A stretch of 64,000 bases of DNA, taken from a virus. Below the pieces are notes generated by a model. That model saw nothing but the letters and a program-made list of their open reading frames with translations, made no database searches and had not been told where the DNA came from. The position numbers were made by a program, and so were the translations under genes. The stretch is taken from the IMG/VR virus record IMGVR_UViG_3300018080_000116, positions 64,001 through 128,000 of that record, one strand, 5' to 3'. Of the stretch, positions 1 through 64,000 are shown in pieces. How positions within the stretch are numbered: the stretch's first letter is position 1; the number at the start of each line of letters is the position of its first letter.

Positions 1-114
1 CCCTGAGTCACAGCAGTTCCCATATCATCGTCGTCTACAGCGACGGCGTAGTAGAATCGCCCCCCGGCCACGGCCTGGGTGAATACATACCACCGAGTCA
101 ATGAGGAAACAATC

Positions 115-318
115 ATGCAAGAACTGGCAATTATCGTCATGTTGTTGTGGGTGTCGATGACCGTATTTTCCATCGGCCTGTACTACCACGAGCGAGAAAG
201 AGTGCCCGTGTTGATCCTTGCCTTCATCATGCCGCCCCTGTTGATCGGCAGAGCACTCGGTAGCATGATGCAAGACTTGCATGACCTTGCGGAAATGAAG
301 AGAAGAGAACCAAGGTGA
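115..318 (+). CDS. small membrane protein
   Basis: ORF 79..318; GAGGA RBS before ATG115; two hydrophobic segments. Confidence 0.7.
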   Translation: MQELAIIVMLLWVSMTVFSIGLYYHERERVPVLILAFIMPPLLIGRALGSMMQDLHDLAEMKRREPR

Positions 319-337
319 AGCCCGCAGAGGAATAATA

Positions 338-751
338 ATGTTCAGAACCAGACAAGAGTTTGACGACGCCAACGCAGCCGCCAGGATCATCGAACTGGAT
401 GGGGTGGGAGGCTATCACACGTGCTGCCAGCGATTCGGTGAAGCAGTGGCCAACGCCCTCTTGACGCTGTACCTAAGACGAGGCGAAACAAGCCCGCATG
501 AGTCAGACAGGAAACTCGCCGTCGCCAAAGTGTTGAAAGAACACGGCCTCGTTGTGCCACGTACCGACGACGAGCTATACAAAGTCATCGAAGAACAAAC
601 CAGGGGCCTGGGCAACCTGAACCGAGCGGGTATGTCCGCAGGTGAACAAGCACTGTTCGATGCCCTCACAACCATCCAGGTCGCCGCCGCAACCCGTGGA
701 GATCGGATTACAACCGTGCCGCAGATCGCACGAGTGGAGAGATCAAAATGA
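338..751 (+). CDS. hypothetical protein
   Basis: GAGGA RBS; ATGA overlap with next gene. Confidence 0.75.
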   Translation: MFRTRQEFDDANAAARIIELDGVGGYHTCCQRFGEAVANALLTLYLRRGETSPHESDRKLAVAKVLKEHGLVVPRTDDELYKVIEEQTRGLGNLNRAGMSAGEQALFDALTTIQVAAATRGDRITTVPQIARVERSK

Positions 752-1089
752 ACCCGTTTGCAGTGTTCCTCGTCGCCATCATCGTAGGCACCCTGGCCCT
801 CATACTCACCATCGTGTCAATGGGCTACAGGAGCCTAAGACTTGAGATCAAACAGCGAACGTACAAATACGTCATGGCACACACCGATCCCAAGTGTGAT
901 ATTGCCAGCCACCAGTTTGATCTGATCGACGGCATGAGTGACTTCGAGCGATTGTCCTTCCTCGAACAAATGGCCAAGTTCGAGGGGGCCAAAAGTGACA
1001 AGCCACCTAAGACGTTCAATGACATACCAGCCGCCAGTGCAAATGCAATGGTGCTCGGTGTACTCGAAGAAAGAAAGGCAACAGCATGA
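748..1089 (+). CDS. hypothetical protein, N-terminal TM anchor
   Basis: FAVFLVAIIVGTLALILTIV; coupled to neighbours. Confidence 0.75.
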   Translation: MNPFAVFLVAIIVGTLALILTIVSMGYRSLRLEIKQRTYKYVMAHTDPKCDIASHQFDLIDGMSDFERLSFLEQMAKFEGAKSDKPPKTFNDIPAASANAMVLGVLEERKATA

Positions 1090-1703
1090 GCGACATCATT
1101 TGGAAAACCTATTCTCCCGAATTCAGTGAAAAACCGCATTGGCGTGCGATGTATGACGGTCGCCGTGAAATGATCGTCTGCCAACTTGCCGAAGACCAAT
1201 ACTACGCCGAGGTCGATGGCTGCGACTGTAGCAACCACAAGACCCTAGAAGAAGCACAAGCCGCCTGTATCAAACGAGCCAGCAGGAGGGTCCACGTTAA
1301 GGCCACCACCACCGACACACCCACAACCGAAGAACAATACGCCAGTGGTTGGGGCAATAATGCACGTGAAACCACCGTCACTGGTGACGTGAGACAAATC
1401 ACCATCGAGGTCGATGAAGACAATCGGTTCGGTATCACCGTTGACGATGGGCGCATTATCCTCACCACCTATGGCCGAGCACTGTCCATGCTTGTGCCAC
1501 AAAACCTCGTCATGGAGACCGACCAGAGACAGTTCCAAAGGATGCGTAACAGCGTCCAACACCAGGATGATATGATGGCACGCTTGTGTGCCGACCTGGG
1601 TGAAAAGGAAACCTGGAAACGTATCATGGACCAGGACGATGATCTGCGGTTCAGTGCCGCCCTCGTCCAAGTTTACCGCAACACCTACGGAGAAGATGAA
1701 TGA
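1086..1703 (+). CDS. hypothetical protein
   Basis: 205-aa ORF with ATGA overlaps. Confidence 0.75.
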   Translation: MSDIIWKTYSPEFSEKPHWRAMYDGRREMIVCQLAEDQYYAEVDGCDCSNHKTLEEAQAACIKRASRRVHVKATTTDTPTTEEQYASGWGNNARETTVTGDVRQITIEVDEDNRFGITVDDGRIILTTYGRALSMLVPQNLVMETDQRQFQRMRNSVQHQDDMMARLCADLGEKETWKRIMDQDDDLRFSAALVQVYRNTYGEDE

Positions 1704-2248
1704 ACAATCGAGATGAAGCCCTGCGACAAGGACAGCGAGTCCAAGACGCCCTCGGTCAAATGATAACCACCACCGAAGAGACTATCACTCGCATGAGACA
1801 AAAGTGTGGTGAAGGGCTTGGTAGTGAAGATGCGTCCACACTCGCCATCATCCTCGGCAACCAAACCACCACGATGCTGGCGCTCAGCCAACTCAACATC
1901 ATGGTGATGATGCTGCTGCAAGGCCCGCAAGAGGAAGATTGTGCGGCCAAACCCTTCGACTTCAACGAGGCCGTCCAAGAACAAATGCGCAACATGGGCA
2001 GCGAAACAGCCACCGTGGGACCGTTGGGAAGCAACCAACAAACGCATCCCTTCTCTTCCATGCTCGCCTGTGTCGATCAACTCAGCGACGAAGCAGCCAC
2101 CCTTCTCATGGAAGCAGGCCCGCACCTATCTGAAATCCCCGTAGACGTGAACCGCCGACTGCTGCCGCCCAACACCCAGGAAGGCGACGTGCTCAAGGTG
2201 ACATTCACACAAGACCCGGAAGAAAAAGCCCGAAGACTAGGACGATGA
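1700..2248 (+). CDS. protein with C-terminal DUF3006-like domain
   Basis: VDQLSDEAATLL...LLPPNTQEGDVLKVTFTQDPEE resembles DUF3006 pattern. Confidence 0.55.
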   Translation: MNNRDEALRQGQRVQDALGQMITTTEETITRMRQKCGEGLGSEDASTLAIILGNQTTTMLALSQLNIMVMMLLQGPQEEDCAAKPFDFNEAVQEQMRNMGSETATVGPLGSNQQTHPFSSMLACVDQLSDEAATLLMEAGPHLSEIPVDVNRRLLPPNTQEGDVLKVTFTQDPEEKARRLGR

Positions 2249-2463
2249 CCCAAGCATACCGATACAGATATGCCACGAGAAAACGACGACCACCCAAAGA
2301 TCGCCTGGGACGTGAGATCAAAGCAGGCGACATGGTGAGCGTCCAACAAGCCGGTACGTTCGAGGTCAGAGAACAAGACGGCGAACTGGTCTTCGAGCCC
2401 TATAACCGTGGACCCGAACTGGTCAGACACTATTTTATGAACGACTTGGAGATCGTCCAATGA
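2245..2463 (+). CDS. YopX-like C-terminal domain protein
   Basis: KDRLGREIKAGDMV resembles YopX DKNGKEIYEGDIV motif. Confidence 0.45.
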   Translation: MTQAYRYRYATRKRRPPKDRLGREIKAGDMVSVQQAGTFEVREQDGELVFEPYNRGPELVRHYFMNDLEIVQ

Positions 2464-2777
2464 AACTCAGCGACGACGGCAACTTCATCCTCCTGGGGGA
2501 GTACACCTACGATCCATTCATCAAGCCAGAGGAATGGAAACAAATCGTAGCCCAAGCCAAAGAACAATTCCCCGGTGTGGATTACATCCTGTTCAAGTGC
2601 CCCATGTACCTCGGCCTCGCCTCAATCTCCGAAACCCTGGACTTCATGGGCCTCACGCAAGAAATGATGGCACGTGGCGTGTTCGTCATGGGGTCCAACA
2701 AGAAAGTCAACATTATGACCAACTCCCAAATGGGTGAACTGGTCCAACTAATCCAAGACAACGACATGCTTACGTGA
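2460..2777 (+). CDS. hypothetical protein
   Basis: ATGA overlap, operon packing. Confidence 0.7.
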   Translation: MKLSDDGNFILLGEYTYDPFIKPEEWKQIVAQAKEQFPGVDYILFKCPMYLGLASISETLDFMGLTQEMMARGVFVMGSNKKVNIMTNSQMGELVQLIQDNDMLT

Positions 2778-2839
2778 TCGACACGTCCGCAGGACGTGTC
2801 GATCAAAACCCGTTTCATCGACATATAGGAGCAACCCAA

Positions 2840-3175
2840 ATGAGATACCTACCACTCGCCATCTGCCTCGCCCTTATGGTCGTCGCCTGCGTCATATTCA
2901 ATGGTGCCCTACTCCTGATCGGCGGCATCGGTGCGGCAGCCTGTGCGACCTACCTTCACGAGCACAAGATCGAATACAGCCCCGTGGTGATCGTAGCACG
3001 GCCCCTAACGCCCGGACAGCCGAACGTAGCAGTGGCACGTCCAATCACGCCAGGAGAGCCACACGTGGCCTCTGCGAGGCCCCTGAGCGTGGAGGAAGAG
3101 GTCGCCATGACAATCCACCGACCCACCGGACAACATGGCCGCAAGCCCCCAAGGAATGGAAGGTTTGACGCATGA
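2840..3175 (+). CDS. membrane protein with three ARP[LI][TS] repeats
   Basis: AGGAG RBS before ATG2840; two TM segments; VARPLTPGQP/VARPITPGEP/SARPLS. Confidence 0.7.
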   Translation: MRYLPLAICLALMVVACVIFNGALLLIGGIGAAACATYLHEHKIEYSPVVIVARPLTPGQPNVAVARPITPGEPHVASARPLSVEEEVAMTIHRPTGQHGRKPPRNGRFDA

Positions 3176-3303
3176 GCCAAGTCATCGGTGCCACCATCCT
3201 ACTTGTTGTCTGCACACTGGCCCTCTTCGTCTGTGTGTGGGGATGGTACAGATTGCTCAAGAGCATGTTCGGAGAAGACGACAATGATCCTGGGGCCACT
3301 TGA
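3172..3303 (+). CDS. 43-aa single-TM protein (not in ORF track)
   Basis: MSQVIGATILLVVCTLALFVCVWGWYRLLKSMFGEDDNDPGAT; ATGA overlap. Confidence 0.55.
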   Translation: MSQVIGATILLVVCTLALFVCVWGWYRLLKSMFGEDDNDPGAT

Positions 3304-3469
3304 GTCAAGCGTGCTCGGCCTCCTGTCCCTACACTCAGGATGGACCGCCGAACTACTGGCACAAGAGATTGAAAGGCCAACGTCCCAGGTCCACAAAATA
3401 ATTTTGAGACTGCAAGACAAGGGCCTGATCGGAGAGAACTGGCAACCTACGAAACGAGGGAGGGACTAA
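3284..3469 (+). CDS. small winged-HTH-like protein
   Basis: TAELLAQEIERPTSQVHKIILRLQDKGLI pattern. Confidence 0.55.
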   Translation: MILGPLESSVLGLLSLHSGWTAELLAQEIERPTSQVHKIILRLQDKGLIGENWQPTKRGRD

Positions 3470-3470
3470 C

Positions 3471-3773
3471 GTGGCTAAGGTATTCTGTGAATGTAACTCG
3501 ACATCGTGCTTCTGTCAGGTCGAAATACCCGACAAAGACTACCTGAAAATAGTCAACGCACGCCTTGTTGTGATTGCGGAGAACTGTAGTCACGGTCCCG
3601 ATCCAACCGATACCCTGGTAGAGCGCCACGATCAATTCAGCACCTACAGGGAAATGGACTCGCCACCATCCCAGCGAAGGGAAGAACCCCATATAACGAA
3701 ACGATGCTACGTGTGTGATGCGTCCATCGACTACAGCAGCAACCGATGCCCCCGATGTAATGCGAGAGTGTAA
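3471..3773 (+). CDS. Cys-rich zinc-ribbon protein
   Basis: CECNSTSC and CYVC..CPRC; GGAG RBS, GTG start. Confidence 0.65.
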   Translation: MAKVFCECNSTSCFCQVEIPDKDYLKIVNARLVVIAENCSHGPDPTDTLVERHDQFSTYREMDSPPSQRREEPHITKRCYVCDASIDYSSNRCPRCNARV

Positions 3774-4111
3774 TGCTTAACCAAGAACAAGTCCAAGCCC
3801 TGATCGTATGCCGCCTACTGGCAACGGAAGGCACCTGCAACAGCTTCCATATCGGTCACGTTGAGGGACAACTACGTGCATTGGCCGCAGTCCTCAACGA
3901 CGGCCAGCCCGCCGCACCACAATGCGGCCATGATCTTGCTGAGTACCTCGCCGAGGTAGGCATACCCTACACCCTCGACGATAAACAAAACATTCTGTGG
4001 GACGAACAGTGGATGCAAGACCACTGCTTCACCGCCGAACCCAACCCCATTAAACGAGATGACGTGCCACCACTGGTTTGGAAACACCCCTTTATGAAGA
4101 GAGGTTGGTAA
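3773..4111 (+). CDS. hypothetical protein
   Basis: TAATG overlaps at both ends. Confidence 0.7.
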   Translation: MLNQEQVQALIVCRLLATEGTCNSFHIGHVEGQLRALAAVLNDGQPAAPQCGHDLAEYLAEVGIPYTLDDKQNILWDEQWMQDHCFTAEPNPIKRDDVPPLVWKHPFMKRGW

Positions 4112-4464
4112 TGAGCAACGAAACACTCGCCGACCGTAAGGCCACACTCGAACGTATCAGTGGTCTCACCGTCACCATACGCACTGAGAAGAACCAGCGT
4201 GTCTTCTCCTTCGCCCGGCCCGAGACACCACACCTGCATGTCAAGGAAGCCTGGACCTACCCCAAAGCCAAGTGCTTCGCCGAAGGTGTGCGAGTGGGGC
4301 GTGATCTAGGGGCCATGCAAGGCATGAACAAAGCCATCGCCATCGCCGAGCATCTAAGGGACAACCCTGACATCGCCGAGGCAGCCGCACGAGCACACGG
4401 CCTCCAACCACCAGAAGACACCGGAGCTATAAGAACTAGGATCGAGTGGGGAGATCAATCCTGA
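4111..4464 (+). CDS. hypothetical protein
   Basis: TAATG overlap start at 4111. Confidence 0.7.
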   Translation: MSNETLADRKATLERISGLTVTIRTEKNQRVFSFARPETPHLHVKEAWTYPKAKCFAEGVRVGRDLGAMQGMNKAIAIAEHLRDNPDIAEAAARAHGLQPPEDTGAIRTRIEWGDQS

Positions 4465-4503
4465 GAGATATATCCTGCCAGGATATATCCTATGGATGTA
4501 TCC
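4452..4503. promoter_or_regulatory. array of GGATRYATCC palindromic boxes (4 copies, 13-15 bp period)
   Basis: AGATCAATCC 4452, AGATATATCC 4466, GGATATATCC 4481, GGATGTATCC 4494. Confidence 0.65.
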
Positions 4504-4553
4504 TATGATGCACACAACCAAGCCCCACAACCCCCAACCAGGAGATCATAGTT

Positions 4554-5009
4554 GTGCAAGTACGAGTGAATAACAACGTCATCACCGTGCCCGAAGGGTC
4601 AAACGTCAACGTCATCAACAACCAAGTCTTCGTCAACGGCAAACCGTGGCTCGATACAGACCAAACAAAAGCCGCCCTCAATGATGGCGTACTCAAGGTC
4701 GTCGTCGAAGGGAACGCCCTCAACGTAGCTTGTGACTGTGCCCTTGAGGTCCAGGGTGACGTACAAGGCGACGTAAAGGCAGAAGGCAGCGTCAGGGTCG
4801 AAGGAAACGTAGGGCGCAACGTAGAGGCCGTTGGGAGCGTCCGTTGCGGTGGCGTGACCGGCTACGTGAAGTCAGATGGCACTGTCAACTGCGACAACGT
4901 GGGCGGCAACGTAGAAGCCGGTGGTAGCATCAAGGCTAATGACATCCAGGGCAATGCCAAAGCAGGTGGCAGCGTTAAGGCCAATCGCATCGGCAGCGCT
5001 TCCCTCTAA
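4554..5009 (+). CDS. bactofilin-like / polymer-forming beta-helix protein
   Basis: AGGAG RBS, GTG start; repeated V.G.V.A.GSV units. Confidence 0.6.
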   Translation: MQVRVNNNVITVPEGSNVNVINNQVFVNGKPWLDTDQTKAALNDGVLKVVVEGNALNVACDCALEVQGDVQGDVKAEGSVRVEGNVGRNVEAVGSVRCGGVTGYVKSDGTVNCDNVGGNVEAGGSIKANDIQGNAKAGGSVKANRIGSASL

Positions 5010-5095
5010 GGAAACGTCACCACTTAATAACAACCGAGCAAGCCCCGCAAAGCGTTACTACCGGACCATAATAAACCTCATAACAAAGCAGCCTC

Positions 5096-5302
5096 ATGGC
5101 CATCTCTCCCAACGAAATACTCAACAGGCTAATAGGTGACCTGAACGAAGCCCACGATCAATTACTACCAGATGGTAGACAACGTGACTTCGCACGAGCA
5201 CAAGAGGCAAGAGAGACCATCCAGCAGGCACTCAAGAAAGCCAGGAACCTCCAACGCTGCCTCCCTCTCAAACAGTTCGACCCCAATGACCTGGAAGACT
5301 AA
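5096..5302 (+). CDS. hypothetical protein
   Basis: last gene of rightward block. Confidence 0.6.
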   Translation: MAISPNEILNRLIGDLNEAHDQLLPDGRQRDFARAQEARETIQQALKKARNLQRCLPLKQFDPNDLED

Positions 5303-5349
5303 ACACCATCCAGGGCGTTATTAGGACTGGTGGTGATGACATAGGACAA

Positions 5350-5889
5350 GCCCCACTCGCCGCAGGCGAGTGGGGCAGCGTCCATCTACTCCCAACCACC
5401 ATTTCTAAAACAAAACACCCCTTAATTCACATTCTTATTGTCTCATCAATCAAGCCAAAGTGGGATGGCTGCCCACCTGGGGCCTGAAAGGCTCTAGGAT
5501 CGTGGGAGAGAAGCCCAGATTGGATAAAAACATGGGTTTCAAGCCACAACCCCTTCTCACCGGTTAAGTCCTTGTTGGGACTAGGGCAGGACTAAGGTTA
5601 TTTTGCAGCAGCCATTTATGATCTGAATGGTAGTCCCTGCGCCCTGTTCTACATGATGTTCAACAGACCCGAGCCGAGGGGCGGCGACCGCATGTTCAAC
5701 ACCGGATCGGAATATAAACATTAAGATTCGAGCGGACATAACCCACTCGCCACAGGCGAGTGGGTTTCTTTTAACTTTAACACTATGAGACGCCGCCCAC
5801 CGATTATAAGTCTTATAACTGTCTCATAACTGTTGTTGAACATATTCCAGGCAACGTTATAAGACTCACTCGCCTGCGGCGAGTGAGTC
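5350..5889. repeat. three copies of CACTCGCC-N3-GGCGAGTG hairpin (5350-5376, 5740-5766, 5863-5889)
   Basis: 12-bp perfect stems; conserved core; covarying outer arms; third copy inverted. Confidence 0.85.
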
Positions 5890-6224
5890 ATGTCCTACAC
5901 CACGAGCACCGATTATATTGAAACTAATTCGACGGCGGGCCTCGGCTATAATGCAATGATGTTGCATATCAGCCGACAGGTGTAAGTCCACCAAGCGTGC
6001 TCCGGGCGTAGCCCGGAGCACGCAGTAGCATGTCCAACACCCTTGGAATCTTATCCAACAAGCACAAAACTTTAATTGAAATGATTCCAAACAAGTCTTT
6101 AAGAGTTGCGGGCCGCATGTCGAACAGAGGCGACGGCGAGGCGGCTTGATCGCTTGGTGTTGAGCGGGAGTTGACTGTCCCACTGCGAAGCAGTGGGACA
6201 GTCAGTCGGCTTGTGCGACGATGT

Positions 6225-6382
6225 GCCGCCCCTATACAACTGGTCTTGTGGATTTTGAGATTTATTATCCGATTTTTGAATTTGGATTTTTGGATTTGCG
6301 GCCTGCGATTTGTTGGACAAGTACAGATGTATGACACACATTGGCGAAACCTACGACAAGATCAGTTGTATATGGGGGCGGC
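6225..6382. repeat. ~25-bp inverted repeat ACAAGAYCAGTTGTATA(T)GGGG(G)CGGC flanking a GATTT-rich tract; divergent promoter-like pair
   Basis: 6225-6249 (reverse) vs 6356-6382 (forward). Confidence 0.7.
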
Positions 6383-6438
6383 AGGCCGGGCTCCTGGCGG
6401 CTGCGCCGCCAGGAGCTAGAATAAATTTTAGAATTCAG

Positions 6439-6473
6439 CGAACCCTTTCGGCTGAGCCGTGTATAAGGGGGCG
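6439..6473 (+). promoter_or_regulatory. early promoter motif copy 1
   Basis: CGAACC-N17-TATAAGGGGGCG. Confidence 0.8.
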
Positions 6474-6567
6474 GACCCGAGGTCATAGTCGGGTCCGGGC
6501 CGTCTGCCTGTCGGCCTGCAAAGGGTGCGAACCCCAACAGGCCCCGTTTTCACCCAAGGAGATCGAG

Positions 6568-6843
6568 ATGAGCGACACGAAGACCGCCGTCCGCAATTGG
6601 GACGGCTACGACCATGTTGGTCAGATCATGGCCTACGAGCAGGGCGATCTGGACGACGATCAGGCGATCCGCTTGATCCAGTACCTCGTGGACACCGGTT
6701 TGGCCTGGAGCCTCCAGGGTTCCTATGGCAGGATGGCCCAGAGGATGATCCAGGTGGGCCTCGTCGCCCCTCGGCCCAACCTCGCCCCGCTGTACGGCAG
6801 CGTGGAAGAGTACGTCGAGGACAACGAGTTTCAGCGAGGCTAA
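6568..6843 (+). CDS. conserved phage hypothetical protein
   Basis: AAGGAG RBS; IMAYEQG.L...IQYLVDTGLAWSLQGSYGR motif. Confidence 0.75.
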   Translation: MSDTKTAVRNWDGYDHVGQIMAYEQGDLDDDQAIRLIQYLVDTGLAWSLQGSYGRMAQRMIQVGLVAPRPNLAPLYGSVEEYVEDNEFQRG

Positions 6844-6855
6844 GACGATCAGCAG

Positions 6856-6883
6856 GCCCCTCCCCCGCTGGCGGGGGAGGGGC
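6856..6883. terminator. GC-rich stem-loop between modules
   Basis: 13-bp stem GCCCCTCCCCCGC/GCGGGGGAGGGGC; A-tract rather than T-tract follows. Confidence 0.5.
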
Positions 6884-6895
6884 AGGAAAAAAGAC

Positions 6896-6930
6896 CGAAC
6901 CTTTTCTGTGGAACTGTGTATAAGGGGGCG
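6896..6930 (+). promoter_or_regulatory. early promoter motif copy 2
   Basis: CGAACC-N17-TATAAGGGGGCG. Confidence 0.8.
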
Positions 6931-7056
6931 AACCGAGTATTAGTGCCGTGGGGAGTTCACTTCGGGTCGTGTGCCCGTTGGAGCGTTGCGGCTAGTTCGA
7001 CAGGTTTCGAGGCACCTTCTGGCCTGTCATCGCACCTATCCTGAAAGGATGGACCG

Positions 7057-7986
7057 ATGGCAGACCGTACCTACACTCTGACGTTCAATTCCCTGACCCT
7101 GGATACCACGAACCTCCGCATGGACAAGCGAGGGGGTCAGGAGGTCATCGACTACTTCTTCCTCGATGACACGTACACGATCCAGGACGACGAGATCGTC
7201 GATGTCGCCACCTTCCGCAGGTTGCTGGAAGAGGGTGACGAGACGACAATCGTGGAGATCGACGGCGACCGGACGGTGTTGAAGGTCGAGATCGACCTGT
7301 ACCCGATCCACAAGCCCGATCCGCCGACGCTGGCGTGCATGAAGACGCACATGGACGGTGCCCACTGCGGTCTCGGCGACTGGTATGACGAGATCGAGCA
7401 GGGCATCCAGGAGGCGCTGAACCAGGGTCCGGAGCACGAGTGGACGACTGGTTGGTATGCCAGCAAGAAAGAGATCGCTTCCGCCCGGATCACCAATGCC
7501 GAGGGTGGCATCCGGATCGAGGTCTCGGTCTCTGACGACTTCGACACTCCCGGCATGGGCGAGCGAGTCATTCAGCACACCACCGACCTGGAGACGATCC
7601 GGACGGCGATCTACGAAGCGTGGGAGGGTGCAGAGGACGACCAAAAGGACAATCGTGCCTATGCAGGCTACAGCATCCTCACCGAGGTCGATCTGGCTGA
7701 ACATTGGAAGGGGTGCAACGTGTTCCCCGAGCCCAAGGGCAAGGGGCAGGTCTGCATTGACTACTACATCGCTTGTGTGAGTCCGTTTGACGAAGAGTTC
7801 CCGCCCGGCGACAATTATCACGAGTGGGGGTTCCAGGGCGGCAGCGACGACGTACCCAAGCACGTGAGGGACCAGCTTGCCGAATGGGCCGAGCGTCACA
7901 AATATGGTGATGCCGAGGGCGAGTCTCTGACCGTCGAAGGGTACACGATCAAACCCTGGGACGAAAATAAAATTGGAAAAGACTGA
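7057..7986 (+). CDS. acidic hypothetical early protein
   Basis: 309-aa ORF; AAGGA RBS; downstream of promoter. Confidence 0.8.
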   Translation: MADRTYTLTFNSLTLDTTNLRMDKRGGQEVIDYFFLDDTYTIQDDEIVDVATFRRLLEEGDETTIVEIDGDRTVLKVEIDLYPIHKPDPPTLACMKTHMDGAHCGLGDWYDEIEQGIQEALNQGPEHEWTTGWYASKKEIASARITNAEGGIRIEVSVSDDFDTPGMGERVIQHTTDLETIRTAIYEAWEGAEDDQKDNRAYAGYSILTEVDLAEHWKGCNVFPEPKGKGQVCIDYYIACVSPFDEEFPPGDNYHEWGFQGGSDDVPKHVRDQLAEWAERHKYGDAEGESLTVEGYTIKPWDENKIGKD

Positions 7987-8018
7987 ACCTTTTAAGAGGG
8001 TCGGTGTATAAGGGGGCG
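7984..8018 (+). promoter_or_regulatory. early promoter motif copy 3
   Basis: TGAACC-N17-TATAAGGGGGCG. Confidence 0.75.
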
Positions 8019-8058
8019 ACGGCAACATTGCCGTCGCCCCTATCCGAAGGAGAACCCC

Positions 8059-8535
8059 ATGAGCGACCTTTATCGACGCCGGTTGGAAGCACGAGTCAAG
8101 GCAGTCAACCGAGCCCACGCCGAGGCCAATCGCCTGTGTGCCCTGTTTCGAGCCCATTTCACCGATCTGGTGGGCAAGAAGATTCTGACCGTTGACGGCA
8201 ACTTCATGGCCCGAGTCAAGCAGGCGATGCCCGAATTGCCCCATACGGACGGCCTGATGGTGTATCGCTACCGCAGCGAGTATTCTCTGACGTTCGTGGT
8301 CAAGACGAACGAGATGATCGAGGGCGAGCACTCCTGCCTGTACTATGAAGCGTCGTTCGACGTGGGCAACCTGGACGGCCAGAACCTCAAAGAGATCGAC
8401 CAGCGCCCGTGTGAGTACCGGACGGACTTCACGGCGGAAGAGATCGCCGACCTGCGAGCGGATTACCAGCAGAAGCAGAAGATCGCCGACGCTGCCAAAT
8501 CGGCCTTGTACCCCTTTGGCGAGCACGACAGATAA
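8059..8535 (+). CDS. hypothetical early protein
   Basis: AAGGAG RBS. Confidence 0.8.
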   Translation: MSDLYRRRLEARVKAVNRAHAEANRLCALFRAHFTDLVGKKILTVDGNFMARVKQAMPELPHTDGLMVYRYRSEYSLTFVVKTNEMIEGEHSCLYYEASFDVGNLDGQNLKEIDQRPCEYRTDFTAEEIADLRADYQQKQKIADAAKSALYPFGEHDR

Positions 8536-8549
8536 AATTCAGAATTGAC

Positions 8550-8585
8550 CGAACCCTTTGCGGCTGAGCCGTGTATAAGGGGGCG
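8550..8585 (+). promoter_or_regulatory. early promoter motif copy 4
   Basis: CGAACC-N18-TATAAGGGGGCG; spacer nearly identical to copy 1. Confidence 0.8.
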
Positions 8586-8685
8586 AACCTGGGAGGCAAC
8601 AAACGGCTGGCGGGTAGATGTGCCCTTCGCATCCTTAGAAAAGCCAGCGGCCTCCCACCTTTCTGTCACTCAGTTGGAGAACCCC

Positions 8686-9687
8686 ATGTCGTATCACGAA
8701 GCCACCCAAGCGTTGGAACGTTGCCTGCTCGACCGTCGTCTGGTCGGCAGCAACCAGTACGTTGTGTCCAGCAGCACGCTGGAACCGGATGGACGCCGCC
8801 GCAAGGCGCTGATCCGCCGCCTTCTCAAGGAAGGCATGATGACCGCCCACGAGCAGGGTATGCTCGATGCCTTCGATCCCACCGACAAGGTGTTGACCGG
8901 CCTGACGCCGGATGTCGTGGACTTCAAGGCCAAGTGGGAAGAGGGTCGTCGTGACCGTGAGGTCCGCTACTACGCTCGTGACCGCTGGTTCATCCGGTTC
9001 GAGGAACTGAGCTACGCCGAGCGGCTGGGCATCCTCGATCTGGCAGGTGAGATGGGGGTCCGCTTCTACGTCGTGGATGGCACGCCGCTGAACTACTCGG
9101 CGAGCCACTATGCCGACGAGCCCGGCATCCAAGAGGATCGAGGCTCGTGCGAGTGGCACGGCCCGTTTGCGACCCTGGATCAGGCTCAGGAGCAGCGGTC
9201 GAAGTGCTACGCTCGCAGCAGTGGTATGCGGTGCGGCTACGAGATTGTGTTCGACACCGAGGAACTGGAAGCCCACATCGACGAAGCCTGCTTCGAGGAA
9301 CGGTTCCAGGAATACTACCCGAAGCTCTTCGCCTGGGCGCTGGTCAAGTGCGGCATCCTGTCCGAAGACGAGGCATACGAGACGTACCAGCAGGGCGACG
9401 AGACCAAGAAGCGCCCGCTGGTGACCGTCGCCGATGGGCACGGTCTCATCATCGGCAACCGAGCCAACGTGTCGGCCAAGCCCGACCAGTGGCAGGCCGA
9501 TGTCACCAAGGGCATCGACCGCCTGATCGACCAGATCGCCCAGGCCCAGGCCAAGCTGGAACTGTATCGCAAGATCGAGAAGGGGCTGGCGGCATACGTC
9601 GGTGGGTTCGCACAGTTCCTCGAAGACTACAAGGGACACCTGCGGACGGCCTTGCAGCAGGAAGACAACGAAGCCGAAGCAGCCTGA
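8686..9687 (+). CDS. hypothetical early protein
   Basis: GGAG RBS before ATG8686; C-terminal coiled coil. Confidence 0.8.
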   Translation: MSYHEATQALERCLLDRRLVGSNQYVVSSSTLEPDGRRRKALIRRLLKEGMMTAHEQGMLDAFDPTDKVLTGLTPDVVDFKAKWEEGRRDREVRYYARDRWFIRFEELSYAERLGILDLAGEMGVRFYVVDGTPLNYSASHYADEPGIQEDRGSCEWHGPFATLDQAQEQRSKCYARSSGMRCGYEIVFDTEELEAHIDEACFEERFQEYYPKLFAWALVKCGILSEDEAYETYQQGDETKKRPLVTVADGHGLIIGNRANVSAKPDQWQADVTKGIDRLIDQIAQAQAKLELYRKIEKGLAAYVGGFAQFLEDYKGHLRTALQQEDNEAEAA

Positions 9688-9705
9688 TTGGGGAGTTGCA
9701 ACCCT

Positions 9706-9738
9706 GAGCCCCCGGCCCTTGGGCCGGGGGCTCCTTCT
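9706..9738 (+). terminator. stem-loop terminator
   Basis: GAGCCCCCGGCCC/GGGCCGGGGGCTC then CTTCT. Confidence 0.55.
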
Positions 9739-9768
9739 AAGTTCGGATGTATAACGGAGCCCCATACC

Positions 9769-9909
9769 ATGACAGCCAACAGGTTCAACGCCCTTTGTTG
9801 CGAAGCCCTAGTCCACCCGGCGATTGCTCTTGAGAACGAAGAGATCGTCGAGGCATTGCGGCAGAGGAATGACGCCAGGGTCGAGGCCCTGTTGCGAGAG
9901 GAATTCTAA
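9769..9909 (+). CDS. small hypothetical protein
   Basis: GGAG RBS; TAATG overlap. Confidence 0.6.
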   Translation: MTANRFNALCCEALVHPAIALENEEIVEALRQRNDARVEALLREEF

Positions 9910-18485: not shown

Positions 18486-18521
18486 CGCCCACCGGCCCGA
18501 GGCCGGTGGGCGTTTTTATTT
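18486..18521 (+). terminator. intrinsic terminator
   Basis: CGCCCACCGGCC/GGCCGGTGGGCG + TTTTTATTT. Confidence 0.8.
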
Positions 18522-18532
18522 TCAAATTACAC

Positions 18533-18568
18533 CGAACCCCAGGCAGGCGAGCCGTGTATAAGGGGGCG
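18533..18568 (+). promoter_or_regulatory. early promoter motif copy 13
   Basis: CGAACC-N18-TATAAGGGGGCG. Confidence 0.8.
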
Positions 18569-18582
18569 AAAGGAACAATGCC

Positions 18583-19056
18583 ATGACCAAGCAACTGACC
18601 CTCATCGACAACGACTTCACCATCGACAAGCGGTTCGTGCTTGGTGGCAAGGCCGTCTTCACGGTCTCGAACAACAAGGGTCAGCACTACACCTACTTGG
18701 TGCAGCACAAGCCCGCCGACGACAAGTACCCCGAGGCGTACTTCGTCCGGTTGCTGACCGGCCCGGACAACATGGGCGATTACACGTACCTGGGCAAGCT
18801 CGACCAGCGTACCGGTTTCATGCAGTTGTCCCCCAAGAGCAAGATGAACGCCGACTCCCTGCCGGTCAAGGTCGTCCGCTGGGCATTGGCAAGGGTTATC
18901 TGGCCCGAGGCCCAGGTGCCCGAGGGCTACGGCATCCACGGCGAGGGTCGCTGCGGTCGCTGTGGTCACCCTCTCACTCACCCCGATGGGGTCAGCCCCG
19001 AGGGTCACCGGTTCGGATTCGGCCCGACCTGCTGGGCCAAACTCGTTGGAGGCTAA
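18583..19056 (+). CDS. DUF6011-like protein
   Basis: C-terminal CGRCGHPLT...GFGPTC motif. Confidence 0.7.
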   Translation: MTKQLTLIDNDFTIDKRFVLGGKAVFTVSNNKGQHYTYLVQHKPADDKYPEAYFVRLLTGPDNMGDYTYLGKLDQRTGFMQLSPKSKMNADSLPVKVVRWALARVIWPEAQVPEGYGIHGEGRCGRCGHPLTHPDGVSPEGHRFGFGPTCWAKLVGG

Positions 19057-19057
19057 G

Positions 19058-19106
19058 AGATCAATCCCAGCGATATATCCCACCGATGTATCCTGGGGAA
19101 GTATCC
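19058..19106. promoter_or_regulatory. array of GGATRYATCC-like boxes (4 copies, 13-bp period)
   Basis: AGATCAATCC 19058, CGATATATCC 19071, CGATGTATCC 19084, GGAAGTATCC 19097. Confidence 0.6.
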
Positions 19107-19139
19107 TGCGTTCTGTCCCTTAAACCTACGGAGATCATC

Positions 19140-19481
19140 ATGCAGTTTGTCGCCCACCCGCCCCGTCGCCTGCGTTCCCACCTGCGGCGTCTCGCCCAGG
19201 CCCAGGCCCTCCCGCTGCTGCTGGTTGGCCCGAAGCACACCGGCATCCGCCACGGCTACTGGTACGCCACGATCTACAACGGCCTGCTCGTGGCCATCAC
19301 CAAGAAGCCGGTCGCCACCAGGGACGAGGGGCGTGGCCCCGAGGCCCTGCACCGGTTCGGTCGCAAGGCCAGCGAGTACCGTGTGCGGAGCGGCAGCTAC
19401 GTGCAGGCCCAGGTCATCGAGGGCGGCAAGAAGGTCGCCCCCAAGTGGGACGCCCGCACCGGTCGCCGGATCGCCGCCTAG
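19140..19481 (+). CDS. basic hypothetical protein
   Basis: GGAG RBS before ATG19140. Confidence 0.75.
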   Translation: MQFVAHPPRRLRSHLRRLAQAQALPLLLVGPKHTGIRHGYWYATIYNGLLVAITKKPVATRDEGRGPEALHRFGRKASEYRVRSGSYVQAQVIEGGKKVAPKWDARTGRRIAA

Positions 19482-19530
19482 AATCGTCTGTGCGGCCCGC
19501 TGAGGTACTTTCACCCCCGGAGGCAACACC

Positions 19531-19731
19531 ATGCTCACCATCGACGAGAACGACGCCAGGAACGACGTGGAAGGCCAGGACGCCGAGATCAACGACCCCT
19601 GCGGCATGTGCGGTGGCCAGCTTGAGCCCCTCGGCCAACTGGCCTGCCTGCTGCACCTACGTTGCCGCAACTGCGGCATGATGTTCAACCGGCCCGTGGC
19701 CGGATGCGGCGACGGTGGCCGCATGTTCTAG
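19531..19731 (+). CDS. zinc-ribbon protein
   Basis: CGMCGG...CRNCG; GGAGG RBS. Confidence 0.7.
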   Translation: MLTIDENDARNDVEGQDAEINDPCGMCGGQLEPLGQLACLLHLRCRNCGMMFNRPVAGCGDGGRMF

Positions 19732-19786
19732 TGATCCCCAGACCCACCGGGCAGCCGCCCGGTGGGTCTCTCTTTTGGAGCGTACC

Positions 19787-19939
19787 ATGTTAGGTCTCAA
19801 CGGCGAGGTCATCAGAGCCATGCAGCGACTCGGCATCGAGCCCCCGTCGCTACCGATGCGACCCTCGCCTCCCCTCGTCCCGGCTGATCGCCAGGACGAC
19901 AGCACCACCAACGGAGAAAACGATGAAGGCGTTAATTGA
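19787..19939 (+). CDS. small hypothetical protein
   Basis: GGAG RBS before ATG19787. Confidence 0.45.
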   Translation: MLGLNGEVIRAMQRLGIEPPSLPMRPSPPLVPADRQDDSTTNGENDEGVN

Positions 19940-20735
19940 AGTCGATCTTGCCGGTTGCGAAGGCATCCACCGGCAGCAGGCGCTCGACGTGCTCGCCGCC
20001 GTAGTGGACGGCAGCACCATGAGCGAGGCCCTTAGCACCGGCCTGTTCAACAGCAGCCTGTTCGAGTTGAGCAGGTTGGCCAAGCCTCAGTATGAGGGCG
20101 GCAACTGCCCGGACTGCGGCGAGCCGATCCCCGACGATGCGACGTTCGGCGACGGCTGCGAGAACTGCGAACACGTCTTCGTATGGGGGCACGATGAAGG
20201 CGACGAGCCCGAGGCCCCCGGCGTCAACTCATTGCGAGTGGTCGGCCTGGATGAAGGCATGAGGGTCGCCGTCCCGCACCTGACGGTCTACGTCGATCCC
20301 GAGCGAGTCGGCACCCCGTTCATGGTGGACGAGGATGGCCCGGACGACGAGCACGGCAGGCGATGCCCTGGCAGCAGTGGCAACCGCTACGCCTCGGCAG
20401 AGGCAGCAGGCCAGTACGTGGCCCGCTGGTTGAGCGATCCCCATGACGACCGTGGGTTACACCCTCTCGGCACTCGGAGTGGCACCCACGTGTCGGTGGT
20501 GGATGGTGGCACCGAGGTACGCCCCTGCATCGTGGACGTGGACAACAACACCGTCACCTTCCTCGACCCCAGCGACACGCATGGGCTCAAGGCGGCAAGG
20601 CCCGACAGTGAGTACCTGCTGATCCACAACGACCCCTTCTACTCCAACTGCCACCAACACCCTGTTGCCCACGTCAGCAGGAAGCCCGAGGACTGGCCCA
20701 CTGCCGAGACCGAGGACACGTACTACTACGAGTAG
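19923..20735 (+). CDS. hypothetical protein with zinc ribbon
   Basis: CPDCGE...CENC; GGAG RBS. Confidence 0.75.
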   Translation: MKALIEVDLAGCEGIHRQQALDVLAAVVDGSTMSEALSTGLFNSSLFELSRLAKPQYEGGNCPDCGEPIPDDATFGDGCENCEHVFVWGHDEGDEPEAPGVNSLRVVGLDEGMRVAVPHLTVYVDPERVGTPFMVDEDGPDDEHGRRCPGSSGNRYASAEAAGQYVARWLSDPHDDRGLHPLGTRSGTHVSVVDGGTEVRPCIVDVDNNTVTFLDPSDTHGLKAARPDSEYLLIHNDPFYSNCHQHPVAHVSRKPEDWPTAETEDTYYYE

Positions 20736-21194
20736 ATCATAGCGAGCACCAGGGCATCACCCTGGTGCTCGCACTGCACCACACCACACGTGCCATGCAC
20801 CACACCACACGTACCGTGTGGTGTGGTGCTCACTATCTTTTGTGCAACTCGTGAGGATTTGCCAATGAGGTAGCTAGGGATTTGTCATGTGTTGCTGTGG
20901 ATTTATAGCAGCACACGATCACCGCATCACCACCACGCTGCTGCCCGCAGTGCTCGCACCATGAGTGCGGATGTATAAGCAGGACCATGCGCCCCTGGTG
21001 CTACGCACCAGGGGCGCAGCCTGGGCCAGCACCGCCTCTATACAACTGCCCTCGTTGCATAATTTCTAATGCAAAAATTATTTTCAATTTCCTTTGGCGC
21101 TGGTCCCATACCCCCACCCCCTTGACAGGCTTTTGGGACTCCTTTTCTTTTTTCAACGGGACTCCTAAAAAATCTGGGACTCCTAAATATTTCC

Positions 21195-21740
21195 ATGGCC
21201 GTATATTTGCGAAATTGCGTTTTCATTCATGTTCCCAAGACTGGAGGAACATGGGCAGGACAAGTTCTGAAGGAGTTGGGATTGGTCATTCACGGTCGTT
21301 GTGGCAATCATGATTCTCCTGTGCTTCACAAGCCGGGATTTGCTTTTGTTCGTCATCCTGAGGGTTGGGCATCATCTTGGTGGTGTCATCGTCGAAGGCA
21401 CAATTGGGAATGGCGAGACAGGAGATTGGAAAACGCCTGCAAATCGAAAGACTTCAGGGGTTGGGTCAAGAACATCATTCAGCATCCTGGCATTTTGAAA
21501 TCTAGTCTGGAGGACTTCATTGGGTGCTACTCTGACGATCTCCAATTGGGCCGAACAGAAACGATAAGGAGAGATCTGATTGATTTCCTTTCGCAGTTCG
21601 GCGAGAAGTTTGATGCCGATTTCATTCGCAAAAAGCCGAGAGTCCATGTGAGCAAAGGTTGCCCCACGATTCCCGATGATTTACTGGAAGACTTTCGTGC
21701 CAGTCAGTACGACTATTACGAGAAGTATGGTTACCTGTAA
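21195..21740 (+). CDS. sulfotransferase family protein
   Basis: FIHVPKTGGT PAPS-binding loop; FAFVRHP. Confidence 0.8.
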   Translation: MAVYLRNCVFIHVPKTGGTWAGQVLKELGLVIHGRCGNHDSPVLHKPGFAFVRHPEGWASSWWCHRRRHNWEWRDRRLENACKSKDFRGWVKNIIQHPGILKSSLEDFIGCYSDDLQLGRTETIRRDLIDFLSQFGEKFDADFIRKKPRVHVSKGCPTIPDDLLEDFRASQYDYYEKYGYL

Positions 21741-21993
21741 AAATGGCCCGCTCGGGCGTGAGCCTGGGCGGGCCGGTGTCGAACGTCGAAGGTCTTGTCT
21801 GGCTGATCCTGTCCGACAACTATCTGGGTGACGAACTCGGGCGAGAATCCAGAATATTTCGGGTTGGGTTATTGGCGGGTAATTGGTGGGGAAATTGTGG
21901 GGGAATAGCGAATTTGCGCAGATCCGTCTCAGATCTGAGACAATTTATAAATCGACGAGAACTCTACGTGCGCCAAAAGGCGCTTGGGGGCCA

Positions 21994-22620
21994 CAAGTCC
22001 TTGGCAGTCCTAGAGTTATTACTTTTCGAACGTTCTGCAACGTTCCGGAACGTTGGGAACCCTGGGAACTCGATTTAGGTAAGTCGTTATCAGCGATGGA
22101 CTTACGCTAACTCAAATTTGAGCTTCTATAGATTATCTAATCTTGTTGGCGATCAATTAGATTTTTCTCGACGCAAGTCCTTATCACGCAGCAACTTGAG
22201 AAAAAATTCAGAAAATTTAGCGAATCACATGAAAACCTTCCGGGTTTTCACCGTACTATCAGTACGGGCGACTTCTTGATTTAGATGGCCCTCGGCGTGT
22301 TCAAGGCGGGTGAAGCGGGCCCTTTTCAATTAGATAAGTCCTTTGCTGCCAATGGTTTCCGTATTAGATCTACGCAAATCGAAGGGTTCCCGAGGGCCTG
22401 ATTTGTCGTAACTTAGGCAATCTGGATATGGCTAGGCAGGCGAAATCGCCGAAACTATTGCTCGTGCGAATGCACATGTGCATCATTTTCACCAATTTGG
22501 AGTGTCAGCAAGACCTGCCGGTCGGAATCAGACCGGAACTGGTTCGGAACTGGTACGGAAAATGTGGCATGATTGCGAATTCGTTTAGTTTATGATGGCC
22601 CTTTCGTACCAAGGACTTAC
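21994..22620. repeat. five copies of imperfect inverted repeat GTAAGTCCTT-N7-AAGGACTTAC
   Basis: copies at 21994, 22079, 22174, 22335 and 22594 with constant arm spacing. Confidence 0.7.
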
Positions 22621-22793
22621 GACGGATTACTAATAAGTGTGTGCGTTACACGATTTGTAACGAGTGCTACCCAGAAGGTAGCAGAAATTTAGTTGGCCCT
22701 ACACCGATAGGTGTATCCCCGAGGGTTGACATTTCTGGGAGAGATGTTCCAATTGGCGGAATACTGCCGTTGCCTCTACATGGAGGGTTGGCC

Positions 22794-22991
22794 ATGACGT
22801 TCCTTACGAAGCCACCTCCCGCTCTCGATCCCTCGCTGGTCGAAGTCATCTATCAGGCGCATTCGGAGTAGGAAGTCAAAGACGCCACGCTGGACTTCCT
22901 CATCGCTCGCTACCCCATCCGGATTCCTTTGGGGGAAGCGAAGCGGATTCTTGTGGATGCGATCAGGATGTTCCGAGAGCGAGGGTTCTAG
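22794..22991 (+). pseudogene. small ORF split by one in-frame TAG (22869-22871)
   Basis: GGAGG RBS; frame continues EVKDATLDFLIARYP...ERGF after the stop. Confidence 0.4.
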
Positions 22992-23569
22992 GAAAGAACT
23001 TTCCGGACGATAGCTTCAATGCTGTACTCGCCAAGCGAGTGTTCGTAGTCACCTGCGGACTTGAACCCCTCGTCCAAGATCCTTAGCTGGATGACTCTGG
23101 CCCGTGGCAGTGCGCCAAGAATTTCGTCGAGCAACCCCTTTGTGGTAGGTGGCGCATCTTCTTCTGGCCTGTGGGGAACCCAGAAGGTTTTGTGATCGTG
23201 ATTCCACCTACTTGGTGGTGCGAGTTTCTTTTCATAGAGATCACGATGAGGGACCAGAACTATTAGGTGGCCTCCCGGCTTCAAGATGCGATACCAATTG
23301 AACAGTGCCCTTTTTGGGTTCTTTACATGTTCGAGAATATGACTGGCGTGGACGACATCGTAGTGATTGTTTGGCACGCCTTTCATAAAGGTTGCATCTC
23401 CATCTCCTTTACACATGTCCCACACGGTCCAATTTTCATTATCGGGATGGAGTTGGGTTTGTGGTTTGCAGCCGCCGCCAATGTCGATGCCCTTTGCATT
23501 TGGTGGGGCGAACTTGTCATACCAACCTTCACGTTCTCTGCGATCTTTTGCTTTCAATATCTCTGTCAT
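22988..23569 (-). CDS. class I SAM-dependent methyltransferase (Methyltransf_11-like)
   Basis: IDIGGG motif I; YDVVHASHILEHV; WYRILKPGG. Confidence 0.85.
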   Translation of the reverse strand: MTEILKAKDRREREGWYDKFAPPNAKGIDIGGGCKPQTQLHPDNENWTVWDMCKGDGDATFMKGVPNNHYDVVHASHILEHVKNPKRALFNWYRILKPGGHLIVLVPHRDLYEKKLAPPSRWNHDHKTFWVPHRPEEDAPPTTKGLLDEILGALPRARVIQLRILDEGFKSAGDYEHSLGEYSIEAIVRKVLS

Positions 23570-24274
23570 TTATGCAGCCCTATACCTCCAGATGACCTTC
23601 GGCAACCTGAAGTCCTCTCTATATGTAAGAGAGTCTGCATCGGGATAAATATAAGCCATGACGATTCTGGAGCCGTCGTGCGGATCAAAAGCAGAGCGGA
23701 TCTGTCCATCATCAAGACGCAGCATAGAAGGACGACTTGCATCGTTGTATTGTTCGAGCATCCGGCGAGCCGTCGCTTTCACTTGATTGGCGTCACGGAC
23801 ACGAATGGTCATGCCATCCTGGGAAAGTACAGCATAGAGTTCAGCATCACCCCTGAGATCTCTACCGGGTTTGCCACGCCATTCAACCTTTACGGCGATG
23901 TCACTGCCACTATCTCGGAATTTGGCTTGGATGGCGGTCTTCTGCCCACCATCAACTCTCCAGCCGTCGATCTTGCGGTGCATGTCCTGTTGCATTGAAG
24001 ATTGTTCAATTTCCCAACCAGAGACCTCAGCCAGAGCTTTAAGGATGAGAGATTCAATGCTTTTGCCAGCATCGACACGGGTCTGTACGTCCATGCCTGA
24101 AATCTCACCACGACCAACCTCTTCTTCGCCACGCACTTTCAGCTTGCGAAGTCTGGCCCTGCTTGGGTCGTTACCAAACGCACCGGGCACATGGCCTCTT
24201 CTAGGTCCACGCCCCTGTCCGAATCTGAAGCGATTAGCTTCGTCTATTCGTAACCACAATTCGTAAAAATCCAT
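23570..24274 (-). CDS. PD-(D/E)xK-like nuclease-fold protein with capsid-targeting-like N-terminus
   Basis: KIDGW...TAIQAKFR; starts MDFYELWLRIDE; CTATATA box upstream. Confidence 0.5.
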   Translation of the reverse strand: MDFYELWLRIDEANRFRFGQGRGPRRGHVPGAFGNDPSRARLRKLKVRGEEEVGRGEISGMDVQTRVDAGKSIESLILKALAEVSGWEIEQSSMQQDMHRKIDGWRVDGGQKTAIQAKFRDSGSDIAVKVEWRGKPGRDLRGDAELYAVLSQDGMTIRVRDANQVKATARRMLEQYNDASRPSMLRLDDGQIRSAFDPHDGSRIVMAYIYPDADSLTYREDFRLPKVIWRYRAA

Positions 24275-24279
24275 GCAAG

Positions 24280-24304
24280 TATATAGCAACCACTTTCATA
24301 AATA
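24280..24304. promoter_or_regulatory. divergent late-promoter-like boxes
   Basis: CTATATA (-, 24280-24286) and CATAAATA (+, 24297-24304). Confidence 0.55.
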
Positions 24305-24322
24305 ACGCAGGAGACAATCGTA

Positions 24323-24700
24323 ATGAATTTTCGGAAATGGCTAGAGGCATCAATGGACCCACCCAGTCTGGGCGATTTCATGAATTGGGCGAACAAGAGG
24401 GAAGATCACATGTACTCCAAGGGCGTCAAGGATGCCCAGGACGACAACTATGATCCGCCCGGAATGGGAAGCCCATTGTCTTCTGATTGGCGTTTTTCTT
24501 ACATGCTGGGATGGCGAGCCATGGGAAAAAGAATCCCACCAGGAAAGACTAGCCGCTCATCCTTGAGCGACCGAGAATGGTTTGCCATGAAATTGCGGGA
24601 GAAAAGATATGCCGCAGCCAGCCCTGACAAATACATCGATGCCACTGCCGCTCAAGATCCCAAGTGGAATGACCCCGACTACAACCCAGAAGAAGGTTAG
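24323..24700 (+). CDS. putative internal head protein
   Basis: MNFRKWLEA N-terminus; GGAG RBS; CATAAATA box. Confidence 0.6.
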   Translation: MNFRKWLEASMDPPSLGDFMNWANKREDHMYSKGVKDAQDDNYDPPGMGSPLSSDWRFSYMLGWRAMGKRIPPGKTSRSSLSDREWFAMKLREKRYAAASPDKYIDATAAQDPKWNDPDYNPEEG

Positions 24701-25173
24701 CTTCTTCTGAAATAATAGCCGTTCGTACATTCATCGTACTTGGTCAAACCGAAGACGAAATCGGCCTCACTGAAATGAGCACCAATTTCCATATAGCGAT
24801 CAGCCGCATCACGGTCGCCCGCAGCGCCCGTATTACGGTCGTAATACTTGTGGGCCATCTGAGCCAGATGGTAAGCGTGGTCACGAGCGGAGAAGTCTTC
24901 CGGCAACTGGATCTCCGTCCTCTTGACGATCTCGTGCCATTGATGGGGTTTATGCGCCTGAGCTTCGAGCCTGAGCAAATGAAGCATGGCAAGCCCCGCC
25001 GCCCGGAAGTATTCATCTCCCGTGTTGACACAATCGACGGCTACTTCGAGACTATTCCAGTATTTTCGCCGGGACTCTTCAGTCTCGATCCATGTTTTGA
25101 GCGTGGCCAGTTCTTCGTCCGTGGCCTTGCGTAGATCGTCCTCACGCACTCTCCAGTTCACCAACCTTGCCAT
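24697..25173 (-). CDS. hypothetical protein
   Basis: AGGAG RBS before MARLVNW. Confidence 0.75.
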   Translation of the reverse strand: MARLVNWRVREDDLRKATDEELATLKTWIETEESRRKYWNSLEVAVDCVNTGDEYFRAAGLAMLHLLRLEAQAHKPHQWHEIVKRTEIQLPEDFSARDHAYHLAQMAHKYYDRNTGAAGDRDAADRYMEIGAHFSEADFVFGLTKYDECTNGYYFRRS

Positions 25174-25369
25174 CTCTTTCTCTCCTTGTTCTGTCTGCGA
25201 GATCCTGCCACCATTGTACCTGTTCGACAAGCTCAGATTTATCGACACCGAACTTGTCCATAAGGTTCATGACATCTATGTAGGCCAAGCCGCCGTAGAG
25301 GGGCATTTCTGCCCGCAACCAACCTCTTAGCATGCACTCGACGACTTCACGCTCCCTCTCCGTCAGCAT
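25142..25369 (-). CDS. hypothetical protein
   Basis: operon packing. Confidence 0.6.
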   Translation of the reverse strand: MLTEREREVVECMLRGWLRAEMPLYGGLAYIDVMNLMDKFGVDKSELVEQVQWWQDLADRTRRERDGKVGELESA

Positions 25370-25679
25370 CTCGTTGTCTCCTTGCCATTTGGGCCAGCAA
25401 CTTGCCTATGATCGGAAGTTCTTCTTCCAGCTTATCGAGCTTCTTGTCATTCTCGGCCTGCCGTTCATCCATCTTCTCTTTCCATTGTTGGTCAATGAAG
25501 TGGGTGGCCTTGGCCAAGCAGGCTTGATATTCCTTCTGCGTGATGATCCCCTTGGACATCAAAGCAATGACAAGAGCATAGTGGTTGATTAGGTGGATCT
25601 GATTCGTGCCGATGAGCACTTCATTGTAATTCGGACCCTGGATCAGTTGACGAAGTGTGTCCTTCGTTTCGTCACTCAT
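25347..25679 (-). CDS. hypothetical coiled-coil protein
   Basis: ATGA overlap with PTP stop. Confidence 0.7.
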   Translation of the reverse strand: MSDETKDTLRQLIQGPNYNEVLIGTNQIHLINHYALVIALMSKGIITQKEYQACLAKATHFIDQQWKEKMDERQAENDKKLDKLEEELPIIGKLLAQMARRQRDADGEGA

Positions 25680-26188
25680 AGCTCCCATGTGTCTAATACC
25701 TCATTATCTTTTTCAGCCGCTTTTTCAAAAAGCTTCTTCATCCGTTCTTTGGCCGGTTCCCAACCCTTGCGCTTATGGAATGTCTCAACTAAGGTGGAAA
25801 ACACATGCATGTTGGGGTGAAAGCGACCTTCCCAAAAGCGAGAGGGGTTTTCTTCGTTCAAGCAGTTTTCGATAGCCGCTGCCGTCGCCGCCGATCTTGA
25901 GATCCCCGCTTGACAATGAACCATTATAGTGCCAATGTCATCTCTTTCCCAGAACGATTCTACGAAGTCCCAGATCTTGTGTGCATCATCTTCTGAAAAA
26001 AGACTGCCATGAGCAGGAGACATGGGAGCATCAATATCGCCAAAAGAGCACTGTAGCAGGCCAAGACGCTTAACGCCACTAATTTTTGGATGTTCATCGA
26101 AACTGTCTATGCTAATACAGACCCAGGGTTCGTCACACTCGAATTCCTTCGCTTTGCTCTTAGAGAGTACCACCAAGTTCTTTTTCAT
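25676..26188 (-). CDS. protein-tyrosine/dual-specificity phosphatase-like protein
   Basis: VHCQAGISRSAA (HCx5R P-loop). Confidence 0.85.
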   Translation of the reverse strand: MKKNLVVLSKSKAKEFECDEPWVCISIDSFDEHPKISGVKRLGLLQCSFGDIDAPMSPAHGSLFSEDDAHKIWDFVESFWERDDIGTIMVHCQAGISRSAATAAAIENCLNEENPSRFWEGRFHPNMHVFSTLVETFHKRKGWEPAKERMKKLFEKAAEKDNEVLDTWEL

Positions 26189-26251
26189 CCGTTTATCCTT
26201 TCTATGGGCGTCCGAGGCGAAGCCGAGGACGCATTCTGAATGAGTATGTAT

Positions 26252-26827
26252 TCACTTGTTTTGGGATCTTATCGAACGGGCTGGGACTACTGGCACGCCC
26301 TGGTCTTCTGGCTTTCGATCAAGCTTCTTTACATGGATCGCTTCGATCTCCATGTCTGGGAAATAGCCAATGCGTAAGATCTTGTGGGTTTTTTGTTCAG
26401 TAAGTTCAGCCGGTTCATACTCATAGCCGTCCATTCCGCCAGACCAGCCGCCTGCGCAGTAGAATCCGGTCTTAACAAACCGGATGTCACAGACATAGTA
26501 TCTCTTTCCCTTTTTGCTTTCGTCGTACTTGGTGTGGATCTCTCGGGCGGAACCCCCAAATCGTTCAGCTTTTAATTTGGCGTAGGCAACAGCCCTTCGG
26601 ACACGTTCATAAACATCCGAATGGAAACTCTTGGTGCCGTAGGGAGAATACGGCGGGAAGATGGAGAGGCCCATGTCCTTGACAAACTTCTTGATTGCCT
26701 CGCCGTGTTCTGCCTCTAGTTCGGCGATAGCATCGTCAACGGTTTTGGGATAGCCGCAGCGAACGAAGATATGAGGTTCGACGATCTCTATCCAATCGCC
26801 AACCCTTATGATGCTATCTTTCTTCAT
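26252..26827 (-). CDS. hypothetical protein
   Basis: 191-aa ORF, ATGA overlap. Confidence 0.75.
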   Translation of the reverse strand: MKKDSIIRVGDWIEIVEPHIFVRCGYPKTVDDAIAELEAEHGEAIKKFVKDMGLSIFPPYSPYGTKSFHSDVYERVRRAVAYAKLKAERFGGSAREIHTKYDESKKGKRYYVCDIRFVKTGFYCAGGWSGGMDGYEYEPAELTEQKTHKILRIGYFPDMEIEAIHVKKLDRKPEDQGVPVVPARSIRSQNK

Positions 26828-27114
26828 ACCCGCAATGCAACCTTCTCTTCTTTGGTCAGTTTAGCAACACCGGACTTGTAAGCCGGGACCATGTGAGAGG
26901 GAATTATAGCATCAGGCGAGAGATGAAGGATAGGTGAACCTTTAGGGCAGCCTCTTAGTGTGCCGGGCGGGAAGCGAACGTGGACGGTCACACGGCCAGC
27001 CGTTATTACCTTATCAACCTCACCCTCTTTCCACTGAAGGTTGGTTTGGGTTGTCAGGTGATAAACACCCTTCTTAACAACCGTGACTTTCACGCCGGGC
27101 CTAATATGTGACAT
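26824..27114 (-). CDS. hypothetical protein (SH3-like)
   Basis: coupled ORF. Confidence 0.65.
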   Translation of the reverse strand: MSHIRPGVKVTVVKKGVYHLTTQTNLQWKEGEVDKVITAGRVTVHVRFPPGTLRGCPKGSPILHLSPDAIIPSHMVPAYKSGVAKLTKEEKVALRV

Positions 27115-27344
27115 CAGATGTATTCCTCGATGATCTTGAGAACAGCCTTGATGTCGTCACCAGCCAGATCCAGTGTGGTTTCGCCTATCAAGAACTGAGC
27201 TTCGTCGGGGAAATATTCTTCCCCGTCATCGGTTTGCAGGGGGCCGTAGTTGTCTCGGAACACCTTGTCAGCATGTTGAAGCTTCTCTTGGATTATCCTG
27301 ACAATAACAGGCGGCATGAATTTAGGCACGACGACCCCTTTCAT
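27114..27344 (-). CDS. hypothetical protein
   Basis: coupled ORF; start uncertain. Confidence 0.6.
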   Translation of the reverse strand: MKGVVVPKFMPPVIVRIIQEKLQHADKVFRDNYGPLQTDDGEEYFPDEAQFLIGETTLDLAGDDIKAVLKIIEEYI

Positions 27345-28176
27345 TCACGTTCACGGGTGGCATCAATTCCAGGCGGAACGTCTTCGTGTTGAGATACATG
27401 GGCACTTCTGGATGTGCGCCTTTCCAGCGATTCTTCAATACGCAGCATCGAAACACATGGGTATTCCAAGAAACGGGAGTGTGGTCATAACGCATTTGGA
27501 GAACAACCGAAGGCATGTAGGCCAGCGGGCGATAATCCACAGCCGCCACCCCGAACTCATCATTCAATTTTTGTGTTGTAATCGAAAGAACAATGGCACA
27601 ATCGTGATCGTATGCCATGCCAACCAGTTGATGCAGCGTGTCCATCCTGCGTTTGGCTCGATAGTTGTAGGGCGTCTCCCCAGTTTGATACCAATTTCGG
27701 AAAGGAAGGGTTCCGAAGCTCTCGTCGAAAAGGATGTCGTGATTGCCCAACGCCCGATGCCAATTAGACTCGACATCTTGAGGCATGTATGAGGCGGGCA
27801 GCAGAGAGTAATCACCAAAATAATCAGTGGGGTAATACCACAAGTGCCCCTCAAAAGGGAGCGTGTTGGCACCCCTGTGAGCCAACAGGTGGGCCGTGCC
27901 CTGTTCAGGCACAAATCCCGCAGAACTTTTCTTGGCGGCATTGAGTGCCATGGTTCGCATGAGAGCCGATTTGCCAGAACCGGCTTTGCCCATGACAACT
28001 GAGACGGTTCCTCGGCGAAGACCGCCTCCTAACGCCTCGTCGAGCATTGGAAATCCGGTTGTAATAAGCTGTTCATCCAGCTTGACGATCTTCTTTTTCT
28101 TTTCCGCCACCAGAAGCGTCGGTGCCGCCACAAACGTCCCGATCACTCCCAACATCTGCCGTCTGTTTAGATTCAT
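27322..28176 (-). CDS. Tat-signal + DnaB/RecA-like ATPase domain
   Basis: MNLNRRQMLG; TGFPMLDEALGGGL; Walker A GKAGSGKS; ILFDE; LKNRW. Confidence 0.75.
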   Translation of the reverse strand: MNLNRRQMLGVIGTFVAAPTLLVAEKKKKIVKLDEQLITTGFPMLDEALGGGLRRGTVSVVMGKAGSGKSALMRTMALNAAKKSSAGFVPEQGTAHLLAHRGANTLPFEGHLWYYPTDYFGDYSLLPASYMPQDVESNWHRALGNHDILFDESFGTLPFRNWYQTGETPYNYRAKRRMDTLHQLVGMAYDHDCAIVLSITTQKLNDEFGVAAVDYRPLAYMPSVVLQMRYDHTPVSWNTHVFRCCVLKNRWKGAHPEVPMYLNTKTFRLELMPPVNVNERGRRA

Positions 28177-28781
28177 TGCAAGTTCTCCCAGTGTGCTTCC
28201 ATGCGAAAGCTGCCCTTCTCGCACATGAAGTCCATGCGGTCAATGTAGGATCGAGGATGACCGCTCGCCCAATACCAATACGACGGGTAATCAACATGCG
28301 CCCACACATCGGCATCGGGAGAGCCATGAAGCGGACTGCCCTCCCATATGGCAAAGCCCCTCTGGCCCGACAGCCACAGGGTAGCATCTGGATTTTCTCG
28401 CAGATGATAGAAATTCCCCTTCCCCTCTTTCCACGCAGGCTTAAAGGCCATCATGTGGGAGATTGTGAAAGGGTGGGCCATGACCCACTTCACCGGGCCT
28501 TTTTCTTTCCAAATGATCTCGCACAAATGCCAGTAAAACCCTTCAATGCGTTCGTTCACCAACAGATGTTCGGACTTGACATTGCCGTAGTGTAAATGCT
28601 TGGGCGCATCATGCAGCATGTCGAACGTCCGCACATCATGCTGGGGAATATGTCCCGGTTCGGGTTCCAGGATCTTTACTTCGTGTCTTCCTGGCTTGAG
28701 GGGAAGAAAAGCAGAAGCAGGCAAGACCACTGCGGCTCCCGCCGCAGTGGTCATTTTCAAAAAGTCCCTTCGATTATGCAT
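28173..28781 (-). CDS. Tat-signal hypothetical protein
   Basis: MHNRRDFLKMTTAAGAAVVLP. Confidence 0.8.
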   Translation of the reverse strand: MHNRRDFLKMTTAAGAAVVLPASAFLPLKPGRHEVKILEPEPGHIPQHDVRTFDMLHDAPKHLHYGNVKSEHLLVNERIEGFYWHLCEIIWKEKGPVKWVMAHPFTISHMMAFKPAWKEGKGNFYHLRENPDATLWLSGQRGFAIWEGSPLHGSPDADVWAHVDYPSYWYWASGHPRSYIDRMDFMCEKGSFRMEAHWENLQ

Positions 28782-29283
28782 GGGGTCTCCTTTTTTGCTG
28801 TGCGGTCATAATGCAGACGTTGTTTTCCATGGCGACCCTTCTCCACATTTCCATTTCGGAGGGGAGTTCTCTCAAGTCAGAGAAAGACAGGGACTTCACG
28901 ACATCTCGCTTGGTCATGGGTTGACCAGCGATCAAAAGTCTGGCTTCGGGCCATGTGGCTTTTGCCACAGCAACCTTTGATACCAGATTGCGGGGCCCGT
29001 AGATGAACCAGACCTTCATGGGGTAGCTCATGTTCTCGTCGGCTTCGATGGAATCTTCTACCGCTCTCATAAAATCCCATTCCCGTTCTCGGTCTCTGAA
29101 GATCATTGGAACCCGAACGAGATCGGTTCCATCACCTTTGGCATCGATTTGACAATCATTGCTTTGTGTGGAAACGTAGTAGATTTCGCTCGCCTGTTTC
29201 ACTGGCGTGGCGAAAGAGAGGGGCAAGACCACTGCGGCTCCCGCCGCAGTGGTCGTTTTCAAAAAGTTTCTTCGGTTAATCAT
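28774..29283 (-). CDS. Tat-signal protein with DnaB-like C-terminal motif
   Basis: MINRRNFLKTTTAAGAAVVLP; AMENNVCIMTAQQKRR; GGAGG RBS. Confidence 0.75.
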   Translation of the reverse strand: MINRRNFLKTTTAAGAAVVLPLSFATPVKQASEIYYVSTQSNDCQIDAKGDGTDLVRVPMIFRDREREWDFMRAVEDSIEADENMSYPMKVWFIYGPRNLVSKVAVAKATWPEARLLIAGQPMTKRDVVKSLSFSDLRELPSEMEMWRRVAMENNVCIMTAQQKRRPHA

Positions 29284-29452
29284 TGTTTCCTCCAAACGAA
29301 TCCGGTTCGTTCACATCGAATGCCCGCCCGAGTCCACACGATTCTATCGCAGTTCTCAAAGGATCGCACGGTGTTTCTTTTAGATGGTGCGTCCTTGTGA
29401 GCCACATGAGGGTCGTATGCCCTCTGAACAGGCGGCGCTTGTCGTGGAGCAT

Positions 29453-29665
29453 TCATTTTCGAGGGTCCGGTAGAAGGTACATGGGCCACAAGATCGCCAG
29501 CCCGGCACATATCGCTGCTTTGCCCCAGTTGATACCGATGCCGGGCTCCCACCAGCGTCCGAATTTATGATCGGGCTGGGCAAACATCAAGATAAAGCTC
29601 GTGGTCCATCCAATCAAGTAGACTGTGAAGAGGGTAGAGATGATCCATCCGATGATTGCAATCAT
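29453..29665 (-). CDS. small two-TM membrane protein
   Basis: hydrophobic profile. Confidence 0.65.
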   Translation of the reverse strand: MIAIIGWIISTLFTVYLIGWTTSFILMFAQPDHKFGRWWEPGIGINWGKAAICAGLAILWPMYLLPDPRK

Positions 29666-29719
29666 GTTAATCTCAGTTTTGCAAAAAGGCTACCCCGATT
29701 TTGTAGGTCTTTTTGTCCA

Positions 29720-30082
29720 TCAGTCTTTTACCTCTCTATACAGGCTTTGTTTCAGCCGCTTCCACTGCCCGCCGATATTATTTGCGTGTATGGAATGAAG
29801 CCCCTGAAAAAGGTTGACGGTGCTATCAGTGCGAACGAACACGCACACTTGGGTTCCCCCTTCTTCTGTCCTCCACAAGTACCATTCCCCCAGATCGGTC
29901 GGACACCGAGACCAGTTTTCTCGATCTCGTTTTTCCTCAGCTTGGATCTGGATGTCCATCAAGAGGGATTCAGCGGCTTGCAGGGTGGCAAAGCTGCCAT
30001 CTGAATGGCGTATCTCTAGCGGATTCTCACACTCAACTGTCCACCCTTCGGACATCAATAGTTCGATCATATTGTCATCCAT
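29720..30082 (-). CDS. hypothetical protein
   Basis: GGAGG RBS before MDDNMIE. Confidence 0.65.
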   Translation of the reverse strand: MDDNMIELLMSEGWTVECENPLEIRHSDGSFATLQAAESLLMDIQIQAEEKRDRENWSRCPTDLGEWYLWRTEEGGTQVCVFVRTDSTVNLFQGLHSIHANNIGGQWKRLKQSLYREVKD

Positions 30083-30219
30083 TGTCATCCTCCGTAATGA
30101 AGTTGCTTTCCCACCCTTCATGGTACGTTCCGTTGGCATCGTAGCCCTTGACGTACCAGTCGGCGGCGTACATTCCGTAGTGCTCTTTGGTCCGGGATAC
30201 AACCCGGACGAGGACAACT

Positions 30220-30423
30220 TTAGTCGTTTGGCCCATGGCTTGCCACACCCCTTGTTTGGCGTTCCTGGATGACTTCCACCATCCGAATCCAATCCCATTG
30301 TAGGTTCGGGCTGCATCGGATCTCGGTGAACTTAATCATGGCTTCCTGATCGGAATCGGCCTCAAACCGTGTGTAGAGTTTTTCTGGGATGTCATGTCGG
30401 GCGTGATAGACTTCGTATTTCAT
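30220..30423 (-). CDS. hypothetical protein
   Basis: ATGA overlap. Confidence 0.65.
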   Translation of the reverse strand: MKYEVYHARHDIPEKLYTRFEADSDQEAMIKFTEIRCSPNLQWDWIRMVEVIQERQTRGVASHGPND

Positions 30424-30734
30424 GTTTTCTTGTGTCTTGTAATGTCGAGTAGGTACAGGAATAGAACAATAACGCCAAGGATCAAAGCCACTATGATGGC
30501 GGCTGCGAACAAAGTCCCAAGAAGGAGGGCAAAACCACCAATGATAGTCCCATCATTAAACTCCCACGCCAACTCCGGTGTCCCCCACAACCAGTTGAAG
30601 GCGGTTGTGGTGGGGCCGACTATTTGTCTCCAGCAGGAGAGCAGCAGCATGATTGGCTTGCCGAAGATGGCCAAGACAACGCATGTCATTGTCACATAAA
30701 CCAACAGTCGTCCGGTGGTGTATTGCTTCAACAT
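30420..30734 (-). CDS. membrane protein
   Basis: several hydrophobic segments. Confidence 0.6.
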   Translation of the reverse strand: MLKQYTTGRLLVYVTMTCVVLAIFGKPIMLLLSCWRQIVGPTTTAFNWLWGTPELAWEFNDGTIIGGFALLLGTLFAAAIIVALILGVIVLFLYLLDITRHKKT

Positions 30735-30973
30735 GACACAAATAAGGGTCCATTCGGTCCCACATATGCCCCAAGTGTGTTGAATTGAAAGTATTCAATG
30801 GCGTCTTCTTCGGTTGCGCCATCTTTCATGAGGATGTCAATGCATTTGATGCTGCTGTAGACGGCTCGACAGGGTTCACATGCGTTATGCGTAAACCCTA
30901 TGATGGCATCATCGAACCCATCGGCGAACAGGGCATCCTCATTTCTTTCTGCGATCTGTTCTTTTAGATTCAT
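30728..30973 (-). CDS. conserved phage hypothetical protein
   Basis: ADGFDDAIIG...AVYS..KCIDIL...EDAIEYFQFN..GAYVG motif. Confidence 0.75.
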   Translation of the reverse strand: MNLKEQIAERNEDALFADGFDDAIIGFTHNACEPCRAVYSSIKCIDILMKDGATEEDAIEYFQFNTLGAYVGPNGPLFVSC

Positions 30974-31016
30974 TCTTTTAATTTTGTTTTCTTTTCCCTA
31001 GTGCTTCCGATGGACA

Positions 31017-31050
31017 AACGCCCCGTGCCACCGGCACGGGGCGTTCTTTT
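31017..31050. terminator. stem-loop terminator (possibly bidirectional)
   Basis: AACGCCCCGTGCC/GGCACGGGGCGTT. Confidence 0.6.
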
Positions 31051-31073
31051 GATTGTGATTTAATCTGGCTTAT

Positions 31074-31307
31074 TTACCAAGCCAGTACGACGCCATCCCC
31101 TCGTCGGATAATCTCAAAGCCCATTGTCTTGAGAGCGGGCCAGATTTTTCCTTCTGCCATGCCTTTTGGGGGCAATGGGAGGGAGATGTTTCGCAGCGGA
31201 GAGATGAATCGGTTCCTTCCCGCTCGCTCAATTTCACGAGCCCTTAGGGTAATCTCGGAGACATACCGGCTGGCTTCCATTCCTTTTTCCTTGTTTGCCC
31301 CTGTCAC
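31074..31307 (-). CDS. hypothetical protein
   Basis: ORF track. Confidence 0.55.
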   Translation of the reverse strand: MTGANKEKGMEASRYVSEITLRAREIERAGRNRFISPLRNISLPLPPKGMAEGKIWPALKTMGFEIIRRGDGVVLAW

Positions 31308-31310
31308 GCC

Positions 31311-31772
31311 CTACTTCTTCACGACGTACTTGGTTCCTTCCACGACGATCCATTCCATGGTCCTGAGATCGACTTGACGCATTTGGGGACCGGTTTCGAC
31401 CAGTTCTTCCACCTGGGCGTAGCCCGTGTCGTTGGTGGCGAGGAATCGGCAGATCATGTTACGGTCGGAGCCGTCTTTCTTGACGAATTGGATCTGGATG
31501 GGTTTGTTGGGGCTATCCTTGAGGATGCCGATGATCTTGGTTCGGCTGAGGGTGACTTCTTCTTCAACGAAGTTGCCTGAGAACCCTTTTTGGATCAGTG
31601 GTTCGCCTTGGACGGTGAACATCTGGTCTTGTTCGATGTTCTTGACGACGAGGCACAGGTCTCCGTCTTTGTTTTTTACTTCCTCCACGATGGTGTAGAA
31701 GTGAAAGGCGACGACATCGCCTTTTTTGACTTTGGTGGGATCGAGTTCATTGATTACTTTGTCTTCGTTCAT
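31311..31772 (-). CDS. conserved phage hypothetical protein
   Basis: AAGGA RBS; QFVKKDGSDR...VDLRTMEWIVVEGTKY. Confidence 0.75.
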   Translation of the reverse strand: MNEDKVINELDPTKVKKGDVVAFHFYTIVEEVKNKDGDLCLVVKNIEQDQMFTVQGEPLIQKGFSGNFVEEEVTLSRTKIIGILKDSPNKPIQIQFVKKDGSDRNMICRFLATNDTGYAQVEELVETGPQMRQVDLRTMEWIVVEGTKYVVKK

Positions 31773-31791
31773 TGGTTTTCCTTTCTCCTTG

Positions 31792-32346
31792 TTAATCGGT
31801 AAGAGCGTTCAATTCTTCCGGCCATTTTGATTTTCCGCTTATCGCAATATCGGCCAGATCACCCAGGAGATCCCATTGGACGTTGAAGGTGTCACCTTCT
31901 CGGAGGTACGTGTCCAGTTCTCGGAAAGATCTCAACACCAGAGACTCTCCATCTGGAAAGGGGCTTTTTTTATAGAACAGTTGGAGGGACAGGCGGGACA
32001 CGTGAAAGAGAGAGTCACGGGCAACGAAGTGGCCCGTGACTCTGAAGGTTGCGTCTTCGTAGACGACTTTAGTGTCATCCAGGATGTAGCAAGCAGTTGC
32101 GGGCTTGCCGAGGTGGATCATTTGTCTTGAGCCGACCGAGCGTCTGCCCGTGATGTCCATGAAAGCCGTGAAGCTTTCGGCCAGTCGTTGTTTGGCGTCA
32201 TCGAGTGATGAGTGGGAGACGACGAGTCGATCTTTGGGCGGCTCGTCGATACCGAAGTTATCGTCAGTGAGCAGCGAAAAGGGGATGAATGCTGCGGATG
32301 CCCCAGCGGCGGCTGTTTTCAGGAAGTTCCTGCGGGTGTGCGACAT
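31792..32346 (-). CDS. Tat-signal protein, possible virion-structural-protein-like domain
   Basis: MSHTRRNFLKTAAAGASAAFIP; DATFRVTG...YLREGDTFNVQWD. Confidence 0.75.
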   Translation of the reverse strand: MSHTRRNFLKTAAAGASAAFIPFSLLTDDNFGIDEPPKDRLVVSHSSLDDAKQRLAESFTAFMDITGRRSVGSRQMIHLGKPATACYILDDTKVVYEDATFRVTGHFVARDSLFHVSRLSLQLFYKKSPFPDGESLVLRSFRELDTYLREGDTFNVQWDLLGDLADIAISGKSKWPEELNALTD

Positions 32347-32479
32347 TATTAACTCCGTCTAATAATGGAATCGGAGAAACGAAGAGCGACTGCGGCATCC
32401 TGCCGCAGTCGCTCTCTCCCCATGCGAGGCTTTACAATCCTTATGCCTCCCCTGCCACAACGTCCCATGTTGTGGACTT

Positions 32480-32884
32480 CTACTGGCTAGATCCTTCTGC
32501 CTCGTTTTCACCTTGGGGGTTGAGCAACTCTTCCTTGCTTCTCCATGCTTTGCGAAGTTCGATCTTACTCATCCCGGCCCATTTGTCAATACAGGTTTGG
32601 TGTTGCTCGTCGGTGAGTCGCCCTTCTTCTTTTGCGGTGTTGGCCCAAGCAGTCAGGCTTGTTTTGTATTGTTCCTTGGCCATTTCGTTGAAAACGATTT
32701 GCGTTGTTGTTTCCTGAAAGCCGGTGGGTGGGTGTGCGATGAATTCTTCACCGTCTGCGGCTTGGCCCATTTCGTCGATCTGGGCGAGATCATCATGGGG
32801 AGCTTCATCGGGCGCAATCTCGGGCTGGGGTTCTTGGCAGCCAACGAAGAGGACAAAGGCTAGGAGGGGCAGCAGGCGTTTCAT
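32480..32884 (-). CDS. lipoprotein
   Basis: MKRLLPLLAFVLFVG|C lipobox. Confidence 0.75.
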   Translation of the reverse strand: MKRLLPLLAFVLFVGCQEPQPEIAPDEAPHDDLAQIDEMGQAADGEEFIAHPPTGFQETTTQIVFNEMAKEQYKTSLTAWANTAKEEGRLTDEQHQTCIDKWAGMSKIELRKAWRSKEELLNPQGENEAEGSSQ

Positions 32885-33038
32885 TGGTTTTCCTTAGACA
32901 TCCGTGGGCTTGGAGGGTATTGATTACGTGGTCGGCGGCAGTATCAGTGTCCATGCCTGATACATCAATTTTGAGTCCTATGTCAATGGCGTTTCGGAGG
33001 GCGGCGATGATTTCGGCTCGGGCGGTTTCATACTGCAT
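32805..33038 (-). CDS. hypothetical protein
   Basis: ORF track; overlaps neighbours. Confidence 0.45.
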   Translation of the reverse strand: MQYETARAEIIAALRNAIDIGLKIDVSGMDTDTAADHVINTLQAHGCLRKTNETPAAPPSLCPLRWLPRTPARDCAR

Positions 33039-33382
33039 GATCTTTCACCATAATACATGTAAACATTTTCATAATACCAATCAATGGTGAACGCCAGGAA
33101 GACACAATGTTCCGGGCAGTTCTCTTTTATAGCTTCGGGCAGCGAGATGTATTTGCTGCGAAGAACGTCTTTGGTTTTGGTCTTTCCAAACCATCCCTCA
33201 ACCTCTTCTTGACACACAACGAAATCCTTCCACACGAGGATTTCGCCAGTCCCCTCGCCTGTGGCCACCTTTTTTTTGACGACGTAGACACGTTCGAGGC
33301 TAGTGATGTCGAACGAGACGAGGGCGGCGGCATTTTGGGCGGCTGTTGCTGCGGCGGGTTGTGGCACGGGTTTACCTAACAT
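32978..33382 (-). CDS. hypothetical protein
   Basis: start near stop of upstream gene. Confidence 0.55.
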   Translation of the reverse strand: MLGKPVPQPAAATAAQNAAALVSFDITSLERVYVVKKKVATGEGTGEILVWKDFVVCQEEVEGWFGKTKTKDVLRSKYISLPEAIKENCPEHCVFLAFTIDWYYENVYMYYGERSCSMKPPEPKSSPPSETPLT

Positions 33383-33660
33383 GTTTCTTGTTTGACTCGC
33401 TCCAGGTTGGCGAGCAGGTTGTATTTGATGACCCAATGCAGGTGCGGATTATAGATGATGTCGTGTCTAATTTGCAAGTAGTCTTTTTCGTCTTGGCAAG
33501 CCATAATCCTCTTGCAGAATTCGCCATCGAGTGCCTTGATACCGAGTGGTGTTTTACAGCAGAAAAAGAAGCTGCTGTTGAGAGGTGCTTGATCGACGTA
33601 GACGGCATCCATGCCGCCGCAGTCTTCAAGCGTGAAGGGCAGGTCCATCTGGATCAACAT
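33376..33660 (-). CDS. hypothetical protein
   Basis: start overlaps upstream stop. Confidence 0.55.
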   Translation of the reverse strand: MLIQMDLPFTLEDCGGMDAVYVDQAPLNSSFFFCCKTPLGIKALDGEFCKRIMACQDEKDYLQIRHDIIYNPHLHWVIKYNLLANLERVKQETC

Positions 33661-34223
33661 CCGTCTTGCACCTTTGAGATTGCGTGGACTCCAAGCAGTT
33701 TTACATTCTTTGACACGACAGTGACATATCGCTCTTCTTGGCAGGGGGTGACATCGAAAAGTTCTCTCTCGGTGTCGGCTTGAACGGCGGTGCGGAAGAC
33801 AATATCTTTGGGCATGCCTCTTTTGGGCAACACCAATTCCCTGAGTCGTCGGCCTTCGGGGGTGTCGAGGCATTGGATGTCGCAAATAACCCAATCCTCG
33901 TGGGTGTCGCAATCATGAAGAAACTCGAATTTTGTAGCAACGTGAGAGATTTCGCTGAGACGGATCTTACAATCTTTGGGCATGCCGATTTGGCCCCACA
34001 CGCCTTCTTTGGGAATTCGGTCAACCATTTCCTCGATGGCTTTCCGGGGGTAAATGTTCATGTTCTTGGTGGGGCGGTCAAGAACAAGCGTCCGGACGTG
34101 TACGAGTTTGTCGGGAGGTTTCGCCACGGCTTCAACGACCGGTGGCGTGTCCTCGAAAGAGATGGGGATCGCTGCGGCGGATGCGGCTGCCGCTGCCGTT
34201 TTCAAAAAACTCCTTCTATCCAT
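33654..34223 (-). CDS. Tat-signal + catalytically degenerate T4 gp21-type prohead protease paralog
   Basis: MDRRSFLK; [40 protein letters not shown] match gp21-family blocks. Confidence 0.65.
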
Positions 34224-34422
34224 CGTCTTCCCGGCCTCCTTGATCTGCCCGCTGGATTGCTTCCCAGACTTCCCTGCGGTGAACGCACTTCCACTCCTTG
34301 GGAGCGTTGATGCCGAGTCGGACTTTATCGCCTCGGATTTCAACGACCACGATGTCAATTACGTTGTCGGGATCGGGGCCAACAACAATGCTTTCATTTT
34401 TCTTTCTGGACAACACGAGCAT
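34216..34422 (-). CDS. csrA: carbon storage regulator CsrA
   Basis: [15 protein letters not shown]...[16 protein letters not shown]...VHRREV. Confidence 0.92.
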
Positions 34423-34435
34423 GGGAATCTCCTTT

Positions 34436-35071
34436 TTAACAGAGTTCGTTAATGAGAGCGTCCTTCAGTTCTCCATCGAGCTTCAGGGGTTCGCCAAGGG
34501 GTTGGAAACCACACACATGAACGGCGTAGAATTCGTCAAGGGCAGCTTCGTCAAAACCACGGAAGCAATCAATCATTTCGCCGAAATACAAGTCCATCGT
34601 AAGCAGTTCCCAACCGCTCTTCGTGAACTGACTTCCAATAGATACTGGATGAACGTCGGCGAGACATTCTTGTCTGTTGTTGGCGAAGTCCCAGAGCGTT
34701 ACGATCCTGGAATCAACAACATAGTCCAGCTTTCCACCTTCTCGCTTAAACGGCGTGGGCTTCGACCAATCCCATAGATCTTGTGACAGAACTTTGGCGT
34801 CCTTGAGAGTGAAAGTCAGCCGCAATGATCCGACGAGGCCCCGTGCATCCCCATTGAAGCGCCGGTAAGTCCAAAAGAAATTGGGAATCCAATTGATGCC
34901 TTCGATGTGAAGTCCCAGTTGGTCGTCACGACCATAAACGTCGCCGTACTTGGTAATGGGTTTGGGTTTCGGCTTTGGAAGAACGGGTTCGTAAGAAATC
35001 AGCGGAGCCACAATCGGCAATGACAGAGCGGCGGCAGTGTTCCTCAAAAAGTCACGTCTTGTGGCGATCAT
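34436..35071 (-). CDS. Tat-signal + possible tail-tube (gp19-like) domain
   Basis: [10 protein letters not shown]; LTFTLKD...LWDW; IVTLWD...LADVHPVSI...LTMDLYF. Confidence 0.6.
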
Positions 35072-35191
35072 CTTTCTTTCTCCTCTCATGGAACTTGGAA
35101 ACATCGAAATCAATTTTGACTCGATGGTTCTTGCGCAAAACAATCACTCCCGACCTGCGGTCGGAAGTGATTTTGATGACTTTCTTGTTTT

Positions 35192-35365
35192 TCATTGCCC
35201 CACGGCCTTAATCAGATCGGGCAGGCTTGAAGAGAAACCCGCAAGCAGGAAACCAACAAACAGGAACCAACCCCATCCTTCCTTTTCTTTCACGGCCAAG
35301 AAGGCGGCAACGATGAAGCAGGTGATGGACGGTAGTAGGGACAGGAATAAAACTAATAGGGCCAC
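35192..35365 (-). CDS. small two-TM protein
   Basis: TAAGGAG RBS + GTG start. Confidence 0.65.
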   Translation of the reverse strand: MALLVLFLSLLPSITCFIVAAFLAVKEKEGWGWFLFVGFLLAGFSSSLPDLIKAVGQ

Positions 35366-35375
35366 GATGTTCTCC

Positions 35376-35927
35376 TTAACAGATGGCGGTCGGTGCGGCA
35401 CAACGGGGGTGAAGGTATATTCCTTCGACCTTTTGTAGAGTGGATTCGGGAATGACCCCAACATTGATCCACAGTTGGTTTTTGAGCGTGCGAACCAAAA
35501 CCAACTTAACCGCTCCATAGCAAACCCAATGTTCGTCGTCGATTCGTCTCTCGTAACAAACAGCATCGCTTTTCCGGAGGAACGCTTTGATGTTTTTCTC
35601 GTAGAATTCAATGTCGGTTGGCTCGCCCGTGGCGAAGTCGGTCCCACGGACACCTTCCCAGGGGGTTTCGTCAAAAAGCACATCCCCGTTGATGAGGTAT
35701 GGCCCCATCATTTCGATCACAGGCAGGAGTCCAGCGGGAGTCATCTCCACCCTAATGACACTGCCGGGTTTGGAAGGTTCGCCCCTTTTCAACTCCTCAT
35801 ACTCCATATCCCACTTCCAATCGGGGTATCTCAATCGGTCGGTATCGGTATAGGCTTCGGCGGCGACGGGTATGGCAGCACCAGCAAGTGCGATTGGGGC
35901 GGCTTTGAGAAAAGTGCGTCGTTCCAT
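35376..35927 (-). CDS. Tat-signal hypothetical protein
   Basis: MERRTFLKAAPIALAGAAIPVAAEA (AxA site); GGAGG RBS. Confidence 0.8.
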   Translation of the reverse strand: MERRTFLKAAPIALAGAAIPVAAEAYTDTDRLRYPDWKWDMEYEELKRGEPSKPGSVIRVEMTPAGLLPVIEMMGPYLINGDVLFDETPWEGVRGTDFATGEPTDIEFYEKNIKAFLRKSDAVCYERRIDDEHWVCYGAVKLVLVRTLKNQLWINVGVIPESTLQKVEGIYLHPRCAAPTAIC

Positions 35928-35938
35928 GGATTCCTCCA

Positions 35939-36523
35939 TCAATGTTCATGAAAACACATATCACAAGCGTCCTGCCAACAATAATGACCGCAAGCCTCGC
36001 AGTCATTTGGGCACTCAAACATGCCCACAGCGATTGGAAGTGAGTTAATCGCCGCAACTGGAATCCCCATTGTAGGTTGTGGGAAATCCGTGTCAAGAGA
36101 TTCTCGCAGAATCATGTTGGGCAGTTCAGCCAACTTCAAGAGGGGTTTAAGAAGATCCCTCCGTCGAGTGGTTGACCGGAATAGCGTATCAGGTGTATTC
36201 CTGACAATCTCTATGACTTTTTCAACATACTCTTCGGAGTAGTAATCCCCTCCGGAGTGCCAACGAAAGAAATCTGGCTGGAATCTTTTCAATTCGGCTA
36301 GTACCTTCTCTACGAAGTCTTTCCGCTTGGATGCACGGTAGCGTGCAAGGGTTGCCTTGCGCACCGAGTCCATTTTGAAATTATTCCGGCGAGCGTAGCA
36401 GGCTGGCTTGCCATTACGGCCCTTGAGGCACCAACTCGTCGGCTTGCAGGTTAGATGTGGTGGGAGATTGAAGATGTAGACTTTCGCCCCCATCTTGCTG
36501 TTGCCCTTGATGAGCAGATTCAT
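35939..36523 (-). CDS. Gp88-family protein
   Basis: FNLP...TC...C......CYA; FRWHSGGD; terminal CPNDCEACGHYCW. Confidence 0.75.
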   Translation of the reverse strand: MNLLIKGNSKMGAKVYIFNLPPHLTCKPTSWCLKGRNGKPACYARRNNFKMDSVRKATLARYRASKRKDFVEKVLAELKRFQPDFFRWHSGGDYYSEEYVEKVIEIVRNTPDTLFRSTTRRRDLLKPLLKLAELPNMILRESLDTDFPQPTMGIPVAAINSLPIAVGMFECPNDCEACGHYCWQDACDMCFHEH

Positions 36524-36770
36524 CGTACTTCTCCAATTCGTATTCCACTACGTCAGACCAAGTAAGCTCGCCGAGATCGTTAGCGTATCTGATGCGGTAT
36601 TTGTAGCCTTTGGCCCAGCCATTGTAGCTGAAACTATTGACAATGGTAGCCGTTTTGTCCAGTGCGGGAACATAAACTATTTCCCCGCAGACAAACTTGT
36701 TGTTGGGCTCGTTATCGGCTGGAGCGCAACCGAAAATCAACAAAATCAAGATGAACAGCGACTTTTTCAA
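36414..36770 (-). CDS. lipoprotein
   Basis: AGGAG + TTG start; LFILILLIFG|C; 3' end overlaps next gene. Confidence 0.55.
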   Translation of the reverse strand: MKKSLFILILLIFGCAPADNEPNNKFVCGEIVYVPALDKTATIVNSFSYNGWAKGYKYRIRYANDLGELTWSDVVEYELEKYDESAHQGQQQDGGESLHLQSPTTSNLQADELVPQGP

Positions 36771-36783
36771 TCCGGGGCTCCTT

Positions 36784-37509
36784 TCAGACGGATTCATAGC
36801 GGGTGCAACAGTGTGGCCGAAAATCATAGACTGCGAAGGGCTCGAACTTGTGTGGATCGGATCGAGGGGGAAACTCAATTTCTCTAGTCAAGAACATACG
36901 ACCCCAGCCCCACTTACAACGACAGCTTGATCCGCTGGGCCACGTGATCTCTTTGCCCTCCGGGTGAAAACAAACAACCCTGTTTTCGTAAGGCAGGATT
37001 ACCTCACGCATGTTGGTTTGCGAAACGAACTTCCCATGGTCTTTGTATTCACTCCAGCGACTATGGACATACCCTTCGATGGCCGAGTCAAGCCAGTCGA
37101 AAAGATACTTGTCATCCCCACCATCTTTATGCAGTTTGCGGAAGTAGGAGCGGATTCTTCCCCAGTGAGAGGGAACCACGGGCAGGCCATAGGCTTCGTG
37201 TAATTTACACCACTCACACTCGGGCACCAACTCTGCATAGTCCTTGCCCGGCATGCGATGCAATCGAAGGTTTTCTTCCGTGCAGGCATCCACCCAGAAT
37301 GTTCCCCGGCAGAGTTTGCAGCGGTACTTAGCATCCGGGCCGTCACCGAACATGAACTCAAAGTGTCTCCATCCGGACACCGATCCGGACACTTTGTCCG
37401 GTTTCTTGTCCGGATTGGCCTTAATAATCGGTGTATTAAGTCCTAGCGGAACGACACAAGTAGCGGCGGCTGTCGCCGCCGATACTTTAAGGAAGTCACG
37501 TCTACGCAT
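36784..37509 (-). CDS. Tat-signal Cys-rich protein
   Basis: MRRRDFLKVSAATAAATCVVP; CKLC and CEWC. Confidence 0.8.
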   Translation of the reverse strand: MRRRDFLKVSAATAAATCVVPLGLNTPIIKANPDKKPDKVSGSVSGWRHFEFMFGDGPDAKYRCKLCRGTFWVDACTEENLRLHRMPGKDYAELVPECEWCKLHEAYGLPVVPSHWGRIRSYFRKLHKDGGDDKYLFDWLDSAIEGYVHSRWSEYKDHGKFVSQTNMREVILPYENRVVCFHPEGKEITWPSGSSCRCKWGWGRMFLTREIEFPPRSDPHKFEPFAVYDFRPHCCTRYESV

Positions 37510-37518
37510 TGTAAGCTC

Positions 37519-37749
37519 CTATGCTGCTGCGGCCTGCACCGCCATGATGAACCGTTGGTCTTCTTCAAGCATCATTTCTTTAACGGCTCGTTCCCTCATC
37601 AAATCAAGTAGGTCTTGGTGGGCTTGACCAAGACGGCGGACCTTGGGTTGGGGTGGAACTGGATCTTTGGGCTGCGGCGTGCAACCCAAGGGAACAACCG
37701 CCGCCGCCATGCTGGCGGCGACGGTTTTTAAAAAACTTCGACGGTTCAT
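37519..37749 (-). CDS. Tat-signal lipoprotein-like small protein
   Basis: MNRRSFLKTVAASMAAAVVPLG|C; TTAGATA box at 37781-37787. Confidence 0.75.
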   Translation of the reverse strand: MNRRSFLKTVAASMAAAVVPLGCTPQPKDPVPPQPKVRRLGQAHQDLLDLMRERAVKEMMLEEDQRFIMAVQAAAA

Positions 37750-37803
37750 GGGGCCACCTGGGGTTAGTTCCGCTCGGCATTATCTAAAATGAGCAATCCA
37801 AAG

Positions 37804-38562
37804 TCAAGTATGGATCTTCGGAATGGGTCGAGGCAAAAATTGCGAAAGCCGCTTATAGCAAAAAGAGTTGCACGGCTTACGATCCAAGATTCTGTAGGGC
37901 GAAATAACGGAACCTTCATACAGGTGGAAGAAGCTCCATGCGCTTACTTCGACCAATTCACTTCTTCCTTTGACGTGGCAGTGGAACCACGGCCTTCCGC
38001 CCGCATCCCAATTGACGGGATAGTAGTCTTTTCCCCAATCTTTTTCATCCAACATCTCGACTGCTTGAAGGATTTCTTGAAATTCTGGCAAGGCTTGTTC
38101 ATAAGAGGCCACAGGTGCGGGCCGAAAAGAGCATGGAATCTTTTCCACTAGCCAAGCGGAGCCGCACGGGTGGTAATATCCGGCACGATGCTTGTAGGAA
38201 GATGTCATCCACTTATCTCCCTGGATGATTGGGGAGACCAAATCCCGCAACCATTCGTCGTTGAATATCACGCAGTCGGGTTCAATGATAACCAAAACAT
38301 ACACATCATTGAATTTGCACCACAGGGCAGCCTCGTCTAGTCCCGCACCATGATCCTGGTTGCCTTCTTTGTATCTTTCGCCCTCACTACAGACAGTGAC
38401 TTGCTTGGATTCTGCGAAGTCGATTTCCTCCTGGGTAAGGTCGTGATTGACCATCAGCAGGTTCAGATCGGGATGCACCTCACGAAAAGAGCCGAGGGAG
38501 ATCCGCATCCAATCGAGATTGTGTTCTGTATGGTATCCGACTAAAGCAACAGTGATATTCAT
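37804..38562 (-). CDS. GT-A fold (family 2-like) glycosyltransferase
   Basis: NITVALVGY, DHGAGLD, VIIEPDCVI. Confidence 0.65.
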   Translation of the reverse strand: MNITVALVGYHTEHNLDWMRISLGSFREVHPDLNLLMVNHDLTQEEIDFAESKQVTVCSEGERYKEGNQDHGAGLDEAALWCKFNDVYVLVIIEPDCVIFNDEWLRDLVSPIIQGDKWMTSSYKHRAGYYHPCGSAWLVEKIPCSFRPAPVASYEQALPEFQEILQAVEMLDEKDWGKDYYPVNWDAGGRPWFHCHVKGRSELVEVSAWSFFHLYEGSVISPYRILDRKPCNSFCYKRLSQFLPRPIPKIHT

Positions 38563-38585
38563 GTCCTAAGAGAGTCAGGCGCACG

Positions 38586-38624
38586 AAAAAGGCCCGCCCA
38601 GGTAGGGGATACCTGGGCGGGCCT
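38586..38624 (-). terminator. intrinsic terminator
   Basis: AGGCCCGCCCAGGTA/TACCTGGGCGGGCCT with T-tract on minus strand. Confidence 0.7.
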
Positions 38625-38649
38625 CCAACGAAAGGAGAAAAGAAACGAG

Positions 38650-38964
38650 CTAGTCCCACCACATGCGGATGAGAAGTCCGTCCCTATGCCAATAGGAATC
38701 ATACTCTTGTGGGCGCATATTTGCAACCGCAGATGCCAACCACGACAAATGGTTCCAAAGCTCGTTTTTGGAAAGGTTGTCGGTAATGAGGATGACAGCC
38801 GTCCCATCATCATTTTTCCAGGACGGCACATCCTCCACATCCACAAACTCATACGCAATATCCTCGAACCATTCGAGGAAGGAGGCCCGGCCAGCAAAGC
38901 GATTAACAGCGGATTCGCTTAGTTGGCATTCGGACTCAAAAAGCACGCTTGTTTCTTCAGGCAT
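38650..38964 (-). CDS. hypothetical protein
   Basis: ends in LIRMWWD. Confidence 0.7.
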   Translation of the reverse strand: MPEETSVLFESECQLSESAVNRFAGRASFLEWFEDIAYEFVDVEDVPSWKNDDGTAVILITDNLSKNELWNHLSWLASAVANMRPQEYDSYWHRDGLLIRMWWD

Positions 38965-39355
38965 AGGTGCTTCCCCAAATTTCGAAAAACAAATGGATCA
39001 ATCGTCTGTCTTTACACTCTTTGTCGTTGCTGAAGATCATCAGCAGGATGTTGTCATTCACCTGTGTATCGACACTGGCCATGGTGAAGTAATCGGTGCG
39101 ATAGACGGGCTTTAGATGACCAATCGCCTTGCGAACACGCCCTACGTAGAGATCGTCGCCTTTCGTGATGATGCCCTCATCTAAGGGCCGGTCGCAGTGA
39201 ACGCATACGCCTCCAGTTTGTTCGCCGGTCAAGAACCAGTAATCGTCGGTGCAATCATCTAGCGGCAGGCGGCGATCACGCTCCTCGAAGCCAAAGTGAT
39301 CGTAGATGTCCTGCATCAACTCGAAGTACGTTTTGATCGCCTTCAGCATGTTCAT
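38957..39355 (-). CDS. hypothetical protein
   Basis: ORF track; start uncertain. Confidence 0.65.
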   Translation of the reverse strand: MNMLKAIKTYFELMQDIYDHFGFEERDRRLPLDDCTDDYWFLTGEQTGGVCVHCDRPLDEGIITKGDDLYVGRVRKAIGHLKPVYRTDYFTMASVDTQVNDNILLMIFSNDKECKDRRLIHLFFEIWGSTYA

Positions 39356-39360
39356 TGTGT

Positions 39361-39987
39361 TCACTTGGGTGGTGAGATGGTACATGTTCTGTCGCCGAGA
39401 TGCCATTCAGGCTCCCGCAGTTGATGCAGGAATTCACCGGCAACTAACACGCCCATTCTTAAGATATGTTCACACAGAGAGTCCCCTTCTTGTCGTTTAA
39501 CCTCAAACTCTTCGGCTGTACCTTCGGTTATGTCCAGCGATCCCTTTTTCAATCGACTTTCCCACCAACCGCCATAACCACCAGTTCGATAGAATCGTTC
39601 TTGCGCATCGAACTTTTCATCCCAGTCCATGGTTGTGGAACCATTTTCAAGGACGAGAAAGAAATCGAAATCATCTGGCTTGTTGACATGCCCTCTGCTG
39701 TACCAGCGAATCGGCCATATGCCCCGGAGTGATCTCGCCCACACCTCTTTTTCCACGGCTGAGCCGAAAGCAATTACTGCTTTGATGTTGGCCCATCCAC
39801 CCAGTTTGTTGATGACAAAATCGTCCAGAGATACGGCGTTAAAGACGACATCCCCGTTGGGGTAGATGATACTAACTGAATCGTAGGCAGAGTAATTTTT
39901 GGTGCCATAATTTCGAGCCTTTTCAATCATCTCTTGAAACTGCTCGATGGAGACGGGCCCGAACACTTTATTTGATACGCTGGCCAT
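39361..39987 (-). CDS. minimal nucleotidyltransferase (MNT, Pol-beta superfamily)
   Basis: AVIAFGSA...DDFDFFLV; LDITEGTAEEF...EHILRMGVLVAG. Confidence 0.65.
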   Translation of the reverse strand: MASVSNKVFGPVSIEQFQEMIEKARNYGTKNYSAYDSVSIIYPNGDVVFNAVSLDDFVINKLGGWANIKAVIAFGSAVEKEVWARSLRGIWPIRWYSRGHVNKPDDFDFFLVLENGSTTMDWDEKFDAQERFYRTGGYGGWWESRLKKGSLDITEGTAEEFEVKRQEGDSLCEHILRMGVLVAGEFLHQLREPEWHLGDRTCTISPPK

Positions 39988-40328
39988 TACTTCTGGTCCA
40001 TCATGTTTGGCATGAAGATATTCTCTGGTTGCGCCATGTGTTTGCGGCGACTCTGAATCATCTTCACTAGGGTAATGCCCACAAAAATGCCCGCCGAATA
40101 CCCAGTTGCCCAAGCAACATAACAGTGCCATGTTGTCAAGTTTTTCATGACTTGGCTGATGGCAACCAGCCACACCAGGGTTTCGAAGAACCCCAGACCC
40201 GCAGCGATCCACCGATTTCCCTGGGTAACATAGATGACCTTCATCGTTCCCAGGGAAACATCAACTACACGTGCAAGAAAAATCCCTACCGGGATCGCAA
40301 TGTAGTTTAGAAGTTGTACATCTGTCAT
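39987..40328 (-). CDS. DUF5698 / UPF0316 membrane domain protein
   Basis: IFLARVVDVSLGTMK...AAGLGFFETLVWLVAISQV...GYSAGIFVG. Confidence 0.85.
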   Translation of the reverse strand: MTDVQLLNYIAIPVGIFLARVVDVSLGTMKVIYVTQGNRWIAAGLGFFETLVWLVAISQVMKNLTTWHCYVAWATGYSAGIFVGITLVKMIQSRRKHMAQPENIFMPNMMDQK

Positions 40329-40636
40329 TAGTCCAACTCTTTTAACTTCAGAATCTTCATCACCTCCATCAGAGCGAGGGAGGCGGACGCTTCGGTTCGG
40401 TACTTGCCGATGACTTTGTGTTGTTCGCTATATCGTGTGATATACCTGGACTCATACTCGCTCCAGCTTCGATAGGGCTCAAGAAATTTAGCCTTCAACT
40501 GGAAGCGTCTTCTCCAGAAAAAGATGATACCGGGCGGCTTCACATAGAAATGGGTGGCATTGGTGAGATTGGTTAGGTACTGACTCGACTTAAACCAATA
40601 CTCCCCATTGGGCGATACGGCGGCAATTGCATCCAT
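40328..40636 (-). CDS. hypothetical protein
   Basis: TAATG overlap. Confidence 0.65.
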   Translation of the reverse strand: MDAIAAVSPNGEYWFKSSQYLTNLTNATHFYVKPPGIIFFWRRRFQLKAKFLEPYRSWSEYESRYITRYSEQHKVIGKYRTEASASLALMEVMKILKLKELD

Positions 40637-40639
40637 GTC

Positions 40640-40909
40640 TCATCCTAAATCAGGGGGCTCATTTCCACCCTCTTCAACATACTTCTTTTGCGGGGGCTTT
40701 GTCGAGTGCTTTTCCCTGGCCTCCCTTAACGCCACCAGCAAGTGTCTCATGACATCCTTGTCCGTGTAGGCCCCCAATTCTGGCGGAAAGATCAATCGTT
40801 CGACAGCCCAAATCAGCGGAGCTATCTTGCGAGTTGAGGGCGCATACATCAATGCGGCCACCTCTTGTGCCAATTGAGCATCATTTAACTTGTCGCCTTC
40901 TTGCATCAC
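40640..40909 (-). CDS. hypothetical protein
   Basis: coupled ORF. Confidence 0.65.
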   Translation of the reverse strand: MMQEGDKLNDAQLAQEVAALMYAPSTRKIAPLIWAVERLIFPPELGAYTDKDVMRHLLVALREAREKHSTKPPQKKYVEEGGNEPPDLG

Positions 40910-41133
40910 ACTTCCTCCAGTGATTCTATGGCGTTTTCCATGACATTAGCACCCATGGTTGCCGACATGTTGCGAATGGTCATCTGGAATTGATTGGCGT
41001 CAAAATCGTCCCGCACTTCACTGGCGGGACGAATGATAATGCCCACAAACGTTTCTCGACGGGCCAACTCATTGATTAGCTCTTCCGAGGTGGCCAGTTC
41101 CAATGCTTCATCTATCATTATGCCCTCACTCAA
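40906..41133 (-). CDS. hypothetical protein
   Basis: coupled ORF. Confidence 0.65.
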   Translation of the reverse strand: MSEGIMIDEALELATSEELINELARRETFVGIIIRPASEVRDDFDANQFQMTIRNMSATMGANVMENAIESLEEV

Positions 41134-41740
41134 AAATCATGTCTACAGCAATTATGGTCTTGAACGTAGGAACCCCTATGTGGTCCACCAAAAGTTGTTT
41201 CTTTGCCTCAACTGCCGCCATATACCATTCGGCATGGCTCTTCTCATGCAGCTTTTTCAAAAAGTATTCCGGATCTTCGTGGCCGCAATGCTTGGCGAAT
41301 TTCTTAAAATGCCTTTTCTGAAGGGTGTCGGCATGTTTCGTGTGCGACTTCAATTCCTCTATCTTGCCCCAAGAGCCTGCCGCCATGTCATGCACCATGA
41401 CGGTTGCGTTAGTGTCAGCATACCGATAACCCGGAGTGCCAAACCCCAACAAAAAACTTCCACAACTCATGGCTTTGCCGACAGCAATAGTCGCCACCGG
41501 AAGAGATGCGTTTTCAATGTCGGCCAACATAGAGAGTAGACTGTAAACATACCCGCCGAATGAATCAATTAAAACTGGGACTACAGGCTGTCCGGTGTTG
41601 TGGGCCTTCCTCATTTCTTCCGAAAACTTCTTGGCCGCATATTCATCAAAATCATTCACTCGGATCACGATGGGTTCATCAACTAGTTCGGAATGCTTCC
41701 CCTTCACACGAGGGTCCACCTCTAGCAAACTTTTCATCAT
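41126..41740 (-). CDS. clpP: ClpP-family peptidase S14
   Basis: IDSFGGYV; GKAMSCG (Ser); VMVHD (His); EWYMAAVEAK. Confidence 0.85.
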   Translation of the reverse strand: MMKSLLEVDPRVKGKHSELVDEPIVIRVNDFDEYAAKKFSEEMRKAHNTGQPVVPVLIDSFGGYVYSLLSMLADIENASLPVATIAVGKAMSCGSFLLGFGTPGYRYADTNATVMVHDMAAGSWGKIEELKSHTKHADTLQKRHFKKFAKHCGHEDPEYFLKKLHEKSHAEWYMAAVEAKKQLLVDHIGVPTFKTIIAVDMIFE

Positions 41741-41751
41741 TCACATCTTTC

Positions 41752-42411
41752 TCAAAAATCAGTCAGGCCGACTAATATCGGCTTGTTGTGCTCTAGGTAG
41801 GTTACACTTCCACAAGAAATCTTACAACCCCAACAGCAATCGTCGCATCGCACTTGACAAAAAGAAGCTGGATCAGACATTGCCAATGCAAGCTGAGACA
41901 TGTTTACAACATAATCACAGTGCGACACAACAATGGAATTTTGAGGTAGGATCTCTAAGACGTGTCGGATACGTTCCAAAAAAGCGGCAATTGATTCATC
42001 CTCATATCGCTTCTCATAAAGAGGACCGATTGACTTTTCTATTTCAATCTCCTCAAAGATGGAGTCCATTGTTTCCCGGCAGCGACGAACTGGACTGCAA
42101 AAAACTTTGAAATCGGGGAGGTTGAATCGAACCATAAGAAAATTAGCCACACGCTTACATTGCATGTGGCCTATCTCTGAAATGCCGGGGTCGTACTCTT
42201 CTTCGGTCGGTTGGGCGTGACGGATCAAGAGTATTTTCTTCAGATAGAACTGGGAGTCATCATCAAGAAGGAATCTCCCAGTTCTTGGGTCAAGGAAGCC
42301 AGACTGTAACTCCCGCTCCTGGTCCTCAGGAGACAGTTTGTTGTAAGCCTCGCCATGGTTGCGACCGGTTACAACCTTGCCATTCGAATACAATGCCGCC
42401 TGCAAACACAT
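41752..42411 (-). CDS. histidine phosphatase family protein
   Basis: LLIRHA; CSPVRRCRET; VVSH; CTAGATA box upstream. Confidence 0.8.
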   Translation of the reverse strand: MCLQAALYSNGKVVTGRNHGEAYNKLSPEDQERELQSGFLDPRTGRFLLDDDSQFYLKKILLIRHAQPTEEEYDPGISEIGHMQCKRVANFLMVRFNLPDFKVFCSPVRRCRETMDSIFEEIEIEKSIGPLYEKRYEDESIAAFLERIRHVLEILPQNSIVVSHCDYVVNMSQLALAMSDPASFCQVRCDDCCWGCKISCGSVTYLEHNKPILVGLTDF

Positions 42412-42676
42412 GATGTCCCCCTTTCGTCTCTTTCATTATCTAGGGACACGGCTTCTCGTTCTTTCGTTATGGTAGTGCTATTCAGAAAAAAAGACAAGGT
42501 TGTGAAAATTAAACCCGCTAACACATGAAAAATGTGGCACAGAATGCCACAAAACCTGTAACCAAAATTGAAACTGAATACTCTACTATATGTAGAAGGC
42601 CCAGACTACCATGCTGGGTAACAACCGGACGCAATGGTGCGACGGTTAGATGACACACACTCAAAGGAGGTGTACT

Positions 42677-43165
42677 ATGACTAGAGGTAGAGGTTTATGT
42701 AAACGCAATAGGGACTCACTTCTCGGAGCATCTAGGAACGACCTGTTCTGGCCGTTCGAGGATCACTTCAACCGGCTCTTTGATGAGCTTTTCAACGGCC
42801 ACAGTGCCTTCGACCGTGGAAAAGCAGGCTATCCCAAAATGGACATCACAGAAGTGGATGGTGTTTTGAAAATCACAACTGCAATTCCTGGGGTCAAGCC
42901 TGAACACGTGAAAGTAGAGTTGCTTGAAGATCGTGTTTGCATCAGCGGAAAGATGGAAGAGAAGTACCACAGCCCAGAAGACGCCCATCAATATATCAAG
43001 GAATTGAGAACATCCAGCTTCAGTCGAGAGGTCATGCTTCCGGAAGGCGTTAGAGGGCAAGACCCCGATGCTACAATCGAAGATGGAATCCTTGAATTGT
43101 CGTGGGCCCTGCCAGATGAAAAGAGGAAGCCACCGGTCAAAGAGATCGAAGTAAAGGCTCTCTAA
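42677..43165 (+). CDS. small heat-shock protein Hsp20
   Basis: AAGGAGG RBS; PKMDITE...IPGVKPE...FSREVMLPEGV...ATIEDGILEL. Confidence 0.92.
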   Translation: MTRGRGLCKRNRDSLLGASRNDLFWPFEDHFNRLFDELFNGHSAFDRGKAGYPKMDITEVDGVLKITTAIPGVKPEHVKVELLEDRVCISGKMEEKYHSPEDAHQYIKELRTSSFSREVMLPEGVRGQDPDATIEDGILELSWALPDEKRKPPVKEIEVKAL

Positions 43166-43169
43166 AACA

Positions 43170-43200
43170 AAACCCCCTGGCCATCGGCCAGGGGGTTTTT
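43170..43200. terminator. bidirectional intrinsic terminator
   Basis: AACCCCCTGGCC/GGCCAGGGGGTT with A/T tracts, between convergent genes. Confidence 0.85.
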
Positions 43201-44247
43201 TCATACTCGTGGTTCAATAAGTTCGCTGGGCACAGGCGTCTGGATTACGATGCCGCCTTCGTTGTCGAAATTCTCTGGCATCTTTGGAGGTTTCGGTCCT
43301 GGCGTGGCGTATTCAATTTCTTCTTGTTGCGGCGGCGAGGGTGGTGTGAGTTGTTGTGTGGTCTGCGGTGGAGGGAGCACGGGAACCGAAGTGGCTTGCG
43401 GTTTTTGGCTCTTCTTGTACGACTGCACAAGTTCCATCATATACTCCATGCTGGTGGTTTGATCGTACTGTCCCAAGATGTCCATGGGATCAAATGCGCC
43501 CAAAGTGAACTGAGAAGGATCTTGGAAAAGGAAATGTTTCTTCGAGAAGTATGGCGGCACTCCCACCTTGTAATGAATGACGCAGGCGTTGGGTATGGCC
43601 TCAACACTGTTTAAGAGGTCACATTCATAATACCTTCCCTGGAACATGGCGAGATTAAACAGTTCATACATAGCCATCAACCAAGCGGCATGATCCACAT
43701 CGTCCCAGTTTGAGTGGTCTTTTCTAAATTTGTCCATGTAATGCATCACCCGGACAAAGAAGAGGGCGGAAACATTTTTAAAAGCCAAAAAACCGCTGCC
43801 TCCCAGCCAGGGCAATTCACCCGCATCGCCCCGATCTACCAAGACCTTCTTGATGTGAGATCGCAACCTTCTTTTTAAGTTGGCGTTTTCCCGTTCGACG
43901 TTGAAATAGATGTCTTGCATCCCTGTTTCTTCCAATGGCTTGTAAAGAACCATATCGGGATGAAGAACGGCAAAGGGCGTGCTGAGCATGTTGTTGGTTA
44001 AAGCCGCCATCAACGCATAAGGTTTATTGAGGGGTTTGTAACCCTGCTCTTCACCATGGTTGTTGTGGGCAAACTTTCTTTCATGCTCCATCAGGTTTCT
44101 GGTGAAACCGCCATACTGGGGCGTGTTGTTTTCGGCAATGCCTATTAACAGTTTATCTTGCAGACCGTGTTTTTTGAAACTCTCGATTAGAAGTTCCACT
44201 TGCCAACGGTGGTAGGGATTGTTTTCAATGCTAACGAAATAATCCAT
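43201..44247 (-). CDS. GT96-like (HPAT / peptidyl-serine galactosyltransferase-like) glycosyltransferase
   Basis: YHRWQVELLIESFKK; YKPLNKPYAL; VLHPDMVLYKP; Pro-rich tail. Confidence 0.6.
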   Translation of the reverse strand: MDYFVSIENNPYHRWQVELLIESFKKHGLQDKLLIGIAENNTPQYGGFTRNLMEHERKFAHNNHGEEQGYKPLNKPYALMAALTNNMLSTPFAVLHPDMVLYKPLEETGMQDIYFNVERENANLKRRLRSHIKKVLVDRGDAGELPWLGGSGFLAFKNVSALFFVRVMHYMDKFRKDHSNWDDVDHAAWLMAMYELFNLAMFQGRYYECDLLNSVEAIPNACVIHYKVGVPPYFSKKHFLFQDPSQFTLGAFDPMDILGQYDQTTSMEYMMELVQSYKKSQKPQATSVPVLPPPQTTQQLTPPSPPQQEEIEYATPGPKPPKMPENFDNEGGIVIQTPVPSELIEPRV

Positions 44248-44275
44248 AGATCCTCCAATGCGTTAATGGAGTGTG

Positions 44276-44650
44276 CTATGGATTATTTTCCCTCCACCAA
44301 TAAACCTTGTGGTTGTTGAAGTACCGCCCCTTCCTCAGATTACGCATGTCTTCGGGGTCATCTGGATTCCAAAATCGAACATAGGTGTTGTCGCCATTTA
44401 ATCCCACTGGAGAAAATGTCACATATATTCGCTTGTGGTGCCTCCACTGTTTGGGAATGCGGAACACCCACATTTTTTTGCCATCTTTAGCTTTGATCCG
44501 AAAGTTGCCAAAGCCACCTTCGTTGACAAGCAGATAAGCCTTTCCCCACACGCACCTCTCATTCGTAGCGACGGACTCATCCTTCCACGATACGAGATGG
44601 GCCGCATCATCTGTTCCGGTTGACATCGCAATCACTAGCAGTAGTAACAT
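44276..44650 (-). CDS. secreted hypothetical protein
   Basis: MLLLLVIAMS signal-like; TAATG overlap with HAD stop. Confidence 0.6.
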   Translation of the reverse strand: MLLLLVIAMSTGTDDAAHLVSWKDESVATNERCVWGKAYLLVNEGGFGNFRIKAKDGKKMWVFRIPKQWRHHKRIYVTFSPVGLNGDNTYVRFWNPDDPEDMRNLRKGRYFNNHKVYWWRENNP

Positions 44651-45363
44651 TATTTTGCTCGAATTGGAATGTGTTGAACCCAAGCACGCCCATTGGGGTG
44701 CTGCGGCGGGTAGACTCGGTGCATGGTCACCTTTTGGAGATTGTGGTATCTCTTTTGGAGGTCCATGCCGAGTTTGATGAAGTGGGGGATGTGATCCGAA
44801 CGGTCATCCCAGAAGTCAATTTGCACAATTCCATCATGCATCAACTTCTTCTCAATGATGTATTTTTTGTGGGCGATGGTGCTCCCATCTGGCTTATTCT
44901 TCTTTCCGGAACGAGGATAATCTGGCTCGGTGATGAAATCGCCAGAGTAGAATTCATCGTGGGGGTTGGGCTCGTCATCCTCGCCATCATGCTTGGTGAG
45001 GTGTTTCAATGCCTTTTTGTTGGTGGGCGATACATGCCGCTTGCCAATAAGCCCCTGCCCCGCAAGAAGCTGGCGCACACGATCAGAGATGATCCCACGT
45101 CGGCCTGTCATTAAGACGGCATGGGTATCTGGGTCGGCTTTGGCCTCCAAGAAGGCTCGGACCACTTCTTCGTTGAATGTAACACCATCTGGCAACGACG
45201 CTTGGCTGCCCCACCAATCTTTTCCATTCCACCCCATTCTGTCCTTTTCTTCCTGGGACTCGGGCTTCAGTGGCGAGTTGGCAAGGGTGCCGTCAAAGTC
45301 GAAGATGGCCAATTTGGTCTGACCGGGCATTTGTTGCATCCATTCTCGGAAACTGATTTTCAT
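44650..45363 (-). CDS. HAD phosphatase, Swiss-army-knife RNA-repair type (HAD_SAK_1-like)
   Basis: IFDFDGTL.NSP...DWW; VLMTGR; FWDDRSDH; starts MKISFREW. Confidence 0.8.
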   Translation of the reverse strand: MKISFREWMQQMPGQTKLAIFDFDGTLANSPLKPESQEEKDRMGWNGKDWWGSQASLPDGVTFNEEVVRAFLEAKADPDTHAVLMTGRRGIISDRVRQLLAGQGLIGKRHVSPTNKKALKHLTKHDGEDDEPNPHDEFYSGDFITEPDYPRSGKKNKPDGSTIAHKKYIIEKKLMHDGIVQIDFWDDRSDHIPHFIKLGMDLQKRYHNLQKVTMHRVYPPQHPNGRAWVQHIPIRAK

Positions 45364-45452
45364 ACGAATATCTATCAGAGCGAAGCCATTTTACGAAGAA
45401 AGCTCGTAATTCACAATAGACACGAGAACCCGAAGAAGGTTCGCCGCAAAAT

Positions 45453-45484
45453 GAAAAACGCCCGGCGAAAGCCGGGCGTTTTTT
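45453..45484. terminator. intrinsic terminator (bidirectional shape)
   Basis: AAAACGCCCGGC-GAAA-GCCGGGCGTTTTTT. Confidence 0.8.
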
Positions 45485-45485
45485 C

Positions 45486-47033
45486 TTAACCTTGGCCGAC
45501 GCCAAGTTTGCCCAGGAATTTTTCAACCTCCAGGGCATCTACGGCTTGGCCTCTCATGTGGTTTGGCAGCTTACCACTGCCACCACAGTAGGCACAACCA
45601 CCACCTTGGCAACCAGGACACCTATCTCGGTCGGAACCTTCGATTTCACCCCACTGTGCCAGCGGTCGGTCTTCATCTGCGAACATTCGCACGCTCTTGG
45701 CCCAGGTGGGTCTGGGGTCTCTAACTTTGCCCTTCTCTGTGAGACGGAACATGTTGACCCATTCTCTGACCTGTTCTGGGCTTAGACCGGTCCCCCTAAT
45801 GCGTTTCAACATTACTGCTCGGTCTTGCGGTGAGAATTCTAGAAGTTGCAGCAGGAACATAACCGCACGTCGTTCTTGATTGGCCCAACCGGTTGGTGTG
45901 GCTTGCCCTCTTATGTCTCTCGATCCGCCCAAGGCCGCTTCAACTGCTTCTAGCGGGTTACCTTGAAGCAACCAAGCCAGAGCAAGCGACTTATCTCTGC
46001 GAGAGGAAAATTCTGAGGGGATATTCATGTTGAGTCTCACCCCTGGGAACACTCGTTCCGACAGACCGGTTCTATCGTAGATCTTAACGTATCTTTCAAC
46101 ATCCACATCGGGGTGCAGCAAACCTTTGAGAAACTCATCTCGCACTCTTTCGAGGGCCACACCACGCAGATCAACAAAGTCTTGCAGCGCATCTTCGATG
46201 TCTGGGTCCATTCTGGACCCCTTGCCGAATCGACAGTGAAATCGCACGGCTCGCATCACACGCAACTTATCTTCATTGAATCTATCTCTTGCTTTGCCTA
46301 CCGTTCGGACGACTTGATTTTTGATGTCATGCCACCCCTTCCCGGTGGGATCGTAGAGCCTGTTATTTTCGCCATCGGATTTGGTCAGTTCAATATACAT
46401 GGCGTTGATTGTGAGGTCTCTTCTGCTTGCGTCTTCGTGGGGGTTGTCCACGAAATCCACCAGGGCGGCACCATCGGTCACCTTGGCGTCACGACGAAAA
46501 GTAGCAATTTCAAACTCCTCGCCATCCACCACAGCGCTGATAACAAATACCTTGCCCGATTCATCTCGTCCCTTAACGAACCAAGTTTTCCTATCACTCT
46601 TGCTGGATGTTTTGGGGCGGAAGGTGAGTCTGAGTGGCTTGGCATTTTCATCATTTTTACCACTGCGATCAGGCGACATGGTGAAGCCTGCTGAGGAGAG
46701 AATGAGCGCAATTTGTTCTGGGGTGGCATTGCTTGCCAAATCGTAATCCTTGATGGACTTCCCGGCGATGAAATCACGAACGGGACCGCCCACCAGAAAC
46801 AGTGACTTCTTCTGCATGGTGATGGGCTTGCCATCGGTGTTGTCCATCAGCTTGATGTTACCGCTATTCAAGAAAGCTTCAATCAGGGGCCGCATTTTGG
46901 CTGGAGGAATGAATCCCTTTTCCATCTGAATGAATTCTTTCTTCCAGTCTTTGCCCGCATTGCCACTCGCATCGGGCTGGCCTTCTTCTTTCAGCACAAC
47001 AAACTGCTTAAATGATGGTATTTCAGGCTTCAT
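45486..47033 (-). CDS. cca: class II tRNA nucleotidyltransferase (CCA-adding enzyme)
   Basis: LVGGPVRD; DYDLA; EIATFR; EDASRRDLTINAM; EDKLRVMRAVRF; ERVRDEFLKGL; no poly(A)-polymerase GRRF signature. Confidence 0.88.
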   Translation of the reverse strand: MKPEIPSFKQFVVLKEEGQPDASGNAGKDWKKEFIQMEKGFIPPAKMRPLIEAFLNSGNIKLMDNTDGKPITMQKKSLFLVGGPVRDFIAGKSIKDYDLASNATPEQIALILSSAGFTMSPDRSGKNDENAKPLRLTFRPKTSSKSDRKTWFVKGRDESGKVFVISAVVDGEEFEIATFRRDAKVTDGAALVDFVDNPHEDASRRDLTINAMYIELTKSDGENNRLYDPTGKGWHDIKNQVVRTVGKARDRFNEDKLRVMRAVRFHCRFGKGSRMDPDIEDALQDFVDLRGVALERVRDEFLKGLLHPDVDVERYVKIYDRTGLSERVFPGVRLNMNIPSEFSSRRDKSLALAWLLQGNPLEAVEAALGGSRDIRGQATPTGWANQERRAVMFLLQLLEFSPQDRAVMLKRIRGTGLSPEQVREWVNMFRLTEKGKVRDPRPTWAKSVRMFADEDRPLAQWGEIEGSDRDRCPGCQGGGCAYCGGSGKLPNHMRGQAVDALEVEKFLGKLGVGQG

Positions 47034-47056
47034 ATTTATCTTCCACTTGTTTGCTA

Positions 47057-47063
47057 TATCTAG
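47057..47063 (-). promoter_or_regulatory. late-promoter-like box upstream of cca
   Basis: CTAGATA about 25 nt before ATG. Confidence 0.5.
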
Positions 47064-47079
47064 GGCATTCTATCAAAAA

Positions 47080-47736
47080 TCAGGCGGCACCGGAAGCCGC
47101 AGGTTGCTGCTGTCTCTGGCCGGTCTGTTGTGAACCGCCAGCGATGTAGCTTTGGCTCGGCGAGCCCATCCCAGCATTTGCCAAAATATCTGGCAAATCT
47201 CTGCGGGCATCCAAAACATCTCTTGCGAAGTCCTTGTCACGCTGTCGTTCCAGGGTGTGTCCTGCAAATGGGAACAACACTTCAACCGGATAGACTTCTC
47301 CTTTTGCCGTCTGTTTGAGGAAGGTGGCCTTAGAGACCATTGCTTGTTGGATGTCGTATTGTTCAGTTCGGCCAGTGGCTTTCAATTGCTCGATTGCATT
47401 TTTCAGTCCGTGGTATTTTGCCAACGTCGGATCGTTGCCGACCTGCGCAGCATCCACAAGCACAGTAATGGTTAAACCAGAATCATCCAGACCTTCATAG
47501 CTTCCACCGTAACCAACGTAGGGCGTGGGAGCCTGGGTGGTCTTGTACATGCTCTTTTGAAAAACACTGGAAAGAGCGTCACCGCCTCGGTCAATCGCTT
47601 GAATGTGGTACGGCGTGGTGTCGTGTGCGGCACGTTGGAAGGGGTTGTACATCAACTGTCTCGTACCCGGATTTCGCAGGTAGTCAGTTGAAGCCTCCTG
47701 TGCCATCAGCCAATCTCTAAATCCTAAACTTTCCAT
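47080..47736 (-). CDS. hypothetical protein with capsid-targeting-like N-terminus
   Basis: MESLGFRDWLMAQE; ATAGATATATCTAT palindrome at 47752-47765. Confidence 0.75.
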   Translation of the reverse strand: MESLGFRDWLMAQEASTDYLRNPGTRQLMYNPFQRAAHDTTPYHIQAIDRGGDALSSVFQKSMYKTTQAPTPYVGYGGSYEGLDDSGLTITVLVDAAQVGNDPTLAKYHGLKNAIEQLKATGRTEQYDIQQAMVSKATFLKQTAKGEVYPVEVLFPFAGHTLERQRDKDFARDVLDARRDLPDILANAGMGSPSQSYIAGGSQQTGQRQQQPAASGAA

Positions 47737-47797
47737 GGGCTTCCTCTAGTAATAGATATATCTATCCGTCGCAAACGGAATAATAAATCCTCCAGAG

Positions 47798-47804
47798 CTA
47801 TATA
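47798..47804 (+). promoter_or_regulatory. late-promoter-like box at head of structural operon
   Basis: CTATATA before ATG47813. Confidence 0.55.
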
Positions 47805-47812
47805 TTTGTGTT

Positions 47813-48319
47813 ATGAGTAAAGAAAAAGAAAAAGAGGAACCAGAGATCATCCAGGAGGTAGACGAAGACCAACTGGACAGGGTGGTTCCTTCTATGAATG
47901 TAAGTCTCCCACAACCCAAGGAAGACGAAGAAGGGAGCTTGGTTTCTGATGAAGCCTTGATGGGGATTTACGGTGAAGTGCTCAAGAATCTCAGAGACGA
48001 CCGATGCCAAATCGACACATTCCTGAATGAATTCGCCGAAATGGTTATCAACAGTGGAGATGCTTCCTCTGCCAGTAAAGAGGCGTTGGTGAATTTGGTG
48101 AAAGCCAAAGTGGACGCAACCGACAAAATGTCCCGAATTGCTGATTTGATGACCAGAGTGAAACTTAAAGAGCGAGATACGTTTCCTCGTTATCTGGCAG
48201 CGAATCAAAAGAACACTATTAACATTGGTGGTGGAGATGACAAAAAGCAACTCATCCATGCCATCAACAAGAAGCTGAAACAACAAAAGAAAGCCGGTAA
48301 GGAATCAGAAGATGAGTAA
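47813..48319 (+). CDS. possible terminase small subunit (T4 gp16-like)
   Basis: helical protein ending NQKNTINIGG...KQL; weak similarity only. Confidence 0.35.
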   Translation: MSKEKEKEEPEIIQEVDEDQLDRVVPSMNVSLPQPKEDEEGSLVSDEALMGIYGEVLKNLRDDRCQIDTFLNEFAEMVINSGDASSASKEALVNLVKAKVDATDKMSRIADLMTRVKLKERDTFPRYLAANQKNTINIGGGDDKKQLIHAINKKLKQQKKAGKESEDE

Positions 48320-49646
48320 TCACAGACACAATCTAGAAAGTTGGTTGGCAGAGCAAGACATGCCCATGCTCGGTGGCCAACCAGATCCAGCGGGCGGTCA
48401 AGCGCCTGCGGGTGGTGCTCCTGGCATGGTTGGACCGGAACCGCAACAAGGAATGCCTCCAGCCGACCCCAACATCGCCAACATGCCACCTCAGGAAATG
48501 CCGGGTGCTGAACAAGGGGGACCACCTCCCGATGATGTCACACAAGATCCCCAGGCTCCTGACATGCCAGAAGAGAGCGAAGATGCTGACTTTGAGCAGT
48601 GGAAGAAGGAGTTCTTCAAGCTGGCAATCAAAGGCGACCCCCAAGAGATGCTGGAAATGTTGAATAAGGTTCGTGAATCCGATCAGGGTGAAGTTCAAGC
48701 TTATCAGCGAAAGTTCATTGAAGACAATTTTCAGATTCAGACATTGCGGCTCAATTCCAACATCGCAAAGGCATCTCAAGAAGTTCGCAAGCTCATTAAA
48801 GAACAACTAGATCAAAACAATCCAGCCTCCTCGGTGGTAAACCACCTCGGAGCCGTGTTGGAACTAGACCCTCTGCTCAACAACATCTTCATCAAGTTGG
48901 ATGGCTATGGGGGATTGAAGGGAGACCTGCACAGAAAGTTCCTAGCCGCTTTAATGGGCGCTGTGCAAGTGAGCAGTGGTGCAGACGGTGAAGACATCAT
49001 TTTCAACGAAAAGGAATACTCGATAATGATGAGCACTCGCTTCTCTGCCAAATGGGGCAAAGTGAAGTTGGGGGATTGGAGTCTTCGAGAAGATGATCCT
49101 CAGCGATACTTGTCTGAACCAGAATTAAAACGGCTTGAAGGTGGCAGCCCGGAAGAAAAGGACGTGCTTCGTCGCCGAATCGTTCTTGAATCCATTGCCG
49201 AGAAGTTCGAACAGCGTGCCTTTGTGTTCCATGTTGTTGACGACAATGGAGCAATCCACACCCTTGGTTGGGATGCAGCCGGTTCGTTAAGGGCGGCTTA
49301 CACCGAAGGCAAATTGGTAGTTAGAACCCGCCACGCAGAAAATTCAGAAGCAATGATTGATGATAATGGGCAGCTAATCCCTCTGATTGATCTTAACATT
49401 TATTACGTCAAGGAAACTGGTCAAACAGACGAAGAGGGGATGCCCGCAACTGAAGAGATTGAGTTTATGGAAAGAAGAAATGGCATGCTGTTTCTAACCG
49501 CAAGTTTGCAGACGATCAAAGAGTCGGCCTCTGCACTGCAAGGGGCGGTATTTAAGGAGACTCCATATAATGGAAATCCAAGCGATCTCAAAACTTTAAG
49601 GAGATGCGTGTACTCTACACACGACCTATTACTGAAGCAATGTTAA
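48312..49646 (+). CDS. putative virion protein with P/G/Q-rich N-terminus
   Basis: LESWLAE motif; structural operon. Confidence 0.7.
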   Translation: MSNHRHNLESWLAEQDMPMLGGQPDPAGGQAPAGGAPGMVGPEPQQGMPPADPNIANMPPQEMPGAEQGGPPPDDVTQDPQAPDMPEESEDADFEQWKKEFFKLAIKGDPQEMLEMLNKVRESDQGEVQAYQRKFIEDNFQIQTLRLNSNIAKASQEVRKLIKEQLDQNNPASSVVNHLGAVLELDPLLNNIFIKLDGYGGLKGDLHRKFLAALMGAVQVSSGADGEDIIFNEKEYSIMMSTRFSAKWGKVKLGDWSLREDDPQRYLSEPELKRLEGGSPEEKDVLRRRIVLESIAEKFEQRAFVFHVVDDNGAIHTLGWDAAGSLRAAYTEGKLVVRTRHAENSEAMIDDNGQLIPLIDLNIYYVKETGQTDEEGMPATEEIEFMERRNGMLFLTASLQTIKESASALQGAVFKETPYNGNPSDLKTLRRCVYSTHDLLLKQC

Positions 49647-49897
49647 CTTTCAACGAATTCTGCGAAAGCAAAGAAATAGAATCGTTGGCCAAGAAAGCCA
49701 AGGTAGACATTAAAGGTCTTTCCTGCCAGCAAATCAAAATGGGCATGAAAGTAGAAAAGGAACATGATGGCCCCATGGGCAAAGACACAGATGTCGTACC
49801 GGGACACGACAAGGGCACAATATTAAAAATTGTCGTAGCACACCTAAGGGAAGATCCCAAGTATTACACCAAATTGAAGAAGGTGGAGGGTGAATGA
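49640..49897 (+). CDS. DUF5661-family protein
   Basis: MGMKVEKEH...IVVAHLREDPKYYTKL; starts MLTFNEF. Confidence 0.8.
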   Translation: MLTFNEFCESKEIESLAKKAKVDIKGLSCQQIKMGMKVEKEHDGPMGKDTDVVPGHDKGTILKIVVAHLREDPKYYTKLKKVEGE

Positions 49898-50385
49898 AAA
49901 CATTCCATGAATTTGTTGACAAGAAAACAAGAAGAGCGAAGCGACAACTTCAGATTGTTGAAAAACTTCTCAAGCAACAGGGAATGACTGTTGGCAGTTT
50001 TTTGGAAGGTGATGATCCATACATCTTCCTCAAGGCCAACAAAGGCAGTGCGTCTTTCGAGGGCGTGCGCATATATAAGATCGGTGGCAACCTAGCCTAC
50101 CGCATCCAAAAGGAAGAGAAGACCCACCCTTACGGCAAAGCCTATTCCTTAGACATCGAGGGCATGTGGGATGATCTTATCGGCGACAAAATGGACGAAG
50201 AGGCAGCCGGTAAAAAGATCATTTCCGCAGTGAGAGAAGAGTTCGAGAATTTCTTCGCCAAAAGCCTCGACGCCGAAAAGCAACTCCGACAGGGAGACTT
50301 CGACAAGAAGGGCAACCCCATGGGCAATGTCATGCTTACAGGCACAGGTAGCGACTATTCAAACTTAGTACATAGCAAATCGTAA
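49894..50385 (+). CDS. putative internal head protein
   Basis: MKTFHEFV closely matches T4 IP N-terminus MKTF/YxEF. Confidence 0.7.
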   Translation: MKTFHEFVDKKTRRAKRQLQIVEKLLKQQGMTVGSFLEGDDPYIFLKANKGSASFEGVRIYKIGGNLAYRIQKEEKTHPYGKAYSLDIEGMWDDLIGDKMDEEAAGKKIISAVREEFENFFAKSLDAEKQLRQGDFDKKGNPMGNVMLTGTGSDYSNLVHSKS

Positions 50386-50386
50386 C

Positions 50387-51040
50387 ATGCCGGAAATGGG
50401 AGAACAGGGGCCTCAACTACAGGCTCCTCAACAAGCTGGAGGGGACTTCGTTGAAAGTCTATTCTCCCCGGTCACGCAGGGGCCGGTGGCCAATCCCGAT
50501 GCCGCTCGATCTCCCGACCCAATCGTGCGGAAAGGCAGTCTCATTAGTTTCAACTACATGTTCATGAAGCATGATCCTTATCCCATGGTAATTGTGACTG
50601 ATGTGCGGTACGGCCAAAGAATACGAGGTGTGAACCTCAACTACCTAACTTTTTTTGACATCAAGCAAATGTTGAATCGGTTTGGCGAAAATCCATCGTT
50701 TTCCTACCAGACAATAAAGTACGACAGAACATTATTAGCGGCCCTCGAAGCATTCCGAGAATACAAGTGGATGGGAGTAAGACAGTTAAGGAAACTGAAC
50801 AGTGACTTTCTCTTACAAACTATCGAGATGGCAAGAAACTATGATCCATCTCAAATGAATGCAATGAGACAGGCGGTGCAAGAACAGATCAAGCAACAGG
50901 TTACACCGAAAGCTGATGAAATAGCGGAGCCTGAAGGACTATATACTCCTCAACAGCCCACGGGTACTACCGGCACGATCCCAACTGTTCCCACCAAGCC
51001 TGCAAGCCAGCCAGCCATCGGCGGGGAAGGTAATCAGTAA
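50387..51040 (+). CDS. T4 gp2-like DNA end protector
   Basis: SFNY...HDPYPMVIV...GVNLNYL; upstream of TMP. Confidence 0.5.
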   Translation: MPEMGEQGPQLQAPQQAGGDFVESLFSPVTQGPVANPDAARSPDPIVRKGSLISFNYMFMKHDPYPMVIVTDVRYGQRIRGVNLNYLTFFDIKQMLNRFGENPSFSYQTIKYDRTLLAALEAFREYKWMGVRQLRKLNSDFLLQTIEMARNYDPSQMNAMRQAVQEQIKQQVTPKADEIAEPEGLYTPQQPTGTTGTIPTVPTKPASQPAIGGEGNQ

Positions 51041-54000
51041 ATGGCCCAACTCCAGGATATAACAGGACGCCTAGTCACAATGGAAGGAGAACTCTCCGAG
51101 ATGACTGGCGTTCTGCGCCAAATGCTTGCCAAGCAAGACATGGGTGCGGCCATTCCCTACATGGAAGAAGAGAAAACCAAGAATGAGGAGAGGAATACAA
51201 AGCTCGATGAAATTCGAGACATCATGCAAACCCTCAGCGACGACTTCAAGGAAGAGATGGACAATGCCGAGGATTATGCCGCCCAAATCAAAGAAGTAGT
51301 TGAAAGTCTAAGGGAAGCAAAAGGAACTGCTGGTGAAGCCACACCTGCGGCACCCACAGCGGCACCAACTGCTACCATGGGTTTCGATAACCTCGTTGGT
51401 TCGATGAGTGACGTACTCGGCAAAGATCAGGCTAAAATAGCCAAGTCGCTTACCACAGAAGAAAAATTATTGACGGCCATAGCCGCTTCCTCTAGGGCCA
51501 TTGAATCGCAAATCAGAACGCTAACAAGTGCCGCCACCACCAAAGGCTCAATCCACACGCAGGTGGACGGTTCAGATGTCATCAATGTCACCAATTCACT
51601 TCTTGAAGCCCAGATCAAAGAGAGATCTGGCAAGGACATCAAGGTAGATGTAGCACAGATTGGCGGGGGCGCTGGCGGGGGGACTGGCGGGGGTAGCGGT
51701 CCTGGTTCTGTGTTCCCAACTGACGGAGATGCAGCAGCGGCAGGCGAGACGGCAGGCAAAACTTATCGTGAACACTTTTACAAAGCCGGTATTTTCGGCA
51801 CCATGGCTGCTGCCCTGGCAGGCTTAATCAAAAAATTCAGTCCCATAGAACATTTATTCAAGGGCGTGGTTCAAGACGAACTTGAATTCATGCAAAACAT
51901 GCGTGCCACGGCTTTCGAGGTAGAAGGCATCTCGGCCTCCACACGAGGGCTACAAGAAGAATGGCAGCAAACTGGACGGGTGGTTGCACGCACGGGCATG
52001 AACCTGACCGAATTCCAGACACAGTACGTAAAAAACTTGCGTGCTGGCGTTATTTCTCAAAAGGCAGCCCTCGATGTTACCAAGACAGGGCTACATCTAT
52101 CCCAGATGATCGGTGCGAACCATGAGCAGACTTCAGATACACTCATGAATTGGCACAAAACCATGGGCATGAATCAGAATCAAATGGCCCAGTTCAGCAG
52201 ATCACTCCAGGATGTTGCACGACTAACCGGCGTGACTGGCGACAACTTAATGGAAGCCGTCAAAGCATCTGAAGAGCTTGTAAAGAATATGAGAAATGCA
52301 GGTCAGTTGACCGCAGCAGCCGCCGCCAACCTCACATCCACCATGGCTTCCGCCCAAAAACTTGGAGTGGCTGAAGGTGCGCAAGAAATAATGAAAGCTC
52401 TTACGGGCACAAATGCTTTGCTGCAAGAAACCAGTAAAGAAACGCAAACCTTCCTGTTTAATGCAGGTGTGCATGCCGGGAGGTTTGGAGATGTGTGGTC
52501 TGGAACCATCAGCCAAACCAAAGCAGGCATGAAAGATCTCGCTGGGGGTATGAAGGGGTTTGTCGAGAGTGTCATGGGGCAAACCATGGACGATTTCGAC
52601 AAACTCAGTAAAGAAGAAAAAGCGAAGCTGAACTTCATTGTCAAAAATGTCACCGGTAAATCCATCGATGAAGCTCGAAGAATTATTGAGTCCATCGAAG
52701 AAGGTGCCAAGACATATGGAGATCGAATATCAGACATCAACAAACGACTAAGGGAGGAAACGCTTACCCTCGAAGAGAGGAAGAAACTAGAAGAAGATAG
52801 ATTGGCCATGCAAATTGGCGGGGGCTTTGAATTCCTCACTGCATTCGACGAAGCCGCAAAGAAGGGGCTTGACATGAGTGCAGCCGTACAAGACGCCATG
52901 GCCAACAACGAGGATTTGGCAGCAAGCATGGGTTCTATGGGCCTAAACATAGACATGATGGGCCCAACCATGGCGCTTGAAAAAGCTGCACTTTTCACTG
53001 CTGAAAGGCTGAAGGAGGCGGGCGGTGCCGACTTTACACCACAAATCCAACGAGCGTTGGATACCGGTGATACCCAAGCCATGCGTGAAGTCTTATCCGA
53101 TATGAGTGCTGCCCAACAAGAGTTGGCCATGGACACCAAGAAGGGCCTCGATCCCATGACTGAGATGGCCCACAACTTCAACAAGCTGAACGAAACCGTT
53201 CGTGACTTCACGGGGCCAGCTTTAAGGTACATGTCTGGAATGATGATGTGGTTGGCGGTGATCGCTGGCGGCATTGGTTCCGTGTGGACTGCCGCTCTTG
53301 GCTTCGGCGAACTGAAAAAAGGTTTAGCCGGATTGTTTGGAATGGGCGGTGGTGCTGGCGATATGATGGAAGGGATGGACGAAGCAGGAATTGATGATGT
53401 ATTTAAGGCTGGCTTGGCCAAAGCGGGCGAATACGTGCCCCAAAGTATCAAGGATATGTTTGGTGCAGGACTCGGCAAGGCCAAAGATTTGATTGGTGCG
53501 GTCATTCCTGGCGCATTTGCAGACAGTGTTGCGGATGCTGGATTGGATACCGTAGGAGACGTGGTGGGGGATGCTGTTGCTGGCGGTGTGTCCGACGCTT
53601 TGACAGCTTCGACGGGAAGCATCACCACAGGCTTGGGTAGCGAGCTTGCAGATGGTATGACCAGCACACTTACCGCAGGTTTGGATGATGTGGGCGATCA
53701 TTTCACAAGCACTATTGTTGGAAACTTCGATGATGCTCTAGGTGGCGTGAACATAGAAGATGTGGGCTTGCTTGACCAAGCAGGCGACATCCTGGGGGGC
53801 GGGCCAGAAGGCGGAAAGGCACCTTCGTTCGATTGGGGTGGCATCGAAAAAATTGGCGAGGAATTGAAGAAAGCCGCCCCAACCCTCATCAAAGCAGCTA
53901 TTGGCCTCGCAATCGCTGCTGCGGCTGTAGTTCTACTCATCAAAGTCTTGCAGGCTGTTGGAATTGGCCCCAAGGAAGCAATGGAAGGGGCCATCACCAT

Positions 54001-57000
54001 TGCGGTCATTCTGGGAACCGTTGCTTTGATTGCTGGTGCTGTTTACGCCTCTGTACACGCATTGAAAGCCGCCAGCAAAATGTGGGGAGTAATTAAAGCC
54101 TCTTACAAAGACATGTTGATCGGTGCGGCTGTCATTGGGTTGATGGGACCGGCCATCGTTCTTTTGGCAACAGCAATCGTATTTGTTTGTAAAGAAATCA
54201 TGGGTGCATTTGGCATGGACGCTTCCACTGTAGCCAAAACCGCCATCGACATCGCAGCCATACTTGGTGCTGCCGCTGCTATTACAATTGCGGCAGCAGC
54301 AGGCGTTGCTGCAATTATGGGTGTTGGCGCTGCGCTTGGCTTGCTAACTGGGCCACAAGCGCTTGCAGCGCTTGCGGCCTTGGGTATTGGTGTAGCGGCC
54401 ATTCTTCTTGCTGTCCCGCTTTTGCTCACTCTTGCGGCAGGAGTTGTAAGGATCGCTCAGGGTGTCATGAGTATGATGGGCGTCGATGCCGCTGTAGCTG
54501 TTGAAGTTGGCAAAAATGTTGCCGCCCTTTTGGGTGCCACCGCACTCATCATTATCGGAACCGCAGCAGGACTTGCGGCTCTTTGGGGAATTGGCAAGGG
54601 CATAATGGCAATGTTTACCGGAGGCTTGGCACTTAAAACCTTGATTGAACTAGGCGTAGGAATAGCTGCTGTGTTAATTGCGGTCCCAATCTTACTCACG
54701 ATTGCCGCAGCGGTCGTGAAGATTGCCCAAGGCGTATTGGGCATGATGGGTGTTGATGCTGGCGTTGCCATGGAAGTCGCCAAAAATGTTGGCGGATTAC
54801 TTATAGCAGCAGCAGGCATTATCACAGGGGTGGGACTCGGACTTGCCGCCCTTTGGGGCATCGGCAAAGGCGTATTGATGCTTGTGAGCGGCCCACAATT
54901 CCTAGCAACACTGTTGGCCCTTGGGGTTGGAACCGCAGCCGTTTTGCTTGCCACACCAATACTTCTTGGGATTGCCGCTGCTGTAGTTAAGATAGCCCAA
55001 GGCGTACTAGGTGCAGCAGGAGTAGACGCTGCTACTGCTGCACAGGTAGGTGAAGATGTAAGTGCTTTGTTAAAAGCAGCAGCAGGCATTGTGATTGGAG
55101 TGGGTGCAGGTCTTGCCGCCCTGTACGGAATGGGTTGGGCCATGGTCACCTATCTGGCTGGCCCTCAGGCTCTAGTTGCCCTTGGCATGATGGCCTTGGG
55201 CGCTGTTGCGGTTAGGTTGGCCACCCCAATCATGTTGGGCATCGCAGCCGATGTTGTAAACTCTGCAAAAGAGATTCTGAAAGCAGAAGGAATGGATGCT
55301 GGCGCTGCCGCCAAAGTCGCTGAAGATGTTAAGGGGCTGTTGACGGCGACCGTTAAGATAGTCGCTGGTGTAGCTTCTGGAATTGCCCTTCTTACTGGAA
55401 TTGGCTGGGCACTTGGACTTTTGTCAGGCCCACTAGCACTAGGATTGATCCTCTCGCTGGCAGCCGGTGCGGCTGTGGTGAGATTGGTAACACCTATGTT
55501 GATTAAGTTTGCTGCCAGTCTACTTGACATATGCAAAGCGGCAGCAGGAGCCTATGTAGATCCCGCAGAGAGCCAAAAGGTGGTTGCGGCAATGGATGGC
55601 ATGGGTAAAGCAGCAAAAGCAATTGCCAATATGCTTGGGGCTTTTGTAAATGACATCGTGCCACTTACGCAAGGTTGGTTCCTTGGGTGGTTCGGCGCAT
55701 CTCCGCTTGACGAGCTAGATGATGCGATGCCCCAAGTAGAGGCAACCATTGATGTTTTAGCAAACTTTCTTGGTGATCTGATGCGAACGATGAGCGCCAA
55801 ATTCCCCGATGAAGGCCAACTCGCAGGATCTATCGAAATCATTAACAGCCTGGGGACCATGGCAAGCAGCGTAGCCGACGCCCTCGGGGTTGCCGCTGAA
55901 GAATTGCCTGATCTGACTGATGGTTGGTTCCTGGGTTGGTTTGGTGCATCTCCACTTGACGAACTGGCTGCATGCATACCTCAGATTAAGAGTAGCATGG
56001 ATATAATGTCCAAGTTCCTGGGTGAAGTAATGGTTGATTCCCTGGGCAACTTCCCCAGTATGGACAACATGACTCAGGGAATTGAGATCATCAAAAACAT
56101 GGGTGAGATGTCCACCAGCATATCAGCCGCCCTTGGTGAGGCAGCCGAGAAGTTGCCCGAGCTAACCGAAGGTGGATGGATACCATTCTTCTCCAGTTCG
56201 CCACTCGAAAAACTCGAAGAAGCTATTCCGGCTCTTACAGATGGCTTTGAAACGGTAGCCAAGTTCATGCGAGCGGTTATTGGCGTTACACACGATGTCT
56301 TTTCTGACCCAGATCAAGCCAAGAAAGATGTCGAATTGGTGACAGCCATTGGGACAGGTGCTACGGCGGTTGCTCAAGCACTTACAGTCTGTGGGAATGA
56401 CCTTGTGGAACTGACCGAAGACACAGGCTGGTTTGGCTGGGGCGATTCTGTAATCGAGCAGTTTGACGAAGCACGACCCGCTTTAAGAGACGCCTTCAAG
56501 TCGGTTGCTCGATTCATGAGAGATGTCATCACAATCGCCAAGGCGGAAATGGGCGACATTGAAAATGTGCAAGATGCCATCGACATTGTAAATGGCATGG
56601 GCACTATGGCTGGCAGTATCGCCAAAGCATTCTCGGTGATTGGTGAGGATCTTGTCCCGATGACTGAAGAGTCTGGCTGGGGCTGGTGGTCTGAAGAAGC
56701 CTTAACTAAACAACTGGAAGATGCAATCCCAGATCTTGAAGATGCCTTTGGCACCGTCGCTGGATTCTTGGGTACATGCGCAGAAGCCGTAATGAGCGAA
56801 TTCCCAGGAGAAGGCGAAGTTAAGACGGCTACGGATCTAATGACAGCACTCGGCCCAATGGTGGATGGTGTTGCCGATGCAATGAAAACCACATCCTTCG
56901 AGATGGTTCCCCTCGCTGGTTGGTCGGGCATTGAGAATTTAGAAGATGCCATCCCTGAATTGAGGATGTCATTCCGAACCATCTCAAGATTCTTGGGCGG

Positions 57001-60000
57001 AATAGTAGAAACACTGAAAGAACAATTTCCCTCCCCCAGAGATGTGCAGGTCGCAACATCGCTGCTGGAAAACATCGGCATAATGGTTGAATCTGTAGCC
57101 AAGGCTCTTGAGGCAACAGCATTTCACCTGCTTCCGCTCATACAGGATCAAAGAAGTTGGCTGGGCTTCTGGACAATAGAAGGTACGTCGTTGATGGACA
57201 AGCTGGTTGCGGCTGTTCCTGAGCTTCAAGCTGGGTTCACTGCTGTTGCCACATTCTTGGGTGGCATCATCAGGACGCTGCAACAGCAATTCCCGGCACC
57301 AAGAGACGTGCAAGTTGCCACACTCCTCATGGAGAACCTAGCCAAGCTTACACAGTCCATCGCTTTGGCCATGGAAACTGCGGCATGGAACCTCATTCCA
57401 CTCACTAAAGACAGTTTGTGGATCGCATTCTGGACAGGAAAGAGAGACAATTCGCTGCTCGATAGACTACAAGAGGCCCTCCCAGAACTAGATAAGGGCC
57501 TTACAGCAGTCCTTAAATTCTTGGGGGGAATTGTCAGGATTCTTCAGCAGCAATTCCCAGCACCAAGGGATGTGCAGGTCGCATCTCTTTTGATGCACCA
57601 TCTTGCAATCCTTACCGTTTCGATTGCATCAGCAATGAGAGTGGCCGCAAACCAATTGATCCCACTTACGCAAGACACAGGTTGGCTATGGTGGTGGAGA
57701 GAAGCGCCACTAACCGATCTTGAAGAAGCCATTCCCGACCTTGACAAGGGGTTGAGGGCAGTCATCAAGTTCTTGGGCGGCATCGTTGACGTTCTGCAAG
57801 AATCGTTCCCGAATCCAAGGGATGTGCAAGTTGCGACACTCCTTATGGAGAACATATCGAAGATGACTTTTGCTGCGGCAATGGCACTTCGTTACACAGC
57901 CTACGACCTGCTTCCGCTCGTACAAGACAGAAAATGGCTGTTCTTCTGGAGAGATAGTTCGCCGCTTGAAGAATTAGAAGAGGCGATCCCGGATCTCCAA
58001 AGAGGTATGCACGCAGTCATCAAGTTCTTGGGTGGCATTATTGATGTATTGAAAGAATCTTTCCCAAATCCAAGAGACGTTCAAGTTGCTTCTCTGCTCC
58101 TAACCCACATAGGAATCATGACTGCGGGTGCAGCACTTACGCTGCGTGAGGTGGCCTGGAACTTGTTGCCACTAATTCAAGAGCCTAGCTGGCTCTTCTT
58201 CTGGAGGGAGAAAAAGTCCTTGCTAGAAAAATTGCAAGAGGCCATCCCCGATCTCCAAGCAGGCATGCGTGCAGTATTCAGGTTCTTGGGCGGTATCATC
58301 GACACGCTTAAAGCTGAATTCCCAGAGCCACGAGATGTACTTGTTGCTACAAATCTCATGAGCAACATCGCCACCCTTACCAAAGGTGTATCCGGCACAT
58401 TGGGCACAGTAGCCGAAGAACTCATCCCATTAACTCAGGGTCGGTTCCTTGGGTGGTGGGGCTCCACACCTCTCGAAGATTTGGAAGCGGCAATTCCAGA
58501 TCTTCAGGAAGGGTTCCGCACCGTAATGAAGTTCTTCAACAGCCTCATCGGCCTTATGAAGGAAGAGTACCCAGACTTCAGCGACGTAGCTACAGCCGGT
58601 GTTTTCCTCATGTTTATGGCTGATGTGGCCAAGGGTGCTTCCACACTGTTGAACGTGGTGGCGGAAGAACTGCAACCACTCACGGAACGAAGATGGTTCG
58701 GCTTCTTTGATTCTAAACTGGCTGGCCTGGAAGAGGCCATTCCAACATTAGAAGAGGGTCTTGGCAAGGTCATGCGATTTATCAGAGACGGCGTGATCGA
58801 ACCCTTACGTGGATTCGCCAGACCAAATGAAATCCAACCCATGGTTGAAAGCATGGTGGCCACTGTAGAGGTGGTGAAAAACATCCCCAGATTCCTCGAA
58901 GAGCTAGTCAAGGCCATCGAACCTCTGGTGGGTGGATACCTATGGTCGCCAATTGATGGAATTGAAGCTAAGGTTACAGAGTTTGCCGAGAACTTCGGCA
59001 AGATTGCTTGGTTCATGCTTGATGCGGTCATCACACCACTGCACTTGTTGCCTGCCCCTGAAGAAATTCTGGCCATCAACCATAAGCTGGCAGCCATGTG
59101 CGGCGTCTTTGCTATGATCCCGGTCATGTTGGAATCCTTCACAAAACACCTGGGTGAATTGTCAAGCGGATATTTCTGGTCGCCGATTGATGGAATCGAA
59201 TCACAAGTTGAAGAATTCGCCACGAACTTCTACAACATCATCAAGTTCATGGACACGGGAATCATCATCCCACTTCAGATCTTGCCGCCAGTTGAAGAGT
59301 TATACCAAGTGATCGGCAAGCTAGTGGGTATGTCCAGTGTAATCAGCACCATCCCGATCCTGCTCAATACGTTTACTGAAACTTTAGGTGGGCTGACGAG
59401 CGGCTGGTTCTGGTCGCCACTTGACTCCATCGAATCACAATCCGAAGAGTTCGCCGAGAATTTCGGCAACATCCTCCACTTCATGCAAACAGGCATAATG
59501 GACCCGCTATTTGAGATGCCAGAAGCAGACATGTACAACGCCATGGTCCAAAAATTGACTGGCATGAAGAATGTCATCGAAGCTATCCCGCCTGTGTTGG
59601 CCTCTTTTACAGAAGGCTTGGCTGAACTTACACAGGGTTGGTTCTGGTCACCACTCGACTCCATTGAAGCCCAGGCCGATGAATTCGCCGAGAACTTCGG
59701 CGACATCATTCGCTTCTTTGAGTGGGGAATGATTTACCCGCTTATGATGTTGCCGTCCGCCGACGCCATCGGAGAACTGCACGCCAAGCTTCCGGCAATG
59801 GATATGATTATCCAGAGTATCCCACCCATGCTGGCTTCCTTCACGGAAAACCTCAGCAAGCTGACACAGGGTTGGTTCTGGTCACCGCTCGACTCCATCG
59901 AAGCTCAAGCTGAAGAGTTTGCCGAGAACTTCGGCAGCATTGCAATGTTCTTCCGAGTTGGAATGGTTTATCCACTCATGCTCCTCCCGTCCGCCGAGAC

Positions 60001-62542
60001 GATTGGAGAATTGCAGGCTAAGCTCCCAGCTTTAACACAGGTAATTCAAGCACTGGCACCCATGCTCACGACGTTCGCTGAGGAACTTGGGCCATTCGCT
60101 GGCGGTTGGTTCTGGTCACCACTGGATTCTATCGAATCTCAAACGGAAGAATTTGCCGAGAACTTCGGCAACATTGCACGCTTCATCAATGAAGGCGTCC
60201 TGGAACCACTCAAGCTTCTTCCAGAAGCCACAGAAATTGAAGCGTTGGCTGCCAGCGTGGAAGCTCTCGCCCAAGTATTCGGCGGACTAAGTGATGTGTT
60301 GGTTGCTTTGGCCGAGGCAACGGCTACGGTGGGTGAGACCGATTTGGGAAGCATGGATCTGGAAGGTGTAAAGGAAGCCTTGACGACTGTTGCTGGAATG
60401 AGCCCTGCACTGACTGCCGGTGGAGTAGAAGAAGCCGCTACTGGCGGCGCTGCTGGTGGTGCAGTAAAGATGGAGCCCGTTGAAAAATTTGCTGCTCTCG
60501 CCAAGGGCGGTACATTTGTTGCCAATGAACCCACAGCCTTGTTAGTCGGTGAAGCGGGACCAGAGCGAGTCATTGTTTCGCCACTCGAAGAAGCTGGTGT
60601 TGAAGCTCTACAATCTCAGATGGCACATGGCGGCACCGCAGGTGGTATAGCAAGCGGTCCTCCTGAAGTCAGCAGGGCAGCCATTGATGCCGAAGGCATC
60701 ATGGCTGCCTCCCAGCAGGCACAAACAGAAGTGGCCAATGCCCAAGCCAAGGCAAGGCACATCAACGAGAAGATCATGAATCAGATCTACTCAGAAGGCG
60801 TGACTCGCCACAGCGAAAACATGAAGACCAGGGCCAATGAAGCAAGGTCTGAAACGCTGCACAACGTCACTAAAACCAAAGATCACCTCGACAAATCTCT
60901 TGGAATGATGAAGGGCGGCATGACGGGCTTCTTTGAGAACATTGGTGGCTTCTTCCAGAACCTCAAAGACAACTTCTTTGGAGCATTTGGTGGCGATGAG
61001 GCCCAAAAGGCGATGCATGACGCCGAAGTGAATGCCATGAAGGAAGCCGAGGCATCCGGAAGGCTGCGTGACATCAAAGTGGCCAATGCCGCAGAAGAAG
61101 CGGGACTCAGTAAGGAAGCAGCCGCCGCACGAGCGGCAGAAGAAGCTGCGGCGAGAGAGTTGACTGACGAGCAAAAAACTGGTCTTGCTGGTGTCGAAAG
61201 CATGGCTGCAAAGCGACCACGAAAAGAAATGACGCCAGAAGAAGCAGTTCAAGAACACACCAGAATTCAAACCGAACAATCCCAACTAAGCACGGCTGAA
61301 GCCTCCCGTGCTCTGAGGGGCGGGGCTGGAAGCACAGATCTCGCTGACCTGCGAGCACAATATCGTGCTCCTCGAACAGGCTACAAGAGAAAGAGGTTCA
61401 CTGATCCAACTGCTGATGCCACAGTAGCAGCAGATGACAAAACTGTATGGACTGATAACCTACCGCCCGAACAAAGGGCGAGAATGGATGAGCGTGCTGT
61501 GTGGACTTCCGACATGTCGCCAGAACAGAAAGCACAATACATGCGGCGGCAAAGGAAGGGAGATGTCGTTGGCGGACAACCTCTGAGCGAGTGGACTGAT
61601 CCAACCGCCAACTTAAAGCCGGGCGAGAGTGTTTCCCCCGAACAGCAAGCGGCCTACTTCACAGACTTGACTCATGGAGTTCATAGTCGTTCTGGCAACA
61701 CACGAGTTGCACCGGGGGAATTTGACGCAGCGATGGCTGACATGACACCCGACTTTGGTGCCGAGCAAGCCAGACGACAAGCAACTGGCAAACCCACGAT
61801 GACGTTGGGCGCTGCAAGACATGAACAATTTGGCGTAGATTACGGTTCCACTTACGATCCCGGCTTGAATCGCAGAGCCGCCCGATACGAACAGAGTGGG
61901 ACAGGTGGCTCCCCAGTAGATAGATTGGATAGATGGGGCAGGGGCACCGACCGCAGTCAAATATGGGAAGGCATGGCCGCAGGCGGAAGCTTTGTTGCCC
62001 AAGCCCCCACACCATTGATGGTTGGAGAGGCTGGCCCCGAAAGAGTGACCGTAACTCCCGCAACTGCCGGTGGAATTCCCGATCTGGAAGATAAAGTTGG
62101 AATGATGGCCGCAGCGGCAGCAGGAAATGCCCTTAGCGCCATTACCACCCTTCCATTCGCCTCGCAGGTAGATGACGAAGGCGTAGCACAACCCCAAGTG
62201 GAATCCGCTCCGCTTACAGATGTGTATGACCGAATGCATCAAGAACAAATCGGTGCTGAAGCAGGCCCCACCAAACTGAACAGCAGCGAATTGACAGCCA
62301 TTGAAGACGCAAGTATGCAACAGGTGGACCACCTAGCAACAATGAGCGAGACCCTAGTCGAAATAAAGGGGCTGTTGACTCCAAACACTGGAAGTTCCCT
62401 ATCAGGCAAATCGCCACAACAACTTCAGGGTTCCACAGCGCCCAACACTACCACCTATGGATCGACCGATTATGGTAAATGGCAGTTCGGTCGTCACGCC
62501 GGTAATGCCGCCAATCAAGTCATCAACGATGGCGTAAACTAA
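51041..62542 (+). CDS. tape measure protein (3833 aa)
   Basis: very long helical Ala-rich ORF with ~80-aa repeats; two GG.FVA..PT.L.VGEAGPERV motifs; upstream of baseplate genes. Confidence 0.85.
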   Translation: MAQLQDITGRLVTMEGELSEMTGVLRQMLAKQDMGAAIPYMEEEKTKNEERNTKLDEIRDIMQTLSDDFKEEMDNAEDYAAQIKEVVESLREAKGTAGEATPAAPTAAPTATMGFDNLVGSMSDVLGKDQAKIAKSLTTEEKLLTAIAASSRAIESQIRTLTSAATTKGSIHTQVDGSDVINVTNSLLEAQIKERSGKDIKVDVAQIGGGAGGGTGGGSGPGSVFPTDGDAAAAGETAGKTYREHFYKAGIFGTMAAALAGLIKKFSPIEHLFKGVVQDELEFMQNMRATAFEVEGISASTRGLQEEWQQTGRVVARTGMNLTEFQTQYVKNLRAGVISQKAALDVTKTGLHLSQMIGANHEQTSDTLMNWHKTMGMNQNQMAQFSRSLQDVARLTGVTGDNLMEAVKASEELVKNMRNAGQLTAAAAANLTSTMASAQKLGVAEGAQEIMKALTGTNALLQETSKETQTFLFNAGVHAGRFGDVWSGTISQTKAGMKDLAGGMKGFVESVMGQTMDDFDKLSKEEKAKLNFIVKNVTGKSIDEARRIIESIEEGAKTYGDRISDINKRLREETLTLEERKKLEEDRLAMQIGGGFEFLTAFDEAAKKGLDMSAAVQDAMANNEDLAASMGSMGLNIDMMGPTMALEKAALFTAERLKEAGGADFTPQIQRALDTGDTQAMREVLSDMSAAQQELAMDTKKGLDPMTEMAHNFNKLNETVRDFTGPALRYMSGMMMWLAVIAGGIGSVWTAALGFGELKKGLAGLFGMGGGAGDMMEGMDEAGIDDVFKAGLAKAGEYVPQSIKDMFGAGLGKAKDLIGAVIPGAFADSVADAGLDTVGDVVGDAVAGGVSDALTASTGSITTGLGSELADGMTSTLTAGLDDVGDHFTSTIVGNFDDALGGVNIEDVGLLDQAGDILGGGPEGGKAPSFDWGGIEKIGEELKKAAPTLIKAAIGLAIAAAAVVLLIKVLQAVGIGPKEAMEGAITIAVILGTVALIAGAVYASVHALKAASKMWGVIKASYKDMLIGAAVIGLMGPAIVLLATAIVFVCKEIMGAFGMDASTVAKTAIDIAAILGAAAAITIAAAAGVAAIMGVGAALGLLTGPQALAALAALGIGVAAILLAVPLLLTLAAGVVRIAQGVMSMMGVDAAVAVEVGKNVAALLGATALIIIGTAAGLAALWGIGKGIMAMFTGGLALKTLIELGVGIAAVLIAVPILLTIAAAVVKIAQGVLGMMGVDAGVAMEVAKNVGGLLIAAAGIITGVGLGLAALWGIGKGVLMLVSGPQFLATLLALGVGTAAVLLATPILLGIAAAVVKIAQGVLGAAGVDAATAAQVGEDVSALLKAAAGIVIGVGAGLAALYGMGWAMVTYLAGPQALVALGMMALGAVAVRLATPIMLGIAADVVNSAKEILKAEGMDAGAAAKVAEDVKGLLTATVKIVAGVASGIALLTGIGWALGLLSGPLALGLILSLAAGAAVVRLVTPMLIKFAASLLDICKAAAGAYVDPAESQKVVAAMDGMGKAAKAIANMLGAFVNDIVPLTQGWFLGWFGASPLDELDDAMPQVEATIDVLANFLGDLMRTMSAKFPDEGQLAGSIEIINSLGTMASSVADALGVAAEELPDLTDGWFLGWFGASPLDELAACIPQIKSSMDIMSKFLGEVMVDSLGNFPSMDNMTQGIEIIKNMGEMSTSISAALGEAAEKLPELTEGGWIPFFSSSPLEKLEEAIPALTDGFETVAKFMRAVIGVTHDVFSDPDQAKKDVELVTAIGTGATAVAQALTVCGNDLVELTEDTGWFGWGDSVIEQFDEARPALRDAFKSVARFMRDVITIAKAEMGDIENVQDAIDIVNGMGTMAGSIAKAFSVIGEDLVPMTEESGWGWWSEEALTKQLEDAIPDLEDAFGTVAGFLGTCAEAVMSEFPGEGEVKTATDLMTALGPMVDGVADAMKTTSFEMVPLAGWSGIENLEDAIPELRMSFRTISRFLGGIVETLKEQFPSPRDVQVATSLLENIGIMVESVAKALEATAFHLLPLIQDQRSWLGFWTIEGTSLMDKLVAAVPELQAGFTAVATFLGGIIRTLQQQFPAPRDVQVATLLMENLAKLTQSIALAMETAAWNLIPLTKDSLWIAFWTGKRDNSLLDRLQEALPELDKGLTAVLKFLGGIVRILQQQFPAPRDVQVASLLMHHLAILTVSIASAMRVAANQLIPLTQDTGWLWWWREAPLTDLEEAIPDLDKGLRAVIKFLGGIVDVLQESFPNPRDVQVATLLMENISKMTFAAAMALRYTAYDLLPLVQDRKWLFFWRDSSPLEELEEAIPDLQRGMHAVIKFLGGIIDVLKESFPNPRDVQVASLLLTHIGIMTAGAALTLREVAWNLLPLIQEPSWLFFWREKKSLLEKLQEAIPDLQAGMRAVFRFLGGIIDTLKAEFPEPRDVLVATNLMSNIATLTKGVSGTLGTVAEELIPLTQGRFLGWWGSTPLEDLEAAIPDLQEGFRTVMKFFNSLIGLMKEEYPDFSDVATAGVFLMFMADVAKGASTLLNVVAEELQPLTERRWFGFFDSKLAGLEEAIPTLEEGLGKVMRFIRDGVIEPLRGFARPNEIQPMVESMVATVEVVKNIPRFLEELVKAIEPLVGGYLWSPIDGIEAKVTEFAENFGKIAWFMLDAVITPLHLLPAPEEILAINHKLAAMCGVFAMIPVMLESFTKHLGELSSGYFWSPIDGIESQVEEFATNFYNIIKFMDTGIIIPLQILPPVEELYQVIGKLVGMSSVISTIPILLNTFTETLGGLTSGWFWSPLDSIESQSEEFAENFGNILHFMQTGIMDPLFEMPEADMYNAMVQKLTGMKNVIEAIPPVLASFTEGLAELTQGWFWSPLDSIEAQADEFAENFGDIIRFFEWGMIYPLMMLPSADAIGELHAKLPAMDMIIQSIPPMLASFTENLSKLTQGWFWSPLDSIEAQAEEFAENFGSIAMFFRVGMVYPLMLLPSAETIGELQAKLPALTQVIQALAPMLTTFAEELGPFAGGWFWSPLDSIESQTEEFAENFGNIARFINEGVLEPLKLLPEATEIEALAASVEALAQVFGGLSDVLVALAEATATVGETDLGSMDLEGVKEALTTVAGMSPALTAGGVEEAATGGAAGGAVKMEPVEKFAALAKGGTFVANEPTALLVGEAGPERVIVSPLEEAGVEALQSQMAHGGTAGGIASGPPEVSRAAIDAEGIMAASQQAQTEVANAQAKARHINEKIMNQIYSEGVTRHSENMKTRANEARSETLHNVTKTKDHLDKSLGMMKGGMTGFFENIGGFFQNLKDNFFGAFGGDEAQKAMHDAEVNAMKEAEASGRLRDIKVANAAEEAGLSKEAAAARAAEEAAARELTDEQKTGLAGVESMAAKRPRKEMTPEEAVQEHTRIQTEQSQLSTAEASRALRGGAGSTDLADLRAQYRAPRTGYKRKRFTDPTADATVAADDKTVWTDNLPPEQRARMDERAVWTSDMSPEQKAQYMRRQRKGDVVGGQPLSEWTDPTANLKPGESVSPEQQAAYFTDLTHGVHSRSGNTRVAPGEFDAAMADMTPDFGAEQARRQATGKPTMTLGAARHEQFGVDYGSTYDPGLNRRAARYEQSGTGGSPVDRLDRWGRGTDRSQIWEGMAAGGSFVAQAPTPLMVGEAGPERVTVTPATAGGIPDLEDKVGMMAAAAAGNALSAITTLPFASQVDDEGVAQPQVESAPLTDVYDRMHQEQIGAEAGPTKLNSSELTAIEDASMQQVDHLATMSETLVEIKGLLTPNTGSSLSGKSPQQLQGSTAPNTTTYGSTDYGKWQFGRHAGNAANQVINDGVN

Positions 62543-62561
62543 TTTAATAGCCCACCATTAA

Positions 62562-62568
62562 CTATATA
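62562..62568 (+). promoter_or_regulatory. late-promoter-like box
   Basis: CTATATA before baseplate genes. Confidence 0.55.
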
Positions 62569-62599
62569 ATAAAAGCCTGTCCTGGCACTAAGGAGAAAC

Positions 62600-63148
62600 A
62601 TGCCAAAAGCTACCGTTCCTGGCGGACCATTGGTCGCCCTGCAAGATTGTTGGATAAAAATTCCGGTAGGCAACTCTATGGAATATACGGTCGATCTATA
62701 TTCACTGCCAGACATCAGCGATAGCAAGTCGGCCTCCTACAATGACGAACCCATCATCGGCAGAGCATTCCCGCTCAAGACCTATTCGCACTCCGATAAC
62801 CGCACGATCAGCATGCAGTTGCACTTTTTTGTGACTCACCCTGATGACGTGACAAAGAATCTAGATCACCTGCGTGCTTTGGAAAGCGCAGTTTATCCAA
62901 GAGTGGATGACATCAGTGGGGCTCCTTTTGTGCCGCCACCCGTTTGCCGAATTAAATGTGGTGAATTATTGGCACGAGAGCATTTGTGTGTGGTGCTGAA
63001 ACAGTATTCAGTGAAATTTCCTATCGATGTGGCGTGGGATGAGAACACCTATATTCCCTGGAAGTTCGATGTAGATACGACTTGGGAGGTGGTGTACAAA
63101 AGCCCGGATCTGCCTGGGCAGAGAAGAATCTTGTTTACAGGGAAATAA
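62600..63148 (+). CDS. baseplate tube-initiator / CIS-tube-like (gp48/54-like) protein
   Basis: SDSKSASYND..IIGR..P..TYS...RTISMQLHF; YP...PFVPPP. Confidence 0.7.
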   Translation: MPKATVPGGPLVALQDCWIKIPVGNSMEYTVDLYSLPDISDSKSASYNDEPIIGRAFPLKTYSHSDNRTISMQLHFFVTHPDDVTKNLDHLRALESAVYPRVDDISGAPFVPPPVCRIKCGELLAREHLCVVLKQYSVKFPIDVAWDENTYIPWKFDVDTTWEVVYKSPDLPGQRRILFTGK

Positions 63149-63149
63149 C

Positions 63150-63485
63150 ATGGCCAATAGTATTACATATGTTCCGCACTCAAAACCCGACCGAGGATAC
63201 GTCACTGGTTCTAGCCGATATGCGGATTCTCAACTAATCTATTATGGCGAATTGGCAAAAATGACATTCACCACCTACAAAAGGACACAGCCGAAACTTA
63301 CCGATGAAGATAAGTTCACAGTTGTTCCTCCGGGTTGGGAATACAGGCCAGATTTGGCCTCCAAATACATGTATGGAACCGTGGACTTTTGGTGGAAGAT
63401 TCTAGAAATGAATGGGATGAAAGATGTTTGGGAATTTAAGGCGGGGGTCAACGTGCGTCTGCCGATAAACGTTTATGGAATTTAG
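63150..63485 (+). CDS. baseplate wedge gp53-like / LysM-like protein
   Basis: EYRPDLAS..MYGT.DFWWKILEMN.......G..VRLP. Confidence 0.75.
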   Translation: MANSITYVPHSKPDRGYVTGSSRYADSQLIYYGELAKMTFTTYKRTQPKLTDEDKFTVVPPGWEYRPDLASKYMYGTVDFWWKILEMNGMKDVWEFKAGVNVRLPINVYGI

Positions 63486-63493
63486 GAGGATCT

Positions 63494-64000
63494 ATGCCAA
63501 CAGTTGGTGGTGTGAGAGCAGGTGGCGATGCAAAAGCCACATGTCTCATCGGATGTATCAAAGATTTCACGTGTAACGGACAAGTGCCGCTGGTTTTTCC
63601 AGTAAACGGAGACAATATAGCTCCTTGGGTGAAGGCAAGATTCGCCAAAGGCAGTCCAGGCGGCATTATGGAAGATGAAATTATCACCGTGGGCAATGAA
63701 TCGTGTTGGCTTGTAAACAAATTCGGCGAACCACACCACGCTGCCATAAAGAGCTTTGAGTATGGTACATTTGATGGCCATAAGGCTAAACTAGAGATCA
63801 TTGATGAAGAGGGTGGGGCCTTTTTCCTGTTTGTGGAAAAGATTCTTAAATGTCTGGACCGAACTAAAGCCCAATACTTCTTCCAGGTGCAATGGGGCTG
63901 GACAATTCAGAACTGCGACGGCAATTGGGATTTTGAGGCTTCGCCCATTGTCACCTTCGTCCCCATCAACCTGGAAGTCAGCTTCAGTGATGGCGTAGTA
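63494..64000 (+). CDS. probable baseplate hub protein (partial, runs off window)
   Basis: AGGAGG RBS, ATG63494; open to window end; VQWGW motif; position after gp53-like gene. Confidence 0.55.
   Translation, partial: MPTVGGVRAGGDAKATCLIGCIKDFTCNGQVPLVFPVNGDNIAPWVKARFAKGSPGGIMEDEIITVGNESCWLVNKFGEPHHAAIKSFEYGTFDGHKAKLEIIDEEGGAFFLFVEKILKCLDRTKAQYFFQVQWGWTIQNCDGNWDFEASPIVTFVPINLEVSFSDGVV

Follow-up and report, generated by a model that had tools for sequence, protein, structure and literature searches.

The window analysed here comprises 64,000 nucleotides (positions 64,001 to 128,000) of IMG/VR record IMGVR_UViG_3300018080_000116, part of the genome of a very large tailed phage that has not been cultured, whose whole contig measures 138,192 bp. 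The phage origin proposed in the first-pass annotation of this DNA is backed by the IMG/VR record and by a baseplate wedge gene on the contig. Within 10 kb of the window (27322–37749), nine small Tat-leader genes, T1 to T9, all encoded on the minus strand, form a packed gene string. Their ATG codons (28176, 28781, 29283, 32346, 34223, 35071, 35927, 37509, and 37749) lie exactly where that annotation had placed them, and each is preceded by a Shine-Dalgarno sequence of the GGAG/AGGAG/GGAGG type. By means of these leaders, folded phage proteins would probably reach the envelope of the host cell. Neither tatA nor tatC is present on the 138-kb fragment, where no dedicated Tat chaperone was seen either, and our literature search found no description of a comparable Tat-leader gene cluster in any bacterial phage.

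Genes of the array and their neighbours

T1 (27322–28176; 284 aa) holds an RRQML leader, an EKKKK flank, and a P-loop NTPase domain with the RecA/DnaB-C fold. T2 (28173–28781; 202 aa; RRDFLK leader; Shine-Dalgarno AAAGGAG) and T3 (28774–29283; 169 aa; RRNFLK leader) each bear an AxA-type site, read by eye as the signal-peptidase-type ASA↓F in T2 and as SFA↓T in T3, followed by an orphan mature domain. T2 shares 8 nt at its start with the end of T3 and 4 nt at its own end with the start of T1; T3 has no detectable relationship to the T1 profile. T4 (31792–32346; 184 aa; RRNFLK leader) also carries an orphan mature domain, while T5 (33654–34223; 189 aa) combines an RRSFLK leader and a linker with a domain of the phage T4 gp21 (Peptidase_S77) fold. 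Orphan domains are likewise found in T6 (34436–35071; 211 aa), behind an RRDFLR leader and a Pro/Lys-rich linker, and in T7 (35376–35927; 183 aa), behind an RRTFLK leader with an AxA-type site (AEA↓Y). T8 (36784–37509; 241 aa) consists of an RRDFLK leader, a Pro/Lys linker, and a CxxC...C...CxxC domain. Finally, T9 (37519–37749; 76 aa) has an RRSFLK leader ending in a lipobox-like PLG↓C, a Pro-rich linker, and one predicted helix, features that would possibly make it a Tat-routed lipoprotein. An assignment of T9 as a major head protein, for which the sole hint had an E value of 0.041, was rejected. Inspection by eye revealed no clear cleavage site in T1, T4, T5, T6, or T8, and no fold could be assigned to six of the nine cargo domains.

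Two lipoprotein genes and three genes for small membrane proteins are also found in this densely packed minus-strand string. One Sec-type lipoprotein (32480–32884; 134 aa), which begins MKRLLPLLAFVLFVGC and has an h-region KD(10) of 2.94, was used as an internal control for signal hydrophobicity. The other (36414–36770; about 118 aa), for which no Pfam family was found, is read from a TTG start at 36770 behind AAGGAG, begins (M)KKSLFILILLIFGC, and has a KD(10) of 3.39. The membrane proteins comprise one of 70 aa (29453–29665) with two hydrophobic segments read by eye, one of 104 aa (30420–30734) with three Kyte-Doolittle windows of at least 1.8, and one of about 57 aa (35192–35365) with two hydrophobic segments, which sits directly downstream of the T7 stop and has a GTG start at 35365 behind AAGGAG. 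A CsrA-family RNA-binding regulator (34216–34422, minus strand; 68 aa; Pfam CsrA, E 7.4e-20) belongs to the same string, and the end of its gene overlaps the T5 start by 8 nt.

Fit of the leaders to Tat signal peptides

All nine leaders match a TatP-style regular expression (RR.[FGAVML][LITMVF] within residues 3–9), as the motif types named in the first-pass annotation had suggested, and continue into 15–21 uncharged, Ala-rich residues. The motif takes the form RRxFL[K/R] in eight of them and RRQMLG in T1. The richness in Ala described earlier for this stretch is real, while the Pro in which it was said to end lies rather where the h-region passes into the c-region, a common position for Pro in signal peptides.

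Two curated models support a Tat-type assignment of the leaders. The cut-off of Pfam TAT_signal (PF10518; 22.7 bits) is reached by T2 (27.4 bits), T3 (31.9), T5, T8 (24.1), and T9 (23.3); T4 falls 0.2 bits short (22.5), T7 scores 13.6, and T1 and T6 give no match. With NCBIfam TIGR01409 (cut-off 16.7 bits), T2 (26.3 bits), T3 (26.9), T4 (20.8), T5, T7 (16.9), T8 (16.7), and T9 (21.3) qualify, T6 remains below at 12.9, and T1 again gives no match. One or both cut-offs are thus reached by seven of the nine leaders, so that the earlier count of nine Tat signal proteins needs to be narrowed: T6, which has the RR motif and 17 uncharged residues, appears as a borderline candidate, and T1, failing both models, as the weakest.

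The leaders share with bacterial Tat signal peptides, as described by PF10518 and TIGR01409, the S/T/N/D-R-R-x-F-L-K motif directly after the start, a weakly hydrophobic h-region of 15–21 residues rich in Ala, Gly, and Thr, a Pro near the h/c boundary, and, in some cases, a putative AxA site. Tat h-regions are less hydrophobic than those of Sec signals, and the best h-region 10-mer reaches a KD(10) of 1.8–2.3 in the RR leaders versus 2.9–3.4 in the two Sec-type lipoproteins of the module. However, whereas the usual Tat cargoes are cofactor-binding redox enzymes, those found here are phage-encoded small domains, either orphan or phage-derived, nine of them in 10 kb.

Scanned in all six frames with PF10518, the complete contig (138,192 bp) gave six matches above the cut-off and one weaker match, all in this 10 kb. 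A custom leader detector found all nine leaders here and none in the remaining 128 kb of the contig, and returned three matches, just one of them credible, in 80 other viral loci (982 kb). Thirty shuffled genomes yielded 1.1 leaders on average and never more than 4, versus nine in the real sequence.

Cargo domains and mobility of the leader

Both BLASTP and a profile cross-search confirmed that the mature parts are mutually unrelated, with cross-matches confined to the leaders. The leader DNA of T2 and T3 is 80% identical over 69 nt, including an exact run of 32 nt, despite the unrelated mature parts that follow, which supports the earlier proposal of a modular tag placed on diverse domains. 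Orthologues of T1, T5, and T8, with 42–66% identity, are co-located on two other contigs (10,682 bp and 50,994 bp). Their leaders are conserved and start at the same Met, which, together with the Shine-Dalgarno sequences and ATG codons, speaks against true starts downstream of the RR motifs. Identity among orthologues amounts to 0.65–0.83 in the leader versus 0.40–0.63 in the linker, and the RR motif shows no variation in A1, A2, or A6. In the T8 orthologues (50–58% identity), M[RH]RR[DE]FLK is kept and the CxxC...C...CxxC cysteines are invariant, making this domain a possible metal-binding candidate.

The AF2 model of T5 (pLDDT 87) consists of a leader helix (residues 3–18), a flexible low-confidence linker (19–39), and a compact domain (40–189), for which Foldseek returned 5JBL as the best match (E 2.5e-5, TM 0.50–0.57), followed by the HCMV protease. 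The T5 family profile also matches 5JBL, with an E value of 2.2e-11 over 124 positions. The fold of phage T4 gp21, the prohead core protease (Peptidase_S77, PDB 5JBL), is the same, and the NxRxYP and G-x-x-G blocks are common to both proteins. However, T5 is shorter (with a domain of about 125–150 aa), carries a Tat leader, and is encoded outside any head gene module. Furthermore, the HMM alignment to 5JBL places Met at the catalytic His (GxxGMP) and Arg at the catalytic Ser (FRTAG) across the whole T5 family, while the genuine proteases of IMG/VR loci L012, L017, and L020 retain GELGHP/GEIDHP and SSRG/STRA. By its sequence, T5 is thus a relative of Peptidase_S77 in fold, but not a member in terms of enzyme activity. 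This domain family is widespread. Some members bear an RR leader and others do not; the leader was gained or lost at least three times (15 times on the best tree). Among the 51 leader-bearing relatives, defined by the regular expression, 41 match PF03420 at E ≤ 0.1, while only 10 of their leaders match PF10518 at that threshold and 4 match TIGR01409; because so few of them fit the Tat models, the finding of tagged and untagged T5 relatives depends in part on how loosely the tag is defined.

T1 aligns at profile positions 20–252 with RecA, DnaB, and RadA structures, with E values down to 1e-25 (DnaB). Like the small ATPases with the RecA or DnaB C-terminal fold, it covers the full RecA core and retains the catalytic motifs. 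Four orthologues show no change in the Walker A GSGKS (K69), the catalytic E91, the Walker B D151/E152, or the KNR motif. Unlike those small ATPases, T1 adds a conserved RR motif and a hydrophobic N-terminus, has a deletion of approximately 40 residues in its middle, and is devoid of the helicase N-terminal domain. Its leader, 83% conserved versus 48% for the remaining protein in the four orthologues, is absent from distant T1 relatives. The hydrophobic segment is the strongest of the nine, the only one passing a Kyte-Doolittle value of 1.7 in a 17-residue window, and is flanked by a charge of +4 after it (EKKKK) versus +2 before it. T1 is more likely to be membrane-anchored than exported because it fails both Tat models, has the most hydrophobic segment and the EKKKK flank, and appears to be an active RecA-fold NTPase, an enzyme which, being intact, would make no sense in the periplasm.

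The match between the T2 and T3 leader DNA, the occurrence of the T5 family with and without the leader, and the leaderless distant relatives of T1 support the view that the leader behaves as a movable cassette.

Probable destination of the proteins and possible role

The features described above suggest, with somewhat better than even confidence, that this large tailed phage encodes an envelope-directed module dependent on the host TatABC system, in which seven or eight small proteins would bear genuine Tat signal peptides. Once folded in the cytoplasm, these proteins would be bound by the TatBC receptor of the host, and TatABC would carry them to the periplasmic face of the inner membrane. 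Tat would be well suited to these domains because they would fold, or bind metal, before transport. T2, T3, and T7 would then be released by signal peptidase I at their AxA-type sites, T9 may be lipidated at its PLGC motif, and T4, T5, T6, and T8 may stay tethered through the leader together with a flexible linker rich in Pro and Lys. T1, on the other hand, would probably be attached to the membrane through its hydrophobic N-terminus, leaving the enzyme on the cytoplasmic side. The leader would thus act as a movable cassette relocating folds of cytoplasmic or virion origin.

An alternative that we consider unlikely, but worth weighing, is that the RR segments are mainly uncleaved N-terminal anchors, inserted by Tat or otherwise, so that the proteins would be tethered to the inner membrane rather than soluble in the periplasm, with T1, and perhaps others, facing the cytoplasm. 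Rieske proteins provide known examples of uncleaved Tat signal anchors, and the properties of T1 (its hydrophobicity, flanking charges, and intact NTPase residues), the lack of a clear AxA after the h-region in T4, T5, T6, and T8, and the long Pro/Lys linkers, which resemble tethers, fit this possibility. However, T2, T3, and T7 hold good candidate sites (ASA, SFA, and AEA), and eight of the nine h-regions are too short and too weakly hydrophobic (KD(10) 1.8–2.3) for typical transmembrane helices. In those eight, moreover, the charge balance, with RRxFLK before the segment, would put the domain outside.

The leader could also only resemble a Tat signal and direct the proteins elsewhere, for instance to the prohead or to a compartment built by the phage, a proposal that we regard as very unlikely. 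It is prompted by the prohead-protease fold of T5 and by the Glu that follows FL in many leaders of the wider T5 family, where the RRxFLxE(S/T) of many distant relatives, few of which pass the Tat models, recalls phage T4 gp21, whose N-terminus reads LLIET and whose cleavage motif is LxE. Nevertheless, the leaders of this phage fit curated Tat models and are hydrophobic and Ala-rich, unlike phage T4 capsid-targeting sequences. The capsid tags proposed for a CCA enzyme (MKPEIPSFKQF...) and a HAD phosphatase (MKISFREW...) look very different, and the neighbouring genes encode lipoproteins and membrane proteins rather than head proteins.

Even less plausible, to the point of being extremely unlikely, is that the array jams or occupies the host Tat translocase and blocks the export of host substrates, as the first-pass annotation had offered in terms of saturation. 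Many co-expressed leaders could saturate Tat, an effect of over-expressed substrates reportedly seen in E. coli by DeLisa et al. in 2004, a study listed among the references of PMC13673990. An oligomeric ATPase of the RecA fold with a Tat tag, of which T1 would be an example, might also conceivably dock but not pass. We found no evidence of saturation, for which a single strongly expressed substrate would suffice. Across related phages, the diverse mature domains each retain 42–66% identity and have invariant cysteines and motifs, which argues for selection on the cargo and not on the leader alone. Lastly, a chance or annotation artefact, with false genes or starts downstream of RR, has nothing in its favour but the usual reservation that open reading frames do not prove genes. 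This reading is effectively refuted by the ribosome-binding sites at 9/9 starts, the N-termini shared by the T1, T5, and T8 orthologues, the contrast with shuffled genomes, and the packing of all nine genes on one strand.

Under the Tat-export reading, virus proteins predicted to reach the cell surface through the host Tat system have a precedent in the VP4-like spike proteins of haloarchaeal pleomorphic viruses, which bear predicted Tat signals (PMC3384331). Each of those is, however, a lone structural protein, and the archaeal hosts of these viruses secrete mainly through Tat, whereas here a bacterial tailed phage encodes an array of small non-structural proteins beside Sec-type lipoproteins. 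The likeliest functional analogy would be with small envelope-bound phage proteins that are likewise coded among accessory genes. These include the periplasmic or lipoprotein envelope factors Llp of phage T5 and lambdoid Cor. Imm and Sp of phage T4, cited for superinfection exclusion in PMC13128918, would belong with them. Contrary to the Tat leaders described here, the known phage envelope factors use Sec-type signals, lipoboxes, or transmembrane helices, and no sequence similarity of the module proteins to Imm, Sp, Llp, or Cor was found. The likeliest role of the module would be the take-over or protection of the envelope, for instance by shutting out superinfecting phages, over the course of a long infection.

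A broader proposal, which we hold to be quite unlikely, is that a lineage of very large phages grafts a shuffling Tat-leader cassette onto its own cytoplasmic and virion folds, giving rise to a periplasmic set of proteins directed against competitors. If this were true, the gp21-type protease fold devoid of its catalytic pair would be one of the relocated folds, alongside the RecA-fold NTPase and the Cys-rich domain. A periplasmic pseudoprotease could then, for example, bind the ejected proteins of T4-like superinfecting phages bearing recognition motifs of the gp21 type, which would constitute a new kind of exclusion, and the combination of an RR leader with an S77-like pseudoprotease, found in dozens of metagenomic clusters, would represent a widespread and hitherto unrecognised class of phage factors.

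Nine RR leaders in one gene string

Nine genes of the phage fragment, T1 to T9, encode proteins in which a leader with a twin-arginine (RR) motif precedes a mature domain (the cargo). All of them lie on the minus strand (T1, 27322–28176; T2, 28173–28781; T3, 28774–29283; T4, 31792–32346; T5, 33654–34223; T6, 34436–35071; T7, 35376–35927; T8, 36784–37509; and T9, 37519–37749), with exactly the starts proposed in the first-pass annotation. These starts are placed at the RR leaders and not downstream of them, each ATG being found 5–12 nt after a GGAG, AGGAG, or GGAGG motif. The nine leaders hold RR-x-[F/M]-L at residues 3–9, followed by an Ala-rich stretch of 15–21 uncharged residues with a Pro near its end.

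Two independent curated models of Tat signals, PF10518 (Pfam TAT_signal, cut-off 22.7 bits) and TIGR01409 (NCBIfam, cut-off 16.7 bits), recognize most of these leaders. T2, T3, T5, T8, and T9 score 27.4, 31.9, 24.1, 24.1, and 23.3 bits with the former, T4 (22.5 bits) and T7 (13.6 bits) falling below its cut-off, while the cut-off of the latter is reached by T2, T3, T4, T5, T7, T8, and T9. T6 scores 12.9 bits with TIGR01409, and T1, which shows no match to this model, fails both. A six-frame scan of the entire contig with PF10518 yielded six matches over the cut-off and a weaker one, every one inside the 10-kb cluster. A custom detector, requiring a start codon, the RR regular expression, and an uncharged segment of positive hydropathy spanning at least 13 residues, retrieved all nine leaders of the cluster and none in the remaining 128 kb of the contig, compared with a mean of 1.1 and a maximum of 4 in 30 shuffled genomes, and three matches, only one of them credible, in 982 kb from 80 other viral loci. 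The RR-leader pattern is real and far above chance. The sole credible Tat-like N-terminus of those other loci (MSETTRRGILGLFGTAAATAVAAPLAASL...) belongs to IMGVR_UViG_3300025902_000014 (8141–8653, plus strand), approximately 1.3 kb upstream of a gene for an untagged gp21-like pseudoprotease.

The nine genes are tightly packed, with stop/start overlaps of 4 nt between T2 and T1 and 8 nt between T3 and T2. Also encoded in this string are two Sec-type lipoproteins, three small membrane proteins, a GP88-family protein (35939–36523, minus strand; Pfam E 3.2e-24), whose gene is flanked by T7 and the second of the lipoprotein genes, and a CsrA homologue of 68 aa (34216–34422, minus strand; Pfam CsrA E 7.4e-20), whose end overlaps the start of T5 by 8 nt. 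About 14 of some 24 genes in the string are predicted to be envelope-directed. The phage CsrA, a global RNA-binding regulator, may act on translation, either of the module or of host genes. Two minus-strand genes are separated by a gap with a perfect GC-rich palindromic hairpin of 13 bp (31017–31045), which may terminate transcription or serve as a processing site and thereby split the string into two transcription units. Promoter- and terminator-like sites do not exceed the number expected from shuffled sequences.

The two lipoproteins, with the signals MKRLLPLLAFVLFVGC and MKKSLFILILLIFGC, provide an internal control for the leaders. The best 10-residue Kyte–Doolittle value of the h-region is 2.9–3.4 in these Sec-type signals versus 1.8–2.3 in the RR leaders. 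Tat h-regions are less hydrophobic than those of Sec signals, and the gap observed here is this known difference.

Conservation and modularity of the leader

Three of the nine families can be traced in relatives, with orthologue identities of 57–66% for T5, 50–58% for T8, and 42–48% for T1. Within each family the orthologues share their initiating Met, and all of them keep the RR motif. Leader identity among orthologues (0.65–0.83) equals that of the mature domain in T5 and T8 and exceeds it in T1, the linker behind the leader being less conserved (0.40–0.63). Orthologues of T1, T5, and T8 are found together on one NCBI contig of 10,682 bp and one ENA contig of 50,994 bp, so the cluster is conserved as a unit.

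The first-pass annotation had interpreted the leader as a modular tag grafted onto mutually unrelated domains. The lack of relationship was confirmed by BLASTP and profile cross-searches, which detected no similarity among the nine proteins except in the leaders. The adjacent genes T2 and T3 share leader DNA that is 80% identical over 69 nt, including an exact run of 32 nt, while their mature parts are unrelated. The search for relatives with and without the tag that had been proposed also revealed untagged forms: the leader is missing from distant T1 relatives, which carry the annotation DnaB-like C-terminal domain protein, and in the T5 family an N-terminal RRxFL extension is present in about a third of the representatives (51 of 152), 87 others being short forms without extension. 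On a tree built from the T5 domain only, the leader trait requires 15 changes, at least three of them on well-supported branches, compared with 38.7 in shuffles.

The modular reading is less well supported in the wider T5 family, where few leaders fit the Tat models. Among the 51 RRxFL-bearing relatives, 10 match PF10518 at E ≤ 0.1 and four match TIGR01409, and many read RRxFLxE(S/T), suggesting that the family may be a mix of true Tat leaders and another type of N-terminal extension. A destination other than Tat, for example the prohead, is possible for this wider family, but it fits the leaders of this phage poorly, since the capsid-type tags proposed for other proteins of the phage look quite different.

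Cargo domains

T5 is the best-characterized cargo. Its family profile matches the T4 prohead protease gp21 (PDB 5JBL) with an E value of 2.2e-11. A structural model built from a 60-sequence alignment (pLDDT 87), used instead of a model from only five sequences (pLDDT 33), comprises a helix (residues 3–18), a low-confidence linker (19–39), and a compact domain (40–189); Foldseek returned 5JBL as its top match (E 2.5e-5, TM 0.50–0.57), followed by herpesvirus proteases. In the alignment to 5JBL, the catalytic His is replaced by Met (GxxGMP) and the catalytic Ser by Arg (FRTAG) across the whole family. Taken together, these matches and substitutions identify T5 as a protein with the gp21 fold that lacks the canonical catalytic pair. 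The fragment yields no match to the Pfam models of gp21 or gp23.

The family is widespread: 276 clusters were retrieved at E ≤ 1e-3 when 1.84 billion representatives were searched with its profile, and relatives are encoded in at least 505 IMG/VR loci, where the short Met/Arg form is common and bona fide proteases keep His and Ser. Examples are the small proteins of approximately 125–135 aa at 7992–8381 of L001 and 9977–10369 of L003, two of these loci. For the family (proteins P0060–P0208, loci L001–L080), the sources examined hold no functional name.

T1 aligns across the entire RecA/DnaB core, and its Walker A, catalytic Glu, Walker B, and KNR motifs are kept in all four orthologues. Its N-terminal segment is the most hydrophobic of the nine and is followed by a basic EKKKK flank. 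The periplasm has no ATP supply for an active NTPase, which, together with these features and the failure of both Tat models, suggests with low certainty that T1 is probably a membrane-anchored NTPase with a cytoplasmic domain.

In T8, the cysteines of a CxxC...C...CxxC arrangement are invariant and possibly form a metal site. A relationship of T8 to CbpC was not accepted, as it relied on one marginal PDB profile match (E 4.8e-4). T2, T3, T4, T6, T7, and T9 are orphans by family searches, and Atlas searches were uninformative for T2 (pLDDT 0.27) and T8 (pLDDT 0.37). T3 was not detected as a DnaB remnant with the T1 profile, and a hint that T9 is a major capsid protein (E 0.041) was rejected. 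By fold, the description of cargoes as degenerate copies of core proteins of the phage itself holds for T5 and T1, and no paralogues of either are encoded in the 138 kb.

The phage and a putative envelope-directed module

The contig is a single linear IMG/VR viral record of 138,192 bp, of which the window spans bases 64,001–128,000, and it belongs to a tailed phage. Its completeness is estimated by CheckV at 27%, so the full genome may reach several hundred kb. It encodes a baseplate wedge subunit (contig 131,586–133,166; phrog_219, E 6e-23), ArdC and GP88, a 3,833-aa open reading frame without significant Pfam family (51041–62542, plus strand; best E 0.005), and a ClpP-family protein (41126–41740, minus strand; Pfam CLP_protease E 1.4e-20, phrog_94 head-maturation protease E 3e-14) that may act as the genuine prohead protease or as an accessory ClpP. 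The G+C content contrasts markedly between window positions 6000–20000 (58–64%) and 22000–64000 (approximately 50%).

No close relatives were found among cultured phages: tblastn against them gave no match for T8 and only a Walker A match for T1, and a search with the phage helicase reached distant phages only. Searches of IMG/VR, GTDB genomes, and JGI metagenomes with T2, T8, the T5 and T1 alignments, and the T5-family proteins P0074 and P0060 revealed no orthologous loci. The phage epimerase matched proteins at only 25–32% identity, spread over four unrelated phyla, and did not indicate a host. TatA, TatC, and PspA_IM30 are not encoded in the 138-kb fragment.

Judging from the sequences, we lean towards a module of phage genes aimed at the envelope, seven to eight of whose proteins would be routed via the host Tat system. 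This route is plausible since the cargoes take up their folds, or their metal, in the cytoplasm. T2, T3, and T7 would be released after cleavage at AxA-type sites, T9 would be a candidate for lipidation, T4, T5, T6, and T8 might remain tethered, and T1 would be an NTPase held at the membrane. Our preferred guess is that the cargoes would serve in envelope take-over or in the exclusion of superinfecting phages. The suggestion that the leaders jam or saturate the host translocase is not supported, as the cargo domains are diverse and individually conserved, which points to selection on the cargo.

Tat signals themselves are textbook knowledge, and a few phage proteins are known to reach the envelope by means of Sec signals, lipoboxes, or membrane helices. 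The initial impression that no such array is described held in a full-text literature search, which retrieved neither an array of Tat leaders from a phage of bacteria nor any description of bacterial phages using this route for folded proteins. Virus-encoded Tat substrates have been reported for haloarchaeal pleomorphic viruses, in the form of their spike proteins with predicted Tat signals (PMC3384331), and substrates encoded by phages go unmentioned in a 2026 review on Tat (PMC13673990).

The leaders are compact and easily tested in reporter assays. If export is real, large phages would remodel the periplasm with pre-folded proteins, and the cluster would represent a natural case of leader shuffling that relocates cytoplasmic folds, bearing on the evolution of new exported proteins. 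It would also suggest a concrete, testable role for the widespread, functionally unannotated gp21-like pseudoproteases.

Follow-up and report, generated by a model that had tools for sequence, protein, structure and literature searches.

The window analysed here, 64,000 nucleotides of an uncultured phage (positions 64001-128000 in a linear IMG/VR virus record of 138,192 bp), encodes a 284-aa protein, P0001, in which a twin-arginine leader stands directly before a RecA-superfamily NTPase core. The RecA fold of the core is certain. We propose that P0001 is targeted to Tat, that its leader probably anchors it, and that it would serve at the periplasmic face as an oligomeric scaffold or binding module; the use of Tat, the topology, the oligomer and the function are predictions, and we put the chance that this reading is right at about even. 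RecA-superfamily NTPases are the archetypal cytoplasmic DNA and clock motors. We found no published equivalent of such a core with a Tat leader, and full-text literature searches returned neither a phage Tat-cargo family nor a RecA-like Tat substrate.

The phage that carries the gene is a very large uncultured one. CheckV places the completeness of the 138-kb record at 27%, so the whole genome is roughly 500 kb. The baseplate wedge protein of the record is 46% identical to that of LR756511.1, a 595-kb uncultured huge phage.

The P0001 gene and its RecA-type core

The coding sequence occupies window positions 27322..28176 on the minus strand, stop codon included, as given by the ORF translation and by the N-terminus that homologues share. 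All of the motifs quoted in the original prediction are present in this translation (NRRQMLG at aa 4-10, GKAGSGKS at aa 63-70, ILFDE at aa 148-152 and KNR at aa 248-250). Reading the sequence around the ATG at 28176, we found a Shine-Dalgarno-like GGGAGAA (28183..28189, minus strand) separated from it by a 6-nt spacer, and an overlap of the ATG with the TGA of the upstream gene (ATGA, 28173-28176), a sign that the P0001 gene is translationally coupled to that gene. A longer version starting at GTG 28224 is unlikely, since the N-termini of the close homologues all read M-x-x-NRRQ and both the Shine-Dalgarno-like site and the ATGA favour ATG 28176. Three of these close homologues (42-48% identity) start M-x-x-NRRQxLGVIGTFxAAPxLLV, and the N-terminus is the best conserved stretch of P0001 among them. 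Two outcomes could have overturned the original prediction, namely a translation start after the signal and a domain that is not RecA-fold. The first is excluded by conservation, the RR pair being present in 23/23 aligned and 38/38 tabulated relatives, and the second by the structural results that follow.

The NTPase core spans aa 38-277 (27346..28065, minus strand) and is supported by AF2, Foldseek, VIA and the family profile. The AF2 model used was made from a 51-sequence input and reached a pLDDT of 80.8 and a pTM of 0.79 (an earlier 4-sequence input gave a pLDDT of 51, which was too poor). Its top Foldseek match was bacterial RecA (E 1e-12, prob 1.0). An exhaustive structural search with VIA returned Z values of 19.7-17 with 190-218 residues aligned; over model residues 30-277, these were 19.7 for the T7 gp4 helicase, 19.4 for RecA, 19.3 for DnaB, 19.1 for RadA/Sms, 18.8 for Rad51, 18.4 for KaiC and 17.8 for FlaH. 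The Atlas structure search agreed on a RecA fold (TM 0.64-0.70). Moreover, the family profile aligned over the whole core to RecA (residues ~8-235), RadA/Sms and archaeal RadA in the PDB, and positions ~35-236 of the family HMM aligned to the C-domains of phage DnaB helicases of 420-490 aa. Comparison by hhalign with LR756511.1 gave Prob 97% and E 4.5e-11 over 207 columns for its 338-aa RecA, and Prob 96% and E 3.5e-9 over 143 columns for its DnaB-like protein. The models and alignments together go beyond chance and bear out the predicted RecA-fold domain with intact Walker A GKAGSGKS, ILFDE and KNR; the leader lies outside this fold.

The domain had originally been called DnaB-type. The RecA-superfamily core stood up to analysis; the DnaB-specific assignment was rejected, RecA, RadA/Sms, T7 gp4, DnaB, Rad51 and KaiC (six subfamilies) all being tied, and 'DnaB-type' is one of several tied labels for this core. 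When P0001 was searched as a single sequence, its Pfam and PHROG matches (KaiC, DnaB_C, Rad51, RecA) were confined to aa ~32-92 and lay below the Pfam cut-offs. The profile search against DnaB_C and KaiC that had been suggested as a check gave a mixed answer, in that both profiles matched and both fell short: KaiC (PF06745), the top Pfam match, scored 25.3 bits against a cut-off of 26.6 over aa 39-83 only, and DnaB_C (PF03796) scored 21.4 bits against a cut-off of 27 over aa 38-85 only (48 residues). The KaiC model was matched at E <= 0.01 by 13/23 relatives. P0001 scored 17.3 against TIGR00665, whose cut-off is 385, and also stayed below the thresholds of the RecA family (PF00154, 13.9 with a cut-off of 27; TIGR02012, 16.8 with a cut-off of 325). 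Its best PHROG was phrog_19, a DnaB-like helicase (E 4.5e-11).

P0001 has the core fold in common with RecA (PF00154; PDB 3CMU, 4PSA; LR756511.1 RecA), at an identity of about 17%, and has equivalents of its TGS..LD..LG.GG motif, Walker A, Glu96, Walker B and K248-N-K250. Unlike RecA, it has an RR leader in place of the N-terminal helix, L2 is apparently not conserved (the equivalent region is variable and indel-rich across the family in the 23-sequence alignment), and the C-terminal domain appears to be absent: little of the chain remains beyond the core (model residues 30-277 in the structural alignment), with no room for one. The DnaB-type ATPase domains of T7 gp4 (1CR0), E. coli DnaB (6KZA) and RadA/Sms (8RXC/5LKM), with Z of 19.7, 19.3 and 19.1, have a KNRxG-like motif in common with P0001, which differs from them in carrying a leader peptide and in lacking a DnaB N-terminal or primase/zinc domain. 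As originally claimed, the DnaB N-terminal domain (PF00772) is missing from the 284 aa of P0001, whose core follows the leader directly, from about aa 35. Since many relatives have lost the P-loop, helicase function is incompatible with the family pattern. Finally, single-domain KaiC/RecA-like proteins (archaeal FlaH/ArlH, RadB and PH0284; PF06745) resemble P0001 in size (220-290 aa), in consisting of one core and in structure (Z 17-18.6), but they are cytoplasmic and have no signal peptide, and their archaeal context is not seen for P0001. FlaH offers a precedent, being a RecA-like protein that binds nucleotide and has a structural role in a membrane machine.

Leader and catalytic motifs across the family

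The family comprises about 38 distant relatives of 168-317 aa at 21-50% identity; an exhaustive profile search gave about 35 further representative clusters, of the same size range and aligned from residue 1-3. It is rare and apparently undescribed, and it is restricted to huge phages as far as the context could be seen (two members). Among the IMG/VR profile scans, one query gave a family member with context, on a 245-kb contig, and the others gave ordinary DnaB or RecA genes or nothing. A metagenome scan with the leader pattern found three 1.4-kb contigs only, a genome-contig scan for the family found nothing, and tblastn against isolated phages returned no member. LR756511.1 has a canonical RecA and a DnaB-like gene and no leader-bearing member of the family.

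The twin-arginine leader covers aa 1-25 (28102..28176, minus strand; MNLN-RR-Q-MLGVIGTFVAAPTLLVA-E), with its RR codons at 28159-28164 on the same strand, and is conserved in the relatives. NRRQML at aa 4-9 fits the Tat motif Z-R-R-x-hydrophobic-hydrophobic. The RR is followed by an uncharged run of 17 aa, within the ~12-20 residues of an h-region, with a best 12-residue Kyte-Doolittle (KD) value of 1.96; the eight neighbouring canonical Tat leaders are alike in this respect (runs of 15-19 residues, KD 1.6-2.2). Across 38 members, the run is 12-24 residues long (median 16), its best 12-residue value is about 1.9, and a charged residue (usually K or E) comes next. In the 23-sequence alignment, R5 and R6 do not vary, and L9, G13 and P19 are each at least 90% conserved. 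Moreover, the RR is present in 38/38 relatives and is never K-substituted, even at 21-30% identity. Many relatives' leaders read RRDFLK, RRNFLK or RRTFLK, and 3/23 relatives pass the Pfam TAT_signal model (PF10518); P0001's own leader matched neither PF10518 nor TIGR01409. The predicted Tat-type leader is therefore upheld, on the strength of the invariant RR, the L at +3, the median-16 uncharged run and the relatives' RRxFLK leaders that pass PF10518. The fusion of an RR leader to a RecA core is old, since the ~38 distant relatives all keep both the RR and the hydrophobic run.

Straight after the hydrophobic run lies a basic linker, KKKKIVKLDEQL (aa 26-37; 28066..28101, minus strand), without a conserved AxA; a KKKK stretch follows the run, and the linker may represent the basic 'Sec-avoidance' feature of a c-region. 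The leader of P0001 ends L-V-A|E, which is not conserved, most relatives having LLVKE, and an AxA signal-peptidase site (AIA|H) was seen in one member, that from the 245-kb phage contig. We read the N-terminus of P0001 as a Tat-type leader by homology, probably uncleaved, and export is predicted from it. The Rieske Fe-S protein is a Tat substrate with an uncleaved signal anchor, and P0001 resembles Rieske-type Tat anchors in having an RR and a hydrophobic run, no obvious peptidase site and then a folded globular domain. The uncleaved Tat-anchor cases known to us are cellular redox-cofactor proteins, none of them a P-loop NTPase, and a phage family of uncleaved-anchor Tat substrates was not found in the literature searches. 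It had been suggested that the tag acts as a membrane or translocase anchor. A membrane anchor is plausible, most members including P0001 being without a conserved AxA; docking on the translocase is weighed below.

P0001 carries TGFPMLDEALGGG at aa 40-52 (minus strand). Its Walker A, GKAGSGKS (aa 63-70; 27967..27990, minus strand), is intact in 22/37 relatives and lost in 15/37. Glu91, in FVPEQ (27904..27906, minus strand), aligns with the Glu of RecA AFIDAEH, E96, which we take to be the catalytic one, and outside the P0001 clade is kept by a few members only. The Walker B region reads DILFDE (aa 147-152; 27721..27738, minus strand), D147 being at least 90% conserved. KNR (aa 248-250; 27427..27435, minus strand) aligns with RecA KNK and also resembles the KNRFG of RadA/Sms and the DnaB Arg-finger region; K248, N249 and R250 are each at least 90% conserved, and the motif is conserved also in P-loop-dead members. 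By alignment, P0001 has the motif set of an active NTPase (GKAGSGKS, E91, D151/E152, K248/R250), which predicts activity, and its clade retains Walker A, the catalytic Glu, Walker B and KNR.

Elsewhere in the family, one entire subclade with canonical RRDFLK leaders is without Walker A. On a quick maximum-likelihood tree, which has long branches, P-loop loss needs 3-4 changes, at least 2 of them forced by well-supported branches. The P-loop-dead members keep the leader, the TGF..D..GG motif, D147 and KNR. This combination, loss of the P-loop with retention of leader, TGF..D..GG and KNR, fits a place or role without ATP turnover in which the oligomer interface is retained. We take it to mean that selection acts on targeting and the oligomer interface, ATP turnover probably being dispensable in much of the family.

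Cellular location and role of P0001

The reading that we favour is the following. P0001 would fold in the cytoplasm, possibly around nucleotide, and the host Tat translocase would recognise it through the RR leader. The leader would probably stay as an N-terminal anchor and hold the RecA-like domain at the periplasmic face of the inner membrane, since a conserved signal-peptidase site is missing from P0001 and most of its relatives and the residues after the hydrophobic run are basic. The periplasmic face has no ATP supply, so P0001 would work there not as a motor but as an oligomeric scaffold in the manner of RecA, as a binding module or, at the very most, as a single-turnover switch. In this phage it may cooperate with the other eight Tat cargoes, whose genes lie immediately upstream.

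The intact catalytic set of the P0001 clade argues for real nucleotide chemistry, which would be hard to square with the periplasm, and it keeps alive a rival on the cytoplasmic side. According to this rival, the uncleaved RR leader would dock an active, untransported ATPase on host TatBC or the inner membrane, where it would gate, block or assist the export of the phage Tat cargoes. ATP is found only in the cytoplasm; the missing conserved cleavage site and the KKKK after the hydrophobic run suit docking, as does the position of the gene in a cluster with eight Tat-cargo genes, to which it appears to be translationally coupled. However, the 245-kb phage contig has the gene without the Tat-cargo cluster, 40% of the family is without a P-loop, and the canonical AxA site of one member implies release on the far side of the membrane. 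Since we also found no precedent in the literature, we regard docking of this kind as unlikely.

Anchored export through Tat has also to be set against a different route into the membrane. If P0001 were an SRP/Sec/YidC signal-anchored protein, the RR would provide positive-inside charge only and the Tat likeness would be superficial. The run is indeed rather hydrophobic (KD 1.96 over 12 residues), no cleavage site is seen and neither Tat HMM matches P0001, but the bona fide Tat leaders next to it are just as hydrophobic, and neither the invariance of both Arg, with L at +3, in 38 relatives nor the gradation of the leaders into RRxFLK agrees with a role in charge only. Basic residues directly after a hydrophobic run disfavour Sec. 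Moreover, a fast-folding, nucleotide-binding RecA core would probably make a poor Sec passenger. We consider this route quite improbable.

The N-terminus could instead be a remodelled RecA oligomerisation element, in which case P0001 would be a non-exported cytoplasmic RecA/DnaB paralogue, serving as a decoy, an inhibitor or a replication/recombination accessory. In line with this, hhalign set aa 2-19 of P0001 (NLNRRQMLGVIGTFVAAP) opposite aa 24-41 of LR756511.1 RecA (KLNKQHGLGTIGVYTEMP; gene 1285-2301, minus strand), an alignment that may be due to chance or may hint at how the leader arose; KNR is conserved, as are the interface motifs; and LR756511.1 encodes a canonical RecA and a DnaB-like protein, which would be possible targets of interference. 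Yet 12-24 residues without charge behind an invariant RR resemble a signal and not the amphipathic helix of RecA, and the family has members with canonical RRxFLK and with an AxA site. The L2-equivalent region is indel-rich, so DNA binding is probably not conserved, which also counts against such a paralogue. A separate full-length helicase was sought as well, and no second RecA or DnaB_C, and with it no target, was found in the available 138-kb record, which is 27% complete. We give this explanation very little credence. The helicase decoy of the original prediction found no support, and a protein that is exported would be unable to titrate a sensor in the cytoplasm. A decoy for cytoplasmic immune sensors was rejected, since nothing speaks for it and it does not go together with an export leader.

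The Tat-gene block and its phage

Upstream of the P0001 gene and on the same (minus) strand lies a block of eight further Tat-leader genes (28173..37749), which start at 28781, 29283, 32346, 34223, 35071, 35927, 37509 and 37749. Together with P0001 this makes nine leader-bearing genes within about 10 kb (window 27322-37749, minus strand) in an operon-like arrangement. The TIGR01409 cut-off is reached by 7/8 of the neighbours. PF10518 has seven matches in the 138-kb record, all of them inside the block, and one weak match in the 595 kb of LR756511.1. TatA and TatC were not found in the 138-kb record (27% complete), which counts against the favoured reading.

The nine proteins have only their leaders in common, and blastp revealed no paralogues in the 138 kb. 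At 90% identity, 62 nt of leader DNA are shared by two adjacent Tat genes (window 28720-28781 and 29222-29283) whose mature parts are unrelated, and a third leader copy (32282-32343) is 63% identical; this suggests that a leader module was copied recently among the Tat genes. The P0001 leader lies outside this 62-nt repeat. The coupled neighbour at 28176-28781 (minus strand) has no homologue among 5.8 billion proteins. In another neighbour, at 33657-34223 (minus strand), the mature part has the fold of a T4 gp21-type prohead protease (Peptidase_S77 clusters, Atlas TM 0.64/0.65; phrog_207, E 2.5e-4). Among the Tat genes there is also a GP88-family protein (35939-36523, minus strand; PF17338, E 3e-24).

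The 245-kb contig comes from a second huge phage (48% complete, ~500-kb genome) and has its family member at the syntenic position. Homologues of the phage-encoded tRNA nucleotidyltransferase (CCA-adding enzyme; window 45486-47033, minus strand; phrog_2244, E 3e-41) and of three other genes precede that member. The gap to the family member is 1.9 kb in the second phage and 12.7 kb here, where it holds the eight extra Tat genes. Since the Tat-cargo block is not at the syntenic site of the second phage, what is conserved is the RR-RecA gene, and the other cargoes have accreted beside it in a lineage-specific manner.

A wider proposal would be that huge phages send diverged copies of their own cytoplasmic core machinery, such as a RecA-type NTPase and a prohead-protease-fold protein, through the host Tat system, and assemble from them, on the inner membrane's outer face, a phage-specified apparatus that might for example intercept the DNA or proteins of competitor phages. 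The RecA-like protein would then be a nucleotide-independent or pre-loaded oligomer, and its leader was perhaps carved from the N-terminal segment of RecA. We offer this as speculation and think it rather doubtful; within the 138-kb fragment, the idea of degenerate copies of the phage's own genes had no sequence support (blastp, no paralogues).

If P0001 is truly exported, the cargo range of Tat widens, a phage-encoded Tat secretome of nine leader genes in 10 kb is revealed, and the family becomes a natural experiment on a RecA fold without ATP. The family also supplies leaders and passengers that can be tested in work on Tat quality control.

Some other features of the window deserve mention. 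A dual-specificity phosphatase-like protein is encoded at 25676-26188 (minus strand; phrog_5614, E 9e-19), with a DSPc match under the Pfam cut-off. The phage has an overall G+C content of about 50%, and window positions 6000-20000 form an island of 58-64% G+C, inside which lie a gene for tRNA-Ala (13475-13543) and an anti-restriction-like gene with ArdC-N and zincin metallopeptidase domains (10920-11951). Finally, upstream of the baseplate genes, a single ORF of 3833 aa (51041-62542, plus strand) has no Pfam match and is possibly a giant tail or fibre protein.
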